The translations under genes were made by a program, and so were the position numbers. The notes beneath the pieces were generated by a model, which was given only the letters and a program-made list of their open reading frames with translations, did not search any database and had not been told where the DNA came from. 64,000 bases of DNA, from assembly GCA_963702895.1 (NCBI GenBank), contig OY969767.1:1728001-1792000 (forward strand), written 5' to 3'. The DNA comes from an uncultured Elusimicrobia bacterium (GTDB taxonomy: Bacteria > Elusimicrobiota > Elusimicrobia > 2-01-FULL-59-12). Shown here piece by piece: positions 1 to 64,000 of the stretch. Numbering within the stretch: the first letter of the stretch is position 1; the number at the start of each line of letters is the position of its first letter.

Positions 1-3000
1 GCCGGCGGTGGAGGCGTCGGAGGCGGGATTTGCTTCACCTTCCGACCCGGCCCCGCGCACGGGGCTCCGTAATTGATCGCCGCGGGGAGCTTCCAGCGTT
101 TTTCCCCCGCCGATAAGAATCGCCAGAGCAAAGCGCAGCGGGGAAAAGACTCGTGCCAACGCCAGGCGCATGTCGCTCAGGCCGCTCAGCGAAGGAATCA
201 TTCCGACTTCAATCTTCGCGGGATCCGACTTTTTCAAGATCCGGACAAAACCGATGGCGGACCCGCGAATTTCATTCGCCTTCCAATTGGCGCCAAAGAA
301 AGGTCGACGCCCGTTCTTTGCGCCGGCTCCCGCAACGCCTTCCATAATCTTCTGAAAATCGCCCAGATTCTGGCTGGCCCCGCCGACCAGCACGCCATCA
401 ACGTCCTGCTGGCGCATGATTCCTTCGATGTTCTCCGGCTTGACGCTCCCGCCATACAGGATGCGAATCGTGCCTGCGACCTGAGCACCGTACAGCGATT
501 CAATTGTTCCTCTAATAAAGTTCGCCATGTCTTGAATGTCGTCTTCGCTCGCGATTCGCCCTGTGCCGATGGCCCAAATCGGCTCATAGGCAATGATGAG
601 TTCAGCCGCATCCTCGGGAGAAATCTCGGCGAGGCCCTCTTGGAGCTGTTGACGGATCCACTCTTTTGTCTTCCCTTTGTCTCGTTTATCCAGATCCTCA
701 CCGACGGCGAGTATCTTCGTTGGGAAACCTTTCTTGCTCGCCGCGCGAAGCTGAGCGTTGACTCTCTCATCATTGTCGCTCAGATCCATCCGGGTTTCGG
801 AATGGCCGACCAGGACACCTGTGGCCCCCCTTGCCAGGACATCGTCCGCTGATACCTGACCCGTTTTCGCGCCCGGCTTCGGCGTTATCCGTTGAGCGAT
901 GAGACCGACATGTCCAGGCCAGCTCAGCAGGCGGCTTTGCAGGGCGTAGCGCACGCGGTAGAGGTCGTTAGCCTCTTCCAAGCGATTGGGCGTCCGCGCA
1001 CCTCCGAGATGCGCTGTGGCCATGATGAAGCTTTCAACAAAAACAGCCGCAAAAACAGCCACCGCCGCGTAATCGAAAGCGCCCATCCTCGCCCAATCCA
1101 TGTGTCCCAAATGAATCCCTGTCGCGACGGCCAGAACCAGCCAAAAAACAGGGAATATTCCGGCCAGCACAACCGTACGCCAGGCGGTTGGCTCTTGTCG
1201 AAGCCCGGGCACTTCAACGAAGGATTCATTCGGGGAAACCACGCGTTTGGTTGGGCTGTATCCCGCGAGTTTCGCAAAGAATTCTGTGCCGATCTCTTCC
1301 AGCCAGGACGCCGGCAATGCGACGGCGCCCCAAAACCCGCGCACCGGGCTGCGAAGTCTGTCGCCAAACCCTGTGCTCGCCGCCGGGCGGGCGGCGGTGT
1401 CGCCGGTCGCGGGGGCCATGGTGCGGACGCCGGTACCGCCACGGGTCGCGACGATAAGATCAGCGAGGCGTGAAATATCGTCGCTCCTGTCTCGTTTCTT
1501 GATAATCACTCCTAATGCTTCGAGGTAGAAGGAAAGGTGTTCCAATCCCACCCGCTGGATGAAGGCCTTTCCTTCCTCGGTGAGCAAATCTTTTCCCGCT
1601 GGGGATTCCAACCTTGCCAAGTCCCGCCAAATAGCGTTTTCTTCATCACGAACTTCCGATTCACGATCGCGCATCGCGTCACGGCGGTGGCCCAGCTCAT
1701 GTCCGAGAATAAGCAACAGTAATGATTCGGCAATGGCTTTGGCGCTTTCTGAAGCCGTCGGTGCGAACGCGGCTTTCAACGCCTCCAAGACCACCTCGTT
1801 GATCACCAGCTTGGTCGGTATTCCTTCCTTGCCAGGCTCAATATAGGCCGCGCTGACGCTGTAGCGCGGGGCCACGTGAAGCTCCACTGCGCGCACTCCC
1901 ATCGAGATCACTTCTAGCGCTTTCGTGCCGAACGGTAACGCGTCCCAATATTCTTTCAGCGCTTGATTAAGCGCCTTCCGGAAATCTTCGTGTAGATTCC
2001 AGCGCTGTACTCCTTCAGGCCGCGGTCCTTTACGCCGTGCCAATTTAAGACCGCCTGTATAAGAAGGAGGGTTGATGTTTAATCCGGTGTCCACCGACTT
2101 AGCTTTTTGCCCGCCTCCGAACGTCCGCACGCTGCCGGCGGCAACCGTCCTTCCACCCCGGCGGAACAGTGGCCGGAACCAATTGTTTAGCCACGGTAGA
2201 TTCGCCTTGACTGCCACGGATTCTTCACTAAAGTCCGGGCCGGGACCGCTCGCCAGGGCCTGCGGAGGGAGCTGGAGGTCCCGCGCGAGGTCTTCTATGT
2301 TCGCATGCTCCCCCTTCATGCGGGCTTCGTAGAGCTGGTGATAGTCCTCCGAGATCTCGTCCACGTAGGGGGTGATGACGACGTATCCCACGCCCGCCTT
2401 CTTGAACTCGCGGATCATGCCGGCGGTGTGGAAACCTCCGGCCACCAACACAACAGTATCGGTGTAACGGGGTAACGGGGTAACGGGGTAACGGCTTTGT
2501 CGTGACTCCGACACGCCGGCACTCCGATACTCCGACACGGGGCTGCGAAGCAGCGCAAGCGTGTTCTTCGCCAGCGGCTCGTCCCGCATCAGGGCGACGG
2601 CGTAAAAGTCGATGGCGGACTTCAGAACCTCTTCTATTTCAGCAAGGCGTCCCGCGTCCTGCGTTTCGCGTCCTGCGTCCTGCGTCCCGCGTCCCGCGTC
2701 CTGCTTCTTGTCGTTCAGATTCTGCACCGGATCCTTGACGCGGGACTCGGGACTCGGGACACGGGACTCAAGTCGCAACAACTGTTGCGTGATCTCCACA
2801 AAGGCCGGAAGGCGCTGCGCCACGTAGCGGACTTCTTCCAGCGTGGTCTCCTGCCGGAGAAGCTTACTCAGGAAGCTCAGGGAATGGTCGATCTCCGCGA
2901 GGTTCTGTACGAGCGCAACTTCCTTCTCGTCCTGGACGGAGGTCTTGGCGATCTCCAGCTTTCGCTTGAGAAGTTCCTCGGCAGAACGGACATCATAGGC

Positions 3001-3687
3001 TTCCTGCCGGTCCAGACGCTTCAAGCCGTAGGGGTAATGTTCTTTCTTCAGGATGGCAAGCTTCCTGCCGATCCCGTCGAGACTGTTTTTGAGCTGATGC
3101 CGGCTCTGGAGCGTCCCTTTATAGAGCTCCCGGTTAAGCTTGTAATAGTCGGGTTCATCCACGCCGAAAAGCCTGTGCCCCTCGCCGCGCAGGATGGAGA
3201 ACGCCTCGTCGCCGGACATTTCGCCTTTGCTCAGGAAGTAGTCCACGAGCCTGGTTTTGAGCTTGCCGGACGGGTAGTTGGCGAGGATGCTCGTGTCATA
3301 GTCTCCGCTTAGGCCTTCCACGGCCACCCGGCCGGAGACGATGTTTTTGTCATAGAGATAATCCAGAATTTTGACGATGCGCTTTTGGGTGGGGTAATGG
3401 AGGTGGAGATCCTGAATTAAGATGACTGTATCGGCGTATCGGCGTGTCGGCGTGCCGGCGTCACGGCTTGGGTGTGACTCCGTTACTCCGATACTCCGAT
3501 ACTCCGATACTGGAGCTGGCAGCCAGTAGTCCGTAACAGAGGCGATCTTCGGCGAAAGCGAAATCTGGCTGACGATTGAGGGAACGGCGGCGGCGTGGGA
3601 AGGACTGGGGAGCGGAATCGACGTGAGGACCAGCGCCGCCGATATCAAAGTGGATAAAACTTTTCGGGTCTGTTTAATCGGTTCCAT
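1..3687 (-). CDS. Giant multidomain exported/membrane protein, runs off the left edge (>1229 aa): signal peptide, N-terminal IQDLH..VEG..RD..GGFH domain, HELGH metallopeptidase motif, TM hairpin, circularly permuted triosephosphate isomerase domain
   Basis: ATG at 3687 preceded by GGAGG. Manual translation gives MEPIKQTRKVLSTLISAALVLTSIP.. and no stop in the segments read. The track lists no terminated ORF in this frame, and plus-strand ORFs 73-852, 892-1473 and 2785-3312 are its codon-aligned antisense shadows. Motifs GHSETR, AYEPIWAIGTG, YGGSVKPEN, LVGGAS, GANWKAN. Confidence 0.9.
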   Translation of the reverse strand, partial: MEPIKQTRKVLSTLISAALVLTSIPLPSPSHAAAVPSIVSQISLSPKIASVTDYWLPAPVSEYRSIGVTESHPSRDAGTPTRRYADTVILIQDLHLHYPTQKRIVKILDYLYDKNIVSGRVAVEGLSGDYDTSILANYPSGKLKTRLVDYFLSKGEMSGDEAFSILRGEGHRLFGVDEPDYYKLNRELYKGTLQSRHQLKNSLDGIGRKLAILKKEHYPYGLKRLDRQEAYDVRSAEELLKRKLEIAKTSVQDEKEVALVQNLAEIDHSLSFLSKLLRQETTLEEVRYVAQRLPAFVEITQQLLRLESRVPSPESRVKDPVQNLNDKKQDAGRGTQDAGRETQDAGRLAEIEEVLKSAIDFYAVALMRDEPLAKNTLALLRSPVSEYRSAGVSESRQSRYPVTPLPRYTDTVVLVAGGFHTAGMIREFKKAGVGYVVITPYVDEISEDYHQLYEARMKGEHANIEDLARDLQLPPQALASGPGPDFSEESVAVKANLPWLNNWFRPLFRRGGRTVAAGSVRTFGGGQKAKSVDTGLNINPPSYTGGLKLARRKGPRPEGVQRWNLHEDFRKALNQALKEYWDALPFGTKALEVISMGVRAVELHVAPRYSVSAAYIEPGKEGIPTKLVINEVVLEALKAAFAPTASESAKAIAESLLLLILGHELGHRRDAMRDRESEVRDEENAIWRDLARLESPAGKDLLTEEGKAFIQRVGLEHLSFYLEALGVIIKKRDRSDDISRLADLIVATRGGTGVRTMAPATGDTAARPAASTGFGDRLRSPVRGFWGAVALPASWLEEIGTEFFAKLAGYSPTKRVVSPNESFVEVPGLRQEPTAWRTVVLAGIFPVFWLVLAVATGIHLGHMDWARMGAFDYAAVAVFAAVFVESFIMATAHLGGARTPNRLEEANDLYRVRYALQSRLLSWPGHVGLIAQRITPKPGAKTGQVSADDVLARGATGVLVGHSETRMDLSDNDERVNAQLRAASKKGFPTKILAVGEDLDKRDKGKTKEWIRQQLQEGLAEISPEDAAELIIAYEPIWAIGTGRIASEDDIQDMANFIRGTIESLYGAQVAGTIRILYGGSVKPENIEGIMRQQDVDGVLVGGASQNLGDFQKIMEGVAGAGAKNGRRPFFGANWKANEIRGSAIGFVRILKKSDPAKIEVGMIPSLSGLSDMRLALARVFSPLRFALAILIGGGKTLEAPRGDQLRSPVRGAGSEGEANPASDASTAG
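2455..2540. repeat. Inverted octamer tandem-repeat element, in frame in the giant ORF
   Basis: GGTAACGG x4 facing CTCCGATA/CTCCGACA units; encodes PVSEYRSAGVSESRQSRYPVTPLPRYTD. Confidence 0.85.
2647..2770. repeat. Inverted heptamer tandem-repeat element, in frame in the giant ORF
   Basis: GCGTCC(C/T) array facing GGGAC(T/A)C array; encodes ESRVPSPESRV..QDAGRGTQDAGRETQDAGR. Confidence 0.85.
3428..3512. repeat. Inverted octamer tandem-repeat element, in frame in the giant ORF
   Basis: GTATCGGC/GTGTCGGC units facing CTCCGATA units; encodes PVSEYRSIGVTESHPSRDAGTPTRRYAD. Confidence 0.85.
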
Positions 3688-3820
3688 TACCAGCCTCCAG
3701 GAAGAATGTATTAGCCCCACTAGATTAGCGGAATCCACGCGAATTTTGAATAGAACGAAGGGCTAAATAATACTCGCCAATAGTCCCAGACGACCATTGG
3801 GCCCAGTATTCCCCTTGATT

Positions 3821-5208
3821 GAGTTACCATCAAAAGTGCTGGAAATAGGTTTTAAGGCAAGGAAGGATTTGCCTTAGGAAATAGAAACGGCGTACCCTTT
3901 CGTTGAAACACACAAACCTGTCCGTTCGAGCGGACAATAAACGAAAAGGAGACGCCGTTATGGAAACCATTGTAAACGAGAAAGGGACTCAGCACAAAGG
4001 CGAGAGCATGGTGGATTATCTGGCCCGTGAAGGAGCGCGCAAGATGCTGGTGGAGGCCCTGGAAGAAGAAGTGACGATGTATTTAGAGCGTCGGCGCTAT
4101 GAACGGGCGAAGAATCTGGAGAAAGGCTATCGCAACGGAACCCGGGAGCGGAAGGTGACAGTTTTGGGAGCAGGTTTAAAGCTCTCGGTGCCGCAAGTCG
4201 ACGGGGGCGAGTTTGAGTCGAGCATCTTGCGTCCGTACCAGCGGCGAACCGAGGGTGTCGAGGAGTTATTCCGGCGGCTGTACCTGGAGGGGCTCTCGAG
4301 CCGGGACTTTGAGCCGGCGATGCGAGCACTGATCGGGGATGGAGCCACCTTATCAGCCAGCACGATCCTGCGTTTATCGGCGAAGTTTCAATCGGACCTG
4401 GCCACCTTCAGCCGCCGGGACTTATCCGAAACGCGTTACGCCTATGTCTGGGCGGACGGCGTGTACTTGAAGGCCGGGCTGGAGAAAGAGAATACGGCGC
4501 TTTTAGTGTTGGTTGGCGTGAATGCCGATGGGAAGAAAGAGCTGATGGCTCTGATGGAAGGCTACCGGGAGAGCCGGGATTCCTGGAAGGAAATCTGGCG
4601 AGGGGTGGCGGAGCGTGGAATGCCCGCTCCGCTCTTGGTTATCGGCGATGGGATGGGTGGGCTCTGGGAGGCGGTGGCGGAGGTCTATCCGACCGCCAAA
4701 GATCAACGGTGCTGGAAGCACAAGATGCGCAACGTCGTGGATAAAGTGCCGAAGGCCAAGCAAGAGGAGGTGCTCAACCGTCTGCGCGTGGCGTATCAGG
4801 CGGAGCGTCGAGAAGACGCGGAGAATCACCTGGCCTTGTTAGCCGAGGACCTGGAGATTCGCTACCCGAAGGCGGCGGCTTGTATCCGGAAGGACCATGA
4901 CGCCTTGCTGCGCTACTTCGACTTTCCGAAGGAGCACTGGGTGCATTTAAAGACGAGCAATCCGATCGAGTCGGTCTTCGCGGGGGTCCGATTGCGAACT
5001 CGCGTTGTGCGGCGGTTTCAGAAATCTCGCACGGGAGTAGCGTTCGTCTACAAAATCATTGAACGCCTGGCGCAATTCTGGAAGCCGATTGAGAAGCCGG
5101 AATTGGTGATGGGATTATTCGTCGAACGAGAGAAGCTGGAGGTAGCGGCCTAAGAGACTTTCGACCAAAGGGGCGCCGATCGATTTCCATCACATTTGAC
5201 TAAAGCTC
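3821..5208 (+). mobile_element. IS256-family insertion sequence
   Basis: Imperfect 26-bp terminal IRs (GAGTTACCATCAAAAGTGCTGGAAAT vs revcomp GAGCTTTAGTCAAATGTGATGGAAAT); flanking direct repeat CTTGATT at 3814-3820 and 5209-5215. Confidence 0.9.
3960..5153 (+). CDS. IS256-family DDE transposase
   Basis: YLEGLSSRDF, YVWADGVY, IGDG, QRCWKHKMRN, KTSNPIES motifs; SD AAGGAG before ATG 3960. Confidence 0.95.
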   Translation: METIVNEKGTQHKGESMVDYLAREGARKMLVEALEEEVTMYLERRRYERAKNLEKGYRNGTRERKVTVLGAGLKLSVPQVDGGEFESSILRPYQRRTEGVEELFRRLYLEGLSSRDFEPAMRALIGDGATLSASTILRLSAKFQSDLATFSRRDLSETRYAYVWADGVYLKAGLEKENTALLVLVGVNADGKKELMALMEGYRESRDSWKEIWRGVAERGMPAPLLVIGDGMGGLWEAVAEVYPTAKDQRCWKHKMRNVVDKVPKAKQEEVLNRLRVAYQAERREDAENHLALLAEDLEIRYPKAAACIRKDHDALLRYFDFPKEHWVHLKTSNPIESVFAGVRLRTRVVRRFQKSRTGVAFVYKIIERLAQFWKPIEKPELVMGLFVEREKLEVAA

Positions 5209-5443
5209 CTTGATTCCAGGATGGGACTGGGCTTTCCCCTCCCTTCTGGTTGAAAGCATCACCAAATCACGTCTTTCGTAGCGTTGGCGCAAAATCGGTT
5301 TCCCATGCTGGGAGCTCTCGCTCGCAACTTTATCGCTTATTTTGGCTTTGACAAAAATAATCTGTTATTTCAATCAGTTTTTGAGCAACTCCACAATGTC
5401 TTGGACCGAACTCGTATTGGGAGGAAGGGCCCATTTCGGCCAA

Positions 5444-5463
5444 TGTTACAGGATTGTTACAGG
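5444..5463. promoter_or_regulatory. Tandem direct repeat TGTTACAGG with 11-bp period, candidate response-regulator box
   Basis: TGTTACAGGATTGTTACAGG in an intergenic region. Confidence 0.45.
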
Positions 5464-5550
5464 TTCGCTATACCAGCTTTACAGCTCCAGCGCATCCTTA
5501 AAGTGGAAGCCAACGGGGGGGGGAGAAATGGGGTCCTTATGTTCTCTCCA

Positions 5551-5982
5551 ATGCTCTCTATTAAAGCCCTCTTCCTCGTTTCTCTTATCTTCCTTTCCCC
5601 CACCTTCGCCTTCTGTGATCCCCAAGGTATCGTCGATTACTCGATTGAATGGGGTCCGGTGGTTCGATCGGACTATACGTTTGTCTTTTCTGGAATCGTT
5701 TCCCGGGAGGGCCATCCCTGCCCCAACGCGAGGGTCGAGCTTGATCTCGAGACAGCGACCGAGGGCATTGTCACCGAAAGCGCCCTGGCGGGAGATGATG
5801 GCCGCTATCAAATCGCCATCACCATTACGGCTTCACCCGAGCAGTCTTCCAATTGGAAGCTGCAGGCCCGTAGCGGCGGTATCGAACGCGCTCAAACCGG
5901 CGAAGCGGAAGGACGCGTCATTTTACTGGAAGGGCAAACCAGCATCATCGTAGACAGGCCTCTCAACCTCGTTCAGGCTTAA
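5551..5982 (+). CDS. Small exported protein, carboxypeptidase-regulatory/transthyretin-like beta domain (start uncertain)
   Basis: Signal-like MLSIKALFLVSLIFLSPTFAFC; SGIVSREGHPCPNARVEL and GDDGRYQI pattern. Confidence 0.6.
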   Translation: MLSIKALFLVSLIFLSPTFAFCDPQGIVDYSIEWGPVVRSDYTFVFSGIVSREGHPCPNARVELDLETATEGIVTESALAGDDGRYQIAITITASPEQSSNWKLQARSGGIERAQTGEAEGRVILLEGQTSIIVDRPLNLVQA

Positions 5983-6025
5983 AGGAGCTGATTATGGAAA
6001 TTTCCTATAATTCGTTCACCTTCCG

Positions 6026-7438
6026 ATGGATGCTAAATCAATTCTTGTCCTGGGTGGCGGTCCCGGTGGCTATGCCGCGGCGCTGGAAGCAGCGCAAAAG
6101 GGTCTTTCCGTCACTCTTGTGGATCCCGGTCCCTTGGGAGGCACCTGTCTGCATCGAGGCTGTGTCCCCTCGAAGTTTTTCCTTTCCCAGGCCAGGCATG
6201 CCGCGGAGCCGGTAACTCAGCTCGAGAAACTCCTCCAGCAAAAAGACGCTATCCTCACCACCCTGCGCCAGCGCATGGAGCAGGCGGCCAAATCCGCCAA
6301 CATTAAGCTCGTGAGCGGCACGGCGAGGTTTGTCTCGCCAAATACAGTTGAAATAACGTCTCCTGGATCGTCCGACGTTCGACGTCTGACGCCCATCCAG
6401 ACGTCGGACCTCGGACGTCGGACGGCCGATGCCTTTATTCTGGCGACGGGTTCTTCCCCCATTTTCCCAGACGTATTCCCGAAACATCCAGCCCTCTTCA
6501 CCAGCGATACTATTTTCTCGATTGATTATCTCCCAGCTCATCTCGTCGTCGTAGGCGGTGGCTACATCGGCACGGAGCTTGCCTGTGCGTTTCAGGGACT
6601 TGGCTCCAAAGTGACGCTGATCGAAAAAGAGCCGGCGCTTCTCGCCACGCAGCCGGAATTTGCGGCCGCAGCCCCTGTGCTGCAAAGATCGCTCGCCAAG
6701 CGCGGCATGAGCGTCTGGACCGGGACGGAAGTCCGATCGGTGGCCTCCGCTGGCGAGCGAAAGCTTTTGGTCACCTGCTCCAATGGCGAGGTTCTCGAGG
6801 CCAACGCCTTGCTCCTCGCGCTCGGCCGCCGCCCCAATCACGACGCCTTGAATCTGGCGGCGGCCGGCATCACGCTCACCGGTCCTCGCCTTGGGGTGAA
6901 CGCCAATTTTCAGACTTCCGTCCCCACGATTTACGCGATTGGAGACCTGGTAAGCCCCTTGCCTCTGGCCCACACCGCCACGAAGGAAGCCGAGATGGCG
7001 ATCGCTCACCTGACCGGTGAAAAGAAAACGCCCCTTTATTACTCTCTCATTCCGCGCGTGATCTTCACGTGGCCGGAGGTCGCCGCGGTCGGACTGACCG
7101 AGGACCAAGCCCTGGCGGCAGGCCACAAGACCCGGATCGATCGCTACCACTTTGCCGCCAATTCCAAGGCCCTTGTGGAAAGCGATTCCGAAGGTTTTTG
7201 GACGGTTCTTTCGGACGCGGATTCAAAAAAGATTTTAGGCTCGATGATCATCGGCCCGCAGGCGACCGAACTCATTCATCTGGTCGCCCTTGCCCTTCGG
7301 GCCGGTTTTACGACCGCGGATGTCGCCGATACGGTCTTTGCTCACCCCACGCTCTCCGAAGGCTTCCAAGAGGTGATGAAACGCTCTGTTTCAAAAGCCC
7401 CCTTCTCCCGTCCGCAGGATGGGAGAAGGACGGGATGA
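6026..7438 (+). CDS. lpdA: Dihydrolipoyl dehydrogenase
   Basis: GGGPGG, GGTCLHRGCVPSK, GGGYIG, HPTLSE; next to lipA/gcv genes. Confidence 0.93.
   Translation: MDAKSILVLGGGPGGYAAALEAAQKGLSVTLVDPGPLGGTCLHRGCVPSKFFLSQARHAAEPVTQLEKLLQQKDAILTTLRQRMEQAAKSANIKLVSGTARFVSPNTVEITSPGSSDVRRLTPIQTSDLGRRTADAFILATGSSPIFPDVFPKHPALFTSDTIFSIDYLPAHLVVVGGGYIGTELACAFQGLGSKVTLIEKEPALLATQPEFAAAAPVLQRSLAKRGMSVWTGTEVRSVASAGERKLLVTCSNGEVLEANALLLALGRRPNHDALNLAAAGITLTGPRLGVNANFQTSVPTIYAIGDLVSPLPLAHTATKEAEMAIAHLTGEKKTPLYYSLIPRVIFTWPEVAAVGLTEDQALAAGHKTRIDRYHFAANSKALVESDSEGFWTVLSDADSKKILGSMIIGPQATELIHLVALALRAGFTTADVADTVFAHPTLSEGFQEVMKRSVSKAPFSRPQDGRRTG
6369..6424. repeat. Inverted heptamer (CGTCCGA/TCGGACG) element in frame in lpdA
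   Basis: Encodes SDVRRLTPIQTSDLGRRT just before DAFILATGS. Confidence 0.85.
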
Positions 7439-7524
7439 GGGCCCAGCGCATGGATGTTTTATCTCCGGTGCCCTCACCCGTTGCCCATTGGGCAACGCCC
7501 TCTCCCACCTTCGGCGGGAGAGGG
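7398..7524. repeat. Multi-hairpin REP-like element (CCTTCTCCC..GGGAGAAGG / CCCTC..CTCTCCC..GGGAGAGGG) across the lpdA/lipA junction
   Basis: Nested inverted repeats; second copy at 8120-8220. Confidence 0.8.
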
Positions 7525-8529
7525 AGTCCTCGTCGCTCCCTGCCGCCCGAGTATCAGCGCGAGATTCCTGTGGGCCCCCTCTTTCATCACGTGAATCAGG
7601 TGGTCGACGCCGGAAAGCTCAACACCATTTGCGTCAGCGGCAAATGCCCGAATCGCGGAGAATGTTTCTCCAGAGGAAGCCTCGCCTTTATGATCCTGGG
7701 CGACACCTGCACCCGGCATTGCAGCTTCTGTGCCGTCAAAGCCGGCAATCCGCAAGGTGTCGTGGACTGGGATGAGCCCCGGCGTGTTGCGCATGCGGTC
7801 CAGGCGCTTCACTTGAAACATGTTGTGATCACGGCGGTGGCGCGTGATGATCTGGAAGACGGCGGGGCTTGCGTCTTTGCGGCCTGCATCCGTGAAGTGC
7901 GCCAAGCGTCTCCCAAGACGATCGTTGAAGTGCTGACTTCCGATTTTGAAGGAAACACCGCCGCCATCGATACGGTCCTTGCGGCCAGGCCGGATATTTT
8001 TAATCACAACCTCGAAACCGTTGAGCGGCTCACCCCGAAAATCCGGTCGAAAGCCACCTATCAGAGATCCTTAGAGGTGCTGAGCTATATCAACAGCCAA
8101 ACGATGAAATTCGCTCATTCCCGCCTCTCCCGGCGGAAGACGGGAGAGGCTATCGGTGAGGGCAAAAACTATGTGCCCTCATCCCAGCCTTCTCCCAACC
8201 TTTGGTTTGGGAGAAGGGGTCTCATAACGAAATCCGGACTGATGCTGGGTCTTGGCGAAACGCGTGAAGAAGTCCTGCAAGCGCTTATGGACCTTCGTTC
8301 GGTAGGCTGTGACTACCTGACCCTCGGCCAGTATCTGCAGCCTTCCACGAAGCACCTCACGATTCAAAACTTTGTGCCGCTCGAGCACTTCCGGTATTGG
8401 AAGGACAAAGCGCTTGAGCTGGGATTCCGCAGCGTCGCCTCAGGACCTCTCGTGCGCAGCTCCTATTTCGCGGATCGACTTTACGAAGCGTCCGACGTCC
8501 AACGTCCGACGCCGGAGGCCGTGGCATGA
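7435..8529 (+). CDS. lipA: Lipoyl synthase
   Basis: CVSGKCPNRGEC, CTRHCSFC, HNLETV, KSGLMLGLGE, RSSY; ATGA overlap with the lpdA stop. Confidence 0.95.
   Translation: MRAQRMDVLSPVPSPVAHWATPSPTFGGRGSPRRSLPPEYQREIPVGPLFHHVNQVVDAGKLNTICVSGKCPNRGECFSRGSLAFMILGDTCTRHCSFCAVKAGNPQGVVDWDEPRRVAHAVQALHLKHVVITAVARDDLEDGGACVFAACIREVRQASPKTIVEVLTSDFEGNTAAIDTVLAARPDIFNHNLETVERLTPKIRSKATYQRSLEVLSYINSQTMKFAHSRLSRRKTGEAIGEGKNYVPSSQPSPNLWFGRRGLITKSGLMLGLGETREEVLQALMDLRSVGCDYLTLGQYLQPSTKHLTIQNFVPLEHFRYWKDKALELGFRSVASGPLVRSSYFADRLYEASDVQRPTPEAVA
8120..8220. repeat. Multi-hairpin REP-like element in frame inside lipA
   Basis: Insert SRLSRRKTGEAIGEGKNYVPSSQPSPNLWFGRRG before ITKSGLM; same family as 7398-7524. 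Confidence 0.8.
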
Positions 8530-8568
8530 CCCTCTCCTCACAGGACGTCGCACCTCGGACGTCGGACG
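8489..8568. repeat. Inverted heptamer element spanning the lipA/gcvT junction
   Basis: CGTCCGA-type x4, then the ATGA overlap, then TCGGACG-type x3-4. Confidence 0.85.
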
Positions 8569-9707
8569 GCCTTCGCAGAAGTCCTCTTCACGAATGGCAT
8601 GCGCGCTCGGGTGCCAAGCTGATTGACTTCTACGGTTGGGAGCTGCCGGTCCAGTATTCCAGCATCATGGATGAGCACACCAGCGTCCGCCATGCCGCTG
8701 GACTCTTTGACATCTCCCATATGGGCCAAATCATGATCGAGGGAAACGGCGCTTTCGAGTTCATTCAGAAACTGATCACCGGTGACCTGACCCGCACCAC
8801 GGAAAGGAACTTGGGAACCTATGGCCACATGTGCCTGCCCACAGGCGGCATCATCGATGACGTCCTGGTATACGGTCTGAAAGATGCCCGGCGTTATCTC
8901 ATGGTGGTCAACGGCGCTACTCACGCGAAAGATCTCGTGTGGCTGATGAAACATGCCACGCGTGATGTGGTGGTCACGGATCTGGCGGGCCGCGCCGGCT
9001 TCGCGGTCCAGGGCCCAAGGGCGCTCGCGATCACGAAGGACACGATTGCCGGTATCGCCGAGCTGCCGCGCTTTGCCTTTCAACAGATTCAAGGCGGAAT
9101 CCCTGATGAAACCTTCTGGGGATGCCGGACAGGTTATACGGGCGAAGACGGCGCGGAATTCTTCGGGCCGGCCAGGACCATTGTCGCACTCTGGAAACAG
9201 ATGCTGGAAATTGGCGCTCCGCAGGGGCTTAAGCCGTGCGGCCTTGGCGCTCGCGACACCCTGCGCCTTGAGGCCGGCTATCCTCTCTATGGCCACGAAC
9301 TCACCGAAGACCGGACGTCCCTTGAAGCGAACATGGAATGGGCCGTGAAATGGAACAAAGGAGACTTCATCGGGCGGCAGGCCCTCGAGAAACAGAAGCA
9401 AGAAGGCGTCAAAGATCAGCTCCTGGCCTACGAGCTGCTAGAGCGAGGCGTCCCCCGACAGGGAGCCAAGGTCATTCGAAATGGGGAGCCCTGGGGCCTC
9501 ACCACGAGCGGCACCTTTTCCCCCACTCTGCAAAAGGGCATCGGTTTGGCCTATGCCCCCGTTTCATGGAATAATGTCGGCGCTGTGCTGGAGGTAGAGC
9601 TTCACAACAAGCGTGTTCCAGCCCGTGTCGTTGCGCTGCCCTTTTACAAAGTCCGTCCTACGTCCGACGTTCGACGTCGGACGCCGGACCTCGGACGGGA
9701 GTCCTAA
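8526..9707 (+). CDS. gcvT: Glycine cleavage system aminomethyltransferase T
   Basis: GLFDISHMG, RTGYTGEDG, GLGARDTLRLEAG. Confidence 0.96.
   Translation: MTLSSQDVAPRTSDGLRRSPLHEWHARSGAKLIDFYGWELPVQYSSIMDEHTSVRHAAGLFDISHMGQIMIEGNGAFEFIQKLITGDLTRTTERNLGTYGHMCLPTGGIIDDVLVYGLKDARRYLMVVNGATHAKDLVWLMKHATRDVVVTDLAGRAGFAVQGPRALAITKDTIAGIAELPRFAFQQIQGGIPDETFWGCRTGYTGEDGAEFFGPARTIVALWKQMLEIGAPQGLKPCGLGARDTLRLEAGYPLYGHELTEDRTSLEANMEWAVKWNKGDFIGRQALEKQKQEGVKDQLLAYELLERGVPRQGAKVIRNGEPWGLTTSGTFSPTLQKGIGLAYAPVSWNNVGAVLEVELHNKRVPARVVALPFYKVRPTSDVRRRTPDLGRES
9652..9697. repeat. Inverted heptamer element in the gcvT C-terminus
   Basis: CGTCCTA CGTCCGA CGTTCGA CG TCGGACG CCGGACC TCGGACG. Confidence 0.8.
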
Positions 9708-9717
9708 GGAGATTAAT

Positions 9718-10107
9718 GTGAGCAACCGTCGCTATACCAAAAGTCATGAATGGATTCGCCTGGAAGGCAGCACCGCTTATGTTGGAATTTCAGACCACGC
9801 CCAAAAGGAAGTGACGGACGTCGTCTATGTCGAAATGCCCCCCCTCGGCAAATCTTTAAACGCGGGGGACGAGGTCACGACTTTGGAATCGGTCAAGGCC
9901 GCCTTCAGCATTTACGCGCCCGTCGCCGGCAAGATCTCCAAGGTCAACACGGCCCTCGAAGCCGATCCCGGCCTGATCAACAAATCTCCCTATGAGAACG
10001 GCTGGATTTACGCTCTTGAAGCGCCAAATCCCGCCCCGCTCAATAGCCTGATGAGCGAAGAACAATATCAGGATTTCCTCAAAAGCGGTGCGGTCGCCCC
10101 TTCATGA
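9718..10107 (+). CDS. gcvH: Glycine cleavage system H protein
   Basis: YTKSHEW, ESVKA lipoyl-Lys, SPYENGW; SD AAGGAG and GTG start. Confidence 0.95.
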   Translation: MSNRRYTKSHEWIRLEGSTAYVGISDHAQKEVTDVVYVEMPPLGKSLNAGDEVTTLESVKAAFSIYAPVAGKISKVNTALEADPGLINKSPYENGWIYALEAPNPAPLNSLMSEEQYQDFLKSGAVAPS

Positions 10108-10127
10108 GCTCGGCATGGCAAGACGCA

Positions 10128-10156
10128 TTGACAACTTTGGGACAGGGGTCTAAAAT
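10128..10156 (+). promoter_or_regulatory. Sigma70-type promoter
   Basis: TTGACA-17 bp-TAAAAT. Confidence 0.75.
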
Positions 10157-10268
10157 GGGGTTGAAGGAAGAAACACCCCCAAGGAGGTCATCCATGCGAA
10201 ACGACAGTTAGCCGCCACCGGAATAAATGACCGATGGCGCTCAAGCTCGAATGCAGAGGAGAGTCGCC

Positions 10269-10682
10269 ATGAATACCGCAGCCGTTTCATACGCCGCACC
10301 ATCCAACCGCCGGATCCAAAGTCGCCGTATCACCGCAGAACCCTACGCGCCTTACCATGCCATGGAAGAGGGGGTGCCCCGCTTCAAGGACCTCCGTTCC
10401 TTCGATCTGATGCCTGGCCCCATCATTGCGCTCAGAGCTCCAGGAATAGAGCGCCGGCAGCGTTTCGACAGGCGTCACAGGGTCGAAATCACCGCAAGAA
10501 GAGAGCTTGCGACAGGGTTTCATCCAACCCTTGTTGCGGCGATGGCCTTCTTGCTTGTGATGAGCTTCGCCACAACACTCTCGCGAACCCGCCGCAGCGA
10601 GATTCGGGCTCATGCTTATATTGACTTGGTTGTGCCCGTGTACGAGTGGCGAGGATTCCACCGAGTCCCGCGCACGCCGTAG
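10269..10682 (+). CDS. Hypothetical protein with one C-terminal TM segment
   Basis: SD GAGGAG before ATG 10269; hydrophobic LVAAMAFLLVMSFATTL. Confidence 0.55.
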   Translation: MNTAAVSYAAPSNRRIQSRRITAEPYAPYHAMEEGVPRFKDLRSFDLMPGPIIALRAPGIERRQRFDRRHRVEITARRELATGFHPTLVAAMAFLLVMSFATTLSRTRRSEIRAHAYIDLVVPVYEWRGFHRVPRTP

Positions 10683-10734
10683 CGTGAGCCAAAGACCGCT
10701 GGTTTTGGCGTCTTGAGAATCCCGACTGCCTTGT

Positions 10735-11283
10735 CTAGGAGAGGAAGCGATCAGCGTTGTGTCGTAGGGCCTGGCGCCCGTTACTCGGTCTCCCTCCCGC
10801 GTTCACATAGTCGCGTGACAAGAGAGCAATACCCAACGCGATAAGGACACCGAAGAAGTACCCTCCGATCACATCCGTCAGGTAGTGCACCCCAAGAGAC
10901 ACCCGGCTGTACCCCACCACCCCAACCCAGAGCATGGCGCCCAGGATACAGACGGGGCGCCACCCGCGGTGGCGCCGGGTGAGCAGCCAAACGAGAAGGA
11001 TGCTGAAGAGGGTCACCGACAACGCATGGCCGGATGGAAAGCCGAAGGAGTCGACCAGGAAACTTCCCGGCGGACGCGGCCTGGCAAAGAGCTCTTTGAG
11101 CCACGGCGTGAGGGCCGACCCGCAGACCGTCCCGACCACGAGAACCAGGGCTTGCCTTGCTTTGCCGGAGAACATCCAGAAGAGGCCGACCAGAGCCGCC
11201 CAGAAGGTGTTGGCCCGGCCGCTGGACAAAAGCGACACAAGCTCAAGCCATCGCTGAAAATCACCCACCGCCGGATTCGACAA
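10735..11283 (-). CDS. PAP2-family membrane phosphatase (start uncertain)
   Basis: KELFARPRP, FPSGH, SRVSLGVHYLTDV. Confidence 0.9.
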   Translation of the reverse strand: MSNPAVGDFQRWLELVSLLSSGRANTFWAALVGLFWMFSGKARQALVLVVGTVCGSALTPWLKELFARPRPPGSFLVDSFGFPSGHALSVTLFSILLVWLLTRRHRGWRPVCILGAMLWVGVVGYSRVSLGVHYLTDVIGGYFFGVLIALGIALLSRDYVNAGGRPSNGRQALRHNADRFLS

Positions 11284-11312
11284 GCCTTAAACGATCGGAG
11301 CAGAGCAACGGT

Positions 11313-11819
11313 TCATCGGGCCGCCTTCCAAATGCGCTCGAACTCACCTTTCAGGTGCTTGATAATGCGCTTGTCTGAGGTGAACCCTCCGACATCTTCC
11401 CCTTCGCTGCGGAGGTCGGTGCGGTTGTAGCTGGGAGTCGCCGCTTCGATACCATCGATGATAATGCACTTTTCATGGAGCACATCGAACTGCGCAAGCG
11501 AGAGGTTGCGGAGCGCGATTTTATTTTCGCTGAGGATCTTCTCGGCGGACGATGCTTCTGAAGACCGCTGCTTGTCCAGGATGACCCGGACCCGGACTCC
11601 GCGCTGACGGGCCTCAACGAGCGCGCTGGCGATCACCTCTGAACCCACCCCATAGACCAGCACATCGATGCTCTGACGCGCGCCCTCGATATGACGGATG
11701 ATCTCATCATGCAGGTCGCCTGTGGCGACGGCAGAAATCCACAAGCAACACGCCAGCACGAGGGCCCGGTAACGACTCTTCAAGATCCGAAGTGCCAAGC
11801 TCGACCCTTTCTCACGCAC
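11313..11819 (-). CDS. Exported single-HKD phospholipase D/Nuc-like protein
   Basis: SIDVLVY, RGVRVRVILD, HEKCIIID; usual GSxN replaced by PSYN. Confidence 0.8.
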   Translation of the reverse strand: MREKGSSLALRILKSRYRALVLACCLWISAVATGDLHDEIIRHIEGARQSIDVLVYGVGSEVIASALVEARQRGVRVRVILDKQRSSEASSAEKILSENKIALRNLSLAQFDVLHEKCIIIDGIEAATPSYNRTDLRSEGEDVGGFTSDKRIIKHLKGEFERIWKAAR

Positions 11820-11892
11820 CGAAAGGATACCGCTTTAGAGAACGCTTGGCCAGTGTGGTGATTCCAACGTAGCTTTATTTATGCGGGAGCGC

Positions 11893-12372
11893 TTAAGCGC
11901 CTTCGGAGGCCAAAAAAGAGCCGAGGTGCTGAATCCATTTCGCAGGAAGACGATGCGCTTTCGCGGCGTTCATGACGGCCTGAAGGTAGGAAGACGAGAG
12001 CTGAAGCGTTTTCAAATCGGCTTTGGCGTAGAGCAGAAGTGCGGGCGTCTCTTCCCCTTGTAAAGTCTGTACGGGCGCCAGGGAGAGGCTGTACTGTGCC
12101 GCATGGCCTTCTTTGAGCGCACCAACCGAAATTGTGTCCCCGGGATGCAGTTCATACCGGACGCCGTAGACGGAACTTCCCACGTCCGGCACCACGTTGA
12201 AAATGCCGCCGCGCCAATTCTTCGAATCGATATCACAAACCAAACGGTACCCTTTTAAGACCGCGGGCTGACTCTTGGCAAAACGCATCCGCTGACGGCG
12301 CCGGCGATCCTGCTGCAGGTTCAGCTCATTCAGATCCATATCCACGCCATACGCAAAGTAATAGACTTTCAT
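11893..12372 (-). CDS. Gamma-glutamylcyclotransferase-like protein
   Basis: YFAYG, VYGVRYEL, SSSYL pattern; TATAAT 9 nt upstream of the ATG. Confidence 0.75.
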   Translation of the reverse strand: MKVYYFAYGVDMDLNELNLQQDRRRRQRMRFAKSQPAVLKGYRLVCDIDSKNWRGGIFNVVPDVGSSVYGVRYELHPGDTISVGALKEGHAAQYSLSLAPVQTLQGEETPALLLYAKADLKTLQLSSSYLQAVMNAAKAHRLPAKWIQHLGSFLASEGA

Positions 12373-12601
12373 AAGGGAAACATTATACTCCGCCGCTGAC
12401 ACCCGCGGGGGATGACATCGCAGGAACATAGGACACCGTGTCCAGGCAAGTGTTCATTCTTGAGTCTATGCTCCGTCGGCCGTGGTCAGTGGTATGTGAA
12501 CGGCGGGGCAAGAAATGGGGCCATCAGGTGCGGACCTAGGCGGCATTCCATGGCCCATGAGGAGTAGGCCCTCAACGCTTCGCTCTTCCCCCATCCAAGA
12601 G

Positions 12602-12638
12602 AAGGCCTTCCTCAGAATTTGAGGAAGGCCTTTCTTTT
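12602..12638. terminator. Hairpin terminator downstream of the glutamine synthetase gene
   Basis: AAGGCCTTCCTCA-GAATT-TGAGGAAGGCCTT followed by TCTTTT on the plus strand. Confidence 0.65.
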
Positions 12639-12657
12639 GAGGATGGGTTATGGGTTC

Positions 12658-14814
12658 TTAGAACCCAAAGAGCATGTCCGCGTAGGACGGCACCGGCCAG
12701 AGGTCCTTTGGCAGGAGCTGCTCCAGCGCGTCGATATCCTCGCGCAGCGCCGCTTGGGCCGTGAACACCTTGTCGCGGAAGGCGTGGGCCTTCTTCTCGG
12801 TGTTCGAGGCCGCGTCGGCGACATCGCGCGCCGCTTCCAGGGCGGCGGTTTTCTTGATCGCCGAACCCAGCAGCTCGTTCACGCGGCCGAGCAGGGCGGC
12901 CTGAGCTGAAGCATCGGCGCCCGCGCTCTTGAGCGCGTTCACGGTATCCGCCAGCTCGCCGGTATAGGCGACCACGGCCGGGATGTACTGCGTCCTGGCC
13001 ATGCGGATGGCGGTCTTGGCCTCAATGTTGATGTGCTTGGCGTACATCTCCAAGTAAACCTCGAAACGGCTCTGCAACTCCCGCTTCGAAAACACCTTGT
13101 ACTTGCCGAAGAGTTGGTAGGCTTCCTTCGTGTTCAGTGATTCCAGGGACTCCACCCAGGACGGGACGTTGGCCAACCCACGTTTCTTCGCTTCGTCGAT
13201 CCACTCCGGGGTATAGTTGTTCCCGTTGAAAACCACGCGGCTGTGTTTCTTATAGATTTCTTTGACGATCCGCTGGGCTTCCTTGTTGACATCCTTTGCC
13301 GTCTCCAGGCGCGTCGCGATCTCGTCGAGCGCCTCGGCGGCGATGGTGTTCAGGACGACGTTCGGCCCGGAGATGGAGTTGGAGGACGCCACCGTGCGGA
13401 ACTCGAACTTGTTGCCGGTAAAGGCGAACGGAGAGCTGCGGTTCCGGTCGGTGTTGTCCTTGGGCAGGGCCGGCAGGTGGTCGACTCCGATATTGAGAAA
13501 GGTCTGGCCGCGGCCTTTGTATTCCTGCCCGGCCGCGATCGATTCCATGATCTCGGTGAGCTCGGCGCCCAGGAAGATCGAGATGATCGCCGGCGGAGCC
13601 TCATTGGCCCCGAGGCGCAGATCATTGCCGGGGTTCGACGCCGCGGCGCGCAGCATGGTGGGATGCTTGTCCACCGCCATGATCAGCGCGGAGAGGAACA
13701 ACAAGAACTGCTCGTTCTGGTGGGGGGTCTTGCCGGGATTGAGCAGGTTGTCCCCGTCGTCTGTCGCGAGCGACCAGTTGTTGTGCTTGCCGGAGCCGTT
13801 CACGCCGGCAAATGGCTTTTCGTAGAGCAGGCAGACCAGGCCGTGCCGGAGGGCGACCTTTTGCAGGGTCTCCATCACCAGCTGGTTGTGGTCCGCGGCG
13901 ACGTTGATGGTCTCAAACATCGGGGCCATCTCGTACTGCGCCGGAGCCACTTCGTTGTGCTTGGTCTTGGACGGGATGCCCATTTTCCAGAGCTCGATGT
14001 CCAGGTCATGCATGAACCGGGAGATCCGGTCCTTGATGGCGCCGAAATACTGGTCTTCCAGTTCCTGCCCCTTGGGCGGCGGCGCCCCGAAGAGCGTGCG
14101 GCCCGTGGAAATCAGGTCCAGGCGCTGTTCAAACCACTCTTTATCGATCAGGAAGTACTCCTGTTCGGGTCCCATCGTCGCCATGACCCGTTTGGACGTC
14201 TTGTTGCCCAGGGCGCGCAGAACGCGCAACGCCTGCCTGGAAACCGCGTCCATCGAGCGCAGGAGCGGACTCTTCTTGTCCAGCGCTTCTCCGGTATAGG
14301 AAACAAAGGCGGTGGGAATGGTCAAGGTGACGTTTCCGGCATCGTCCGTTTTCAGGAACGCTGGCGAGCTGCAGTCCCAGGCGGTATAGCCACGGGCTTC
14401 AAACGTCGCGCGGATGCCGCCGGAAGGAAACGACGAGGCGTCCGGCTCACCCTTGATGAGCTGGCTGCCGGAGAATTCGGCGATGGCGGTGCCGTCCTTT
14501 TGCGGCGTCAGGAAGGAGTCATGCTTTTCGGCGGTGATCCCCGTGAGCGGCTGGAACCAGTGCGTGTAGTGCGTCGCGCCGCGCTCCATGGCCCATTTCT
14601 TCATGTCGGCGGCGACGGCGTTGGCTGTGGCGACGTCGAGGGCAAACCCCTCGTCCATCGTCTTCTTGAGGGAGGCGAAGACGGTCTTGGAGAGGCGCTT
14701 GCGCATGAGCGCCTCGTTGTAGACATTGGCGCCAAAGGTGTTCCTCAAATCATGCGTGTGATCGACACCGTTGGTATGAATTTTTGTGGAGCGGCTCAGT
14801 GTGAGTTCGGTCAT
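12658..14814 (-). CDS. glnA: Glutamine synthetase type III
   Basis: [59 protein letters not shown]. Confidence 0.95.
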
Positions 14815-14862
14815 TGGATGTCCCTTTCGTTTTTTCATAAAACTCAATCACAGATTCGTTGG

Positions 14863-14911
14863 TCCCCGACATAACACCGTTGGCGGGCCCACCCCAAAGT
14901 CTGCGGCGGGG
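14863..14911. repeat. Twin-hairpin REP-like element in the glnA leader
   Basis: Shares ACACCGTTGGCGGGC with 31110-31160; enclosed by a TCACAGATTC/GAATCTGTGA stem. Confidence 0.65.
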
Positions 14912-14996
14912 AATCTGTGAACGCCCTTGTTCAAAGATTGGTTTAGGATTGGTGCTGCGTGAAGCAAAGAGAGTCTACCAAACCCCCAGCCGAGGG

Positions 14997-15788
14997 TCAA
15001 GACGACCTGGGGAGGCCCCCATCCTCTCCGGCGCGCCAGAGAAGGACGGTCACGTTGTCGCCGGTGATGCGGCGAACGGCGTCCTGGATCAGATCCTGAG
15101 CGTCTTGGCCGTTCTGGATAGCCTGCGCGATGTGCTTGAGTTGACCTTCAAAATCAAGGTCGTCCCCATCCAGAACGCCATCCGTCGCGAGAAACACCCA
15201 ACTTCCCCTCCCCAGCGGCACCTTGAAGAGATCGGGTTGGCGATCCAGGATCCGTGAGAGTGTCCTATCCCCAAACGATCGGGACATCTGTAAGCCCGCG
15301 CCAGGGTCACGGGGATCCTCCAGATAGCCTCCCATGTAGCGCGCGCCGCGCTCAAGCGCCCGCGCGCGCTCTTTGAGATTACTGCGGGCGTTGTGGAGCG
15401 GCCCGATCCATAAGGGACGACCCGGCGCATGGACCACCACGGGAGAATCGCCCAGGATGGCCACATAACAAAACTCGGGATTTTCGGGGATGAAAACCGC
15501 CGACAAGGTTGAGCCGGATTCCTCGCTTTGCGTCTGGCGCTCCAGTTCCCTGAAGGTATCTTCCAGCGCGGCCAAGGGTTCCGAAGGATGAGCCAGACGT
15601 GCTCTTTCAAACAGGGGGACGATCTGTCCGGCAAGAACATCGGCGGCTTCAGGCCCGCCGTGCCCGTCCATCACGGCGCGCAGCGTTCCTGCGGGCGGCC
15701 CTGAGACCTTCGCGACAACATAACGATCCTGCTGCTCGGCCCGCATGCCTTGTGCCGTCGCTTGTGTCATACGGGGCGTGGAAGGCAT
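14997..15788 (-). CDS. PP2C-family Ser/Thr phosphatase
   Basis: QQDR, DGHGG, GDS, SRSFGD, ATDG, DNVT. Confidence 0.9.
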   Translation of the reverse strand: MPSTPRMTQATAQGMRAEQQDRYVVAKVSGPPAGTLRAVMDGHGGPEAADVLAGQIVPLFERARLAHPSEPLAALEDTFRELERQTQSEESGSTLSAVFIPENPEFCYVAILGDSPVVVHAPGRPLWIGPLHNARSNLKERARALERGARYMGGYLEDPRDPGAGLQMSRSFGDRTLSRILDRQPDLFKVPLGRGSWVFLATDGVLDGDDLDFEGQLKHIAQAIQNGQDAQDLIQDAVRRITGDNVTVLLWRAGEDGGLPRSS

Positions 15789-15871
15789 GGGAGAATCCTA
15801 GCATAGAGCGAGAGAGGGACAGTCCCTCGGGCTGTCCCTGGGATGTACGCTCTTGTATAATCCCGGACGTT

Positions 15872-17206
15872 ATGGATTTCACGCCGCACACCGACGCCGA
15901 ACGAAAAGAGATGCTGGCCGCCATCGGCGTCAAGCGCTTTCAGGACCTCGTTCGGGATCTTCCTCTGTCATCCAAGGAATGCGACATTCCCAGCGGCCTC
16001 TCAGAAGGGGAAGTGGTGCGGCTCGCCCTGGAGCTGGGCTCCAGGAACCAGGCGGCGCCCCGGCTGACGTCCTATCTCGGAGCGGGAGCCTACGATCATT
16101 TCTCCCCCGCCGCGATCTCCGCGCTCATGAGCCGCGGGGAATTCCTGACGTCTTACACGCCTTATCAACCGGAAGTCAGCCAGGGAACTCTGCAGACCCT
16201 CTACGAATTTCAAAGCATGATCTGCGAGCTCATGGCGATGGACGTGACCAACGCCGGCATGTACGAAGGCGCGAGCGCCCTGGCGGAAGCCGTGCTTCTC
16301 GCGCTTCGTGAAACCGGCCGCAAGAAGGTCCTGATCCCCCAGAGCCTGCATCCGGATTACCGCGCCGTGCTTTCGACTTATACGCTTGAGTCCGGCACGG
16401 AACTCATCGATATTCCCCATCAAAATGGGCAGCTGGACATGGCGTTTGTGGCCCAAAACCTGAACGCCGAAGTGGCCGCGGTCGTCGTGCAGAATCCAAA
16501 TTTCTTTGGCCTTGTTGAGAAAGCTGAACTCGTCGCGCCGCTTGCCCAGGCCGCGGGCGCGCTCTTGATCGCGAGCGTCAATCCCATCTCGCTGGGACTT
16601 CTCGCGCCGCCCGGCGACTATGGAGCCGACATCGCGGTCGCGGAAGGCCAGTCCCTGGGCATCCCTCCCGGTTTCGGAGGGCCGCTGTTAGGGCTTCTGG
16701 CCTGCAAAACCAAGTGGCTGCGCAAGATGCCGGGGCGGCTCGTCGGGCAGACGGTCGACGTGGACGGCAAGCGGGCCTTCGTGCTGACCCTTCAGGCGCG
16801 CGAGCAGCATATCCGCCGCGAAAAAGCGACCTCAAACGTCTGCACCACGACGGCCCTCATCGGCTCCTGCGCCACATTCTATTTGTCGCTCGTTGGCAAA
16901 CAGGGCCTGCGCGAGGTGGCCTACCAGAATCTGGCGAAAGCCAGGTATGCTTTTGATCAGCTAACCCATGTCCCGGGCGTACGCGCACCCTTCAACGCCC
17001 CCTTCTTCAATGAATTTGTTCTCCAGACCAAAGTCCCATCCGAGGTCCTGCAGCAGCGGCTGCTTGAGCGGAACGTGATTTCGGGCCTGCCGATCAAGAA
17101 ATGGTACCCGGACCTGGAAAACGCATCGCTGTGGTGTTTCACGGAGACGAAGACAAAAGCCGATATCGATTCTTTGGTGAAAGCGATGAAGGAGGTTGTC
17201 GCTTAG
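15872..17206 (+). CDS. gcvPA: Glycine dehydrogenase subunit 1
   Basis: YLGAGAYDH, YTPYQPEVSQG, REQHIRREKATSNVC. Confidence 0.95.
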   Translation: MDFTPHTDAERKEMLAAIGVKRFQDLVRDLPLSSKECDIPSGLSEGEVVRLALELGSRNQAAPRLTSYLGAGAYDHFSPAAISALMSRGEFLTSYTPYQPEVSQGTLQTLYEFQSMICELMAMDVTNAGMYEGASALAEAVLLALRETGRKKVLIPQSLHPDYRAVLSTYTLESGTELIDIPHQNGQLDMAFVAQNLNAEVAAVVVQNPNFFGLVEKAELVAPLAQAAGALLIASVNPISLGLLAPPGDYGADIAVAEGQSLGIPPGFGGPLLGLLACKTKWLRKMPGRLVGQTVDVDGKRAFVLTLQAREQHIRREKATSNVCTTTALIGSCATFYLSLVGKQGLREVAYQNLAKARYAFDQLTHVPGVRAPFNAPFFNEFVLQTKVPSEVLQQRLLERNVISGLPIKKWYPDLENASLWCFTETKTKADIDSLVKAMKEVVA

Positions 17207-17284
17207 CCGTCACCCCGGCGAAAGCCGGGGTCTATCAAATTTTCAAATGATGGATCCCCCACTTACAGCCGTGGGGGATGACGG
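17207..17284. repeat. Intergenic palindromic REP-like element (GTCAYCCCGGC..GATGAC)
   Basis: Terminal CCGTCAC/GATGACGG and two internal hairpins; second copy at 32848-32930. Confidence 0.75.
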
Positions 17285-17296
17285 TTGGACAACAAT

Positions 17297-18781
17297 ATGG
17301 AAAAACTGATCTTCGAAAAATCGCAGCCCGGGCGCAAAGGCTATCAGCTGCCGGCCTTGGACGTTCCCTCCATTGATCCGGCGACGGTTCTGCCCAAGGC
17401 GTCCCTGCGCCAGCATCTGGCGGAACTGCCGGAGGTGAGCGAGCTGGACGTCGTGCGCCACTACACGCGCCTTTCGCAGCTCAACTTCAGCATCGACACG
17501 AATTTCTACCCCCTCGGCTCCTGCACCATGAAGTACAACCCCAAAGTGAACGAGCAGGTGGCGAACCTCACCGGTTTTAAAGCCCTGCATCCCCTTCAGC
17601 CGGCCTCCACCGCGCAGGGGTTCCTGCAGGTGTATTACGAGCTCGAGCGCATGCTCGCAGAGATCTGCGGCATGGCGGAATTCACGCTTCAGCCTTCGGC
17701 GGGGGCCCATGGAGAGCTCGCCGGGCTCCTGATCGCGCGCGCCTATCACAAATACAAAGGGAACCCGCGCAAGACCGTGATCGTGCCCGACTCCGCGCAC
17801 GGAACAAACCCGGCTTCCGCCATGATCGCCGGCTACAACGTGGTCACCGTCAAGTCTGACGCCAAAGGCGCCGTGGACCTGGCCGCGCTCAAAGCCGCTT
17901 TAAACAGCGATACCGCCGTTTTCATGCTGACCAACCCCAGCACGCTGGGCCTTTTTGAGAAAAACGTGAAGGAAATCGCCAAAATGGTTCACGACGTGGG
18001 AGCGCTCCTCTATTTGGACGGCGCGAACATGAACGCCCTCGTCGGCCTCGTGCGACCGGGTGACCTGGGCTTTGACATCATGCACTTAAATCTCCACAAG
18101 ACCTTCTCCACACCGCACGGAGGCGGCGGACCGGCGGCGGGTCCCGTGGGGGTGAGCCAGGCGCTCACGCCCTTCCTGCCGGTACCGCGCGTTCGAAAGA
18201 GCGAGCAGGGCTATTCGCTGGAAGAGGCTTCCCCCCTCTCGATCGGCAAGATGCGCGCGTTTAACGGCAACTCGCTCATCCTGTTGCGCGCCTACACCTA
18301 TATCCGCTGCCTCGGCCGCGAGGGCATCCGCCGCAACACCGAAACCGCGATCTTGAACGCCAACTACCTGCGCGTGAAGCTTCGCGATGCCTATCACGTC
18401 GCGATCGACGAGCCCTGCATGCATGAATGCATTTTCACGGCGGCCAAACAGAAGCCGAAGGGTGTGCGAACGCTCGATATCGCCAAACGGATGCTCGACT
18501 ACGGCTATCATCCCCCCACCATTTACTTTCCGCTCATCGTCGACGAAGCGATGATGATTGAGCCTACGGAAACAGAGTCGAAGCAAACGCTCGATCAGTT
18601 CATCGAGACCATGCGCCTCATCGCCAAAGAAGCGGAGGAGACCCCTGACAAACTCAAGCACGCTCCTTACACGACCCCCGTCCGCCGGCTCGATGAGGTC
18701 AAAGCCGCCCGTGAACCGAACTTAAGGTGGAAACCGGCTCCAGCGCACGTCCGAAGTCCGACGTCCGAGGTCCGGGGTTGA
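17297..18781 (+). CDS. gcvPB: Glycine dehydrogenase subunit 2
   Basis: YPLGSCTMKYNP, SAHGTNPASA, HLNLHKTFSTPHGGGGP. Confidence 0.96.
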   Translation: MEKLIFEKSQPGRKGYQLPALDVPSIDPATVLPKASLRQHLAELPEVSELDVVRHYTRLSQLNFSIDTNFYPLGSCTMKYNPKVNEQVANLTGFKALHPLQPASTAQGFLQVYYELERMLAEICGMAEFTLQPSAGAHGELAGLLIARAYHKYKGNPRKTVIVPDSAHGTNPASAMIAGYNVVTVKSDAKGAVDLAALKAALNSDTAVFMLTNPSTLGLFEKNVKEIAKMVHDVGALLYLDGANMNALVGLVRPGDLGFDIMHLNLHKTFSTPHGGGGPAAGPVGVSQALTPFLPVPRVRKSEQGYSLEEASPLSIGKMRAFNGNSLILLRAYTYIRCLGREGIRRNTETAILNANYLRVKLRDAYHVAIDEPCMHECIFTAAKQKPKGVRTLDIAKRMLDYGYHPPTIYFPLIVDEAMMIEPTETESKQTLDQFIETMRLIAKEAEETPDKLKHAPYTTPVRRLDEVKAAREPNLRWKPAPAHVRSPTSEVRG

Positions 18782-18812
18782 TCCTTGACGTCGCGCGTCG
18801 GACGTCGGACGT
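18748..18812. repeat. Inverted heptamer element spanning the gcvPB/lipoate ligase junction
   Basis: GTCCGAA GTCCGAC GTCCGAG, then the TTGA overlap, then GTCGGAC x2. Confidence 0.8.
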
Positions 18813-19416
18813 CCTTCTTCGCGACTGGCGTTTCGTAACGACACCCCCACTCACGGGCCAGGACAATATGCGCTATGACGCGCAAACGCTTGAGCGCGTC
18901 GGACTTGGAGAGCTTCCTCCCACCGTCCGCTTTTTCAGATTTCGCGAACCCACCGTCACATACGGTCACCTGCAAAAGATCGGGTCCATCCGCCCGCTTG
19001 TTCCTCAAGGCTGGGACACGGCTCAGCGCCCCACGGGCGGCGGCCTCGTTTTTCACGAGCATGACCTTTGCCTTTCCTTGTGCTGGCGAAAAGGCCAATC
19101 GCCCATCCCTCCCCGTCCCCGGGAGATGTACCGCTGGATCCACGCCGTGATCCGCAAAGGGCTGGGCGGCCATTTACAAACCGCCTCCTGCGCGGATGCC
19201 TGCGCGGAAAAGAAACCTTTCGCGCTCCGGGACTGTTTCAAGGAGCCTGTGGGCTACGATCTGCTCTCCGGTTCAGAGAAAGTGGTGGGAGGAGCCCTTC
19301 GCAGCACGCGCGAAGCCGTTCTCTATCAGGGTTCGATCCAAATCCCGATGGCCGAGCCCGCCGCCGAAGCCCTCCGGCGCGCCCTGGACGAGGCGCTGAC
19401 GGATCCCCATGTATAG
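18778..19416 (+). CDS. Lipoate-protein ligase/octanoyltransferase family protein
   Basis: NMRYD, RPTGGGLVFH, KVVGGA, YQGSI; TTG overlaps the gcvPB stop. Confidence 0.85.
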   Translation: MILDVARRTSDVLLRDWRFVTTPPLTGQDNMRYDAQTLERVGLGELPPTVRFFRFREPTVTYGHLQKIGSIRPLVPQGWDTAQRPTGGGLVFHEHDLCLSLCWRKGQSPIPPRPREMYRWIHAVIRKGLGGHLQTASCADACAEKKPFALRDCFKEPVGYDLLSGSEKVVGGALRSTREAVLYQGSIQIPMAEPAAEALRRALDEALTDPHV

Positions 19417-20854
19417 CCTGCCGCGCCCGAAAGCCTGGTTCATGATCATGGTTCTGGGCATCACCGCTTATGTGCCGACGCTTCGCATGGGCTTTCTCTG
19501 GGACGACCACGTCGTGATTGAATCCAATCCGAGAATTCGCGAGTGGTCGCTTCAAAACCTCAAAAAAGACTTTACGAGCGATATCTTCGACCATCAGGGC
19601 GATCCCTATTTCCGACCGATGACGAGCGTCATCAACCGGATCGATTATTCCCTCTGGGGAATGCGGGCCATGGGATACCACCTGACCAACCTCTTCTTCC
19701 ACCTCGGCAATGCCGTGCTCAGTTCCGAGCTTGCTCTGGTCCTTGGCATGTCCCCTTTAGCCGCTTTCATCGTTGGCAGCCTCTTCGCGGTCCATCCGAT
19801 CGCGGTGGAGCAGTTGATGATCGTGGCCGGCCGCGCGGAGTTGATGGTCTTCTTTTTTTCCATGGCCGCCATACTCCTGCTCGTGCGCCCCGGGCGCCAC
19901 TCGTTGGTATGGGGGTGGCTGGCTTATCTCCTGGCGCTTCTCTCAAAGGAAAACGCGGTCATGGTCCCCTTTTTACTGAGTCTCGTTCTCTACGCTCGCC
20001 AGGAGCCCCGAAAAACGTACACCCGCGGTGCGGCTCTGTGCTTGGCCTGGATACCCTATTTGTGGCTGCGCCACCGTGCCGTCGGACCGATGCTCCCGCA
20101 AACCGATCTTTGGCTCACCATCCGGTTTTTCACTCAGGAGTTTCCCCATGTCGTTTTTCGATATCTGGCCATCCTGATGATACCCTGGAATCTTCATTCA
20201 CACCGCCTTCTCCCACACTTGAATCATTTCTGGCCGGCAACCCTGGCATTGCTTCTTTCCGGGTGCGTCTTTCTCATCAGGCGGTACAAACGACTGGCCG
20301 CCTTCTGTGTCCTCTGGTTCGTGTTGACGCTGCTCCCGCGAACGCCCGTCATGATCTTCGGGAATTTCATGCTCGATCACTGGGTCTATCCCGCGACGCT
20401 CAGCGTGATCATCCCTTTTGCATGGCTTGTCTCACATGTCTGGGAGAGCCAACAGAAACATCGCCTGGCGCTCGTTGGCGCTCTTTACTTTGTGGTTCTG
20501 ATCGTGTGGGCCCTGTTCGTCCATCTCAACGTCGCTCTTCGAGGAACTGACGAAAAGATGTATCGCTGGGCCCTTCACTTCACCACGTCCAATCCGATTC
20601 ACTACAACCTCGGCATTCTTCTGCTTCAGTCGGGGCGCGCGCAGGAAGCCATTCCCCACCTGGCGATCGTCTGTGGCTATTATCCTGAGAACCCCGATAA
20701 CGCTCATGCGTTGGCGCTGGCCTATGCTCAGGCTGGACATGTGGGTGCCGCCTGTCAGATCCTGGAAGGATTACGCGAAGCTCATCCCTCGTATCAGCCG
20801 GCCGTTCAAAGCCTGCGCGCCGCCAAGGCACTTCTCCAAAGTAAGAAGAAATAA
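19409..20854 (+). CDS. TMTC-like (GT-C) membrane glycosyltransferase with C-terminal TPR
   Basis: FLWDD, YFRP, YHLTN, LFAVHP, GRAEL, LLSKE; many TM segments; TPR-like C-terminus. Confidence 0.8.
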   Translation: MYSLPRPKAWFMIMVLGITAYVPTLRMGFLWDDHVVIESNPRIREWSLQNLKKDFTSDIFDHQGDPYFRPMTSVINRIDYSLWGMRAMGYHLTNLFFHLGNAVLSSELALVLGMSPLAAFIVGSLFAVHPIAVEQLMIVAGRAELMVFFFSMAAILLLVRPGRHSLVWGWLAYLLALLSKENAVMVPFLLSLVLYARQEPRKTYTRGAALCLAWIPYLWLRHRAVGPMLPQTDLWLTIRFFTQEFPHVVFRYLAILMIPWNLHSHRLLPHLNHFWPATLALLLSGCVFLIRRYKRLAAFCVLWFVLTLLPRTPVMIFGNFMLDHWVYPATLSVIIPFAWLVSHVWESQQKHRLALVGALYFVVLIVWALFVHLNVALRGTDEKMYRWALHFTTSNPIHYNLGILLLQSGRAQEAIPHLAIVCGYYPENPDNAHALALAYAQAGHVGAACQILEGLREAHPSYQPAVQSLRAAKALLQSKKK

Positions 20855-20880
20855 GACACTCCCCAGCCAGAACATTTTTC

Positions 20881-20936
20881 TTGACAGTCCTTTTATATTC
20901 TATTAGGATCTCACACGTTATCACCGATTAGGTGAT
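20881..20936 (+). promoter_or_regulatory. Sigma70 promoter with downstream palindromic operator
   Basis: TTGACA-17-TAGGAT; ATCACC-GATTA-GGTGAT at 20920-20936. Confidence 0.7.
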
Positions 20937-20944
20937 TTCCTAAT

Positions 20945-21136
20945 ATGCCACATCTCAACGTGTATTTGTCAAAAGAACGGGAGAAATGGCTCCGCGAGAA
21001 CCTCCAGGACCTCGCCAACCAGGACAACCGCTCACTTTCGTACATCGTGGAGGAAGCCCTTGTCCAATTCATCAAAAGCCAAGGTAAACATGTTCCACAA
21101 GATCGAAGAAAGGACCATCGCCACCGTGCATCCTAA
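20945..21136 (+). CDS. Ribbon-helix-helix DNA-binding protein
   Basis: HLNVYLS strand followed by LQDLANQDNRSLSYIVEEAL helices. Confidence 0.75.
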   Translation: MPHLNVYLSKEREKWLRENLQDLANQDNRSLSYIVEEALVQFIKSQGKHVPQDRRKDHRHRAS

Positions 21137-23624
21137 ACCAAGATTCCCCCAACATTCCTACGTGTTGATCTGCGCCACCCTGGTGGCGACCCCCCTTTTC
21201 GTCCAGGGAGCGCTGCTTCCCCTGATCAAAGACCAAGACATTAAGCGCATCACTTTTGTTGGACGGTGTGAGCAAAACCAATGGTCGACCAATAAGCATG
21301 ACGTGGTCGAGATCACCATGAGCGCCGAACCCGGGGAGTCCTGCGAAGCGCGGCTTCATTTTCGCGAAAAGTACGAGCTCAAGGATCTTGGCGGGTTCCA
21401 GTTCTACGCGAAAAGCTCACGTCCTCACCAGCGCATGGCCGTCGAAATCGTAGGCACAACAGAAGGCGACCCCGAGGATAGCCTTGCACGCACGCGCCCC
21501 TTCAGCGTGACGGATGAATGGACCCCCGACGCCCTACGCTTTCAACACATGAAGCGCGGTTGGCAGCCGAAGACGATTTCAGAAATTCGATTCATCGCCA
21601 TGTCCGAAACAGGCCGTTCTGCCCCCTCTCTTTCTCTTAAAGCGATCCGCTTCTTTGGCGTGACCATCGCACGCGCGGGCCAGACCGTCGATGAAATTGC
21701 CACGCCTGCCGCCGCGGATATCCCGGTCGACCGACAGCTCGTTTGTGTCGCCGCGAGCGACTTGCCAGCCTTGCAGTCGCCCATCAAACCATCCGGTGAA
21801 AGCACCATTACCTCTGAGGCAAAGCATTTGTTCAAGCTTCTCTTGGCCAAGGTCCTCTCCATCACACAAAGGCAGTACGCGACCACCTCTGTTGTTATTC
21901 TCTGGGTGGCAGGCGCCTTCTGGCTGTTACGCCGGCGAAAACCCTCCTTGGTCAGCATCGTCGCACCGCTCTATGAGATCAATGTTCGCACTTGGAAAAG
22001 TTTCCGGGACGCCGATGGCGTGCATCATCTGGGCGGCTTGAACGCATTAACACTGAGCGATCTCAAGTCGATGAAAGCCTCCGGCTTTAACAGCATTTGG
22101 CTCATGGGGCTCTGGGACATCGGCGGCAAGGTCCGCGCCATCTCCCGGCGTTATGGCCAAGATTTCATGGGCTCACCCTTTGCCATTCGGGACTACCGTG
22201 TGTCCGACGAGCTTGGAACGGACAAGGATTTTGATGCCCTTGTGGAACGCGCGCACTTGGTGGGCCTGAAAGTGATCGTGGATTTTGTTCCCAATCACAT
22301 GGGCATGGACAGCGACTGGCTCAACGATCATCCGGAGTACTTTATCCACAAACTCCCCGCTCCCAGCGAGATCGGGCTGTCCGACTCGGAGCTGGAAAAA
22401 CGTCATCCAGGTTATTTTGTGCACCGCACCCCCTCCTATCCTGAGGGACGTCGCCGCGTACCACGAACGATTCTGGTCGCCTATGGCAAAGACCCCTATT
22501 TCTACCCTTGGATCGATACCGCCCAACTGGACTATGCGGAACCAGCCTTGCGGCGCAAAATGACCGAGACCCTTTGCGATTTGGCCAGAAAAGTCGATGG
22601 TGTGCGCTGTGACATGGCCATGCTCGTACTCCGTGAACAAGTGAAGATCCATCGGCACCCCGAGATGTCCTGGGACAACTTTAACCGCCTCATGCCGGAA
22701 GAGTTCTGGCCGGAAGCGATCCACGCGGCCAAGCGTGTGAAACCAACCTTCACCTTCATGGCAGAAACCTACTGGGCGATGGAAGGCTACCTGCAGCAGC
22801 TCGGTTTTGACTACACCTACAACAAGCCGCTTTATGAAGCGATCTGCAGCACGCTTCAGAATGGAAATGCTGAAGGGCTCTTGAATTTCATTCGCATGTT
22901 GGGCGATGACTTCCTCAATCGAGGTGTCCATTTTATTGAAAACCACGACGAGGAGCGCGCCATGAACACCCTCGGGGATGAACGCCAGCGAGCGGCGGCT
23001 GCGGTCATCGCGACGCTGCCCGGCGTAGCTTTGATCCATCAGGGGCAAATGGAAGGAAGGCGCGAGAGGCTTCCTGTGCAACGCGTGGTCCCCATCCACC
23101 ATGAACCGATTCATACGAAGCTTAGAAGTTTTTATGAGGGCCTTTTGCGGAAGACTTCCGGCAGGCTTTTCCGTGAGGGAAGGCTCAGCGTCCTTTACAG
23201 CAACAACTCCTCTTTCATTACTTTTGCCAGGACGATCGATAACCAGAAAGCGGTTATCATCATCAACACGACCGGTCATTTCCAGAAAGGAAGCGTCAGC
23301 CTCATGCCCAGTCTCCATTTAAAGTCGGATGTGGGGTATGAACTGAGCGACCTCTATTATGAGCTCAAGCCCGCGGACACGCGCCATAAGAGCACCGTCA
23401 TGCCCACCTATCATTACACTGCTTCCCATCTGATCACCCAGGGGCTCTATGTGGAATTGGGGCCGTACGATGCTCATATCTTCCTGATTGAGCCGGAGAC
23501 AGGATCCAAGGCGCTCGAGCGCATCAAGCACGGCCTAAGGGTCCTTCAGGACGCTCTTCCCCTTCCTCGCGCCATGCGACGTCTCGTGGGACCTACGATG
23601 ATGAGGTCGGGGGATACGAAGTAG
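21090..23624 (+). CDS. GH13 alpha-amylase-family protein with an N-terminal exported domain and an internal TM helix
   Basis: DFVPNH, DGVRCDMAM, AETYW, FIENHDE; TM SVVILWVAGAFWLL followed by RRRK. Confidence 0.88.
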   Translation: MFHKIEERTIATVHPKPRFPQHSYVLICATLVATPLFVQGALLPLIKDQDIKRITFVGRCEQNQWSTNKHDVVEITMSAEPGESCEARLHFREKYELKDLGGFQFYAKSSRPHQRMAVEIVGTTEGDPEDSLARTRPFSVTDEWTPDALRFQHMKRGWQPKTISEIRFIAMSETGRSAPSLSLKAIRFFGVTIARAGQTVDEIATPAAADIPVDRQLVCVAASDLPALQSPIKPSGESTITSEAKHLFKLLLAKVLSITQRQYATTSVVILWVAGAFWLLRRRKPSLVSIVAPLYEINVRTWKSFRDADGVHHLGGLNALTLSDLKSMKASGFNSIWLMGLWDIGGKVRAISRRYGQDFMGSPFAIRDYRVSDELGTDKDFDALVERAHLVGLKVIVDFVPNHMGMDSDWLNDHPEYFIHKLPAPSEIGLSDSELEKRHPGYFVHRTPSYPEGRRRVPRTILVAYGKDPYFYPWIDTAQLDYAEPALRRKMTETLCDLARKVDGVRCDMAMLVLREQVKIHRHPEMSWDNFNRLMPEEFWPEAIHAAKRVKPTFTFMAETYWAMEGYLQQLGFDYTYNKPLYEAICSTLQNGNAEGLLNFIRMLGDDFLNRGVHFIENHDEERAMNTLGDERQRAAAAVIATLPGVALIHQGQMEGRRERLPVQRVVPIHHEPIHTKLRSFYEGLLRKTSGRLFREGRLSVLYSNNSSFITFARTIDNQKAVIIINTTGHFQKGSVSLMPSLHLKSDVGYELSDLYYELKPADTRHKSTVMPTYHYTASHLITQGLYVELGPYDAHIFLIEPETGSKALERIKHGLRVLQDALPLPRAMRRLVGPTMMRSGDTK

Positions 23625-24690
23625 TCGAAAGCTTCTCCACAGCCCAGGCGGCATGTTCACGCACAACCAATTCCCGATCATCGCATAAAGCTTGGAGTTG
23701 AGGGAGGAGGTCTTTCCTTTGCAGATTGGCGGCCGCAACGCAGGCATTTCGGATCATCCCTGAGCGCCCCGCGCGCATGAACGCCGTGCCCGAAAAGGCT
23801 TGCGCAAAGGCATCCTCCGTCGGGATCGACAAGAGTTCGCGCAAGCCCATCTCGAAAGCCCCTGCCAGATCCAGCGCGTTGTGCGGACAGACCTCCTGAC
23901 AAACATCACACCCGAACACCCAGGGCCCCATCTTCTTGCGCAGGTCTTGCGGAAGACTCCCTCCGTGTTCGATCGTCCAATAGGCAATGCAGAGCCTGGC
24001 ATCCAAATGATAAGGCTCCGTGATGGCTTGCGTGGGACAGGCTGCAAGGCATAGCCGGCATTCCCCGCAAGAACGTTCATCCGACCGATCCGGAGGAAGG
24101 TCTAAAGTGGTGATCACACTGGCCAGAAAGACCCAAGAGCCAAGGCCTCGCGTGATGAGCATCGTGTTCTTTCCGATAAAGCCCAGGCCAGCCTTCTGCG
24201 CAAAAGCACGTTCGAGGAGCGGCCCTGTATCCACCAAACCTTTATAGCGCGCTTCCGGGGCAAGCGCTTCGAGGTAGCGCACAAGTGCGTCCAGCCGCTT
24301 TCGGATCACCCGGTGATAATCCTTCCCCCGTGCGTAGCGAGCCGCACGCCCTTCCTTCGTATGGGGGTATCGGGGTAACGGGGTGTCGGGGTAACGGCTG
24401 TTACTCCGATACTCCGATACTCCGTCACCAACCCTCGGATTGTCATATCTCATGGCCAGGGCGATGACGCTTTTGGCGCCTGGGAGAAGCTGGTCGGGAC
24501 GCGCACGACGCGCGGGGTTCTGCTCCATGTAGTGCATCGACCCCGCGCACCCTTGGGCAAGCCACTCTTGGAGGTGATGCTCCTGCGCAGGCAGGGACAC
24601 GGCGCGGGCGATGCCGACGCGCTCAAAACCGAGCGAACGAGCGTAACGCACAAGACTCGATTTAATGTCGGACGAGTTGCAGGAAGTCAT
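23593..24690 (-). CDS. queG: Epoxyqueuosine reductase
   Basis: RYARGKDYH, VDTGPLLER, CGECRLCLAACP, FGCDVCQEVCP. Confidence 0.93.
   Translation of the reverse strand: MTSCNSSDIKSSLVRYARSLGFERVGIARAVSLPAQEHHLQEWLAQGCAGSMHYMEQNPARRARPDQLLPGAKSVIALAMRYDNPRVGDGVSEYRSNSRYPDTPLPRYPHTKEGRAARYARGKDYHRVIRKRLDALVRYLEALAPEARYKGLVDTGPLLERAFAQKAGLGFIGKNTMLITRGLGSWVFLASVITTLDLPPDRSDERSCGECRLCLAACPTQAITEPYHLDARLCIAYWTIEHGGSLPQDLRKKMGPWVFGCDVCQEVCPHNALDLAGAFEMGLRELLSIPTEDAFAQAFSGTAFMRAGRSGMIRNACVAAANLQRKDLLPQLQALCDDRELVVREHAAWAVEKLSTTSYPPTSSS
24359..24425. repeat. Inverted octamer element in frame in queG
   Basis: Encodes GVSEYRSNSRYPDTPLPRYP; same family as 2455-2540. Confidence 0.85.
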
Positions 24691-25339
24691 CGCGGCTTTG
24701 GGCCATAAGAAAAGGGTTCGTTTTCTTTTCCTGCCCCAGCTTGTTGTGGCTTGATGCCCCATAATCATGACCGGGGTAGAAGACTGTTTCGTCATCGAGT
24801 TTCTTGATCTTTTGAAGACTATGAAAGAACCCTTGAGGATCGGAGTAGGGAAAATCACAGCGGCCGATGGTCCCGACAAAAAGCGTGTCCCCCGTCAGGA
24901 GCGCATGCGCCGCTCCGCCAGAGTTGTGACGGACCAGCATGCATCGCGACCCGGGAGTGTGTCCGGGGGTATGAATCATCTGCACATCCAGAGCGCCCAC
25001 GCGTACCGCTTCGGCCGTTGACGTCTTTTTTAGGCTTGAGCGCGGGATGACCATGCCCCCCATACCTTCAAAAATGAACTCTTCGAGCTCGCCTCTTTCA
25101 GCGCAGACCGTGGCGTCCGTTTGTTCGACCAACGCCTCGACGCCGTTGATGTGGTCGTAATGCCCATGGGAGAGCAGAATATGGGTAATGCGAAAACCCT
25201 GCAGGTGGGCCTCTTTGACGATCGCCGGCACATTCCAAGCCGGATCGACGACCGCGGCTTCCTTCGTTTGTGGATCGCCCACCAGGTAGACGTAGTTTTG
25301 CATCGGCCCCAGTGCCATTTGTTTGAGAAAGATGGACAT
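24662..25339 (-). CDS. Metallo-beta-lactamase-fold hydrolase (glyoxalase II-like)
   Basis: HGHYDH, HTPGHT, TGDTLF, YPGH. Confidence 0.9.
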   Translation of the reverse strand: MSIFLKQMALGPMQNYVYLVGDPQTKEAAVVDPAWNVPAIVKEAHLQGFRITHILLSHGHYDHINGVEALVEQTDATVCAERGELEEFIFEGMGGMVIPRSSLKKTSTAEAVRVGALDVQMIHTPGHTPGSRCMLVRHNSGGAAHALLTGDTLFVGTIGRCDFPYSDPQGFFHSLQKIKKLDDETVFYPGHDYGASSHNKLGQEKKTNPFLMAQSRDDFLQLVRH

Positions 25340-25340
25340 A

Positions 25341-26540
25341 TCAGTAAAGAAGGTAGGATTGCCGGGTTTTCGCGAATCTCTCGGCACTCCGGTGGAAGAC
25401 CTCCAGGATCTCCGCCGCGGGTTTGTCTTGAAGAAAGAGATGTTGAAAGTCTTGAGAACCTGTCATGCGAGCCACTTCATCCCAGCGCGGTTGGAAATCT
25501 TTCTTCCATAGCTCCCGGATCCAGCAACTCGCTTGGACAAACAGATCGATGGGACGGGCGAGTTTGGCGTCCAGAACCTGGATTCGAACACCCGAACAGA
25601 GCTGTCCTTGATAGAGATCCGCTTGAGGGGTGAACGTAACCGCCTGGAATCGAAACCCCGGCAGGCTGAGATCATTTAATTTCTGGGCCAGCTTCTCACC
25701 GTCGATCCAAGGGGCTCCGAAATACTCAAAGGGCGAGTCCGTGCCGCGTCCGACTGAAACATTGGTCGCTTCAAAAAGGCCGACCCCCGGATAGAGGAGG
25801 GCCGAGGTCACGCTCTGAATATTCGGCGATGGCGGGATAAAGTCCCTGCCCGTCTCCTGCCAGAGCATGGAACGCGACCAATTCTTGAGCGGAATCACGC
25901 TTAAGGCGACATCGAGCCGCTTGTGCTCTTTGTACCACATGGCCAGTTCCCCTGGTGTAAACCCATGCCGGACAGGTATTTCGTAATACGCGGTGAAATG
26001 GCGAAGTCGAGGATCCAAGACCTGGCCTTCCAGAATATCCCCCCCCACCGGGTTTGGACGATCCAGAACAACAAAACCAATACCCCGTTCCGAGGCCGCC
26101 TCCATCGCCATCCCCATGGTCGTAAGATAGGTGTAAAAGCGCGTGCCGACGTCTTGCATATCAAAGACGAGCACATCGATGGAGTTGAGCATATCCGGCG
26201 AAGGTTTGCGCACAGACCCGTAAAGGCTGTAGACCGGTAAGCGCAGCCTGGGATCCAGCGTATCACCGACCCATTCGCCATGGCTTTCCTTACCCCGAAT
26301 GCCATGCTCGGGCGAAAATAACGCGACCAGCTTGACCCCGGGCGCTTGAGCGAGGAGATCAGCCGTACTTCTTCCCTCGCTATCGACTCCCGTATGATTG
26401 GTGATGAGGCCCACCTGTTTGCCTTGGAGCATCGCGTAACCCTGTGAAACAAGAACCTCCACCCCCACCACGACGGCGGGGGCCTTGGCCTGGGCGACGC
26501 TCAGAAGCGTGCATAAGAAGAAGACAATCGCTTGTTTCAT
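25341..26540 (-). CDS. namZ: Exo-beta-N-acetylmuramidase NamZ-like (DUF1343), with signal peptide
   Basis: LFSPEHGIRG, DMQDVGTRFYTY, DRPNP, SPNI, SVGRGT. Confidence 0.9.
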   Translation of the reverse strand: MKQAIVFFLCTLLSVAQAKAPAVVVGVEVLVSQGYAMLQGKQVGLITNHTGVDSEGRSTADLLAQAPGVKLVALFSPEHGIRGKESHGEWVGDTLDPRLRLPVYSLYGSVRKPSPDMLNSIDVLVFDMQDVGTRFYTYLTTMGMAMEAASERGIGFVVLDRPNPVGGDILEGQVLDPRLRHFTAYYEIPVRHGFTPGELAMWYKEHKRLDVALSVIPLKNWSRSMLWQETGRDFIPPSPNIQSVTSALLYPGVGLFEATNVSVGRGTDSPFEYFGAPWIDGEKLAQKLNDLSLPGFRFQAVTFTPQADLYQGQLCSGVRIQVLDAKLARPIDLFVQASCWIRELWKKDFQPRWDEVARMTGSQDFQHLFLQDKPAAEILEVFHRSAERFAKTRQSYLLY

Positions 26541-26591
26541 CGTCGAGCATGATCATATAACCGAACAACGAAAAATGCTACTGTAGCGCCG

Positions 26592-28103
26592 ATGGATGCT
26601 TCCATAAACACTTTTTTGTCGGGATCTCAACTGAGCTGGCCTGACTGGCTTGTGCTCTTGGGGCTGCTCGCCTTCATGATCGGACTGGGCTACAGGATGG
26701 GAGGCGGCCAGGCCACCACGATGGATTTTTTCCTCGCGCGGAGACAAATCCCCTGGTGGGCGGCTTGTCTTTCCTTTGTCGCCACCGAAGTGAGCGCGGT
26801 CACCATCATTTCGGTACCCGCCACCGCTTATATGGAAAACTGGGAGTACGCCCAGTTTTTTATCGGTTCGTTTGCCGCTCGGATCGCGATCGCCTATTAC
26901 TTCATCCCCGCGTTTTATCAATACAACTGCACCACCATCTATGAGTTTCTACGGCACCGCTTTGGCGCGGCGACACAATACATGGCAACCATCTTCTTTT
27001 TCATTACTCGTCTGTTGGGCTCTGGCGTACGTCTCATGGCCGCCTGCCTTGCGGTGAGCGTCCTCTTCGGATGGAACATCGTCCCCACGATCCTCCTCTT
27101 TAGTTTGATCAGCGTGGCTTACATCGCCTACGGTGGAATGCGTTCGGTGGTATGGACGGGGGTGTTGCAGGCGGTCGTCTTCATCGTGGGCGGGATCGCC
27201 AGCATCCTCTTTCTTCTGACACAGATCCCCGGCGGATGGCAGGGGATGCTGGAAACGGCGGGAGCGGCCGGGCGTCTGCATGTCTTCAACTGGGGCCCCG
27301 CTCTCGACACGCCGAATTATATCCGTCAGTTTCTGAAAGATCCCAATATCCTTTGGATCGCGATTTTAAATGGGTTTTTCGGGTCGCTGGCCGCTTTTGG
27401 CACGGACCAGGAGCTCATGCAGCGCTTGCTGACCCTGGAAACCCGCGAAAAAAGCCAACGCACGATGGTGCTGACGCCTTTTGCGTCCTTTTTTGTTCTT
27501 TCGATTTACCTGGCGATCGGGGCCTGTCTTTACGCTTTCTACGCGACGCATCCGCAGCTGCCTCTTCCAGAAAAACTGGACGCCATCTTTCCCCACTTTA
27601 TCGGAGGAGTCATGCCCGCGGTTTTACGCGGCCTGCTCTTGTCGGCCATCGTCATGGCGAGCATTGACTCGCCCCTGGCGTCCCTGGCGACCTCCTTTGT
27701 GACGGACATCTACAAACCACTCATCCGTTCAGGGAGGAGTGAGATGTTTTACTTAAGCCTCTCTCGCTGGTGCATCGGTGGGTTTGCCGTGCTTCTCGCC
27801 GTGATCGCCTATGCTTTTAGTTTTTTCCAGAACATCCTCTGGCTGGCCTTTAAAATCGGGGGCGTGACCTTTGGGTCCTTGCTGGGAGTGTTTCTCCTGG
27901 GGCTCCTCACTCAAAGGAAAGGAAATCGAGGCAATGTCGTGGCGATGATTGTGATGGCCGCCATCAACGCGACACTCCTGATTCTTTCCGAAACACATGT
28001 TTTAGCCATCGGTTGGACGTGGCTGGTCTTGATCGGGACGGCGGGGACGTTTATTCTGGGTTTTCTTTGGGGGCCGCGCTGGGAGTCACGCGTCTCTGCC
28101 TGA
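26592..28103 (+). CDS. Sodium:solute symporter family permease
   Basis: FFLARR, ATEVSA, GGMRSVVWT, GTDQELMQRLL; many TM segments. Confidence 0.9.
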   Translation: MDASINTFLSGSQLSWPDWLVLLGLLAFMIGLGYRMGGGQATTMDFFLARRQIPWWAACLSFVATEVSAVTIISVPATAYMENWEYAQFFIGSFAARIAIAYYFIPAFYQYNCTTIYEFLRHRFGAATQYMATIFFFITRLLGSGVRLMAACLAVSVLFGWNIVPTILLFSLISVAYIAYGGMRSVVWTGVLQAVVFIVGGIASILFLLTQIPGGWQGMLETAGAAGRLHVFNWGPALDTPNYIRQFLKDPNILWIAILNGFFGSLAAFGTDQELMQRLLTLETREKSQRTMVLTPFASFFVLSIYLAIGACLYAFYATHPQLPLPEKLDAIFPHFIGGVMPAVLRGLLLSAIVMASIDSPLASLATSFVTDIYKPLIRSGRSEMFYLSLSRWCIGGFAVLLAVIAYAFSFFQNILWLAFKIGGVTFGSLLGVFLLGLLTQRKGNRGNVVAMIVMAAINATLLILSETHVLAIGWTWLVLIGTAGTFILGFLWGPRWESRVSA

Positions 28104-28518
28104 GTTCATCCATATTCTTCTTGATCAGATCCAAAATCATCGGGAATTGAGCGGCCACGGCGTCAAAGCTCGCCTTTTCAAGGGCGTAGACCAGGCAGCG
28201 TTCATTCGACTTCACGAGCGCCGAAGCGGGTGACTCTTCAAACATGGATCGCTCCCCAAAAACATCCGGGCCTTTCAGGACGGCAAGCTGTTTTTTCTCG
28301 CCTCCAAGTCGCTTCCACACGCTCACCGACCCCGAGGAGAGAATAAAGAGCGTTTTGCCAAGCTCCTGATCCATCAAAATCACTTTCCCGACAGCGACAT
28401 CGCGCGCATCAAACTTGACCACCATCGCTTTGAGGGCTTCGTCGGGACAGGCCGCAAAGAGTGAAAGCCCTTTCAATATCGTGAACGCGTTTTGTTCCTG
28501 GTCGGGTTTGAGTTTCAT
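28051..28518 (-). CDS. Cyclic nucleotide-binding domain protein
   Basis: LFILSSGSVSV, FGERS, ASALV. Confidence 0.85.
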   Translation of the reverse strand: MKLKPDQEQNAFTILKGLSLFAACPDEALKAMVVKFDARDVAVGKVILMDQELGKTLFILSSGSVSVWKRLGGEKKQLAVLKGPDVFGERSMFEESPASALVKSNERCLVYALEKASFDAVAAQFPMILDLIKKNMDELRQRRVTPSAAPKENPE

Positions 28519-29399
28519 AGGATCTTCCTCAAAAAGCCTTTCGATTGATCGAGCAACCGCCTGGCCTCAGTGTACGAAATATTCTTTCGGGCCATCACAA
28601 TCGCCGTTTTGACCTGGCCCCTGGCCTGGTGGAAGAGACGACGGGCGTCGTTCCGGCTTGCCGGGCCCAATTCCTCGATCATGGCCAAGGCCCGCTCATA
28701 GAGCTTATGCGACTTGGGCTGCAAGTCCACCATACGGTTCCCATAGACTCTCCCCAATTGCACCATGCTGGCCGTGGTGATGATATTGAGTGCCATTTTA
28801 CAGGCGCTCCCCGCCTTGAGACGCGTTGAGCCCTTCAGAACCTCTGGCCCCGTAGGGAAGGCGATCCTCAAGTGGGCCAGGCCCTGCGCTGTTTTGGGAT
28901 TGCAAGTCAAGAGAATGGTTTTCGCCTTGCGTGACTTGGCGGCCTTTAACGCCGCATGGACATAGGGTGTCACCCCACTGGCGGCAATCCCGAGCACAAC
29001 ATCCTTTTTCCCAACACGGTGCTTGCGGAGAGCCGAGGTCCCGGCAGGCATGGAGTCTTCCGCCCCTTCCTGGGACCGAAATACAGCAGCGGCCCCGCCT
29101 GCCATCACCGCCTGAACCATCGAGGGAGGTGTTCCAAAGGTTGGAGGACATTCAGCGGCTTCCATGACACCGAGTCGTCCACTCGTTCCCGCACCAACCA
29201 GGATCAGACGCCCGCCAGTTCCGAGAGACGCCGATATGAGTCGAACGGCCCTGGCCATTTGGGGGGCCGCGCTGGAGATGGCCTTCAGGACATGACGGTC
29301 TTCTCTGTTCATGAGCCGAACGATCTCAAGAGGGGACAGCCGGTCCAGGTCCCGTGACCTGGGGTTCACTTTTTCCGTCGAGAGTGATGCGAAGTTCAT
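28515..29399 (-). CDS. murQ: N-acetylmuramic acid 6-phosphate etherase
   Basis: TEKVNP, GAGTSGRLG, ECPPTF, GAED, GPEVLKGSTRLKAG. Confidence 0.95.
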   Translation of the reverse strand: MNFASLSTEKVNPRSRDLDRLSPLEIVRLMNREDRHVLKAISSAAPQMARAVRLISASLGTGGRLILVGAGTSGRLGVMEAAECPPTFGTPPSMVQAVMAGGAAAVFRSQEGAEDSMPAGTSALRKHRVGKKDVVLGIAASGVTPYVHAALKAAKSRKAKTILLTCNPKTAQGLAHLRIAFPTGPEVLKGSTRLKAGSACKMALNIITTASMVQLGRVYGNRMVDLQPKSHKLYERALAMIEELGPASRNDARRLFHQARGQVKTAIVMARKNISYTEARRLLDQSKGFLRKIL

Positions 29400-29550
29400 A
29401 AACCTGTTCCCTTCAGGATATCACTTTCCTCAAATATTTCTCAAAAAAGGCCCAATTATTTTTAGACCTTTCAGGATGGGTCATTTTGCTGACATATATA
29501 GCACAAGGAGTTGGTGTGGGGTCAAACCTAGCGGAGAAGGGGAGGAAGCC

Positions 29551-29949
29551 ATGCGAAGACCCACATCCATCATGATCGTCGAGAACAACACGGATTTACG
29601 GAATACCCTGCGGCATGTCTTTGAGGACCGTGGCTATCTGACTTGGACCTGCCCGCTGCCGGAAATCGCGATCTCCATCTTCCGAGCCATTCAGCCCAGC
29701 ATGATCATCCTAGACCTCGATTATGAGGATTGTAGCGCGATCCAGTTGCTGGACGATTGGCTCACCCAAGCACCCAGCACCCGTATTATTGTTGAAAGTG
29801 TTCGTGAAGACCGGATTCAAGAAGCCAAGGACCACGGCGCTCGCGAATATCTCACCAAACCCTATACCCTTGAGCCACTCTACGAGCTGATCGATCATGA
29901 TGAGGCGCCGGATCCGATAAGCCTGGGTCATGTCAACCACGCTGCTTAG
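29551..29949 (+). CDS. Single-domain response regulator
   Basis: IMIVEN, IILDL, GAREYLTKP; SD GGAGG. Confidence 0.85.
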   Translation: MRRPTSIMIVENNTDLRNTLRHVFEDRGYLTWTCPLPEIAISIFRAIQPSMIILDLDYEDCSAIQLLDDWLTQAPSTRIIVESVREDRIQEAKDHGAREYLTKPYTLEPLYELIDHDEAPDPISLGHVNHAA

Positions 29950-29997
29950 CCGACGGCTTGGCTCAAGGAGGCAGAAGTCACACGCTCTCTTATTTTC

Positions 29998-31035
29998 GGT
30001 GAATTCCACCATTAAGTGCAACACGCGGCATTGAAGGCCTCCCGTGAGGTTTGGAATTTAAGGCATTTCCGAGGACGATCGTTGAGCCAATCTTCGATCT
30101 GTTGAAAGCGTTCCGGTCCCATGGAATCGAGTCTGGTACGCTTTGGAACAAAACGACGAATTAAGCCATTGGTGTTCTCTACGGTTCCCTTTTCCCAGCT
30201 GTGGTAAGGCTGACAAAAGTATGAGGTCATGGCGAAGTCGTCATTGAGCACCGCGTGTTCAAAGTTCTCTGAACCATTGTCATAGGTGATGCTACGCCGA
30301 AGATGATCGGGGACATTCGTCAAAAGGCCTGTCAGGGCCGCGCGGGAGACCGGGGCGGTTTTATTCGGGATACCGCGCAGCTTACTGTAGCGGCTTTGTC
30401 GTTCGACCAGGACTTGCAGGGCAGGTAAGCCCGGGCCCACGATCAGATCGGTTTCCCAATGGCCTGCTTCGGAGCGCGTATTGGCCGCTTCCGGACGTTC
30501 CAAGATCGACACGCGTCCAGGAATGCCCACATGGCGTCGATAAGGGCGATACCGTCGAGACCAGCGTTTGGGATGGGAACGGACCAAGCATCCGATCAAG
30601 TCTGGGCGTTCGCTGTAGATCCATTGATAGATCGCTTCGTACCCGATGGAACCGAGATCCTTACGGTGTTTGCTGATGCGCCCGGCAATGAGTTCGGGGG
30701 ACCAGCCTTTGACCAGCATCTGTTCGACCTCGTGGCGTAAGACGTGGCTTTTGAGGCGCATCCGTTTGTGCCCGGTGCGCAAGCGAGTCTGGGATTGTTC
30801 TTGAGCATGCCGGGCGAAGTAACCGCCCTTTCCTCGGTTTCGATGGAGTTCTCGGGAGAGAGTTCCGATAGACCGGTTTAGGCGATTGCCGATGTCTCGC
30901 AAGGAGAGCCCGCGACTTCGATAAACAGCAAGCGTGTCTCGTTCTTTTTCAGTCATCTGTGTGTAGGTCATACCTGCCTATTGTAGGCCAGGCCTTCATG
31001 ACATCAGAGTGTTGCACTAGCATATGGAACTTCGG
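29998..31035 (-). mobile_element. IS30-family insertion sequence (ends approximate)
   Basis: Imperfect ~27-bp IRs sharing TTCCA..AGTGCAACAC. Confidence 0.8.
30012..30971 (-). CDS. IS30-family transposase
   Basis: TLSRELHRN HTH, GHWETD, ITYDNGSE, PYHSWEKGTVENTNGLIR. Confidence 0.96.
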   Translation of the reverse strand: MTYTQMTEKERDTLAVYRSRGLSLRDIGNRLNRSIGTLSRELHRNRGKGGYFARHAQEQSQTRLRTGHKRMRLKSHVLRHEVEQMLVKGWSPELIAGRISKHRKDLGSIGYEAIYQWIYSERPDLIGCLVRSHPKRWSRRYRPYRRHVGIPGRVSILERPEAANTRSEAGHWETDLIVGPGLPALQVLVERQSRYSKLRGIPNKTAPVSRAALTGLLTNVPDHLRRSITYDNGSENFEHAVLNDDFAMTSYFCQPYHSWEKGTVENTNGLIRRFVPKRTRLDSMGPERFQQIEDWLNDRPRKCLKFQTSREAFNAACCT

Positions 31036-31050
31036 GTCTTAATAAATATC

Positions 31051-31079
31051 TTGATTCTCAGACGGAAATCAGCTATAGT
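31051..31079 (+). promoter_or_regulatory. Sigma70-type promoter
   Basis: TTGATT-17-TATAGT. Confidence 0.65.
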
Positions 31080-31088
31080 GTGATCGTT

Positions 31089-31283
31089 ATGAACGGCAAA
31101 TTCTCCATTCCGCCCGCCACTACACCGTTGGCGGGCGCCCGCCAGCGAATTAGTGGCGGGGCGATGCACCTTGGCACGTGGGTAGCGCGTCCGCCACTGA
31201 GTGTTCGGCGGACGCCCGCCAGCGCTGTAGTGGCTGGGCGTAAGTGCTACCCCCGTTGGGTGCTTTCGGATTTGGAGAGATAA
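31089..31283 (+). CDS. Putative leader peptide ORF containing two twin-hairpin REP-like inserts
   Basis: ATG 9 nt after the -10; its 3' end is complementary to the terminator-proximal sequence. Confidence 0.45.
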   Translation: MNGKFSIPPATTPLAGARQRISGGAMHLGTWVARPPLSVRRTPASAVVAGRKCYPRWVLSDLER

Positions 31284-31318
31284 GCCGGCTCGAGCAAGCA
31301 ACATCCCAAACCCAAGGC

Positions 31319-31346
31319 ACCCATCCTCCTGAGGATGGGTTTTTTG
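31319..31346 (+). terminator. Intrinsic terminator, probably an attenuator
   Basis: ACCCATCCT-CCTG-AGGATGGGT followed by TTTTT. Confidence 0.85.
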
Positions 31347-31393
31347 TTTTAAGCCTGCCGAGGGACGATCGGGAGCCAGAAAGTAGAGAAGAC

Positions 31394-31612
31394 ATGAACA
31401 TCGAAGACGCAGCAGAAGAAGTGCTGGTGAACCAACTGGCCATCGCCAGACAGAGCATCGAAGACCGGGACGCACGCATCCTGGACTTGCAAAGAAAAGT
31501 GGAATTGCTGGAAACCATGCTGAACAGGCTGGCTTCGCAGCGCTATGGTGTGCCTTCGCCGCAGCCGCAACCTTCGCTCAGACCGGCCCCAAAAAGATGG
31601 TCGGTCCGGTGA
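31394..31612 (+). CDS. Small coiled-coil hypothetical protein
   Basis: Heptad-like IEDRDARILDLQRKVELLETMLNRL. Confidence 0.6.
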   Translation: MNIEDAAEEVLVNQLAIARQSIEDRDARILDLQRKVELLETMLNRLASQRYGVPSPQPQPSLRPAPKRWSVR

Positions 31613-31664
31613 TGGACGGTTGCTTCAGAGGGGGGTGTTTCCTGAATTGGTATCATTAGCCGCT

Positions 31665-32828
31665 ATGCCAAAAGTGCTTACGGGACTCGAGGTCTTATGC
31701 GACCGTCACCTCGGAGATCTCCGAACAGCACGTGTGGGCGTTTTGTGCCATCAAGCTTCGGTGGACACGAAGCTGCGGCACATCGTCCCCCTTCTGCAGC
31801 ATCACGGGGTCAAGCTCGCGGCGCTCTTTGCGCCGGAACATGGCCTTTGGGGTGCAGCGCAGGATCAGGTGGCCATCAGCCCTCTCGAGGAAAAGCAGCT
31901 GCCCATCTACAGCCTCTATGGTGAGCGTAGGGCGCCCAACGCGGAGATGCTCAGAAACATCGACCTGCTCCTCTGTGACGTGCAGGATGTCGGCAGCCGA
32001 TACTACACCTTTGTCTGGACGATGGCTCTTGCCATGCAGGCCTGCGCGAAATACGGGAAGAAATTCATCGTCCTGGACCGCCCGAATCCCATCAACGGTG
32101 TGACGATGGAAGGTCCGGTGTTGGATCCTCGTTTTGCTTCCTTCGTAGGCCTTTACCCGATCCCCGTCCGCCACGGCATGACGATCGGAGAGATCGCCCT
32201 GTGGATCAACGAGGGGCTTGGCGTTGGCGCCGATCTTCAAGTGGTCCCAATGAAGGGATGGAAACGATCGATGTATTTCGAAGAAACCGGACTCCCCTGG
32301 GTCCCGCCTTCGCCCAACATGCCAACGGTCGATACCGCCGTGGTCTACCCGGGAGCCTGCCTGATCGAAGGAACGCCTCTTTCAGAAGGCCGCGGGACCA
32401 CACGCCCTTTCGAGATCCTGGGCGCTCCTTATATTGATCCTGACTTGCTGCACTTGGCCCTTCAGTCCATGAATATCGCGGGTGTCCTGTTTCGTGCCTG
32501 CCGTTTTGAACCCACCTTTCACAAATTCTGGGGAGAGTCCTGTGGAGGGATCCAGATCCACGTACTCAATCGAAGGACGTTTAAGCCTTTTCTTGTCGCA
32601 CTCCAAATTATTCAAACGGTGAGAGAACTCTACCCAACGCACTTTCTTTGGCGAGACCCCCCCTATGAATACGAGACCGAAAAACTGCCTTTTGACATAC
32701 TCTGTGGTACCGATCACGTGCGTCAAGCGATCGAGACCGGGCGTGCGGTCACGACCCTCGAAAGCCGTTGGCAGGACGCGTGCTCCGGCTTTGCTCGAGA
32801 GCGTCAACCCTTTCTCCTGTATAATTGA
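31665..32828 (+). CDS. namZ: NamZ-like (DUF1343) paralog without signal peptide
   Basis: LFAPEHG, DVQDVGSRYYTF, DRPNP, SEGRGTTRPFE. Confidence 0.9.
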   Translation: MPKVLTGLEVLCDRHLGDLRTARVGVLCHQASVDTKLRHIVPLLQHHGVKLAALFAPEHGLWGAAQDQVAISPLEEKQLPIYSLYGERRAPNAEMLRNIDLLLCDVQDVGSRYYTFVWTMALAMQACAKYGKKFIVLDRPNPINGVTMEGPVLDPRFASFVGLYPIPVRHGMTIGEIALWINEGLGVGADLQVVPMKGWKRSMYFEETGLPWVPPSPNMPTVDTAVVYPGACLIEGTPLSEGRGTTRPFEILGAPYIDPDLLHLALQSMNIAGVLFRACRFEPTFHKFWGESCGGIQIHVLNRRTFKPFLVALQIIQTVRELYPTHFLWRDPPYEYETEKLPFDILCGTDHVRQAIETGRAVTTLESRWQDACSGFARERQPFLLYN

Positions 32829-32847
32829 CCGCAAAAATATATTTGCG

Positions 32848-32930
32848 GTCATCCCGGCGGATTGTTAGCCGGGATCCATCATGCCTTTTACGAAATTGAT
32901 GGACCCCGGATAACGGATCTCCGGGGTGAC
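32848..32930. repeat. Intergenic palindromic REP-like element
   Basis: GTCATCCCGGC..CCGGGATCCA..TGGACCCCGG..CCGGGGTGAC. Confidence 0.75.
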
Positions 32931-32965
32931 GACATATAGAAATCTGACTTATCCGATAGGTATTT

Positions 32966-34513
32966 ATGCAACTTGAAGAATTGATTGGGACTCGCCTTGT
33001 CTTCGGTATTCCAGGGACCCGCATCACGCCCGAGATCGTTCGCCATTTCCAGGATACACACGCGGGCGGCCTGATCCTCTACCGAATCAATTTCGAGTCC
33101 CCAGAACAGACGCGGCGGTTGATTTCAGATTTAGAAAACGCCCTGGGCCGCCGATTGCTCGTTGGCTGCGATCACGAAGGCGGCCGCGTGATCATGTTTC
33201 AAGACGGTGTCACCGTCTTTCCGTCCAACCAAGCCATCGGAATAACGGGTGATCCTCAATGGGCAAGGGTCCAAGGAACACAAGAAGCGCGTGAGCTTCG
33301 CCGTTTGGGCATTGATGTGAATTTCGCGCCCGTATTGGACGTGCTGACGGAGGCTTACAGCCCGAACATTGGCATTCGCTCCTACGGCCAAGACCCGGAC
33401 ATGGTGGCCAAAATGGGAGCCGCCAGGATCTCCGCCATGCAGGTGGAAGGCCTCTCGGCCTGCGCCAAGCATTTTCCCGGTCTAGGGCCAGCGACCCTGG
33501 ACCCCCACTTACACCTTCCCACGATCCACGCGACCTGGGACGATCTTGAGAAAACACATGCCATTCCTTTTGCGCGGGCCATGCGTACGGCCGTTCACGC
33601 CATCATGACGTCGCATCCGCTCTACCCGCAGCTCGATCCCAAGCCCCGTACGCCGGCCACCTTCTCTCGCAAGATCGTGTATGACTATTTGCGCAAGGGC
33701 CAGGGCTATAAAGGGGTCATCTTCTCCGATGATCTGGAGATGGGTGCCATCCGAGAGCTCTGTGACATCGGGGAAGCTGCTGTTCGAACGGTCGAGGCAG
33801 GGCACGACATGGTCCTCTCCTGCCATGACGCGCGAGCTCAGAAGGAGCTCACACACGCCCTTCGAGCGGCCTATCAATCCCATCGATTGTCCAAGAAGGA
33901 GCTGGAAGAAAGCAGCCAAAGGATACAGAGTCTCATGTCCCAGCGATCCGAGCGCTTTGCCAGTCCCCCTTCGACGGAGATCCGCGCCAGGAAAGAACAA
34001 GATGAGGTCCATGGCGCAGTCCGTCAGATCACGGATCTTTCCGTGACGATCCTCCAGCCAGGCGTGATGCCGACACCGTCAGCCCGGACGGTCGTTGTTT
34101 TCCCGCAACTGTCGAAACTCGCGGGCACTATTATGATGGAGCCCGAGGAGCAGGATGAAACCGCCTTTCTGAACCGTCTTTGCGACCAGGTTGGGGTCAG
34201 GTCCTCTTCGACAGCGCTCTATGCGATTGACCTGAAACCCGAAGACGTCGCACCCCTCGTAAGCTCCGTGTCCGGCTTCGAGCAAATCCTCTTGTTCCTC
34301 TTTGACGCCCATCTCTACCCTGCACAAAAAGAGTTGTTGGACGCTTTACAAAAATCTGGGAAGAGAATCACGGTACTTCTCTTAAGAGACGTCTATGACT
34401 TGTCCTTTGTTCAGCAGGGTGTCGCCTGCCTGACCAATTACGGATTCCGAGCCTGTGACATTGCCGCACTTCTTCGTAAATTATTTTCTCCCGCGCCAGT
34501 TCCCACCCCATAA
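32966..34513 (+). CDS. nagZ: GH3 beta-N-acetylhexosaminidase
   Basis: DHEGGRV, NFAPVLD, KHFPGLGxxxxDPH, SDDLEM. Confidence 0.9.
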   Translation: MQLEELIGTRLVFGIPGTRITPEIVRHFQDTHAGGLILYRINFESPEQTRRLISDLENALGRRLLVGCDHEGGRVIMFQDGVTVFPSNQAIGITGDPQWARVQGTQEARELRRLGIDVNFAPVLDVLTEAYSPNIGIRSYGQDPDMVAKMGAARISAMQVEGLSACAKHFPGLGPATLDPHLHLPTIHATWDDLEKTHAIPFARAMRTAVHAIMTSHPLYPQLDPKPRTPATFSRKIVYDYLRKGQGYKGVIFSDDLEMGAIRELCDIGEAAVRTVEAGHDMVLSCHDARAQKELTHALRAAYQSHRLSKKELEESSQRIQSLMSQRSERFASPPSTEIRARKEQDEVHGAVRQITDLSVTILQPGVMPTPSARTVVVFPQLSKLAGTIMMEPEEQDETAFLNRLCDQVGVRSSSTALYAIDLKPEDVAPLVSSVSGFEQILLFLFDAHLYPAQKELLDALQKSGKRITVLLLRDVYDLSFVQQGVACLTNYGFRACDIAALLRKLFSPAPVPTP

Positions 34514-35404
34514 ATGAGCAGCACGTCCTGGGTGGTCGGCATTGATCTTGGCGGCACCTGGATACGCCTCTGCGCGCTGAGTCCTCGACGCAAGATTGTT
34601 CTCAAGATCACACGGCCGGCTCCTTCCCTCGAACAGTTGCCCCACTTCCTCAAAAAGGTCCTCGCCCCTTATCGCCAGCGCCTCTTGCACCTCATGATCG
34701 GATCCAAAGGGGTCTGGAAACAAAACAAAAAGAAATGGCTCGCCCGTGCCCTGGAGGGAACGGCCGACCAGGTGAGCGTGATATCAGACGTTGAGGCGAC
34801 CTGGGAAGCCGCCTTTGGCCATTCGGCCAGGCCTATGCGAGGGGTCGTGGTGATTGCAGGCACGGGCTCCATCGCTTATGGTCGCCGGGCGGATGGCACC
34901 TTCGCCCGGGCGGGCGGACGCGGCCCCGGGAAAGGCGATGAAGGCTCAGGGTATTGGATAGGAAAAGAGTGGTTGGCCAGAACAGGCAAGAGGAACAAGA
35001 GAAGAGGGACGACAGACGACCGACGAGGGGCGAGGCGAGCCCTGGGAAGCACATGCGATGACGTTCGGCGTGTGGCGGCACTGGCTCCCGAAATCGTCAA
35101 GAAAGCTAGAAGCAAGCACGCTCTCGCCTCCTTGATCATTCGAGAAGCTCAAGAGCATCTGGTAGACCTCTTCGCCTCCGTGTCGCATCGCCTGCGCCTC
35201 AAGGGGACAGTAAAAGTTGCTCTCCATGGGAGCGTCCTTCAAAACACGTGGTTTCAGAAGGGCTTCCTGCAAATGGCGCGCAGAAGGGGACTTCGGCTCG
35301 AGTTGAAACCTTTAACCTTCGATATCGCTTTCTCTCTTGCGTCATCCTTCTTCTCTCGTCCCTCAAGCCTCATCCCTCGTCCCGCGTCTTGTTCCGAAGT
35401 ATAA
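34514..35404 (+). CDS. BadF/BadG-type sugar kinase, probable GlcNAc/MurNAc kinase
   Basis: GIDLGGT, IAGTGS, GDEGSGYWIG; context with murQ and nagZ. Confidence 0.8.
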   Translation: MSSTSWVVGIDLGGTWIRLCALSPRRKIVLKITRPAPSLEQLPHFLKKVLAPYRQRLLHLMIGSKGVWKQNKKKWLARALEGTADQVSVISDVEATWEAAFGHSARPMRGVVVIAGTGSIAYGRRADGTFARAGGRGPGKGDEGSGYWIGKEWLARTGKRNKRRGTTDDRRGARRALGSTCDDVRRVAALAPEIVKKARSKHALASLIIREAQEHLVDLFASVSHRLRLKGTVKVALHGSVLQNTWFQKGFLQMARRRGLRLELKPLTFDIAFSLASSFFSRPSSLIPRPASCSEV

Positions 35405-35410
35405 TGGGTC

Positions 35411-35953
35411 ATGGTTCTGGCTGAACCAACCGCCGCTTACAGGGGCAAGACCCTTCCGGATTATCTCGCGCCGCATCTCAAACTCCTCATGGTCGGCATC
35501 AACCCCGGGACGTATTCCGCTCACACCGGGCATTATTACGCCAGGCCAGGGAACCTTTTCTGGTGGGCGCTCTCCAACTCCGGGCTTGTCCCGCATGCGA
35601 TGGGACCGGAAAATGATGCGGAGCTTCTCCGCTACGGCATCGGCCTGACGGACATCGTCAAACGCCCCACGAACAGTTCAGGAGATCTCCGGCAAGCCGA
35701 ATTCGATAACGGCGCCCGGTTAACTTCAAAAAAGATTGAGGCCTACCGTCCACGGGTCGTCTGTTTTGTCGGTCTTCTGGGTGCAACCGCTTTTGTGGGG
35801 AGGCACGTCACCATTGGTCCTTTGGCTGAAAGGATAGGAAACACGAAGCTCTACGCGATCCCCTCCACCAGCAGAAGAAACGCGCATTACGGGCAACAGA
35901 CCATCCTCAAGCACTTCCAAGACCTTTCGGCTTACGTCAAGAACGCTTCTTGA
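35411..35953 (+). CDS. mug: Mismatch-specific uracil-DNA glycosylase
   Basis: VGINPG, PGNLFW, GIGLTD, PSTS. Confidence 0.9.
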   Translation: MVLAEPTAAYRGKTLPDYLAPHLKLLMVGINPGTYSAHTGHYYARPGNLFWWALSNSGLVPHAMGPENDAELLRYGIGLTDIVKRPTNSSGDLRQAEFDNGARLTSKKIEAYRPRVVCFVGLLGATAFVGRHVTIGPLAERIGNTKLYAIPSTSRRNAHYGQQTILKHFQDLSAYVKNAS

Positions 35954-37133
35954 CGAGAAAATACAGCTTCCCCTGATTCCAGAGATGTGACGCAAAGGAC
36001 AGCGCTTCCTCACCGCGTCCCGCAAAGATGTCGACACGGCCAGGACCCTGAATCGCGCCCCCTTCATCCTGATTGAGCACAAAGCGCTGCAGAGGACGCG
36101 GCCCTTCCACAACAATCCAAGCCAAGGCCCCTTTGGGGAAGATTTTAGGGTCTGTCGCAATCGAGCGCCCCGGTGTAAGCGGTACCTGGATATTGCCAAA
36201 CGCGTAAGGGGCAGCCGTGCTCGTATCGAGGCGGAAGAAGATATAGCGCTCATTGACATTTAAGATCTTCTGGCGCTCACGCGGGTGCTCTTGAAGGTAG
36301 CGCCGCAGTGCATCGCGGGAGAACTTATGTTTGGGAATCTTGCCTGTGGAAATGAGATATTGGCCGACGGACCTGAAGCGCTTCCCATTATCACCGTCGT
36401 AACGGATCCGGCGCAGATTTCCACTGCCGAAATCAAGCCATCCCGAACCCTCGATCTGCATGTCCAGCACGTCGAAGGCATCTCTGGCCCAGGCCAACTC
36501 AAGCCCCTTCACCCTTGATTGATGGACGCCCTCCAGCTCCCCCCTCGTGTAATAAGGGACCAGCGCCCTGCCCTTCTGGCGGCCGACGATGCGGGCCCCC
36601 GGGTTGCCGGTGCCAAAAAGCGAAAGGTCCACATCGATGAGATCTGGCGGGCGCGCGTAAAGAGGAAACTTGTACTGCTCATCCGGCGCTGGACGAGCTG
36701 GAATGGTAGGCTCAAAGTAGGACGTAAACGTGACGCTGCGCTGCTCATCGGTGCCAATCGACTGATACACTGCAAACTCTGAGGCAATGCGTGCCGTCCA
36801 GTCTTGTTGATTCGGCGACTGTCTCAAGAAGCTCATCACGTCGTCCATGGAACTCGCGAGATGCTTGACCGTGTAGGTATCGTGACCCAGCACGAAGAGA
36901 TCGTTCGCAGGCAGTGCCTTGTAATAGGTGTAGCTCTGGAGGACGGCACGGGCCAGGGAGGGGGAGTTGAGATCGTCCAGGAATGGCGGGTATTGCGAGG
37001 GGTCCAGGCGTACCAGGGCTTCATAGCGTGACACCCGCGGCTCAGGCGGCAAGGGACGCGGAGGGGCCGTCACGCATCCGTCAAGCAGAAGGAGAAAGGC
37101 CAAAGGCAGCAGCAACACCTGACCCAAAAACAT
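35937..37133 (-). CDS. mltA: Membrane-bound lytic murein transglycosylase A (lipoprotein)
   Basis: Lipobox-like LLDGC, TSYFEP, QIEGSG, SIATD, QDEGGAIQGPGRVDIF. Confidence 0.9.
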   Translation of the reverse strand: MFLGQVLLLPLAFLLLLDGCVTAPPRPLPPEPRVSRYEALVRLDPSQYPPFLDDLNSPSLARAVLQSYTYYKALPANDLFVLGHDTYTVKHLASSMDDVMSFLRQSPNQQDWTARIASEFAVYQSIGTDEQRSVTFTSYFEPTIPARPAPDEQYKFPLYARPPDLIDVDLSLFGTGNPGARIVGRQKGRALVPYYTRGELEGVHQSRVKGLELAWARDAFDVLDMQIEGSGWLDFGSGNLRRIRYDGDNGKRFRSVGQYLISTGKIPKHKFSRDALRRYLQEHPRERQKILNVNERYIFFRLDTSTAAPYAFGNIQVPLTPGRSIATDPKIFPKGALAWIVVEGPRPLQRFVLNQDEGGAIQGPGRVDIFAGRGEEALSFASHLWNQGKLYFLVKKRS

Positions 37134-37151
37134 GCGTTCAATATAGCTAAT

Positions 37152-37769
37152 TTAAAAGAGAAGGGCGATGTTGCGTGCTGCGACGGAAAGGTAAGAAAAC
37201 ACGGCTGTCAGTTGCTGGGACGAAAGTGTCGAAATACCGGCCTGCGTGTCCGAGCTCATTTCACTGACAAGCTCAATATCAAAGTGGGCACTCTCGGCGC
37301 GCGCGATCACGCCGGCCAAATCCGCCAAAGCCGCCAGTGCGCCCCCACGGAAATTCGTGCTATCACGCTCGAAGACCTCCTGGAGCGAGATGCCCACGCG
37401 GACACGGCTGTCGATCTGGTTCATGAAATAGTATTTGTTCTGCCAAGTCGATTTGTTCACGCCCGTAAGCGCCTTGTTTCGAATGCGCTCGACCGTTTCT
37501 TTCCTGATGCGGTCAATATATCTCTGTGAGGCTTGCGGGTTGTCCTTTCGCTTAATAGCCTGCTCGAAAGCATCGACCGCCTCCGAGTTACGCCCCGCTT
37601 TGTAGAGTTCGAGCCCTTCTGTATAAAAACTGGTGTTCGATTTGGCGGCCTGTGCCCAGTTGAGGGTCAAGGACACCCCCGCCATGATCACCGCCGCCAA
37701 GATCCAGTTCCAGCCTCTGGCTCGTGACGCCTTCGAGACACCAGAAATCCTCAGGGTCGAACGGCTCAT
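37152..37769 (-). CDS. Exported TPR-containing protein with OmpA-like C-terminal region (start uncertain)
   Basis: Signal segment; YTEGLELYKAG..AVDAFEQA; ATGA overlap with the upstream gene. Confidence 0.6.
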   Translation of the reverse strand: MSRSTLRISGVSKASRARGWNWILAAVIMAGVSLTLNWAQAAKSNTSFYTEGLELYKAGRNSEAVDAFEQAIKRKDNPQASQRYIDRIRKETVERIRNKALTGVNKSTWQNKYYFMNQIDSRVRVGISLQEVFERDSTNFRGGALAALADLAGVIARAESAHFDIELVSEMSSDTQAGISTLSSQQLTAVFSYLSVAARNIALLF

Positions 37770-38776
37770 CGCGCCCCTCCAATCTTGAGCCAAAAGGAAA
37801 CGATTTCTCCTCGAATACTGGTCGCGACGTGGTCATGCTCGATCATGCCGGGAACGAGTTTCAGATGTTTTTGGAGGGCCTCCACCAAAGCGCTTTTTCT
37901 CTGAGCCGAAAGGTCCTTATCGTCTCCCGAGATGCGCAGATGCATCTTGTTGACACCCGTTTCGCGGACACGTTCGGCAAATTTGGCGAGCATCACTTTT
38001 CCCTCTGCGGAAATGTCAGATCGGTCCTTCTCAAAGAGTCGGACCAAGGAAAATTCGACGGTTTCAGTTTCCTCGGAAGCGTAGATCATCGAAGGCAAAA
38101 TGACGCTATTGCCTGAAATCGAAGTCACCTTGCCATTGAGGTCGACCAGCGTCAGCTGCGCGCTGTAGAGCCGGTCAACCACAGCAAATTTCTTTTCAGA
38201 ATCTCGCCCTTCCCAGATCAGCTCGTCCGGCAAGGCGTTGGTACCACGTTGCCTGAAAATGGTCTGACCTTGCGGGTTAAACACCTCAAAGGTCCACGAT
38301 TGGAGCGCGGGCTCTTTAGGATCGAGCTTCGGCGGGGTCATCCGTAGAAACGGGGGTTCCGCGATCGCCGGGATCCAGGGCACGAAGGGCAAATGGCCTT
38401 TGACTTCAGAGCGACCGTTGAATTCCGCACTCTGGGAAATAGGAAGAGGGTCCAGTAGAATCTTTTGCGACGGATCTTCCGGGAAATCCTGGAGTTTCTC
38501 AAGGTTCATGGTGATCGGAGCGACGATCTTTTTGACCATCAGTCGCCCCTTGAAGGTGCTGCGTATTTGAACTTCCATTTCATCGGGCGTCACGGACGAT
38601 GGCGACGAAGCGGCAGGCTTGGTCGAAGGGGCGGCCCATAGGGCCGAAGAGAGAAGGACGATCAGGGAAGATAAGGGAATATGAAGAAAGAGGAGGGAAA
38701 GGACCCGTCGTCGATCATGCATTTCTCTGATCTTCCCTATTCTTCCCTGCTGTTCCCTGATCTTCCCTGTCCTCAT
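37766..38776 (-). CDS. Exported protein with FlgD-Ig-like and OmpA-like domains
   Basis: SWTFEVFNPQG, LIWEGRD, LFEKDRSDIS, LSAQRK. Confidence 0.65.
   Translation of the reverse strand: MRTGKIREQQGRIGKIREMHDRRRVLSLLFLHIPLSSLIVLLSSALWAAPSTKPAASSPSSVTPDEMEVQIRSTFKGRLMVKKIVAPITMNLEKLQDFPEDPSQKILLDPLPISQSAEFNGRSEVKGHLPFVPWIPAIAEPPFLRMTPPKLDPKEPALQSWTFEVFNPQGQTIFRQRGTNALPDELIWEGRDSEKKFAVVDRLYSAQLTLVDLNGKVTSISGNSVILPSMIYASEETETVEFSLVRLFEKDRSDISAEGKVMLAKFAERVRETGVNKMHLRISGDDKDLSAQRKSALVEALQKHLKLVPGMIEHDHVATSIRGEIVSFWLKIGGAR
38660..38771. repeat. Inverted nonamer tandem-repeat element at a CDS N-terminus
   Basis: AGGGAAGAT-type units facing ATCTTCCCT-type units. Confidence 0.75.
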
Positions 38777-41700
38777 TTGAGCTCCTGGATACGCAGCCGC
38801 GCCTGCTTGGCGACCTCTGGATCAGGAGTTGAGGCGGCCAGGTCCTGATAGAGCGCGCGGAGTTTTGCCGGCGGAGCGCCTTCGCTTTCATAAATCTCAC
38901 TCAATTTAATCAAGGCCGCCAGACGAAATTCGCTCTTTTTGTCCGGCAAAGCGCGAAGTTCCTCGAGGAGGGCTCGGGATTGCGCAGCGCTCTTGCGCTG
39001 ATCCAGGAGCATCGCCGCGCGGTAAAGCGATTCGGGATATTCGGGGGAAGACTTCGCGACTCGGGTATAAGCTCGCTGGGCCTCCGCGTGCTTGCCCTGG
39101 ACTTCCAAGAGGGCGCCCATCTGCAGCCAAACCGCGTTGACCTTGGGATCGTTGGGATATTGCTCAATGACATATTTATAAGCTTGGACCGACTGGTCAA
39201 GCTGGAACGCCTTTTTATGAGCGAGCGCGATATTGAGCCAGGCTTCCTTCGCTAAAGGATGGGTGGGATATTTTGAAAGGAACACCTTAAAATCAGCCAC
39301 CGCCAAGTCAAAGGCCCCTTTGCGGAACAGGCACACCGCCTTCTGGAACATGGCGTTGGGCACGCGTTCATGCTTCGGGAAGGAGAGATAGAAATTCTGA
39401 TAAGCGTTCGCCGCTTCATCCCACTTTTGCATCCAGAAGAAGCAGTCGGCGTTGTAGAAGTAGGCGAGCGGCGCGTATTCATCGTTCGGATAAGAAAGCA
39501 TGATTTTCTCAAAAAGCTTCTGGGCCGGCTCGTACTTACTCTCATTAAAGAGTGAAGCCCCACGCTCCCAGAGGAGTGCCGCCCCACCAGCAGAACCAGG
39601 GGCGAGTCGAAGCAGCTGTGCTTGCTGGCTGGCAGGAATCACGACTTTCTTCTGATGGAAGGCGCTCAACAAATTATCGGCGGCTTTCGCGATACGCGCA
39701 TCATCCGGATACTGCTTGGCGAAAGCCAAGAGCTCGTTGGCGGCTGTCTTGAAATCTCCCTGGTTAAAGGCGCATTGGATCAGCTGGAACGCGCCCTCTT
39801 TACCCACTTCGGAACCCGCATAGCTCTTTTTAATCGTCGCAAAGGTGCTCGCCGCTTCGGACCATTGGCCAAGGCCCGCTTGTGTGATGCCGATGCGCAT
39901 GAGCGCCTCCGACACCAGAGGATCGGTGCGATAGGTCTGCACGAGGGTCTTCCATCGTTTGATGGCTTCTTGGTAGAAGTCCTGACGGGTGAGCGCGTCC
40001 CCTTCACGGTAGAGGGCCTCCGCTCGAACCGCTGGCTGTGTGGAGACCGTCACGAGGTGGTTCCAGGTGGAAGCGGCCTTGGCATAATCACGTTGGTTGT
40101 AAAAGACTTTGGCGAGTTCCACCTCAATTTGTTCCGCTAAAGACTTATTACCCAAATCGAGGGCGCGCATCTGGGCTTGGTTGAGCGCAATGATCGCTTC
40201 GGCATCCCGCTTGGGTCCTTGGGCCGAGAGGGTCGCGGCCAAGTTCTCGAGGGCATAGGGGACGAGCGGGCTCTGCGGGGCCTTCAGGATAAATTCCTTA
40301 TAGATTTTCTCAGCGCTCGACAAATCGTTCAATTGAAAATAGGCGTCGGCAATCCAGTAAAGGGTGTTCTGGGTCCATTCATCCACCGCAACGTTACTTC
40401 CAATGGCTTTGGACATGCGCTCATGGACTTCGTTCAGGATGCCCGCCATACGGAAGGGATCGCGGGCGGAGTGCAGGCAAAGGGTCATCAAGTACACCGC
40501 CTTGCCAGTCGCGGAACTCTCGGGGAACTTATTAAGGAGGTCTTGATAGACCTCGAGGGCCCGGTCATACTCCCCCATGCGATAGAGGGACAAACCTTTG
40601 GCGAGATAGGCATAGGCCGTCATAGGCTCTTTGGGATAACGGGTTATAAACTTATCAGCGAGGATTTTGGCTCCGTTGAAATTATTGAGCAACAGATGCG
40701 CCCATAGAATGCGGAACTCGGCGGAGAGGCGCAGCTGATATTCATCCGCCCCGTGGATGCGGGGTGCCAGCCCGCGCGAGAACTCGAGGGCCATCTTTTG
40801 CTCCTGGATGGCTTTTTTCCAGTCTTTTTTGAAGATCGGGATGGAAGCGTAGATATAGGTCCACTGCATCCGAAGCGGGTGCTTAGGGTATTCTTTTAAA
40901 AGTCCTGTGAAAATCTCATCGGCTTCATTGAATTTCTTTTCTTCGAAATAGAGACAGCCCCGGCGGTGCAGCGCCAAGGGCCTCAAGACCGCATCCGCCG
41001 CTGGCCGGGTGACAGGCTTAAAGAATTCGTGGGCTAAAGGCAGATCGTGCGCGGCATAAAAAGCCTCCCCCAAGACCATCCGCATCCGATCGACCCATTC
41101 GGAGTTAGGGCTTTTCTGAAGGATTTGCTGGTATAGCGGCAGGGCGTTCGAGATTTCTTTTTTCTGAATATAGGCAACCGCCTGATAATAGAGAGCCGAG
41201 GGCTCATCGGGATAGCGCTTCACGTAAACCAGGGCTTCATCGGGACGGTCTCGTTCCAGGGCCGCGACCCCGCGCAGTAAATTCACGGCCAGATCATTGG
41301 AATAGGCAGGGTTCGTACGGACCAGTTGGAGCATGGCCTTCTGCAGGGAAGCCCAGTCTCGCTTCACAAGATAACAGCGCGCCTGCAAGAAGAGGGCCTC
41401 TTGGGACACGTAGGGATTGATCTCCTTGGCCTGGTAGGGCGCAAGGGCCTTAAGCGCGTCGTCTGCCTTGCCTTGAAGCAGGAGGATTTCAGCCATACGC
41501 AACCCCGAGATTTGCTGAATAAAGAGCGAGGGCGATGGCTTCTTGGCTTTGAGGAGCTTCTGGAAGGCGCGCCGGCTATCGTCCAAGAGACCCATGGAGA
41601 ACGCTTGCTCGGCTTGAGCGGAAATCAACTGGAAACGAATGGCTTCTTCGGTGGCCTTGTCGGAGAGTTTTTCGATGAGCGCCGCGGTCTCATTCCAATG

Positions 41701-41841
41701 CCCATTGGAAACGGAGACTTTTCCCACAACAGGGAAAGGCCGCGGTGCCTCCGCTAAGGCCGCTATGGACGCAAGCGGTAAGGAGAGGACCCCGGCAAGA
41801 ACAATGCGAAAAAATTTACTTAATAATGATGAGCTTGCCAT
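38773..41841 (-). CDS. Large exported tetratricopeptide-repeat protein (~1020 aa)
   Basis: Signal peptide and many BamD/CpoB-like TPRs ending in YP. Confidence 0.9.
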   Translation of the reverse strand: MASSSLLSKFFRIVLAGVLSLPLASIAALAEAPRPFPVVGKVSVSNGHWNETAALIEKLSDKATEEAIRFQLISAQAEQAFSMGLLDDSRRAFQKLLKAKKPSPSLFIQQISGLRMAEILLLQGKADDALKALAPYQAKEINPYVSQEALFLQARCYLVKRDWASLQKAMLQLVRTNPAYSNDLAVNLLRGVAALERDRPDEALVYVKRYPDEPSALYYQAVAYIQKKEISNALPLYQQILQKSPNSEWVDRMRMVLGEAFYAAHDLPLAHEFFKPVTRPAADAVLRPLALHRRGCLYFEEKKFNEADEIFTGLLKEYPKHPLRMQWTYIYASIPIFKKDWKKAIQEQKMALEFSRGLAPRIHGADEYQLRLSAEFRILWAHLLLNNFNGAKILADKFITRYPKEPMTAYAYLAKGLSLYRMGEYDRALEVYQDLLNKFPESSATGKAVYLMTLCLHSARDPFRMAGILNEVHERMSKAIGSNVAVDEWTQNTLYWIADAYFQLNDLSSAEKIYKEFILKAPQSPLVPYALENLAATLSAQGPKRDAEAIIALNQAQMRALDLGNKSLAEQIEVELAKVFYNQRDYAKAASTWNHLVTVSTQPAVRAEALYREGDALTRQDFYQEAIKRWKTLVQTYRTDPLVSEALMRIGITQAGLGQWSEAASTFATIKKSYAGSEVGKEGAFQLIQCAFNQGDFKTAANELLAFAKQYPDDARIAKAADNLLSAFHQKKVVIPASQQAQLLRLAPGSAGGAALLWERGASLFNESKYEPAQKLFEKIMLSYPNDEYAPLAYFYNADCFFWMQKWDEAANAYQNFYLSFPKHERVPNAMFQKAVCLFRKGAFDLAVADFKVFLSKYPTHPLAKEAWLNIALAHKKAFQLDQSVQAYKYVIEQYPNDPKVNAVWLQMGALLEVQGKHAEAQRAYTRVAKSSPEYPESLYRAAMLLDQRKSAAQSRALLEELRALPDKKSEFRLAALIKLSEIYESEGAPPAKLRALYQDLAASTPDPEVAKQARLRIQELK

Positions 41842-44632
41842 TCTTCTTACTTTCTGGCGATTCAATCACGTAGAAGTATACTCCGCTTGCAATGCTCTCG
41901 CCAGAAGTATTTTTGACATCCCAATCGTAGGTATCGGCGCTGACCCTGGTTTCAAACACCAGGCGCCCACTCGTACTATAAATATGGATGGATGCTTCTG
42001 AGCCCAAATTGGCGAAGGTGATGGTCCCCCGGCCCTGGCTCGCTTTATAAGGAACCGGGTAAGCCTTAGCGTTCGTGACGTCATAGCTGACCGACGTCAC
42101 CAGGATAGACCCGCTGATGCCTGAGGCGGTGGCGGTCACCGTTTGGCTGGTCCCGATCTCGCCCGAACGAAACACACCCGCAGCACTAATGCTCCCGCCG
42201 CTTGTGACCGTCCAAACCACGCCTGAGAGGGGCGGCATGGATTGTCCGAATTGATCCATGCCATTGGCCACAAACTGCTGGTCCTCTGAAGCCTTGATGG
42301 TAACGCTGCTCGGACAAGATGTCGAACCGGCCGGGCAGACTTGGATCGCGGTCAAAAATTGAGCCAAATCCCTTGTAGCCGTGACACCTGAGCCGGAAAT
42401 ACTCGCGGGGTCTGTCACGGTACAACGGAAGGAATAGCTCCCGGCTCTTGTGAACGTAACGATGGAATTCTTGGCAGCATTCGTGCCGTTCGCGCTGTAG
42501 CTCACGGCGGCCGGTCCAGACTCGAGACTCCAGGTGTAGATTAAACTCGGTTCCGGATAGCCCGGGTCCGTCGCTGTACAACTTAAATTGCCCGTCACAT
42601 GGTCCGGATTCAAAGTCAATTCGGCGGAGGTAACCACGGGACCGGAGTTGCTGACGGTGACCGGCACGATCACGCTCGTATAACCCGAACGCGAAGCCGT
42701 CAAGGTAAAGCTGCCGGCAACCGTCGCAGTTAAAATGGTGGAAGCGCCAGAAGTCGTGCTGATCTGCCCGGCGCCGCCGCTATAGAGCCAGGTGACTGTC
42801 GCGCCAGGAATCACGGCGCCAGATTCATCGGTCACCGTCGCCGTGAAGGTGAGAGGGGTGCCAGTCACAGCACTGCCGGGATTGGGCGCGACCGTAATCG
42901 CGCTCATGTTGGGCGGTGTCGTCACGAACCCAATGATCAGAAACGCACTGTCGGGCCACGTGGGCCGAGAGATGTTGCGGGTTCTCACACGGGCATAATA
43001 GGTCGTCGTCGGACTCACCGTGAAGGTCAGGGAAAAGGTTGGCTTGGCAACCGTAGCGGTCTGGCAACCGGTGGTAAAGGCAGCATCCAGACAAAGGTTC
43101 ACTTCATAAGTCGACCCGTTGGGGTTGGCTGAGCCGTCCACCCAATTGACCTGGAGGCTGGTGGCCAGCACGTTCGAAAAGCTCCCAGACGTTGGTGCAT
43201 ATGGCGTAGTCGTAAATGAACTCGGCGTAAATGGGAGTGGCGATGAAGGGCACCCAGCTTCTCTTAGAATGATGGTCGGCGTGTATAACGTGTTAGGAGT
43301 TAAACCTGTGACGGTATGGTCCTGGTTGATATTCGAGCTATCCCCAGTCAGAACGGTACTGCCGTTCAGACGAAGATCCCAGCTTGCCAGACCCGTCACA
43401 TCCACCCCCGAAATTCGGAGTGTTGCGCTCGTATAGAAGACGTTGAGCACAGTGAAGGAGCCGCCCCAGGCTAGCGTGGTGATGGGAGGACCACTGATGT
43501 TCGCACTGTCGGGCCAATTGCTAGCGCCGCGGTTCTCCGCTTGGACTCGAGGTGTATACGACGTGTTGGGACTGAGCCCCGTTATGTAAACGGTATTCGT
43601 GTCATTGAATCGACCCGTGCCACCGATAGTTTTCGTTGCACAAGCCGCTCCAAGGCAGCCCGTATAAGGAGATGAACTCGGGTTCCCTAGCACTCCGCTA
43701 AATGCACTTGCGGCATTCTGGAATGTGATCGTTGCCGCGCAGTGAGAGAAGTTGGATCCTACACTCACGTTCGCAGGATCAAGCGGAGCGGTCCACAAAG
43801 GAAAGACGGTTTGCCCAGCTGCCGGGGCCAACGTAGCATAGGGGAAGTTGACCTGTCCTTTATACCGGTAGTATGTATTTGGGCGGAACCCATTCCCGTC
43901 TGGGTTGTACTGCACGCTCGTCAAGAATGGGTAGACCTGCGGTGGGGCTCCTGAAACACCGCCCTGATTGATCCCGATCACGGTGAATCCATTATCAACA
44001 TCCGTCACGGTTATGGAAGCGCGTGAAATCGTACTCGCGTCGGTACTGCCGATACTGGTGCGAACGCGAATACCTCCGGTCGTGACGTCGGCGACACCGA
44101 TGGCTCCTTGCACAGGCACAGCAAAGGGATTGCTTGGATAGGCGAGTGTGGTGGTGGTGTTAGATTTGATCTTGACCCATCGCGAGCACTGCAAAGTATT
44201 GACGCCAGCGCCATTTGGACAAGCCTGTGCATACGCATAATAGGCTGAAGCACCTTTTGTAGGAGTGACAAAACCACCTGTGACAGTGCTCGCTGGGTCA
44301 GACGAGAAATTTTGGACTGATGGGCCAATAACAGTTGTGCCTGCCGCTAAGTCGGAAACGATGCTGCCATTTGCAGCGGAAGCCCCTCGATCGGTTGTCG
44401 TCAGTGCAAAATAGTAGTTACTGAATTGCTCGTTCCCATCAGAAGAACCAGAATTCAACGCCTGCATATTGTTGACCTGCGTGATGGTAATGCCCCACCC
44501 GGAGCTTGTAATCGCATTGAACGAAGGATCGACACACGGTATCCCTGTGGTGCCGCATACTGTCAAAGCATGCAATGGGCTCACGAAACCGATCAGAACT
44601 GCCGGCAACAGAAAAAGCATCGTGCGTTTCAT
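41816..44632 (-). CDS. Exported FN3/Ig/PKD-repeat protein with a T9SS type A-like C-terminal domain
   Basis: TGLSPNTSY and TGLTPNTLY FN3 motifs; C-terminus AYPVPYK..IHIYSTSGRLV..WDVKNTSGESIASGVYFY..KLIIIK. Confidence 0.85.
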   Translation of the reverse strand: MKRTMLFLLPAVLIGFVSPLHALTVCGTTGIPCVDPSFNAITSSGWGITITQVNNMQALNSGSSDGNEQFSNYYFALTTTDRGASAANGSIVSDLAAGTTVIGPSVQNFSSDPASTVTGGFVTPTKGASAYYAYAQACPNGAGVNTLQCSRWVKIKSNTTTTLAYPSNPFAVPVQGAIGVADVTTGGIRVRTSIGSTDASTISRASITVTDVDNGFTVIGINQGGVSGAPPQVYPFLTSVQYNPDGNGFRPNTYYRYKGQVNFPYATLAPAAGQTVFPLWTAPLDPANVSVGSNFSHCAATITFQNAASAFSGVLGNPSSSPYTGCLGAACATKTIGGTGRFNDTNTVYITGLSPNTSYTPRVQAENRGASNWPDSANISGPPITTLAWGGSFTVLNVFYTSATLRISGVDVTGLASWDLRLNGSTVLTGDSSNINQDHTVTGLTPNTLYTPTIILREAGCPSSPLPFTPSSFTTTPYAPTSGSFSNVLATSLQVNWVDGSANPNGSTYEVNLCLDAAFTTGCQTATVAKPTFSLTFTVSPTTTYYARVRTRNISRPTWPDSAFLIIGFVTTPPNMSAITVAPNPGSAVTGTPLTFTATVTDESGAVIPGATVTWLYSGGAGQISTTSGASTILTATVAGSFTLTASRSGYTSVIVPVTVSNSGPVVTSAELTLNPDHVTGNLSCTATDPGYPEPSLIYTWSLESGPAAVSYSANGTNAAKNSIVTFTRAGSYSFRCTVTDPASISGSGVTATRDLAQFLTAIQVCPAGSTSCPSSVTIKASEDQQFVANGMDQFGQSMPPLSGVVWTVTSGGSISAAGVFRSGEIGTSQTVTATASGISGSILVTSVSYDVTNAKAYPVPYKASQGRGTITFANLGSEASIHIYSTSGRLVFETRVSADTYDWDVKNTSGESIASGVYFYVIESPESKKNGKLIIIK

Positions 44633-44635
44633 GCG

Positions 44636-45898
44636 TTAATTCCCCTCCGGAATAACCGGCTTCGCACCCTGCGCTTGCGCCGATCGAGGCGTTCCCAAGT
44701 TCAGCAACTGCTCCAAATCGTCCATTTCGGGGAGGGCGGGCTTGCGAACCGCTCCTTCGGAGCCGGGCTGAAAGATCCTGCCCTGCTTGGCGAGCATCTG
44801 GGCCTGTTGGCCTTCAAGTTTCGCCAATGCGATCTTCATATACCGGCGCGCCGGCTTATAGCTTGGCTCCAGCTCAATAAGACTGTCGAAGAGAAGCGTC
44901 GCTTGCTCATAGCGTTCCTGGTTCATGGCGGTCTTGGCCTGCTGCAAAATCTTTCGTTCCTCCGCCGTAAGGATGGGGCGCGGCTCGCCAAAACGCAAGG
45001 ACAATTCATACCGGTGGCTCATGCCCAGTTCGCCCTGCCCCGCATAGGCATAATCGAAGGAAACGCCTTTGACGCGCAAGCCAATACCCGCGCGCATGCC
45101 ATTGCCCTCGTTCTTGGAGTTCAAGTAGCCCGCGCGCAGCGCTACAAAGGGAACGAGCCAGTACTCAAAACCGCTGGAAATGTAGCCCGTGTCTTCGGTG
45201 GGCTTCGTGTAATCGAGTGACACATTAAGCTTTTTATTCATCATCTGGACCGCCGCAAGTCCCAGCTTCCAATCCATCGGCAGAGGGTCCTTCTGCTGCT
45301 CAAATTTGATATCCGAACCCATATTGCGTAGCGCGGCGCCAAACCGAAGCGTACCGCTCAGGATCGGACGTGGGTAAATGGCATTGAAACCCAGGTCAAA
45401 GGCGGCGCCGGTGGCTTTTTCGTCCGCGAGCTTTTGCTGGATTCCTTTGACATTGAGACCGGCGGACCATTGATTGCCGAGCCAAGCCGCACCCAACGTT
45501 GCCACAGCGCTATAGGCCTCTTGATTGCCGATCGAGTTCCCGGTGGTGTCATAGCCCTCGATTTTCCCATAGCCGAGGTGGGAGAGATTGGCCCCAATGG
45601 CACCATTCTCTAAGGGGATACCGATGTTGAGGTTTTGAAACTTCAAATCTTGGTACATCTGGTTGTACATAAAGGACGCCTGGCGCTCGACCATGAGCGC
45701 AAGGCCGGCCGGGTTCCAGTATAGGGAAGACACATCGTCGGCTTGGGCCACGTAAGCTTCTCCCATCGCGATCGCTCGCGCACCGACGCCGATCTTTAAG
45801 ACTTCTGCTCCCGTCGTGCCAGCGCTAGCGGCCCAAGCGAAGCCACCCATCTTTAGACCTAGGCTCGAGGCGAGGACGAGGGTGAAGATTCTTTTCAT
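44636..45898 (-). CDS. PorV/PorQ-like outer-membrane beta-barrel with C-terminal TPR extension
   Basis: LKIGVGARAIAMGEA, YWNPAGL, FDYAY, HRYELSLRF. Confidence 0.85.
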   Translation of the reverse strand: MKRIFTLVLASSLGLKMGGFAWAASAGTTGAEVLKIGVGARAIAMGEAYVAQADDVSSLYWNPAGLALMVERQASFMYNQMYQDLKFQNLNIGIPLENGAIGANLSHLGYGKIEGYDTTGNSIGNQEAYSAVATLGAAWLGNQWSAGLNVKGIQQKLADEKATGAAFDLGFNAIYPRPILSGTLRFGAALRNMGSDIKFEQQKDPLPMDWKLGLAAVQMMNKKLNVSLDYTKPTEDTGYISSGFEYWLVPFVALRAGYLNSKNEGNGMRAGIGLRVKGVSFDYAYAGQGELGMSHRYELSLRFGEPRPILTAEERKILQQAKTAMNQERYEQATLLFDSLIELEPSYKPARRYMKIALAKLEGQQAQMLAKQGRIFQPGSEGAVRKPALPEMDDLEQLLNLGTPRSAQAQGAKPVIPEGN

Positions 45899-45934
45899 AT
45901 ATTTCTTAGTCACGGGATAAATATAACGCATTAT

Positions 45935-45978
45935 TGTTACAGATTCATTGCGGCAAAGTAAATTCTGTGTTACAGAAT
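45935..45978. promoter_or_regulatory. Candidate operator upstream of the PorV-like operon
   Basis: TGTTACAGA twice, 33 bp apart; perfect IR ATTCTGT-GTT-ACAGAAT. Confidence 0.45.
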
Positions 45979-46126
45979 ACACGGTATTCATTAGCCCCAA
46001 ATTGTGCACTCGTCAACAGCAGAGTTAACACCTCTTAACCTTCATTGAATTCTATAGTCAAAAATGCTCACTCTGACGGAGCCTGTATAATTTATGATCG
46101 GATTATAGATAGGTTTTGAAATAGAC

Positions 46127-47704
46127 CTAAATCAACCGTTTGTAATTATTAACAGGCAGCCGCCACACCGTGACGCCACAATACCGATCGCCTTCCGGAC
46201 AGAAAGGCCTCTGCCCCGCTTCTTGACGCATCCAGCAAGGTGCCCCAAAATACCCACCGATCTGGGGAAATAAGTCTTGGAGCTGGAGGACCTCTTCTTG
46301 GGACGTTTTCCAGATTTCCTCCTGGGCCGTATAGCACAGGCGGTGCGTCCACTTATGGTGGAAATTGAGAAGATCACCGGACTCCTCAAAGCGAACGGGA
46401 AAGGCGTTGGGGAGAAGGTAGCACACGTTTTCTTCTGATTCCCCCCTCTCGATCAACTGCTGCATCTGGGTCCAAAGTCCTTTCATCGTCGCACGATAGT
46501 AATCCAGAGCGGGTGGCGTTTCCTGAACAAGCTTCGGGACGATGAAGTCCGGCTCATCCCACTGGACCTGCCGTACCAGGACCGGCCGGGAGGCGGGCGT
46601 CATCCGGTGCCTTTGGTCCTGGGAATCGGCCGTATGCGAGATCTTCTTCTTAAACGTGAAATGGGGATGAACAAGGGCCCTGGTCAATTTGCCAAGAGAA
46701 GTGAGATTCAATGATTCGGAAAAATATCGATTCTTGGAAGGGTTGAGCACCAGATCGATAGCCTCGGCGTCTGTCATGGCACTCTTAGGAAGACCCAGAA
46801 CCGTGCGGACACTCTGCGCGAGCACCACCTCGGAATTAGCCTTAAAATCAATAAGTTTTGAAGATAAGCCCCCCAACTCCTGATCAAACTCCTTAATAAA
46901 GGCCTTGGGGTAGAAGTGCCTGGCACTTTCATCAAAGGTTTGAAGAATTTGGTATTCGATGGTTTGCTCCAGGGGCAGCGGGTCCTCGATGTCCTTAAAG
47001 AACTCCGGGTCGAAGCGACTCACCGCCTCCACCATTTTCCCCACCACGATCTTTTGTTCGGTGGGCACATCCCATTGCTGGCAGAGTCGGTGATAGCGGT
47101 GGAGGGTAAGACCCGAGATAGTGTGATATAGGTGCGCATGCGTCGCGACGGGTAAGAGATAGCGCGACACCTCCTGGCAGCGCTTCTTGATGGCATGAAT
47201 CCAGCGCTTTTCCTGCAGGTCGCGGGCCCGAAAAAGCCGTTTAAACTCTCGCGTCACAGTCGGCTCGAGGAGCTTCGCCAACTCCTGATAGGCGCTCATT
47301 TGCCCCTGGACGGCCTGTGTATAGAGGGACAGGTTCTTGTCCTGGAGAGCGGGGGTCGTAAAGTTTTCCGCTTTGATCTCCACATAGCGCTGACTGACCT
47401 GTTCAGAGTTGTAGAAGGGGTGGCTATGAAGAAAGGACCAGATCAGCTGCCGGGACACCTTGTCCAGAACGAACTGGAAGGTCGCATGCTGCAGGGTCGT
47501 GTGGTGGCCGGCTTTATAAATGGACCGGGCAATCAAGTCGCGCCGGGATCGGGAAGCCTCGTCCTTGGCCACATCCTCCGCCCGCACAACTTGGGAGGAA
47601 TAGCAGGTCCGGGCGGTTGCCACCGCATTGTTATAAGGATCCTGGAAAGCGTTCTCGAGATAAACGACCGGCTCAGGTGAAAGAAGCGTTTTCGTCGTGA
47701 TCAT
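46127..47704 (-). CDS. thyX: FAD-dependent thymidylate synthase-like protein with two ThyX domains
   Basis: ARTCYS, GHHTTLQH, SQRYV, RYLLP; second half QRHR, YLLP, RLCYTAQEEI. Confidence 0.75.
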   Translation of the reverse strand: MITTKTLLSPEPVVYLENAFQDPYNNAVATARTCYSSQVVRAEDVAKDEASRSRRDLIARSIYKAGHHTTLQHATFQFVLDKVSRQLIWSFLHSHPFYNSEQVSQRYVEIKAENFTTPALQDKNLSLYTQAVQGQMSAYQELAKLLEPTVTREFKRLFRARDLQEKRWIHAIKKRCQEVSRYLLPVATHAHLYHTISGLTLHRYHRLCQQWDVPTEQKIVVGKMVEAVSRFDPEFFKDIEDPLPLEQTIEYQILQTFDESARHFYPKAFIKEFDQELGGLSSKLIDFKANSEVVLAQSVRTVLGLPKSAMTDAEAIDLVLNPSKNRYFSESLNLTSLGKLTRALVHPHFTFKKKISHTADSQDQRHRMTPASRPVLVRQVQWDEPDFIVPKLVQETPPALDYYRATMKGLWTQMQQLIERGESEENVCYLLPNAFPVRFEESGDLLNFHHKWTHRLCYTAQEEIWKTSQEEVLQLQDLFPQIGGYFGAPCWMRQEAGQRPFCPEGDRYCGVTVWRLPVNNYKRLI

Positions 47705-48456
47705 GGGAGAATGTCCGGAAGGTCATCGAGCGAGTCGATCCGGACGACGCTATTATAGGCCTTTCGGTGAGGAGCCCGCAAATGACGCCGGGAAGGGCTT
47801 CCCTGATCGAGCGAGGGATGGGCCCGGTCGATCAACACCGCACGGAGACCCGCCCGTGAGGCCCCGTGATAGTCGTCCTCCAGGCTGTCTCCGACATGCA
47901 CGCTGTGCGCGGCATCCGCCTTCATCGCCGTTAGGGCCGCCTCGAAGATTTTCTTTCCTGGCTTGGCAACACCTACCGCCGAGCTTGCCGTCACATGCTC
48001 AAAGAAGCGCGAGAGTCCCAGTTGTTCGACAATCGAGAAGAGACGATGGTCCCAGTTGGAGATCATACCGAGGCGAAATCCCTGCTTTTGGAGGCTCTCC
48101 AGGGTCGGCACCGCGTCATCGAAGAGGCGCCAGCATTCCGCCCGCGCGAACTGGTCATAGAGCTCCTGGAAAAAAGCGTCAAAGTCATCAAATTGGCCCA
48201 GATTCCCAAAGACGTCCCGCACGAGGGTATACCACCACTGGCGCTCAATCTTCTCGCTGCTTAAGCCCGCAAGCGTCGTCATGCCGTTACGTTTATGCCA
48301 CTCGGCGTGAAAAGCCTTCTCCACCACTTCGGCGTCGACCGTCACCCCGTGTTTTTGGGCAATGCGGGCGTAGACCGCGCCTACCGATGGGTAGGGCCGG
48401 AAGAGTGTGCCCCCTGCGTCAAAGAAGACGACCTGTGTTTTTTTACTTTTTCGCAT
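47701..48456 (-). CDS. HAD-superfamily hydrolase
   Basis: FFDAGGTL, ISNWD, KP, HVGDSLEDD. Confidence 0.9.
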   Translation of the reverse strand: MRKSKKTQVVFFDAGGTLFRPYPSVGAVYARIAQKHGVTVDAEVVEKAFHAEWHKRNGMTTLAGLSSEKIERQWWYTLVRDVFGNLGQFDDFDAFFQELYDQFARAECWRLFDDAVPTLESLQKQGFRLGMISNWDHRLFSIVEQLGLSRFFEHVTASSAVGVAKPGKKIFEAALTAMKADAAHSVHVGDSLEDDYHGASRAGLRAVLIDRAHPSLDQGSPSRRHLRAPHRKAYNSVVRIDSLDDLPDILP

Positions 48457-49102
48457 AGCGCGTCTGATCGATAACTTGAGCGGCCCTGAAGGCCCGTCTT
48501 CGTTCGGCGCATTTATTGCACCGGCCGCAATGAAGACGTCCCCGCGGCGAGAGGCACGAAAAGCTCAAATGGAGCGGCCAGCGGCTGGCGCGCTGGATCA
48601 CCTGGGCCTTGGAAAACCCACGATAAGGAGCGATCACCGAAAGGGGCTGATCCAGGCCCTTGGAAAGGGCTTTCGCCCAAAGCTTGAAAAAGTCCGGCGA
48701 GGCATCCGCAAAAGGGTTGTGATCCAGGCTTCCCAGCGCGATGAGGGGGATGCCATGCATCGCGGCAAAGATCGCGGCTTTGACCGTGAGCACCATGTTG
48801 CGGCCGGGGAGATAGACCGCCGTGTCTTTCGTGCGGGGCCCCGGCACGGCAGTTCCCCCCGTACTCCAGTGGGTCCCGTAAACGTCCCGCATCGGGACCG
48901 AAAGAAGAGTCAGAGCTTGGAGGCCCGGACCCCGGACCGCTCCCAAGTAGCGCCCGAGCCAATAAAGCTCGTAGGCTTCCCAGCGAAGCCCCTGCCGAAT
49001 ATAGAGAGGCCAGACGTCGTATCCTCGGGCCATCATCTCGCCGAGCAAGGCACAGCTGTCAAGACCCCCACTGGCCAAGAGACAGACTTTCTTTCTCTTC
49101 AC
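48443..49102 (-). CDS. queC: 7-cyano-7-deazaguanine synthase
   Basis: SGGLDS, YLPGRN, SC..HCGRCNKC. Confidence 0.88.
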   Translation of the reverse strand: MKRKKVCLLASGGLDSCALLGEMMARGYDVWPLYIRQGLRWEAYELYWLGRYLGAVRGPGLQALTLLSVPMRDVYGTHWSTGGTAVPGPRTKDTAVYLPGRNMVLTVKAAIFAAMHGIPLIALGSLDHNPFADASPDFFKLWAKALSKGLDQPLSVIAPYRGFSKAQVIQRASRWPLHLSFSCLSPRGRLHCGRCNKCAERRRAFRAAQVIDQTRYAKK

Positions 49103-49108
49103 CGCAAC

Positions 49109-49116
49109 ATTATAAT
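49109..49116. promoter_or_regulatory. Symmetric bidirectional -10 element ATTATAAT
   Basis: TATAAT on both strands, each exactly 6 nt from the GTG of queC or queD. Confidence 0.75.
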
Positions 49117-49122
49117 CCGTGC

Positions 49123-49530
49123 GTGTTCAAGGTCACGAAAGAAATTCATTTCTGCTACGGCCACCGGCTCCTCCACTACGAGGGCAAGTGCCGCTACCTC
49201 CATGGCCACAACGGGAAGGTATGCCTCGAGCTCGCCGCCGACAATCTCGACGCCAAAGGCATGGTGCGGGACTTTACGGAAATCAAAACCATCCTGCAGA
49301 CCTGGATCGACCAGACGCTCGACCATCGCATGATCCTCAACCGCAGGGACCCGCTGAAGGAGGCTCTGGAAAAAGCGGGAGAGCCTCTTCATCTGATGGA
49401 CGACAACCCGACGGCTGAGAACATTGCGAAGTTGATCTATGAGACGGCGCGCAAGAAAGGACTGCCGGTCAGCTCGGTAATACTTTGGGAAACTCCGAAT
49501 TCGTGCGCGACATACTCTGAGACACCGTGA
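49123..49530 (+). CDS. queD: 6-carboxytetrahydropterin synthase
   Basis: CRYLHGHN, LDH, NPTAENIA, WET. Confidence 0.92.
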   Translation: MFKVTKEIHFCYGHRLLHYEGKCRYLHGHNGKVCLELAADNLDAKGMVRDFTEIKTILQTWIDQTLDHRMILNRRDPLKEALEKAGEPLHLMDDNPTAENIAKLIYETARKKGLPVSSVILWETPNSCATYSETP

Positions 49531-50980
49531 GGAAGGCCACGTAGGCAAAACCCGAACCAAAAAATCCGATAAAGCATAGACTCACCCACTGCTTGAGCGC
49601 GATCGCCACGCCGAGCGCCGCCAAAAAATAGATCGCAAAAGCAACTTCGATCACCGCTGCCACAGGACTTCTCGTCCGATAGAACTTCGACTTCCATGGG
49701 CTGTCCTTGCTTACAACCGAGTACTTCGGCGTGCGGCGGAACTCGAACGGGCGGGACATAAAACCCTGCAGCACCGCCTTGGCGTTCGAAAGACAAACCC
49801 CGAGACCCAGAGAAAGCAGGAACGGCAAATTGCGAATCCGCACTTTCCAGTCTTTGTGCAAATCCCTCTGACAGATGGTGTAAAAGATAAAGAGCGAGAC
49901 CGTCGTCGCGCCGAGCGCGAATCCCTCCAGAGCGCCGGTGAACGACCAAGAACAGCGTGAGCGAAAGTACAGACTGCAAGGCAGAAGCACAGACAGTGCC
50001 GCCGCGATCAAGTAACCGAGACAGGCCGTCAAGTGAAAGGTGGCCTCAACTTTCACTTTGAGCGGCAGCACGCTTCGCCAGATCGTGGGCAGCATTTTCC
50101 GGGCGGTTTGGATGGCCCCCATGGTCCAGCGGTTCTGTTGCGTTTTGAAAGCATTGATATCGACCGGCAGCTCCGCCGGACACACGACCTCCGGCAGATA
50201 CATGAAACGCCATCCCTTCATCTGCGCCCGGTAAGAAAGATCGAGGTCTTCGGTGAGCGTGTCATGCTGCCAGCCCCCGGACGATTCGATGGCCTCACGC
50301 CGCCAGATGCCGGCGGTCCCATTAAAGTTGAAGAAAGCGCCGGAGCGGTTCCGGGCGGTATGCTCGATCAAGAAGTGACCGTCCAGGAAGATCGACTGCA
50401 CCCAGGTCAGCAGCGAATGGTTTTCATTCAAATGCCCCCAGCGTGTCTGCACCATGCCGATCGCCGGGTCGCCAAACCAAGGGAGGGTCTTCTTTAAAAA
50501 GTCAGTCGGCGGAACGAAATCCGCGTCAAAGATGCAAAGGTACTGGCCACGGGCCTGCTTGAGCCCCGAAGCCAAGGCCCCGGCTTTATAGCCCGCACGG
50601 TCCTTTCGGTGAAGGTGTGCGACGTCAAAACCCTTCGCCCGCCAGGACGCGACCTGGGCCCGAAGGATCTCGGCCGTATCATCCGTGGAATCATCAAGCA
50701 CTTGAATCTCCAGAAGCTCTCGCGGGTAGTCCAGCGCACAGGCCGAGGCAAGGAGTCGCTCCACCACATAACGTTCGTTATAGACCGGAAGCTGGATGGT
50801 GACGACAGGAAGTGTAGAAGGAAGATCCGGCTCAGGCGTTGGCTTGGCCCACTTGTAGTATCGGAAATAGAGGTAAAGGATCCAGTACCGATGCACTCCG
50901 TAGAGCGACAGGAGCACCATCAGCGAGAGATAGGCCGCCATCATAAGGTGGCTGAGCAACATCACAGAAGATCCTGACAT
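49469..50980 (-). CDS. GT2 cellulose-synthase-like membrane glycosyltransferase
   Basis: QLPVYNE, DDSTD, DAD, TED, QQNRW. Confidence 0.9.
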   Translation of the reverse strand: MSGSSVMLLSHLMMAAYLSLMVLLSLYGVHRYWILYLYFRYYKWAKPTPEPDLPSTLPVVTIQLPVYNERYVVERLLASACALDYPRELLEIQVLDDSTDDTAEILRAQVASWRAKGFDVAHLHRKDRAGYKAGALASGLKQARGQYLCIFDADFVPPTDFLKKTLPWFGDPAIGMVQTRWGHLNENHSLLTWVQSIFLDGHFLIEHTARNRSGAFFNFNGTAGIWRREAIESSGGWQHDTLTEDLDLSYRAQMKGWRFMYLPEVVCPAELPVDINAFKTQQNRWTMGAIQTARKMLPTIWRSVLPLKVKVEATFHLTACLGYLIAAALSVLLPCSLYFRSRCSWSFTGALEGFALGATTVSLFIFYTICQRDLHKDWKVRIRNLPFLLSLGLGVCLSNAKAVLQGFMSRPFEFRRTPKYSVVSKDSPWKSKFYRTRSPVAAVIEVAFAIYFLAALGVAIALKQWVSLCFIGFFGSGFAYVAFLTVSQSMSRTNSEFPKVLPS

Positions 50981-50992
50981 CCTCCTACTGAA

Positions 50993-51721
50993 TTATCTTT
51001 TTCCCACAAACTTCATATGCACCTTGAGCGTGTCATCCGGAAATCCATGGGGCAAGGGCGGCATGGGATTGGCAAACAAGACCGCCCGCAGCGCCAGTTG
51101 ATCAAAGAGCGAATCGCGCGACGACTTCGAAATCGTAGAGCCAGAAATCTGTCCCGTGCGGTTGATGATAAAGGTCACCTGGCACTCGGTCTCCGGCTCA
51201 TAGGCCTGCGGCGGCTTCCACTGTTGATCCAGCCTGTCCGCGATCGCCTTCAGGTACCAGGGGAAGGGAAAGGGCGTGCCCGTGGCCGCCATGATGCCGG
51301 GCCCGCCGCCCAAATTCGTCCCCGCTCCGTGTCCGGAGCCCTGCGAAGTCCCTGATCGTTCCCCCACGACAGGGAGTCTCGAGTCCGATTCCTCCGCCTC
51401 AAGCTTCTGCTGGGCCAAGCGTTTCTTCTTCAGCTTGGCAAGCATTCGGATGGTGTCCTGATCGGAAGCGACTTCCTCTTTCGCCACTTTCGGCGCGGTC
51501 CGCATAGCCTTTGGCAGCGAGACCTTGGGAGCCGCAGGCGCTGTAATCGCATCAGGCGAAGACGTCGAGCTGAAAGCGCCTCCTCCACCCGACGAGAGCG
51601 AACTCATCAGATCGACTGCATAATAGCTCATTGGCGCTTTGGAGAGCAAAGTGCCCATCACGAGCAGCGTCCCCAGGATCAAACCATGGATCGCGCAGGA
51701 GTAATAAAGAAAAGGCTTCAT
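50993..51721 (-). CDS. TolA/TonB C-terminal-domain protein
   Basis: N-terminal TM with His; SRDSLFDQLALRAV. Confidence 0.8.
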   Translation of the reverse strand: MKPFLYYSCAIHGLILGTLLVMGTLLSKAPMSYYAVDLMSSLSSGGGGAFSSTSSPDAITAPAAPKVSLPKAMRTAPKVAKEEVASDQDTIRMLAKLKKKRLAQQKLEAEESDSRLPVVGERSGTSQGSGHGAGTNLGGGPGIMAATGTPFPFPWYLKAIADRLDQQWKPPQAYEPETECQVTFIINRTGQISGSTISKSSRDSLFDQLALRAVLFANPMPPLPHGFPDDTLKVHMKFVGKR

Positions 51722-52134
51722 TTCTTGGGAGGTTCCACCGAGATGCCTAACTTGGAGACCTGCAGCTTTTTGGCGATATCCATGACCGAAACGACGTATT
51801 GAAGCGCAATGTCCTTGTCCGCCTGGATCATGAGCGGACGCTCACGTTTGGGTCCAAGCAAAGGCTTCAGAAGCGCTTCCAGCGTGCTGATGGAAGCCGG
51901 TTTGCCATTGAGGCTGATTTCCCCCTGTTTTTGGATCATGACGATGATCGGGCGGTCTGGCGCTTCGCTTCCCGCCACCGATTTCGGGAGGTTCACCCGG
52001 ACCTGCTGCTGCACGAGAAACGGCGTCATCACCATGAAGATAATGAGCAGAACCAGGGCAACGTCAATGAGCGGGATCATGTTGATCTCCGCGATGGGAC
52101 CGTGCCTCTTCCCCCTGCGCAGGGTCGCGGCCAC
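51718..52134 (-). CDS. ExbD/TolR family protein
   Basis: INMIPLIDVALVLLIIFM. Confidence 0.92.
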   Translation of the reverse strand: MAATLRRGKRHGPIAEINMIPLIDVALVLLIIFMVMTPFLVQQQVRVNLPKSVAGSEAPDRPIIVMIQKQGEISLNGKPASISTLEALLKPLLGPKRERPLMIQADKDIALQYVVSVMDIAKKLQVSKLGISVEPPKK

Positions 52135-52766
52135 TAGCGCGCTCCGGTGAGGTCGAGGATTTCTTGGGCGCAGAGCTCCATGTCTTCGGCGATCCGCTCC
52201 ACTTTGCGGCCGTAGGCGTTATAGGCGACAATGGCGGGGATCGCCACAAAGAGGCCTAAGGCTGTCGTCACGAGGGCTTCGGCGATGCCGTTGGCGACCA
52301 CGCCCGGCCCCCCACCTGCGTTTTCAGCAATCGCATGAAACGCGTGAATAATACCCACGACCGTTCCGAAAAGTCCCACGAAGGGCGAAATGCTGCCGAT
52401 CGTGCCAAGGACGGTCAGGTAATGGTTCATGCGGGAGGTCTCGGTCCGGATGAGCCGCAGGGCCACGCGTTCCATATGCTCCCGGCCGGCAGCCCGGTCC
52501 TGGGCGCTCGGGCGAAGGACGTAACAAAGGATGTGTCCGACGGGGCGCTTAAGGTGTTCGCAATAGCCTATGGCCGCCTCTTTGCCGCCTTCCGCGAGGA
52601 GTTTCCGGACGCGCTCGAGCACCCCGTCCCGGTCAAAATCAAAACGCCTCAGGAAAAAAAAGCGTTCCAAAATGACAGCCCCTGAGAAAATGGAACTGGC
52701 CAGCAGGAGCGACATGACTGGCCAAGCGGTCGCCCACATTTCTTTTAAAGCACTCAGGCTGAACAT
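52134..52766 (-). CDS. MotA/TolQ/ExbB proton channel protein
   Basis: PFVGLFGTV, GIAEALVTTALGL. Confidence 0.92.
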   Translation of the reverse strand: MFSLSALKEMWATAWPVMSLLLASSIFSGAVILERFFFLRRFDFDRDGVLERVRKLLAEGGKEAAIGYCEHLKRPVGHILCYVLRPSAQDRAAGREHMERVALRLIRTETSRMNHYLTVLGTIGSISPFVGLFGTVVGIIHAFHAIAENAGGGPGVVANGIAEALVTTALGLFVAIPAIVAYNAYGRKVERIAEDMELCAQEILDLTGAR

Positions 52767-52814
52767 AGAAAGATCCTTTCGTAGGGACTTATGATTACTT
52801 TGGATTTTAACACC

Positions 52815-54596
52815 TTACCGAGCTCTCAGCACGCGGACCCAGCGGCGCACCGACAGAAAGATCATCGTGATCGCGCAAGCCATCATGAGAACCGTCAGGA
52901 TCGCGTTGATCGAGCCGATCAAAAACTTCCCTGGCTCTCGGGCCAGGGGCAGAAAATTGTCCCAGATATTGAGCCACCCCGCCGTGAGCGTTGTGACGGC
53001 GACAAAGACCATGGGCGCAAGCGTCACCACCATATAACGCGCCTTGCCCCTGTGCAAGATGACGGTCGTGCCGATGCAAAGCGCGATCACCGCCAACAGC
53101 TGGTTGGCGACGCCAAACATGGGCCAGATCGTGGAGATGCTTCCAGTCAGAATAAAGTAAGTCCAGGGGGCGACCACCAAGGCGCTTGCGATCACGGTCC
53201 CCGGCAACCAATCGGTCCGCGCGAAAGGAGGGTAGGCTTTGCCCAGAAATTCCTGGGCGATGAACCGGGCCACGCGTGTGCCGGTGTCGATCGTCGTGAG
53301 GATAAAGAGCGCCTCAAACATGATCGCGAAGTGATACCAGTAAGACATGAGCCCTTTCATCCCGGGCAACGATGAGAAAACCTGCGCCATCCCCACCGCA
53401 AGCGACACGGCCCCGCCTGTGCGACCCGCGATATTTTCCCCCACCTGCCGGGCGAGTTCCGGCAGATTCACGGTCCCGATCCCAAGCAGAGCGAACTTCG
53501 CGGGAGAAACATTGATGGCAAAATAATCACCCGGGTAAAGGGCGGAGCAGGCGATGAGCGCCGTCACCCCCACGAGTCCCTCCAAGAGCATCGCGCCATA
53601 GCCGATGGGGCGAATGTCCAGTTCGCTACTAATCATTTTGGGCGTCGTGCCGGAAGCCACCAGGGCATGAAACCCAGAGATCGCCCCGCAGGCGATCGTG
53701 ATAAAAACAAAGGGAAAGAGCTTCCCGGGAATGATGGGGCCGCCGCCGTGAATAAAGTCGCTCACGGCAGGCAGGCGCAGCTCCGGACGAACGAGGAGCA
53801 GTCCAACAATCAGAAACCCGATGGTGCCGAGCTTCATATAGGAGCTCAGATAATCCCGCGGGCACAAGAGCATCCAGACGGGAAGAACGGAGGCGATGAA
53901 ACCATAGATGGCGATGGAAAGCGTCACCTCGGTGTGGCTGAGCGTCAGAAGAGGTCCCAGGGCAGAGTCTTGAATGAACTTGCCGGCAAACACCGCTAAG
54001 AGGAGCACCGCGACTCCGATGGCAGAAGCTTCTGCGATCTTTCCTTTGCGGAAGCAGTACATGTACCAACCCATAAAAAGGGCCAGCGGTATGGTGCATC
54101 CAATCGTGAACACCCCCCAAGGGCTGTCTCGTAAGGCATTCACCACCGCCAGGCCCAGACCCGCCAGCGCGACCATGATGATGAAGAGGATGGCGATCGC
54201 GGTGACGAGACTTGCGACCGGCCCCAGCTCTTCGCGCGCGATGACGGCAAGCGACCTTCCCTCCCGTCGCGTGGAGGCAAAGAGAATGATGAAGTCCTGC
54301 ACCGCGCCTGCCAGCACCACGCCGATGAGAAGCCAAAGAAAGCCCGGAAGGAACCCAAATTGCGCTGCGAGCACCGGCCCGATGAGGGGCCCCGCCCCCG
54401 TAATCGCGGCAAAATGATGTCCAAAGAGGACCCAGCGGTTCGTGGGGTGATAGTTCGACCCGTCGTTGAGCGTATGGGCCGGTGTTTGTCTTGCGGCGTC
54501 CAGACAAACAACTTTGGAGGAGAGAAACGCGCTGTAGTACCGGTAAGCCAAGGCGAGAACGCAGAGCGTCCCCACCATAAATGGAAACGAAGACAT
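52815..54596 (-). CDS. cstA: Carbon starvation protein A family transporter
   Basis: [40 protein letters not shown]. Confidence 0.95.
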
Positions 54597-54615
54597 GGCG
54601 AAAATTATATCAGGA

Positions 54616-55071
54616 TCAGTTCAGGTATTTTGCGAGCTCGGGACCGATGGCCATTTTCTTGAGCAGTGTGTCGCTCACGATCATCTCCGGGTCGCTGGCA
54701 AGTTGAAGGGCCAAAATGATAGAGGTCACTTCTCCAGGCAGGAGCGAGATCGTCGCGACAGGGCTCGTATAGTGATCGACAATCCCCGAATGACTCTTTG
54801 TACGAGCTGCATAGACGCGATAACGCCCTGGGGGGACTTGAATTGAAACTGTGGCAGAGGTTGGATAGACTCCGTAAAACTCATCACGGTCGTTGGCATA
54901 GACATACACTTGAGCGCCCGTCGCATAGGCTCCTGCATCATCGAGCACCATCGTAGAGATCGTGGCGGCAGGGACCTGCTCGGCATCCAGAGGAGCGAGC
55001 GAGCTTATCGCCAGGAAAGCAGAAATCGCGTAAAGTCCTCGGCACCTTTTCACATAATAACAGTATCGCAA
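54616..55071 (-). CDS. Small exported beta-sandwich protein, paralog of 55154-55579
   Basis: VLDDAGA, PPGRYRV, C-terminal LKK..LN. Confidence 0.65.
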
Positions 55072-55102
55072 TTGGAGAAATTCTTCTATGGGCCTGGAAA
55101 CT

Positions 55103-55134
55103 AAAAAAAGTGGGCCAAATGGCCCACTTTTTTT
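55103..55134. terminator. Bidirectional intrinsic terminator
   Basis: A7-GTGGGCC-AAAT-GGCCCAC-T7. Confidence 0.85.
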
Positions 55135-55153
55135 ATGAGACTTTTAGCGTGAT

Positions 55154-55579
55154 CTAGTTGAGGTGAGACGGCAAACCAAGCTTTTTCAACTCGGCCATCG
55201 TCAGACTCTGGGCCGGGGTGATCGGCATCAGCCGAAGCGTGACCACGGCATTGTCTCCCGCGACCACCTCGATATGGGCCTCATGACTCGCGAAACGATC
55301 GACATAATCACCCGTTTTCTTGACGATCGCCGAGGAGATGCGATAGGTGCCGGCGGGCATCGAAAAGGTGGTTGTTCCCGGGATATCTTTTCCTCCAATG
55401 AATTTCGTCCGATGTTCCCCAAAGATATAGACAGGGGCTTCTGGCACGATGGCGCCACTTTCATCCAGGACGCTGATATTGACTGTTCCTATATGGGTTG
55501 GTTCGGCCGCATAGGCCAGGCCGCCGCTCAGGATGGCCACCACACTCAAGATCAAGATTGCCTTTTTCATATTCAACAC
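55154..55579 (-). CDS. Small exported beta-sandwich protein
   Basis: SD GGGAGG; signal MKKAILILSVVAILSGGLAYA; VLDESGA, PAGTYRI. Confidence 0.75.
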   Translation of the reverse strand: MLNMKKAILILSVVAILSGGLAYAAEPTHIGTVNISVLDESGAIVPEAPVYIFGEHRTKFIGGKDIPGTTTFSMPAGTYRISSAIVKKTGDYVDRFASHEAHIEVVAGDNAVVTLRLMPITPAQSLTMAELKKLGLPSHLN

Positions 55580-55773
55580 CCTCCCTTGGTTCGAGCATAA
55601 GGTGTCCCTCGCTTTTCAGCCATAGGTTTCAAACAGGGTTAACCCCTGTTTTCGGGGATTGAGTGTCAATATATGTAAACCTAATTAGATATTAAAATAG
55701 ACTCGTTTTTAATAGAGCCCTGTTAAGGCCTTACAAGACGCCCCTTGCGCTTTTTTGTAAAAATACATGTTAC

Positions 55774-56568
55774 GTGATAGACTCTTTCGAAGTGAGCTCT
55801 GACATCCTCCAGTCTCTCTTTTTAGGTTCGGTCCAAGGACTCACCGAGTTCCTTCCAATATCCAGTTCCGCCCACTTGATCCTCGTGCCTGCCATCATGG
55901 GTTGGCCAGATCAAGGTCTGGCCTTTGACGTCGCCCTCCACCTGGGCACCTTAGTTGGGTTGATGTCTTATTTCTGGCGGGACTTTTGGGTGATGCTCAT
56001 CAAAACCGAGCAGAGAAAGACTTTGTATTACCTGATGGCAGCGACTCTTCCGGGGGCGCTGGCGGGGCTTCTCCTGGAACACAAAGTGGAAACGCTCTTT
56101 CGATCGCCCTCTCTGATTGCGCTCACCCTCATCGTGATGGGAACCGCGCTAGCCCTGGCAGACCGGTTTAGCCGTGGCAACAAAAAAGTGGGCAATCTTT
56201 CGTTTGGACAGGCCCTCCTCATCGGCGTTTCGCAAGCGCTGGCGCTCGTTCCTGGCGTATCGCGTTCCGGCATTACGATTACGACGGGGCTTGCTCTCGG
56301 GCTGGAACGCCCTGAAGCCGCAAAATTTTCGTTTCTCCTTTCAGCACCCATTATCGCGGGGGCCGGCCTCCTCAAAGCGAAAGCCATTTTTCTATCGCCG
56401 GATAAGACGGCGATCGCCGCGGGATTTGCGGCGGCGGCTCTGGCTGGATTTTTTGCCATTTGGGCGCTGCTTCGCTACGTCCAAACCCGCCGCTACACGC
56501 CCTTTGTTGTCTACCGCTGGATCCTGGGCGTCCTGATTCTTCTGAACCTCCGTCATTTTTCCTCATGA
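55774..56568 (+). CDS. uppP: Undecaprenyl-diphosphate phosphatase (start may be 55792)
   Basis: QGLTEFLPISSSAHL, PGVSRSG. Confidence 0.95.
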   Translation: MIDSFEVSSDILQSLFLGSVQGLTEFLPISSSAHLILVPAIMGWPDQGLAFDVALHLGTLVGLMSYFWRDFWVMLIKTEQRKTLYYLMAATLPGALAGLLLEHKVETLFRSPSLIALTLIVMGTALALADRFSRGNKKVGNLSFGQALLIGVSQALALVPGVSRSGITITTGLALGLERPEAAKFSFLLSAPIIAGAGLLKAKAIFLSPDKTAIAAGFAAAALAGFFAIWALLRYVQTRRYTPFVVYRWILGVLILLNLRHFSS

Positions 56569-57341
56569 ACCGGCGACGCTGGATCGTGCTCGTTCTGAGC
56601 TTGACCTCTTTGCCTGCCCTCTCGTATCCCGATCAAGTCATCATGAAAGATGGAACGGTGTACAAAGGAAAAATTCAAATCGACACCGATAAGGCGATTC
56701 TGATCGGCAACCCTCCTCTTGACCCCACAAGCTATCTGCTCAAAACCCAGGACATCGAGAAGATCATCTATGAGCCCTATCACCCCGCCCCCCCCTCTGA
56801 GACGAAGCGCGGTCTGATTTTTGAGGCTCAGCTCGGCGGAAGGACATTTTCATCGAATGAGCTGGACCTCCATCCGACCGCCGGGCTTTATCTGGGCATG
56901 GGCTTTCGCGTGCATCCTCTGGTGGAGCTCAGCGCTGGGTTTGACTGGATGCCCGCGCTCGAATCAAAAGATGACTTTGCTGTATCCAATGGCACCACCA
57001 CACGGCGCTACGAGCATTTTGCACAATACGGTGCTGGCTTCTCGCTGCGCCTTTACCCCCTTTATCAGAAGCACTGGAAGACCGAACCCTATGTGACGGC
57101 CGGTTATCAGTGGGCGAGCCTCGCGCCGAACGCCTCGGGTGACAGTTTCAAGGGGGCCGGATGGAACGCGGGGGCGGGTCTCATTCATCCGCTCACGACA
57201 CACCTCTATCTCGAAGCCCGCCTGAGTTATCAAAATTTGACCTTCGATCAGATCCACTTTCTGGGGCGCCAGAGCGGCATCAACCCCACGATCCAAGAGC
57301 GCATGATGTCGGTTCAGGTCGGTGCCTCCTATCGAATGTAA
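56565..57341 (+). CDS. Outer-membrane beta-barrel protein
   Basis: Signal peptide, amphipathic strands, C-terminal GASYRM; ATGA overlap with uppP. Confidence 0.7.
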   Translation: MNRRRWIVLVLSLTSLPALSYPDQVIMKDGTVYKGKIQIDTDKAILIGNPPLDPTSYLLKTQDIEKIIYEPYHPAPPSETKRGLIFEAQLGGRTFSSNELDLHPTAGLYLGMGFRVHPLVELSAGFDWMPALESKDDFAVSNGTTTRRYEHFAQYGAGFSLRLYPLYQKHWKTEPYVTAGYQWASLAPNASGDSFKGAGWNAGAGLIHPLTTHLYLEARLSYQNLTFDQIHFLGRQSGINPTIQERMMSVQVGASYRM

Positions 57342-57359
57342 TGTGCTAGAATTCCGCCG

Positions 57360-57842
57360 ATGAAAAAGAAAATTTCTTTGCTTCTCGTCGCTCTTGGCGG
57401 CCTCGGTATTTGCCCTGAGCTCTCTGGTGTGACGAGTCGCGTGGGTTCGGCGGAGGACTTGGGCATGGGGATGGAATTCGGGCAGCCCATCGGCGTGACG
57501 GCAAAGTATTGGCTCAATTCGACCCTGGCCATCGATGCCGCCATGGGCTATCACTTCAACGGTAATTTTGATCTCCACACGGATGCACTCTGGCACAGTT
57601 TTTCCAGCTTCCACTTGAGCAGTGGACGATTGCCTTTTTATGCGGGCCTCGGCGGGAGGGTTCTTCTGGGAAACGATTCTCAGCTGGGGGCCCGGCTGCC
57701 GTTGGGCTTGTCCTACCTGCCTTCCACAAAGCCGATCGAGCTTTTCCTCGAAATCGCTCCTGTGCTGGAACTGGTTCCTTCCGTGGAGATGGATGTGGAC
57801 GGTTTGGTGGGTTTCCGCGTTTACATCAACTATCTAAAATAA
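57360..57842 (+). CDS. Small outer-membrane beta-barrel protein
   Basis: GQPIGVTAKYW, FYAGLGG, FLEIAP, GFRVY. Confidence 0.7.
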   Translation: MKKKISLLLVALGGLGICPELSGVTSRVGSAEDLGMGMEFGQPIGVTAKYWLNSTLAIDAAMGYHFNGNFDLHTDALWHSFSSFHLSSGRLPFYAGLGGRVLLGNDSQLGARLPLGLSYLPSTKPIELFLEIAPVLELVPSVEMDVDGLVGFRVYINYLK

Positions 57843-57882
57843 GACTCGTCCTTTGCGCCGAGGCGCCGATCTCCTCTGAGCC

Positions 57883-58296
57883 TTAAAGAATCGATTTGTC
57901 TCGGACCGTGATGTGGCTATAACGCCCCGTGGGTTGGACGCGTGAGGCATCGAGCAACTCCGGCTTGTCCGACTGTACGATGGCATAAAACAAGTCCTGC
58001 ATATCTTCCGGCGTCTGGGCATCCGAATCGACCACAAAGCTGAAATAAAGGTTCTGGTACTTGGCGAGTAAGTCCTCAACCGTGGGCGCTTTCTTTCCTT
58101 TCCAGTGATCCAGGAGGGCCTCCGCGATGGTTTTGTCCTTCACCCAATCCGCGAAGATGACTTTGGGGTTCTGCGCCCCCTCGAAGCTCACGAGCTCATA
58201 GATGCCCGGCTTTTCAGGCGCGTGACTGTAGATGGCTTCTTCCTTAAAACGGTAGCTGCGCTCAGACTGCCAGATGCCGAATTCTCGGTAAGCCAT
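57883..58296 (-). CDS. Hypothetical protein with weak GIY-YIG-like N-terminus
   Basis: APEKPGIYEL; starts immediately after the sulfurtransferase stop. Confidence 0.65.
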   Translation of the reverse strand: MAYREFGIWQSERSYRFKEEAIYSHAPEKPGIYELVSFEGAQNPKVIFADWVKDKTIAEALLDHWKGKKAPTVEDLLAKYQNLYFSFVVDSDAQTPEDMQDLFYAIVQSDKPELLDASRVQPTGRYSHITVRDKSIL

Positions 58297-59178
58297 TTAT
58301 CGGAGGACCACTTCAGGGACTCGGGCAGCAACGGTTTTTTCGATGGGAGCATCGATGAGATTCCCCCATTCGGTCCATGAACCGTCGTAATTTCGGACGT
58401 CTTTATAACCCAGAAGGTATTTCAGGACAACCCAGGTGTGGCTGGAACGTTCGCCAATACGACAGTAGACGAGGATGGTCTTATTCGGGCCAATCCCTTT
58501 CCTCTGAAAGAGTGTCTTCAGTTCTTCGCTGGATCGAAAACTCCCGTCCTCTTTGACGGCTTGGACCCACGGTATATTTTTCGCGCCAGGAATATGGCCG
58601 CCCCGCTGGGCGGTTTCGCGCATGCCAGGAGGCGCGATCAATTGGCCGGCGAACTCCTCCACGGAACGAACATCGACGAGGCTATATTTTTCCGGTTGGT
58701 TCAAGGCACTCATCACCTCGTCACGAAAAACGCGTATGGAAGGATCGGGGTCCTTGGCCCGATAGTCCGTGCGACCGACGATGGTGGGGTCGGTGGTCAG
58801 GGGGCGCTGTTCCAGGATCCATTTTTTACGACCCCCGTTCAAGAGCTTGACGTGTTTGTGGCCATAATACTTGAACTGCCAAAACGCCCAGGCGGCAAAC
58901 CAATTATTATTGTCCCCATAAAGAATGACGGTGGTCTCGGGTGTAATGCCGGCGGAGCTCGCCAGGGCCTCAAACTGGGATGGGGTCGCGATGGTCCTAC
59001 GAAGCTGGTTCTGCAGCTGGGTTTGCCAATTCCACCCGATGGCGCCAGGGATGTGGCCCTTCCCATAGGCGGTGGTGTCCACATCGACTTCAACAAGACG
59101 CAGCCCCGGTTCGCCCGCATGCGCGGCGACCCATCCTGTTTCCACAAGGACTTCGGGATGCGTGTAATGACTCGCCAT
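58297..59178 (-). CDS. Two-domain rhodanese (thiosulfate sulfurtransferase)
   Basis: GHIPGA x2, YCRIGERS, YDGSWTEW. Confidence 0.93.
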   Translation of the reverse strand: MASHYTHPEVLVETGWVAAHAGEPGLRLVEVDVDTTAYGKGHIPGAIGWNWQTQLQNQLRRTIATPSQFEALASSAGITPETTVILYGDNNNWFAAWAFWQFKYYGHKHVKLLNGGRKKWILEQRPLTTDPTIVGRTDYRAKDPDPSIRVFRDEVMSALNQPEKYSLVDVRSVEEFAGQLIAPPGMRETAQRGGHIPGAKNIPWVQAVKEDGSFRSSEELKTLFQRKGIGPNKTILVYCRIGERSSHTWVVLKYLLGYKDVRNYDGSWTEWGNLIDAPIEKTVAARVPEVVLR

Positions 59179-59209
59179 AGAGTATGTTCTGGGAAGACCC
59201 GCCTTCGTA

Positions 59210-59809
59210 TTATCTCAAATACGGGGGACGCATCCACCAGCGAAGCGCCTCCAGGAGACTTCGCGACCAAACCAGCAGAAAGCGCAGACCTCTGGGATGG
59301 AAAGCGGCCCGGGCCTCCGGATGGCCCACATAACGCCAATGCCAGGGCTCGTAGCTGACTCCCTGCCAGTTCTCTGGCGGAAAAGAGAGCTCAAAACCAT
59401 ATTGACTTGCATGCTGGGTGAGCCACCGAAAGGCTCGGGTCCGCACAAAGAGAGGGTTATCATCTGCGTCAGGGTCCTGCCAGTCCCCGAGATCGAGCAC
59501 CCAACCTGTTTGATGTTCCGAGTATCCCGGTGGCGCGAGCCACTGGATGCCGTGGCGGGGGCCATGTTGGCGCTTGGCCTCTTCGAACTGAACCTTTTGA
59601 AGTTCTGGATCTCGAAAGGCCCAGATGACATGCAGCTTGATCCCTTCGCTCTGCGCGGCAGAGGCCATGCTCTGAAACGCTTCGACGGTCTCGCGTCGGG
59701 CCATGTGCTGCAAAGTCCCATCCCGGGAAAACCCAAGAGGCATCATCAGCGCCCGATCCGGAAGAGGGGACCAGCGGTGGACCACCAGGCTAGGGAAAAG
59801 CCATCGCAT
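59210..59809 (-). CDS. M15B D-alanyl-D-alanine carboxypeptidase (VanY-like)
   Basis: APPGYSEHQTGWVLD, YEPWHWRY. Confidence 0.9.
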   Translation of the reverse strand: MRWLFPSLVVHRWSPLPDRALMMPLGFSRDGTLQHMARRETVEAFQSMASAAQSEGIKLHVIWAFRDPELQKVQFEEAKRQHGPRHGIQWLAPPGYSEHQTGWVLDLGDWQDPDADDNPLFVRTRAFRWLTQHASQYGFELSFPPENWQGVSYEPWHWRYVGHPEARAAFHPRGLRFLLVWSRSLLEALRWWMRPPYLR

Positions 59810-59893
59810 GCCTTCATCCTACCAAAGGAAATCCGCCGACCCATCACGGCCAGGGGACGCTCACGACTCGGGGACTCTCCGCAAGCCGTCAAA

Positions 59894-59922
59894 TTGACAT
59901 CCGATAGACCGCTTGTTAAGCT
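59894..59922 (+). promoter_or_regulatory. Sigma70 promoter of the RLP-mtnB pair
   Basis: TTGACA-17-TAAGCT with TGn extension. Confidence 0.7.
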
Positions 59923-59931
59923 ACCCTCACG

Positions 59932-61167
59932 ATGACAGCGACTTATTCACCGCGGCCCGATCTCATCCAAGTCACCTACAAGGTCCAATCCCAAAAGCTG
60001 CTCGACCCAGAGAAAAAGGCGAAGGCCATCGCGCTCGGACAAACCACCGGCACCTGGACCCCCCATGAGCTCTCAGGCAAAAAGAAACTGGCGAAACACA
60101 GCGGTGTCGTCCTTGGGCTCGACGAACGGTCCCATATCGCAGGAAAGCCTTATGAATATTATCTGACCATCGGATTCCCCCCCGACAACACCGAAGGCGA
60201 TATCCCGTCCTTACTCACCATGATTTTCGGCAAGATCAGCATGGACGGGCTGATCCGATTGGACAGCATCCAATTTCCAGAGAGCTATCTGGAAAATAAA
60301 GGGCCTCGCCACGGCATCACGGGCATCCGGCAGAAAGTGTCAGAACCCGACAAACCGCTGACCATGGCGATTTTTAAACCCTGCTTGGGTCTGTCCCCCA
60401 AAGAGTTGGGTGCCATGTTCTACGAGCTGGCTTCAGGCGGGGCGCATCTGGTCAAGGATGATGAGATTCTTCCTGATTTGCCTCTGTGCCCGGCAGAAGC
60501 GCGGCTGGAGGCATGCTTGGAAGCGGCGGAGCGCGCGAAAGAGCAAACCGGACGCACGACTCTCTATGCCATGAACCTCACCGGCCAACCCAGCAAGATC
60601 GTCGCCAAAGCCAGAAGACTCAGCAAACTGGGGGCCCCGTGCTTCCTCTTCAACGTCTTAAGTTATGGGTATGGCCTTTTGGAGGAACTGACAGACGTCG
60701 GGGTGCCGATTATCGCGCATCCCGCTCTCGCGGGCGCGCTGGGGGGATCCCCGGATACAGGGATCCGCTATTCCGTTCTTCTCGGTACGCTCATGAGACT
60801 GGGCGGCGCTGATATCGTTCTTTTCCCTTCGAGCTACGGGGCTATCTCCTTGCCCGTGCAGGAAACTATGGCTATCAAAGAAGCTTTGACCTGGACCATG
60901 GGCCAACTTCCAAAATCTTTCCCAGGACCTTCTGCCGGCATTCGTCCGGGTCTAGTGCCCAAGATCCTGCAGGATTATGGCACGGATGTGATCGTGAACG
61001 CTGGCGGCGGTGTGCATGGCCACCCCAAAGGGGCACGTGCGGGAGTGAAAGCTTTTCAGCAGGCGATTTCTTGGGCGCTTCAACGAGGCAATCTCGGTGG
61101 GATTTCCCATCGCGAGTTTCCTGAGCTTTCGGAAGCGTTGAGGATCTGGGGAAAGGGCGAGATATGA
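59932..61167 (+). CDS. mtnW: RuBisCO-like protein (form IV), probable 2,3-diketo-5-methylthiopentyl-1-phosphate enolase
   Basis: GQTTGTW, FGKISM, IFKPCLG, KDDE, AHPALAG, GGGVHGHP; coupled to mtnB. Confidence 0.8.
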   Translation: MTATYSPRPDLIQVTYKVQSQKLLDPEKKAKAIALGQTTGTWTPHELSGKKKLAKHSGVVLGLDERSHIAGKPYEYYLTIGFPPDNTEGDIPSLLTMIFGKISMDGLIRLDSIQFPESYLENKGPRHGITGIRQKVSEPDKPLTMAIFKPCLGLSPKELGAMFYELASGGAHLVKDDEILPDLPLCPAEARLEACLEAAERAKEQTGRTTLYAMNLTGQPSKIVAKARRLSKLGAPCFLFNVLSYGYGLLEELTDVGVPIIAHPALAGALGGSPDTGIRYSVLLGTLMRLGGADIVLFPSSYGAISLPVQETMAIKEALTWTMGQLPKSFPGPSAGIRPGLVPKILQDYGTDVIVNAGGGVHGHPKGARAGVKAFQQAISWALQRGNLGGISHREFPELSEALRIWGKGEI

Positions 61168-61811
61168 AATTCAATAAAAAAGCCGCCGCGATGGACCGTG
61201 ACATCCTTCTTGAGATCGGGAAACAGTTTTACGAACGCCAATGGATGTGGGGCACTTCCGGTAATTTGTCTTTACGGTTACAAAGCGATCCCTTGTCCAT
61301 CGCGTTGACCCCCTCAGGACTGAACAAGGGCCATATGGAGCCCACGGACCTCATCACCATCACCGAGGGCAAGCCCATCCCGCCCCATCCCAGAGGACTT
61401 GCGCCATCGTCGGAAACACTCATCCATCAAGCGGTTTATCACGCCGTCCCCGGCGCGAAAGCTGTCTTTCACGTCCACCCTTTATACGCCACGCTCATGT
61501 CGCGTTTCCATGGCCACCCCAAGGAAAAACGGATGCTGCAGGTGGAATGGTTTGAAATGATGAGAGGTGTCGGTGTGGGAGAAGAGGAAAGTTCGGAAGT
61601 CGCGATCCTCCCCAACTGGCAGGACGCGTCCCTGATCGCGCGAGACATCACGAACTACATCAAGTCCACTGCCAAAGCGCTGCCGGTCGTTCTGATTTAT
61701 AACCACGGTCTGACGGGATGGGGCACAACACCAGACCAGGCGAGAAACCACCTCGAAATTATCGAGTACGTCTGCCAGTACCTCTATCTGAAGAGTCTCA
61801 CTACACGTTAA
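61164..61811 (+). CDS. mtnB: Methylthioribulose-1-phosphate dehydratase
   Basis: GTSGNLS, PSSETLIH, HVH, NHGLTGWG, HLEIIEY. Confidence 0.85.
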   Translation: MKFNKKAAAMDRDILLEIGKQFYERQWMWGTSGNLSLRLQSDPLSIALTPSGLNKGHMEPTDLITITEGKPIPPHPRGLAPSSETLIHQAVYHAVPGAKAVFHVHPLYATLMSRFHGHPKEKRMLQVEWFEMMRGVGVGEEESSEVAILPNWQDASLIARDITNYIKSTAKALPVVLIYNHGLTGWGTTPDQARNHLEIIEYVCQYLYLKSLTTR

Positions 61812-62883
61812 AGCGGAAGTAGGCCACGTCGCTTTCCTGCATGAGGTACTCCTTGCCTTCCAGACGAATGAGTCCTTTTTCCTTGAGGGCCGCTTCGGTT
61901 TTGTGCGTGACAATATCCGGGAAGCTGTAGATTTCCGCGCGTATAAAGCCGCGCTCAATATCCGAATGGATTTTCCCGGCCGCCTTCACCGCGGGCGTCC
62001 CCTGGGCAATGTCCCAGGCGCGTGATTCTTCGGGGCCCGCTGTAAAGAACGTCATCCTCCTCAAGAGCTTCTGCCCCGCTCGCACGAGGCGATCGAGTCC
62101 CGCTTCCTGGAGTCCCAAAGAAGTGAGGAACTCTCCACGCTCCGCCTCCGGAAGCTGAGCAATCTCGGCTTCGATCTTGGCGCAAAGCACAACGGCTTCA
62201 GCCCCCTGCCGGGTGGCGTAGCCCAGAAGCGTCTGGGTCAGAGCGCTTCGGCCTTCGACATCTCGCTCATCGACATTGGCCACATAAAGCATGGGTTTGG
62301 CGGTTAGAAAATGGTAGGAGGCAAGGACAGGCTCCCTCACGACCGGGATGTTCCTTGCCGGGACGCCTTGGTTAAACCCTTCGATGACCTGATCCAACGC
62401 TTCGACTTTGTCTTTGGCATCTTTTTGACCGGACCGGGCTGCTCCCAGAAGGCGCTCGCGGGCTTTGACGGCCACATCCAAATCGGACAAGAGGAGTTCC
62501 GTCCCAATAATCTCGGCGGAGTCAACGGGATCGACTTTCGTGCCGTAATGAACAATGTTTTCATCCTCGAAGCACCGTACCACCTGCGCGATCGCATCAA
62601 CATCTCGAATGTACGACAAAAACTCGTTCCCCTTCCCTTCGCCTTTGCTTGCGCCCTTCACAAGACCCGCGATGTCCACAAAGCGAACGCCCGCGGGGGT
62701 GATTTTCTTGCTGTGAAAGATTTCCCCCAGCTTGTAGAGCCTGGGGTCACGCAGGGGCACGACCCCCACGTTGGGTTCGATGGTGGCAAATGGGAAATTA
62801 GCGGCCAGAACCGAAGCCCCGGTCAACGCATTAAAAAGCGTGGATTTTCCGACGTTAGGAAGACCGACGATTCCGATTTCCAT
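61801..62883 (-). CDS. ychF: Redox-regulated ATPase YchF
   Basis: [35 protein letters not shown]. Confidence 0.97.
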
Positions 62884-62884
62884 T

Positions 62885-63158
62885 TAGGAGTTTGAGCCGT
62901 GAGTAGCGTGATCCTGACCGGGGCACTTTTGCCCGAGTCCGAGGCGCGAGGAGTGATGCGTACCTGAAAGGTACGTGAACGACGAGTAACGATGGAATCG
63001 GGCTAAAGAGCCCCGGCCCGCAGGGAAAGCCCATCTTGGGCCGGATGCATCGTCGCTCCTTCTTGCCGTACCGTTCAGGTACGACGTCGTCGTCGCTCCT
63101 CGCATCCGGCTCCAATCTGGGCTTTTCAGGTTCACGCTACTCACGGCTCAGACTCCTA
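62885..63158. mobile_element. MITE-like element, 274 bp, 33-bp terminal IRs including flanking TA
   Basis: TAGGAGTTTGAGCCGTGAGTAGCGTGATCCTGA matches the revcomp of the right end at 31/33 positions; two internal GTAC hairpins. Confidence 0.85.
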
Positions 63159-63912
63159 GACTCCTCATCCATCCCAAAAGTTTCTTCGTGAAGGGGTCGT
63201 CGAGCATCTGCACCCCATGTCCTGAATCCGCTTGTTCGACCCTTTGCTTCTCACTCGGCGCGAGCATCGACAATTGTCTGACGCTGGCGAACGAATAGGC
63301 ATCTCCCGGGGCGGCTGCGATAAAAACGGGGCGCCCCTTGAACTTCACGTACGGACCAGGGCTTTGGACCCCCACATACTCCAACCCTGGCGAGAGCAGC
63401 AGCAAGGCAGGCACCGCCGAGTGTTCGCTCGCATACACGAGAGCGACATTGGCACCTAAACTCGCGCCGCCCACGGCAATACGGCTTTCTTGAAGATGTC
63501 TTTGCGAAACAAGGATTTGAACGGCACCCGCTAAATCTCTCGACATGCTATCCCACGGTGTGCCAGGACCGGCATTCCTCCAATGTTGATAGTTTAGACG
63601 TTCGCCGGAGCGTGTTTGTGTGCTCTGCCCATGTCCACGGGCATCATAGACGAATACCCCAAGTCCCTGTTCTGCCATGCGATGGGCCAAAGCATCCCAT
63701 TCACCACCCGTACTTCCCAGGCCGTGCAAGAGCACCCAGGTCATTGCTTCTGAGTTCGGCGATGCGTGATACTGGCCAGCCAGGACCACGCCATCCGGCG
63801 TGGTCCATTTGAGTGGCTGCCAAAAAGAATCCGCGGAGGCAGGCGCGACCCACAGGGTGACGAGGAAAAGAAATCGGGCCAACACGAGCAGTATTCTACT
63901 CGGTTTCTGCAT
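63148..63912 (-). CDS. Exported alpha/beta hydrolase
   Basis: LLHGLGS, DARGHG, GASLG, C-terminal GHG; TATAGT 6 nt before ATG 63912. Confidence 0.88.
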   Translation of the reverse strand: MQKPSRILLVLARFLFLVTLWVAPASADSFWQPLKWTTPDGVVLAGQYHASPNSEAMTWVLLHGLGSTGGEWDALAHRMAEQGLGVFVYDARGHGQSTQTRSGERLNYQHWRNAGPGTPWDSMSRDLAGAVQILVSQRHLQESRIAVGGASLGANVALVYASEHSAVPALLLLSPGLEYVGVQSPGPYVKFKGRPVFIAAAPGDAYSFASVRQLSMLAPSEKQRVEQADSGHGVQMLDDPFTKKLLGWMRSLGV

Positions 63913-63956
63913 GGAAACACTATAGGACACAGCGGTCAAGAACATCGACGGCAAAC

Positions 63957-63993
63957 GACGCCCACCATCGAAGATGAGCGCGTGGATTGAAAC
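63957..63993 (+). CRISPR. Single CRISPR-repeat-like sequence at the window edge (array not demonstrable)
   Basis: 37 nt GACGCCCACCATCGAAGATGAGCGCGTGGATTGAAAC; the 3' half matches the type I-C-like GCGTGGATTGAAAC ending. Confidence 0.3.
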
Positions 63994-64000
63994 GGTCTGA

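Follow-up and report, generated by a model that had tools for sequence, protein, structure and literature searches.

The window analysed here, a stretch of 64,000 nucleotides from an Elusimicrobiota genome, contains at its left edge a triosephosphate isomerase (TPI) domain which, as read from its sequence and those of its relatives, is a real and conserved circular permutant of TPI with intact active-site residues. In this domain (window 145–912, minus strand), the units run from beta3 to alpha8, followed by a linker and then by beta1 to alpha2; the canonical order of strands from beta1 to beta8 is absent, the beta1-alpha2 part coming after alpha8. Structure modelling suggests that the domain is probably a complete TPI (beta/alpha)8 barrel, permuted circularly by two beta-alpha units. 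TPI, a glycolytic and near-perfect enzyme, has given the TIM-barrel fold its name and ranks among the most conserved enzymes. The motif order described in an earlier note on this sequence, and the places given there for the catalytic His, Glu and Lys, were found to be exact, all of them lying in one open minus-strand frame (Table 1).

Table 1. Features of the host gene and its TPI domain, in window positions; residues are numbered from the longest start, and TPI residue names follow canonical numbering.
Feature	Window	Strand	Residues	Basis
Large multidomain gene, window part	1..3687	-		start and frame analysis, Pfam
Signal-peptide-like hydrophobic segment, preceded by a basic N-region	3604..3663	-	26-45	hydropathy
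N-terminal leader domain, no Pfam match	2239..3588	-		genome frame comparison
HExxH motif	1687..1701	-	680-684	sequence; helical region, no Pfam match
Hydrophobic hairpin, two predicted membrane segments	1000..1188	-	851-880, 883-913	Kyte-Doolittle
TPI beta3-alpha8	340..912	-	943-1133	Pfam, alignment
Connector from old C-terminus to old N-terminus	310..339	-	1134-1143	model and sequence
Relocated TPI beta1-alpha1-beta2-alpha2	145..309	-	1144-1198	profile, models
Gln64	892..894	-		
Thr75	862..864	-	Thr959	
His95	802..804	-	H979	
Glu97	796..798	-	E981	
Arg98, replaced by Thr	793..795	-		
Glu165	583..585	-	E1052	
Asn10	286..288	-	N1151	
Lys12	280..282	-	K1153	
Met14, replaced by Ala	277..279	-		
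Loop 6			1050-1060	
Loop 7, YGGS			1095-1098	
Loop 8, GGAS			1119-1122	

The core of the domain is recognized without difficulty. Positions 54–243 of the 245 in the Pfam TIM model cover the beta3-alpha8 part with E 4e-60 and 203.8 bits (gathering threshold 20.1); this is one stretch only, and not the pair of swapped matches that had been expected. Scanned by itself, the tail region (window 1–330) gave no Pfam family, and in a phmmer comparison with the Thermotoga TPI the second piece (TPI 4–52, placed after the core) scores 1.7 bits. A 56-position profile of the TPI N-terminus, built from up to 106 canonical sequences, has a single match in the 1964-aa frame, at aa 1144–1194 (profile positions 2–54, 53 of 56 positions; 13.5 bits, E 3.7e-6 for a single protein). 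Thus, the NWK segment is found after the core only, as had been proposed, with no other beta1-alpha2 unit in the frame. Against all genome frames of at least 40 aa, the same match ranks second behind the real tpiA and is weak (E 0.063), and a plain pairwise test of the tail is marginal, its score being reached by 9 of 300 shuffles. Since the profile score of the tail is modest, the case rests on homologues and models rather than on the score. Among genome frames besides tpiA and the tail itself, no source of a beta1-alpha2 unit acting in trans was found under E 3. The TIGR00419 model (cut-off 130.6 bits) gives 104.9 bits for the whole protein and 110.2 for the domain, compared with 184.5 for the genome's own tpiA; the moved part lies outside what such a collinear model is able to score. 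The best NCBIfam score, 192 bits, belongs to the PGK-TPI fusion model NF010569 and is far under its cut-off of 883. An ESM Atlas search returned TIM clusters only.

We aligned the query with 22 homologous permuted domains (23 rows), which bears out the proposal that the permutation is natural. The same breakpoints occur in all 23 sequences, the relatives being 29–44% identical to the query; mean identity of the rows to the query amounts to 26% for the tail and 40% for the core. Asn10, Lys12, His95, Ser96, Glu165, Tyr208 and Gly209-210 do not vary in any of the 23 rows; these counts are inflated by the choice of rows, made partly by TPI similarity and an NWK-like position. Loop 6 is unmodified in the query copy, which also retains Gln64, Thr75, Gly76 and Glu97, whereas in several relatives one of loops 6 and 8 is remodelled or Glu97 is replaced (E97A). 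Two residues set the family apart: Arg98, which 244 of 247 canonical sequences have, is present in none of the 23 permuted rows, and Met14 is kept in two of 23 vs. 238 of 247. Their family-wide loss suggests that the dimer interface has been remodelled. According to the accessible part of PMC12874384, Arg98 belongs to the fixed active-site network of TPI, the human M14A variant has robust activity and N10A none, and the kcat of an engineered monomeric TPI is 400-fold lower; in the corresponding part of PMC4664265, deletion of TPI loop 3 costs 3–4 orders of activity.

An AlphaFold2 model made with the 23 permuted rows and no canonical ones has pLDDT 91.9, pTM 0.89 and eight strands, supporting the closed eight-stranded barrel that had been anticipated from structure prediction; a run on the single sequence failed (pLDDT 45.5) and its model was set aside. 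The short linker of the earlier note does join the old ends, but its first half is modelled as an extension of helix 8, with the helix reaching aa 1138. Solved TPIs align to residues 14–223 of the model only, that is, to its first six units (1b9b, Z 24.9, rmsd 2.9, 207 aligned), because the aligner is sequential; unrelated whole barrels align over residues 28–282, covering all eight units. The de novo barrel 7uek (1–227) gave Z 14.1 and rmsd 3.5 over 200 aligned residues. A TPI-fold enzyme of another substrate, L-erythrulose-1-phosphate isomerase (11ef), gave Z 21.7.

A two-copy model, built without the upstream helix and together with three controls, scored 0.66 vs. 0.00 for the best control, with contacts agreeing by at least 97% between runs and pLDDT of at least 89; 20 of 30 solved homodimers attain the mark applied, as does 1 of 23 single chains. 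The best dimer contacts connect Thr959 (Thr75) with His979, Lys1153, Gln949, Glu981 and Asn1151 of the partner, which would place the relocated Asn and Lys in the same site as His95 and Glu97. This Thr75-centred network is the one described for TPI in the accessible part of PMC12874384. The dimer result may reflect recall of solved TPI dimers, and the barrel model likewise; as a model, the predicted dimer speaks of likeness, not of binding.

Among proteins of 1080–3437 aa, eight of 17 non-self matches are permuted and nine have the canonical order; two of the permuted proteins are named as Omnitrophota. When a profile of 11 permuted rows was searched against 1.84 billion representatives, 16 of the 150 proteins among the matches listed span the whole profile, namely the query, four profile members, ten further permuted proteins and P0023, which was left out because it consists of canonical TPIs in tandem; 131 of the remaining 134 match in two swapped pieces, as expected of canonical TPIs. 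Within the host phylum (401 genomes), the proteins that span the profile among the matches listed come from G000, G015 and G025, and G011 adds one, so that the permuted form appears to be patchy there. The three same-genus genomes, 73–89% complete, have a standalone TPI match only. A genome scan with one generic pattern gave 80 loci among the matches listed, of which 77 are canonical, one is permuted (L041, Omnitrophota) and two have no detectable NWK-type motif. None of the 174 pattern matches in a metagenome scan with the query is a relative.

Other sugar-phosphate enzymes accompany the permuted TPI in 14 of the 16 long homologues scanned, a count that leaves out L027–L029; the fused domains include PGK, GAPDH, enolase, FBPase, PFK, aldolase or phosphoglucomutase. 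There are also three candidate short permuted forms of 269–314 aa. P0138, a permuted TPI of 304 aa encoded on a short contig, is possibly a standalone form; it is the close sister (support 100) of the domain of L027 (G011:C160), a 2770-aa protein of a same-order genome. In a word search of proteins of 139–550 aa with the permuted alignment, the 120 matches listed all cover only 59–67% of the query; canonical TPIs dominate this result, which is uninformative as to standalone permuted forms.

The host gene exceeds the left edge of the window by 2156 bases, ending at G000:C1:1725844. Its probable start is the ATG at 3687 behind a GGAGG site, giving 1947 aa; residues are counted here from the longest start, the GTG at 3738 (1964 aa), and the protein comprises about 1950 aa overall. 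It runs from a signal-like start through the leader domain, the HExxH motif and the hydrophobic hairpin to the permuted TPI, followed by a GHMP-kinase domain and hydrophobic segments. The membrane hairpin reported in front of the TPI domain is indeed present, its two hydrophobic segments ending about 30 aa before beta3; hydropathy indicates two more such segments in the part of the gene beyond the window. The segment at aa 26–45 may be an export signal, and the HExxH motif a possible zinc-binding site. The leader domain is common to four other large ORFs (6682, 1536, 12935 and 1730 aa from stop to stop), which carry FBPase, PP2C, methyltransferase, LysM, SLT and glycosyltransferase domains that differ between ORFs; it also occurs in two ORFs of about 350 aa in this genome (leader loci L142–L147).

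Pfam GHMP_kinases_N matches aa 1404–1489, in the gene part beyond the window. The GHMP-kinase domain as a whole (aa ~1250–1780, L001:11399–12988, minus strand, outside the window) is divergent, with all three motifs recognizable, and its top ESM Atlas cluster (score 0.96), a hypothetical GHMP family, is 62% archaeal. No second copy was found in the genome frames, and a structure search returned no solved structure under E 0.1. The flanking genes are a Mutator-family transposase (Mutator/IS256, window 3903–5153, plus strand), located directly upstream and divergent, and a SRAP gene. Short in-frame repeats were observed at window 2460–2770, including a 9-mer at 2468–2494 and 7-mer-like runs near 2650–2770; in translation they match short segments of numerous other genome frames, which suggests a dispersed small repeat inside the coding sequence.

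Tandem arrangements among the relatives point to a possible origin. A large protein of a same-family genome (L024/P0003) contains two canonical TPIs in tandem, and tandem permuted units are present in P0004, P0022 and L028. In L026 (G054:C26), L028 (G015:C43) and L029 (G025:C8), a degenerate TPI-like barrel directly precedes a better conserved one, in canonical order in L026 and permuted in the other two. Canonical and permuted tandems form the series expected from duplication and trimming, and we infer that the permutant is probably the product of a TPI module that was duplicated in tandem and in frame and then trimmed. In a tree of 78 rows based on beta3-alpha8, the permuted label needs two changes; after 24 rows were dropped (the long branches L026, P0158, L028, L029 and P0023 together with redundant canonical rows), 21 permuted rows fall on one side of a branch (SH-aLRT 84, not starred). 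AU tests did not reject a grouping of the query with its own tpiA (p 0.105) or with the tandem pair of G008 (p 0.38). The trees allow one or two origins of the permuted form. A bolder scenario, somewhat short of an even chance in our judgement, is an old and fully active clade of permuted TPIs with an interface rebuilt without Arg98, born in Omnitrophota and Elusimicrobiota polyproteins, in which all stages of the permutation survive: canonical tandem, permuted tandem, single permuted unit and short near-standalone form. The query copy would then be the example with an intact site, in a membrane-tethered sugar-phosphate assembly line.

The same tandem proteins lend some colour to the view that the domain is an N-terminally truncated TPI followed by the decaying stub of a second tandem copy, with the barrel not completed. 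The weak score of the tail match in the genome-wide search, the AU result that does not reject the query as a relative of that tandem pair, and a loose alignment of the end of the upstream helix with TPI helix 2 would fit as well. We consider this very improbable, since it is largely refuted by conservation of the breakpoints and of the relocated Asn and Lys in the 23 sequences; in addition, the predicted structure closes the barrel, the dimer model folds (pLDDT 90) even though the upstream helix was left out, its tail forming part of the interface, and invariance of His95 and Glu165 would hardly be expected of a six-stranded barrel that lacks Lys12. The earlier note had treated a second-copy remnant as an outcome that would overturn its reading. 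It does not: the tail Asn and Lys are invariant and the frame has no other beta1-alpha2 unit, and, in light of the tandem series, a tandem remnant is the likely history of the permuted TPI, not its refutation. An assembly artefact or a chance order of motifs is hardly credible. No independent run covers the junction (one DNA run, share 0.06, gave scattered short pieces) and the same-genus genomes have only the standalone match, but the domain lies in one uninterrupted frame, 1972 codons long, the genome is a single contig that contains no N, core and tail are alike in GC3 (0.63 and 0.64), and the identical order is present in many unrelated records.

A closed permuted barrel could also have become weak or been repurposed, either as a monomeric or loosely paired triose- or tetrose-phosphate isomerase with altered specificity or as a sugar-phosphate sensor or scaffold for the GHMP kinase. 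The loss of Arg98 and Met14 across the family, the altered loops and E97A of some relatives, the patchy distribution, the housekeeping tpiA and the existence of TPI-fold isomerases with other substrates (11ef) agree with such a role; the query copy itself, however, has canonical loops 6, 7 and 8 as well as Gln64, Thr75, Gly76 and Glu97, its dimer model passes, and in relatives the domain is joined to enzymes that neighbour TPI in its pathway. We regard such a weaker or altered role as unlikely, though worth keeping in view, while TPI activity is what we would expect on balance.

Under the preferred reading of an active permuted TPI, the chain would enter the barrel at beta3, the short connector would join the old ends, and the chain would exit after alpha2. 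Two copies would pair via loops 1–4, with Thr75 of the partner holding Asn10 and Glu97; Lys12 and His95 would polarise the substrate, Glu165 would move the proton and loop 6 would close, interconverting DHAP and glyceraldehyde 3-phosphate. A separate canonical tpiA, which the earlier note had asked about, encodes 255 aa elsewhere in the genome (G000:C1, L002:1468–2235), and the permuted domain would therefore be an accessory copy, tethered to the membrane beside a GHMP kinase in a modular sugar-metabolism polyprotein. By a rough count, Lys and Arg residues number 4 and 5 on the flanks of the hairpin vs. one in its loop, with six after the last segment, and these positive-inside counts would probably place TPI and kinase on the cytoplasmic side. 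In contrast, a signal-like (cleaved) N-terminus together with the hairpin would put the TPI domain outside the cytoplasm. The same ambiguity of topology is met in the accessible text of a preprint on giant genes (bioRxiv 10.1101/2023.11.21.568195).

Distant TIM-barrel families are known to be related by natural permutation, and within TPI itself we found no report of a natural permutant in the full-text literature (at the level of titles and beginnings of abstracts, with most subscription journals outside the scope). One of the papers retrieved, PMC13105402, deals with designed barrels. The domain of about 260 aa with intact catalytic residues and the TpiA of the same genome would make effects of chain order and dimer interface comparable, and the tandem relatives offer a living series for the duplication-and-trimming model. 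The permutation also accounts for the truncated appearance of such domains when they are scored with collinear TPI profiles, a point that bears on metabolic reconstruction of these uncultured phyla.

A known natural case is that of transaldolase and class I aldolase, TIM barrels related by a permutation of two beta-alpha units (PMC2213659, accessible part); that one lies between two families and was seen by structure alignment, whereas the permutation described here lies within the TPI family, is visible in sequence and has tandem forms among the relatives. TPI is part of a fused glycolytic protein in the PGK-TPI fusion (NF010569) too, but in canonical order, and no PGK is present here. As described in the accessible part of the giant-protein preprint (bioRxiv 10.1101/2023.11.21.568195), giant proteins of Omnitrophota are membrane-associated and modular, with TPI, FBPase, aldolase and phosphoglucomutase domains; 'permut' is absent from its main text, supplements aside. 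The host protein resembles them in its membrane segments, its embedded metabolic domains (TPI, GHMP) and its uncertain topology; it differs in size (1947–1964 aa compared with a class of >10,000 aa) and in coming from Elusimicrobiota. Compared with canonical TpiA (EC 5.3.1.1, PF00121; Thermotoga maritima 1b9b), the permuted domain is about 40% identical over beta3-alpha8 and shares Asn10, Lys12, His95, Glu165, loops 6–8 and a modelled dimer through loops 1–4 with Thr75 of the partner; unlike TpiA, it starts at beta3 and ends after alpha2, has Thr for Arg98 and Ala for Met14, falls under the TIGR00419 cut-off and is embedded in a membrane protein of about 1950 aa.

What the first reader, a model, noticed from the sequence alone, without database searches (positions are those of the whole stretch)
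1..3687. Giant modular exported protein missing from the ORF track
Seen: an ORF of >1229 codons leaving the window. Order: signal peptide, ~400-aa domain (IQDLH..VAVEG..FY..A..RD..GGFH..VITP), HELGH metallopeptidase region, linker, TM hairpin, TPI domain, linker. Knowledge: giant proteins carrying embedded enzyme domains are reported from Omnitrophota-like putative predators/symbionts. Inference: a polyprotein carrier that exports, anchors or releases metabolic cargo domains.
Basis: partly seen in the sequence, partly recalled or inferred. Interest (0 to 1): 0.8.

Follow-up and report, generated by a model that had tools for sequence, protein, structure and literature searches.

The report
Modular enzyme carrier with rearranged isomerase
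This is one real 1,947-residue bacterial gene that strings a circularly rearranged sugar-phosphate isomerase and a kinase-like domain onto a reusable frame (export-type leader, hydrolase-like head, membrane hairpins, alanine tail), and the protein is likely exported so that these enzymes would act in the cytoplasm of a neighbouring host or prey cell.

Summary
The ORF is real. It continues 2,156 nt left of the window to 1,947 aa, adding a GHMP-kinase domain, two more hydrophobic segments and an ...FNAAA tail. It is missing from the ORF track only because it runs off the window. The organism is likely Elusimicrobiota.

New detail from my tests:
- The TPI module is circularly permuted: strands 3-8 come first, strands 1-2 last. 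Catalytic Lys, His and Glu are kept in 28 of 28 such domains found.
- The GGFH head has a TIKI/EreA/ChaN-type fold with an RRSP-like residue set (D93, H95, E124, R368, H420). It has 7 copies in this genome.
- Long family members share a R-x-hydrophobic-x-x-[A/S]-A tail.
- This protein has no cysteine.
- Hairpin charge bias points the cargo towards a cytoplasm.

Multi-enzyme giant proteins carrying TPI are already described in preprints. The permutation, head fold and tail were not found in the papers searched, but this scan noted all three before on other DNA.

Best reading, inferred (about 0.4): a swappable-cargo chassis delivering enzymes into another cell. Cleavage, activity and location are untested.

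The parts
1..3687 (-). Residues 1-1229 of a 1,947-aa ORF. The rest lies left of the window (G000:C1:1725844-1728000): GHMP-kinase module about 1250-1735, hydrophobic segments 1789-1807 and 1849-1867, tail ...DLFNAAA
3589..3687 (-). Sec-type leader, residues 1-33 (basic n-region, hydrophobic 10-25, SHA-A cleavage-like site); judged by eye, no signal-peptide predictor available
2293..3438 (-). TIKI/EreA/ChaN-fold head, residues 84-465, with invariant D93, H95, Q101, E124, R368, G417-G418-F419-H420; loops carry in-frame 7-8-nt tandem repeats
1453..1965 (-). HExxH module, residues about 575-745 (HELGH 663-667, window 1687-1701); zincin-like by motif only
1336..1365 (-). Linker motif GDRLRSPVRG (775-784), first copy
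1009..1173 (-). Hydrophobic hairpin, residues 839-893, with Arg on both outer flanks
148..915 (-). Circularly permuted triosephosphate isomerase, residues 925-1180: strands 3-8 (His962, Glu1035) then strand 1 (NWK, Lys1136, window 280-288) and strand 2
148..309 (-). Displaced beta1-alpha1-beta2-alpha2 quarter of the barrel, residues 1127-1180
52..81 (-). Linker motif GDQLRSPVRG (1203-1212), second copy; the two copies bracket the hairpin plus TPI cassette and differ at synonymous sites

Best explanation
The gene encodes one member of a family of long proteins with a constant frame (leader, TIKI-fold head, membrane hairpins, alanine tail) and swappable enzyme cargo, and it is likely exported unfolded and delivered to a neighbouring host or prey cell, where the permuted isomerase and the kinase-like domain would face that cell's cytoplasm and would act on its sugar phosphates. 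Shown: the ORF, the domain order, the permutation, the conserved residues, the tail, the cysteine loss and the cargo swapping. Predicted: the head fold and closure of the barrel. Inferred: Sec export, hydrolase or processing activity of the head, reading of the tail by an ATP-driven unfoldase or secretion receptor, and delivery into another cell.
For: Export signs. The leader is also present on two stand-alone head proteins. The protein has 0 Cys in 1,947 aa. Seventeen A-tailed ORFs of at least 1,400 aa hold 0.15% Cys against 0.92% in other genes over 300 aa. The Cys kept in 29 of 29 canonical TPIs is Ala here.

Cytoplasm signs. In 35 hairpins from 21 proteins, K/R per residue is 0.16 before and 0.18 after the hairpin but 0.06-0.07 in the loop, with D/E level. 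Cargo types in this genome's large proteins need ATP, SAM or DNA: methyltransferases, PP2C, sigma-70 region 4, HTH, receiver, FBPase, and GHMP here.

Not housekeeping. An intact canonical tpiA lies elsewhere, next to an rpiB-like gene. In a quick tree the permuted module groups with other permuted modules (SH-aLRT 91), not with tpiA.

Cargo is shuffled like an effector repertoire. A same-genus homolog carries HAD + GHMP + PGM-like domains instead.

Head. D93/H95/E124/R368/H420 are invariant in 14 of 14 unselected homologs. Their order and first spacings match RRSP E3900/H3902/E3930/R4001/H4030 (PMC6254334 passages).

Context. The genome has 11 T2SSE/pilus ATPases over the cut-off. AAA+-assisted import of proteins into target cytoplasm has precedent (PMC9040868 abstract).
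Against: No delivery machine or target was identified, and the gene stands alone between a transposase and an SRAP gene. Hydrophobic hairpins would be expected to stop in the producer's own inner membrane (general knowledge). Low Cys is also seen in other long exported or membrane proteins of this genome, several at 0-0.3%, so it marks export, not delivery. The hairpin count used a crude hydropathy window, had no control of known orientation, and includes kin and copied cassettes. TM number is even in 22 and odd in 23 of 45 proteins. Some cargo acts outside the cytoplasm: SLT, LysM, M23. No family-wide cleavage motif was found in the Elusimicrobiota proteins. The tail has no Leu at -3 in most members and tolerates S, Q, N or K at -2, unlike strong ClpXP degrons. 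Structural Z-scores for the head are only 7.5-8.4.
Confidence: 0.4

Rival explanations
1. The protein stays in the producer's inner membrane with head, TPI and GHMP on the periplasmic or outer side and only the basic tail inside. The enzymes pre-process sugar phosphates leaking from prey before uptake, as West-Roberts et al. suggested for Omnitrophota giants.
For: A leader followed by paired hydrophobic segments gives this topology by default. The cysteine loss fits. The last TM is followed by RALIKRRAAR. TPI needs no cofactor (general knowledge). The preprint passages propose this.
Against: K/R lie on both outer flanks of 29 internal hairpins (0.16 against 0.06-0.08). GHMP kinases, methyltransferases, sigma and HTH cargo have no obvious substrate outside. 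The preprint itself doubts its localisations.
Confidence: 0.3
2. The protein is a membrane-tethered enzyme cluster facing the producer's own cytoplasm. The leader acts as an anchor, and the Ala tail is a ClpXP/FtsH turnover tag.
For: Hairpin charge bias. Permuted TPIs are usually fused to PGK, GAPDH, enolase, FBPase, PGI or PGM. The genome's own tmRNA tag ends in LAA and clpX is present.
Against: It does not explain the six-fold cysteine loss, including the TPI Cys. It is redundant with tpiA. TPI and this GHMP are not consecutive pathway steps. No clear TM lies between the leader and residue 835 to bring the chain back in.
Confidence: 0.2
3. The cargo domains are non-catalytic binding modules or decaying passengers of a recombining gene family.
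For: The GHMP module has GGQE or GGQG where stand-alone HddA-like kinases have xQD. The HExxH module has no homolog in 150 other class genomes searched. The first of two tandem permuted TPIs in P0003 is degenerate.
Against: K, H and E are kept in 28 of 28 permuted TPIs at 44% identity or less to the query, with fixed spacing in 26 of 28. Head residues are invariant. The frame is intact over 5.8 kb.
Confidence: 0.1

Closest known systems
Multi-enzyme very long SP+TM proteins of Omnitrophota (Archaeovorins, West-Roberts et al., bioRxiv 10.1101/2023.11.21.568195; class 1 of Nielsen & Lui, bioRxiv 10.64898/2026.06.07.730766)
   Same: Leader plus TM segments plus unrelated enzyme domains, including TPI and other glycolytic enzymes; same topology puzzle; processing proposed.
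   Different: 1,947 aa against 10,000-147,000; likely Elusimicrobiota; no SecA-DEAD, C39 or S8 hit; head is TIKI-fold. The words permut, Tiki and TraB occur 0 times in both main texts.
Canonical triosephosphate isomerase TpiA (Pfam PF00121; PDB 1b9b)
   Same: All barrel elements and the NWK, GHSE, AYEPIWAIGTG, YGGS and GGAS motifs.
   Different: Chain starts at strand 3 and ends with strands 1-2; embedded in a membrane protein; the conserved Cys is replaced; below NCBIfam equivalog cut-offs.
TIKI superfamily hydrolases: Bcr135/136 (2rad, 2qgm, 3b55), EreC (6xcq), ChaN (2g5g), HopBA1 (5t09), RRSP
   Same: Top structural matches in both searches; acid-x-His, Glu, Arg, His pattern.
   Different: Asp for the first Glu; large helical insert; no Pfam hit over the cut-off (PF04187 only E 0.026-0.04 in 3 of 22 homologs); substrate unknown.
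HddA-like GHMP sugar kinases (PF00288)
   Same: PF00288 over its cut-off (29.8 against 22.3 bits); GxGxS and LGAGG motifs; weak hits to about 340-aa HddA-like proteins.
   Different: About 480 aa with inserts; xQD replaced by GQE or GQG; strong homologs found only in long ORFs (3 of 40 relatives).
ssrA-like C-terminal degrons read by ClpXP
   Same: Terminal Ala-Ala and a hydrophobic residue at -5.
   Different: Genome-encoded on membrane proteins; small residue at -3; variable at -2; basic at -7.

Membership tests
Triosephosphate isomerase (PF00121) | Catalytic Lys, His, Glu and phosphate-binding loops | tested here: met
   NWK 1134-1136, GHSE 961-964, AYEP 1033-1036, YGGS, GGAS; the roles of these residues are recalled
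Triosephosphate isomerase (PF00121) | Complete eight-stranded barrel | tested here: met
   Split-chain model: score 0.92, best control 0.00 (mark reached by 116 of 157 solved and 2 of 215 mismatched pairs), runs agree in at least 93% of contacts, partner pLDDT at least 74; strand 1 pairs with strand 8 and strand 2 with strand 3. The pass may come from likeness to solved TIMs.
Triosephosphate isomerase (PF00121) | Canonical chain order, strand 1 to strand 8 | tested here: not met
   Profile 3-216 matches 1b9b 59-251 and profile 224-278 matches 1b9b 3-57 (E 7e-4)
Triosephosphate isomerase (PF00121) | Isomerase activity and dimer formation | not testable with these tools
TIKI/EreA/ChaN superfamily | Parallel beta-sheet core flanked by helices | tested here: met
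   Model pLDDT 90, pTM 0.84. Five of the top six VIA hits are members (Z 7.5-8.4, rmsd 3.4-6.3, 141-182 aligned). Top five Foldseek hits are Bcr135/EreC, E 0.006-0.025. Scores are moderate.
TIKI/EreA/ChaN superfamily | 2His/2acid set plus Arg | tested here: met
   D93, H95, E124, R368, H420 invariant in 14 of 14; correspondence to RRSP is by order and spacing, not by superposition
ChaN family (PF04187) or TraB family | Profile score over the curated cut-off | tested here: not met
   No hit for the query; E 0.026-0.04 in 3 of 22 homologs
TIKI/EreA/ChaN superfamily | Peptidase or esterase activity | not testable with these tools
   No assay
GHMP kinases | PF00288 over cut-off, with ATP-binding loop | tested here: met
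   29.8 bits against 22.3; GGMGTSG 1415-1421
HddA heptose-phosphate kinase | NCBIfam HddA model and conserved QD acid | tested here: not met
   No NF049969 hit for the module; GGQE here
Zincin metallopeptidases | HExxH plus third ligand in a recognised fold | tested here: inconclusive
   HELGH with EE about 17 residues later; no Pfam or NCBIfam hit; Atlas lead PF14891 on 32% of a cluster at score 0.89
Archaeovorin / Omnitrophota giant proteins | Length of 10,000-30,000 aa or more with SecA-DEAD and C39 or S8 domains | tested here: not met
   1,947 aa; none of these Pfam hits
Archaeovorin / Omnitrophota giant proteins | Leader plus TM plus several unrelated enzyme domains | tested here: met
ssrA-like ClpXP degron | Terminal Ala-Ala with Leu at -3 | tested here: inconclusive
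   Query ends FNAAA; family AA in 28 of 45, Leu at -3 not among the six commonest residues; screen consensus

The most novel reading that the evidence does not exclude
Uncultured Elusimicrobiota and Omnitrophota use an undescribed, general protein-delivery chassis: leader + TIKI-fold processing head + membrane hairpins + C-terminal alanine handle. It carries interchangeable central-metabolism enzymes into another cell's cytoplasm to redirect its carbon. One cargo is a natural circular permutant of triosephosphate isomerase that was not found in the papers searched.
Probability: 0.3. Interest if true: 0.92.

Novelty: new variant of a known kind. Interest (0 to 1): 0.63.

Why it matters
Giant multi-enzyme proteins of these phyla are an open puzzle, largely because they are too big to handle. 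This member is 1,947 aa and has every frame element, so it can be cloned whole and tested for cleavage, topology and tail function. The permuted TPI is a natural rearrangement of the textbook barrel with its active site kept across at least 28 domains, and a simple complementation test would show whether it works. If delivery holds, it would be a way of exploiting other cells with metabolic enzymes instead of toxins.

Tried and rejected
- Single-sequence AlphaFold of the TPI module failed (pLDDT 44) and was not used.
- The permuted profile (3-4 sequences) did not outrank canonical TPIs. A junction DNA pattern worked instead, but only 11 of 84 loci were true; 39 were canonical TPIs with chance DNA after the motif and 34 had no TPI core.
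- Among the 150 listed best matches in 401 phylum genomes only the query spans the junction; 246 matches were not listed.
- P0047 (canonical tandem TPI) was dropped from the permuted count, and P0151 is not permuted.
- The careful tree did not finish. The quick tree does not show a single origin (support 79).
- A PDB sequence search with the head alignment found nothing real. The Atlas gave unnamed clusters below 0.9 for the head.
- HExxH module: not found with this query in 150 class genomes.
- The repeated GDxLRSPVRG motif occurs only in this protein, so it is not a family cleavage motif.
- A TM at 1175-1193 was considered and rejected, since 1170-1182 packs on the barrel.
- No RNA holder listed. 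Contigs leave most of the gene uncovered, which proves nothing.
- The 13,707-aa ORF (ends in PA) was left out of the A-tailed set.
- The Aridivitia paper was irrelevant.
- Not-in-print searches: 4 papers hold all three terms, listing only; 0 occurrences of 'natural circular permut' in the 15 listed of 223. bioRxiv supplements were not seen and could mention these features.
Full report
Observation. The minus-strand frame from ATG 3687 is open to base 1 and continues 2,156 nt beyond the window to 1,947 aa in a single-contig 2.72-Mb genome. The same protein is in the public collection as a called gene (P0001), so its absence from the ORF track is a window-edge effect. A GGAGG precedes the ATG. 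One other run holds six short contigs identical to the gene, one across the window edge; it may be the same site. The gene stands alone, between a Mutator/IS256-family transposase at 3903-5153 and an SRAP gene. The best named homolog of the head is from an Elusimicrobia genome at 54%, so the organism is likely Elusimicrobiota.

Anatomy. Leader 1-33; head 84-465; HExxH module about 575-745; hydrophobic pair 839-893; TPI 925-1180; GHMP module about 1250-1735; hydrophobic segments 1789-1807 and 1849-1867; tail ...DLFNAAA.

The TPI is circularly permuted. Pfam TIM positions 54-243 match residues 926-1116, and positions 2-51 match weakly at 1130-1177, after them (E 0.16). An HMM of the first 58 positions of 29 canonical TPIs finds residues 1127-1154 as its best non-self hit among 11,214 ORFs of the genome (E 4.6 genome-wide, 4e-4 within the protein). 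A 12-sequence permuted profile matches Thermotoga TIM 1b9b in swapped order: profile 3-216 to chain 59-251 and profile 224-278 to chain 3-57 (E 7e-4). Folding 921-1120 with 1121-1189 as two chains scored 0.92 against a best control of 0.00 (mark reached by 116 of 157 solved and 2 of 215 mismatched pairs; contacts agree in at least 93%; partner pLDDT at least 74). Strand 1 sits beside strand 8 and strand 2 beside strand 3. This pass may reflect likeness to solved TIMs.

The permutation defines a family. It was seen in 4 of 22 long TPI-bearing proteins, 11 of 84 pattern loci and 16 of the best 150 representatives. The merged set has 28 domains with no pair above 85% identity. All 28 keep Lys, His and Glu, and 26 keep the same 34-35-residue distance from strand 8 to the NWK motif. 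Of the eight genome loci, six are labelled Omnitrophota, one Elusimicrobiota and one Planctomycetia. Most sit in leader-bearing proteins with PGK, GAPDH, enolase, FBPase, PGI or PGM. In P0051 the module starts at residue 55, right after the leader, so no first quarter can lie upstream. P0002 has two canonical TPIs in tandem and P0003 two permuted ones, which suggests duplication and trimming as the route (inference). The genome has its own canonical tpiA. In a quick tree the query groups with 13 other permuted modules (SH-aLRT 91), away from tpiA; a single origin is neither shown nor excluded.

The head is a TIKI-fold domain. It occurs 7 times in this genome: five times at the start of 1,500-12,900-aa proteins and twice alone at about 340-350 aa. 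It is found in 18 of 31 genomes searched, often with many matches each, mostly in long frames. AlphaFold with 44 sequences gave pLDDT 90. Foldseek's top five hits are Bcr135 and EreC (E 0.006-0.025). Five of VIA's top six are Bcr136/135, EreC, ChaN and HopBA1 (Z 7.5-8.4, rmsd 3.4-6.3, 141-182 aligned). These scores are moderate, but the sequence agrees: D93, H95, E124, R368 and H420 are invariant in 14 of 14 unselected homologs and in the 46-sequence set, where the DxH and GGFH motifs were selected for. RRSP uses E3900, H3902, E3930 and H4030, with R4001 (PMC6254334, passages); EreC uses E47, H50, E78, R261 and H289 (PMC7979712, passages). The head is therefore likely an active hydrolase. Its substrate is unknown.

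Other cargo. The GHMP module passes the PF00288 cut-off and is distantly like HddA sugar kinases, but lacks their QD. Strong homologs were found in 3 of 40 relatives, all in long frames. One of them has the same head but HAD + GHMP + PGM-like cargo. The HExxH module has no family hit and no homolog in 150 class genomes. Other head-bearing proteins carry FBPase, PGI, aldolase, PGM, PP2C, kinases, methyltransferases, DnaJ, SLT or M23. The cargo is thus modular.

Frame features. Tail: 15 of 32 ORFs of at least 1,400 aa end in [AS]A, against 57 of 1,891 shorter ones, nine of which are transposase copies (Fisher p 3e-14, paralogs not independent). All five long head proteins end in Ala. So do 16 of 19 search homologs and 13 of 16 complete frames from 20 hand-picked regions of relatives, two of which duplicate search hits. 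In 45 Ala-ending members position -5 is hydrophobic in 43 and -2 is Ala in 28. This resembles but does not equal the ClpXP consensus (bioRxiv 10.1101/2024.01.29.576913, passages). One clpX and one S41 protease gene are present. Cysteine: 0 of 1,947 here; 0.15% in 17 A-tailed long ORFs against 0.92% in other genes and 0.63% in other long ORFs, though several unrelated exported proteins are equally poor. Hairpins: K/R lie on both outer flanks and not in the loop, in 30 against 4 and 25 against 5 of 35 hairpins, by a crude method without a control.

Mechanism. The leader and cysteine loss point to passage through an oxidising compartment. The hairpin charges and the cargo chemistry point to a cytoplasm. 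Delivery into another cell reconciles both and explains the redundancy with housekeeping enzymes and the cargo shuffling. I put it at 0.4, because no machine or target is identified and hairpins should anchor in the producer's own membrane. Outward-facing enzymes on the producer (0.3), an own-cytoplasm cluster (0.2) and non-catalytic cargo (0.1) remain open.

Comparison with the literature. Giant leader + TM proteins with TPI and other glycolytic domains are described for Omnitrophota, and very large genes are noted in Elusimicrobiota (West-Roberts et al., passages; Nielsen and Lui, abstract, sections 8-9 and term search; PMC11573180, passages). Interspecies transfer of giant proteins has precedent (bioRxiv 10.64898/2026.03.19.712371, abstract), as does FtsH-dependent import (PMC9040868, abstract). 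The permutation and the TIKI head were not found in those two main texts, the permutation not in the listings, and the tail not in the listing; bioRxiv supplements were not seen. Earlier notes of this scan had seen the permuted TPI, the head and the tail on other DNA. I consulted them after reaching each result myself, and they are not independent support. The cysteine and hairpin-charge measurements did not appear in the notes returned.

Verdict. A real, well-supported variant of a known but unexplained class, small enough to test. Interest 0.63.

Noticed in passing
window 3903-5153 (+): Mutator/IS256-family transposase (PF00872) just upstream of the gene; nine related copies in the genome, all ending in ...LEVAA.
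   Followed up: partly
window 2456-2538, 2647-2769, 3431-3511: In-frame 7-8-nt tandem repeats inserted in loops of the head domain. Similar repeat-coded peptides occur in many other genes of this genome.
   Followed up: partly
L008:7098-8153 (G000:C1:272097-273152) and G000:C1:2368884-2369909: Two stand-alone, leader-bearing head proteins without the Ala tail. The first lies two genes after a pair of PilT-like ATPases. They could act in trans on giants that lack a head.
   Followed up: partly
G000:C1:2189054-2232109: About ten tandem 950-1,650-aa proteins, most of them Cys-rich, nearly all ending in the same ...VASGIYVYHLKAEGGAKKTGKVVVIK domain. A window protein with a like end (41816-44632) hits the T9SS-type CHU_C model. 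This looks like a second export class.
   Followed up: partly
G000:C1 93151, 222873, 298451, 450829, 1099279, 1401902-1427876: A second group of long proteins without the TIKI head, with a shared LLVPxLLADP-type leader and the same Ala tail.
   Followed up: partly
P0003 residues 526-1122; P0002 residues 388-970: Tandem permuted TPIs (first copy degenerate) and tandem canonical TPIs: possible stages of permutation by duplication.
   Followed up: partly
P0078 (269 aa) and P0044 / L101:1973-2935: Short proteins consisting of little more than a permuted TPI, one with a leader-like start. They may be stand-alone forms or fragments.
   Followed up: no
P0038, L078, L084: Omnitrophota proteins show repeated RSE-x-R linkers beside cargo domains; no such motif was found in the query.
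   Followed up: partly
L174:256-8164: A head-bearing frame without the tail is followed by an overlapping frame that ends in the tail; possibly a split or frameshifted gene.
   Followed up: no

Follow-up and report, generated by a model that had tools for sequence, protein, structure and literature searches.

Viral polyproteins combine a protease encoded in cis with short words between their modules. The analogy with viral polyproteins has also been drawn for the polyvalent proteins of phages and conjugative elements, in which, according to the available part of the paper, unrelated domains stand in one chain and an embedded metallopeptidase is proposed to free them (PMC5512222). A different group of long chains, the multi-enzyme proteins of Omnitrophota with a signal peptide and transmembrane (TM) helices, is proposed to undergo self-cleavage, and the cleavage points are stated to be unknown in the accessible portions of two preprints (bioRxiv 10.1101/2023.11.21.568195; bioRxiv 10.64898/2026.06.07.730766). 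As to a junction motif, the text of the 2026 preprint contains neither "motif" nor "cleav", and in the 2023 text "motif" occurs once, in the title of a reference. Where giant multi-enzyme proteins are cut, and whether they are cut at all, is an open question in print as far as these portions go. A literature search on junction words and giant proteins found no report among the sources within reach, which excluded subscription papers and bioRxiv supplements. For a candidate cutter, a precedent is RRSP, a sequence-specific TIKI endopeptidase with the catalytic set E3900/H3902/E3930/R4001/H4030; the TIKI superfamily also holds esterases and non-enzymes (PMC6254334, part of the text).

The mosaic protein and its surroundings

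The window, i.e., the whole 64,000-nucleotide stretch of DNA that was analysed, contains at its left edge an open reading frame (ORF) on the minus strand, which runs from a GTG at 3738 to 2,154 bases past that edge and encodes 1,964 aa from the GTG or 1,947 aa from Met18 (residue 1 is the GTG throughout). The modules follow in the order: probable signal peptide, head, HExxH module, decamer copy 1, TM hairpin, triosephosphate isomerase (TPI), decamer copy 2, GHMP kinase, and TM tail. Of the named homologues of the entire protein, the closest, P0016, is labelled Elusimicrobia. The features are as follows:

1..3687, minus: mosaic membrane protein gene from Met18; the remainder, GHMP kinase (aa ~1261-1790) and then the TM tail, lies beyond the left edge
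3592..3687, minus: probable Sec signal peptide (basic start, hydrophobic core aa 27-45, SHA end), from a by-eye reading and hydropathy
2194..3591, minus: head, aa ~50-515, TIKI/erythromycin-esterase/ChaN-like, kept across relatives
3411..3403, 3318..3316, 2586..2581, and 2439..2428, minus: head residues D110-L-H112, E141, R385-D386, and GGFH434-437, respectively
2536..2550, minus: partial third copy, LRSPV, inside the head, aa 397-401, at the beginning of a repeat-derived loop
2119..2130, minus: VRTF, Arg-centred word after the head, aa 537-540 (post hoc pattern)
1444..2016, minus: HExxH module with approximate boundaries, zincin-like by motif; HELGH, aa 680-684, at 1701..1687
1417..1428, minus: VRTM, aa 771-774
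1336..1365, minus: motif copy 1, GDRLRSPVRG, aa 792-801
1003..1170, minus: hydrophobic hairpin at aa 857-912, probably two TM helices, from hydropathy
988..999, minus: ARTP, Arg-centred word between hairpin and TPI, aa 914-917 (post hoc pattern)
112..912, minus: circularly permuted TPI, aa 943-1209, from Pfam, strand search, and model
52..81, minus: motif copy 2, GDQLRSPVRG, aa 1220-1229

The HExxH module has no match in Pfam, and its atlas leads, M78 and M91, are both below 0.9; Pfam also finds neither C39 nor S8 peptidases in the mosaic protein. The model of aa 770-1260 says nothing on copy 1 and the TM hairpin, where pLDDT is below 50; in it, copy 2 lies 11 aa past the last modelled TPI helix and ~32 aa short of the GHMP homology block. 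The whole protein contains no cysteine. The tails of the subfamily to which it belongs (e.g., L001:9844-10400, minus strand) carry a conserved TM helix, a basic patch, a PTPPS-like word, and an Ala-rich end.

The TPI module starts with native residues ~54-245 (Pfam positions 54-243), and the native first strand comes after them, at aa 1144-1169, with NWK at aa 1151-1153. The match of this strand to the genome's own TPI was equalled in 1 of 500 shuffles, the GHSE, YEPIW, and NWK motifs are intact, and the permuted module folds as a TIM barrel in the model. The same permuted order is common to six long homologues (P0004, P0005, P0006, and P0011-P0013). Tandem permuted copies were observed in P0004 and P0005, the latter labelled Omnitrophota, and the genome also retains a normal TPI. 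A literature search, including the available part of PMC13552848, returned no report of a permuted TPI.

Directly upstream of the mosaic gene, on the opposite strand, lies a mutator-family transposase (3903-5153, plus strand). Farther along the window, three genes follow one another at 38773-46009 (minus strand): a PorV-like gene, one for an Ig/fn3 protein whose C-terminal signal domain is of type IX, and one for a 1,030-aa TPR protein. The stretches 25341-37133 and 59932-61167 carry a cluster of the peptidoglycan-recycling type (two NamZ, GH3, MltA, sodium:solute symporter) and a RuBisCO large-chain-like gene.

Likeness and probable constraint of the two decamers

A preliminary description of this DNA reported two decamers bracketing the TM hairpin and the TPI. 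Both are indeed present, on the minus strand and in the same frame, at 1365..1336 and 81..52, with 9 of 10 residues identical; the bracketing and the four synonymous codon pairs named there were confirmed as well. The description also placed the decamers in low-complexity linkers, and this stands for one side of each, upstream of copy 1 (A/G/S/P/T fraction 0.73) and downstream of copy 2 (0.69), and not for the other sides (0.48 and 0.44, against 0.37 for the whole protein). At the DNA level, 23 of 30 bases are identical, with five differences synonymous and two within the single changed codon. The last 15 bases match at 14 positions, and the 45-base flanks have 25 of 90 bases in common; the edges are sharp and the flanks random. 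No pair with at least 9/10 identity appeared in 500 shuffles of the protein. The same codon is used at 5 of the 9 shared residues when 2.5 are expected (P = 0.07), which suggests, from a very small sample of two copies, that they probably share an ancestor. The partial LRSPV in the head matches copy 1 at 14 of 15 bases. Contigs of run X1, which may be the sample that the sequence came from, matched all of copy 2 and 19 of the 30 bases of copy 1, with zero differences.

It had been proposed that selection acts on the peptide and that the pair is not a DNA repeat. This is supported by a neutral-decay simulation and by the lack of both a hairpin and a repeat-family match. Run at eight divergence levels from two ancestors with the discovery rule applied, the simulation gave 9/10 identity with at least four synonymous codons at a probability of at most 0.005 at any divergence tested; conditional on discovery and pooled over the chosen grid the value was 0.006, a figure that ignores the number of genes screened. 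Since such a synonymous excess is hard to reach by neutral decay, the codon comparison makes a peptide-level constraint on the decamer likely. Another family member, L038, has three copies of the junction word SGAADGPA with 2, 4, and 5 base differences, every one of them synonymous, with a switch between TCA and AGC at a serine among them; its paralogue L039 has a fourth variant.

By another reading, the decamer would be an element of the DNA itself (a REP-like hairpin, a tandem repeat of 7 or 8 bases, or a recombinase site) read in frame, or a product of chance. The gene does contain translated 7- and 8-base repeats in its head, but a hairpin origin was ruled out by folding z-scores of -0.98 to +0.21, no better than shuffles, and a tandem-repeat origin by the lack of a match to the 7- and 8-base repeat families of the genome, where the decamer has two copies only. 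Together with the result of the protein shuffles, this leaves such an origin largely refuted and, in our estimate, very improbable.

The translated repeats fill the head loops (window ~2430-2560, ~2640-2770, and ~3430-3520, minus strand) and recur in the heads of paralogues and at other places in the genome. In an ordinary-looking flavoprotein ORF (G000:C1 1680084-1681856, minus strand), which may be NadB-like, LRSEVRG is translated from a 7-base tandem repeat, and counts of RSEVR can therefore be inflated by DNA repeats. Metagenome contigs L071, L074, L075, L091, and L120 contain an unrelated DNA repeat, present in many copies, whose short frames read GDWLRSPVRG and which raises the pattern count.

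The decamer might also be a functionless relic: module shuffling or gene conversion would have left behind a short patch of homology, which flanks an inserted hairpin and TPI cassette and is now decaying. In favour of a relic are the restriction of the decamer to one gene, the five shared codons and 14 of 15 matching final bases, the equally close LRSPV in the head, the shift of G+C along the gene from 0.59-0.60 (aa 201-1000) to 0.53-0.56 (aa 1001-1800), and the private paired patches seen in several relatives. However, four synonymous codons combined with 9/10 identity are rare under neutral decay, by an estimate that depends on the grid and leaves the genes screened uncounted, and the sharp edges and random flanks also speak against it; we consider this origin rather unlikely.

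Distribution of the decamer and of other junction words

The outcomes of the checks proposed in the preliminary description speak against conservation of the decamer. Among all six-frame ORFs of at least 100 aa in the 2.72-Mb genome, the two sites alone match all 9 fixed positions, the next best matching 7, and no further full copy exists. Homologues do not conserve it, the best match being 5/9 among 58 proteins and 6/9 among 174 (overlapping sets). Within the mosaic protein it occupies only 2 of the 5 junctions, and its copies do not abut native termini, the distances to the closest end of a homology block being 130 and 30 aa. None of the 400 other sampled genomes of the phylum contains the decamer: the scan of 401 matched two, its own and G240, where Arg replaces Ser. 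In 11 genomes of the family, LRSPVR was not above control (88 matches vs 127 for the reversed control). A scan of public collections, with Ser as AGY only and over records from which near-identical ones may be missing, gave 52 metagenome loci and 33 genome loci, the latter at chance level (~35 expected with uniform base use); no frame at these loci had a family match at E<=1e-4, and no genome title named Elusimicrobiota or Omnitrophota. The decamer is also lacking in L037, a relative from the same genus that shares the head and the GHMP module, in the four paralogous giant proteins of the genome, and at the TPI borders of the six long homologues with the permuted order.

Relatives carry words of their own. 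In six homologues with the same head (P0060, P0062, P0070, P0071, P0192, and P0195), retrieved through the mosaic protein or its head, words of the form R-S-x-[LVAMI]-R occur 3-7 times per protein and with few exceptions read RSE[LVMI]R; counts among 196 proteins were 18 for RSELR, 11 for RSEVR, and 3 for RSEMR. RSPVR fits the R-S-x-hydrophobic-R frame, but with Pro in place of the near-invariant Glu, and instead of three or more copies of RSE[LVM]R, which are absent here, the mosaic protein has RSPVR twice. Other private repeated junction words were observed in L038, L039, L046, L051, P0020, P0035, and P0047, namely SGAADGPA, AINSAxxGGET, PAPPSAQxATEGxPP, RTMPG, GDDLGxPG, and DTAMQMP, the last occurring five times in P0047. 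The decamer fits a junction word private to its lineage or to a single protein, of a type that recurs in the family.

A shared core of such words was sought around Arg. RTM or RTF was noticed at junctions in the subfamily of 15 proteins whose heads carry QDLHLHY. The pattern RT[MF][PGA], fixed beforehand, was not enriched in held-out proteins, almost all of them outside this subfamily (14 vs 12.2 expected). A second pattern, [AVIL]R[TS][MFP], tried post hoc and including LRSP, occurs 16 times in the subfamily vs 6.1 expected, although some occurrences are homologous to one another, and 8 of these 16 words lie at most 11 aa from a homology-block end, compared with 17.7% of all Arg (P = 0.003, post hoc). 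Among 12,690 patterns of the same shape this one comes 26th; outside homology blocks it shows no enrichment (P = 0.17), and in the wider family its count stays at background (53 vs 53.2 expected). In the mosaic protein, all five of its words beyond the head fall between modules, in stretches that make up 18% of residues, and an Arg-centred core stands at 4 of 5 junctions (post hoc), the GHMP/tail junction having no Arg word. Among new subfamily members sought for a held-out set, P0073 alone was new at full length, and 7 QDLHLH loci from other families were off-frame. An Arg-centred junction core may be regarded as a lead.

The decamer is thus a real and probably selected junction word, of unproven function. 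It could have been selected as a peptide and yet not be cut, serving as a docking, chaperone, export, or modification tag for module handling. The same synonymous excess would result, the words lie at least 30 aa from module cores, so that cutting would leave long stubs, and the wide variation of words between lineages is compatible with such a tag. Against it, a shared partner acting in trans should impose one word per genome, and the four paralogous giants do without the decamer; we find an uncut tag rather unlikely.

The head as a candidate cutter and comparison with described systems

The preliminary description suggested a dedicated or in-cis protease, and the head is the candidate for the latter. 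Its confident model (pLDDT 83.7) has a parallel beta-sheet core with flanking helices, and in both fold searches the top five matches were entries for Ere, Bcr135/136, ChaN, and HopBA1, with middling scores in VIA (Z 7.4-8.0, rmsd 4.1-5.8, 163-191 residues aligned) and in Foldseek (E 0.008-0.015). Pfam ChaN (PF04187) matches 9 of 27 heads weakly, with a best E of 0.00023, and a PDB sequence search with the head returned coiled-coil noise only. By its modelled fold, at these middling scores, the head would belong to the TIKI/TraB/Ere/ChaN superfamily. Each of the 15 subfamily heads retains the elements D-L-H, E, R-D, and GGFH (D110, H112, E141, R385, and H437), which run in the same order as the RRSP set and are mapped onto it by order and spacing. 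The modelled complex of the head with a 35-aa motif peptide scored 0.02. Residue order and modelled fold make the head a candidate in-cis protease. The head family is very large, with 5,402 representatives at E<=0.001. In this genome the same head also occurs in four more long proteins of 1,536-12,935 aa (G000:C1 749878-788682, 797984-802591, 802661-807850, and 2386882-2406927), and two genes encode stand-alone heads of ~350 aa (G000:C1 272088-273149 and 2368887-2369909), which could act in trans.

The reading that we prefer, with a probability of roughly 0.4, is that the decamer is recognised, and probably cut, in cis by the protein's own N-terminal TIKI/RRSP-like head. A single linker word would have been copied to the second junction by internal duplication or gene conversion and since maintained at the peptide level. 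The signal peptide would export the head, and the TM hairpin, in the topology assumed, would keep the head and both decamers on the same side of the membrane. Cutting at both decamers would then release the HExxH part, a membrane-anchored unit of hairpin and TPI, and a tail-anchored GHMP kinase. A head acting in cis would leave each lineage or gene free to change its word (to RSE-x-R, SGAADGPA, RTM/RTF, or LRSPVRG), which would account for a word confined to a single gene and different from those of its paralogues. Topology, catalysis, recognition, and cleavage are steps that we infer, and cutting in cis leaves unexplained the unmarked GHMP/tail junction and the long stubs that cuts would leave. 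In its widest form, which we consider possible but somewhat less probable, the proposal is that Elusimicrobiota and Omnitrophota make true self-processing polyproteins whose TIKI-fold head cuts its own chain at drifting words, GDxLRSPVRG being the one-gene site that frees the membrane-anchored permuted TPI.

The cutter could instead be the adjacent HExxH (zincin-like) module or a separate protease, by analogy with the MPTase domains of polyvalent proteins, for which the available part of PMC5512222 gives a precedent. The mosaic protein has HELGH at aa 680, and RTM follows HExxH-type modules in several relatives, namely P0017, P0019, P0020, and L035. Yet HExxH was found in only 5 of the 14 subfamily proteins examined, P0021 has three junction words without HExxH, and the universal part is the head and not HExxH; we judge this improbable.

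Cutting in cis by the head would bring the protein close to viral polyproteins, with which it shares a protease-like domain and short words between modules. It differs from them in that the word is missing from some junctions, is not conserved in relatives, and is not at native termini; a polyprotein-like working is suggested only by inference, and the decamer is absent from most junctions, from homologues, and from the edges of native termini. Like polyvalent proteins, as described in the accessible part of PMC5512222, it strings unrelated domains into one chain, and by its HELGH the HExxH module is a candidate for the embedded metallopeptidase proposed there, but it is chromosomal, secreted, and membrane-anchored, with metabolic cargo and a TIKI-like head, and its gene neighbours, a mutator-family transposase and housekeeping genes, do not point to carriage on a phage or conjugative element. 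Ere/Bcr135/ChaN entries are among the top fold matches of the head, and RRSP has the same order acidic-x-His, Glu, Arg, His; in contrast, RRSP cuts host Ras in trans, and the head here is a candidate peptidase matched by residue order and spacing (PMC6254334, available part).

Within the family, a comparison can be made with the RSE-x-R junction proteins, which have the same head family, the R-S-x-hydrophobic-R frame, and words between modules, whereas the decamer has Pro for Glu at position 3 and two copies in one gene. A private word with only two copies makes weaker evidence for cleavage than the many-copy RSE-x-R cases do. With the Omnitrophota proteins, as far as the accessible preprint portions describe them, the mosaic protein shares a signal peptide (by eye), TM helices, and strung sugar-metabolism enzymes including TPI; unlike those chains of at least 10,000 aa, it has 1,947 aa, an Elusimicrobiota-type host, and no C39 or S8 peptidase by Pfam. 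In architecture it is a small Elusimicrobiota counterpart of the multi-enzyme proteins of Omnitrophota with signal peptide and TM helices, and since it is small enough to be expressed whole and offers a candidate cutter with named residues and two defined candidate sites, the question of cutting that was raised for those giants becomes directly testable in it.
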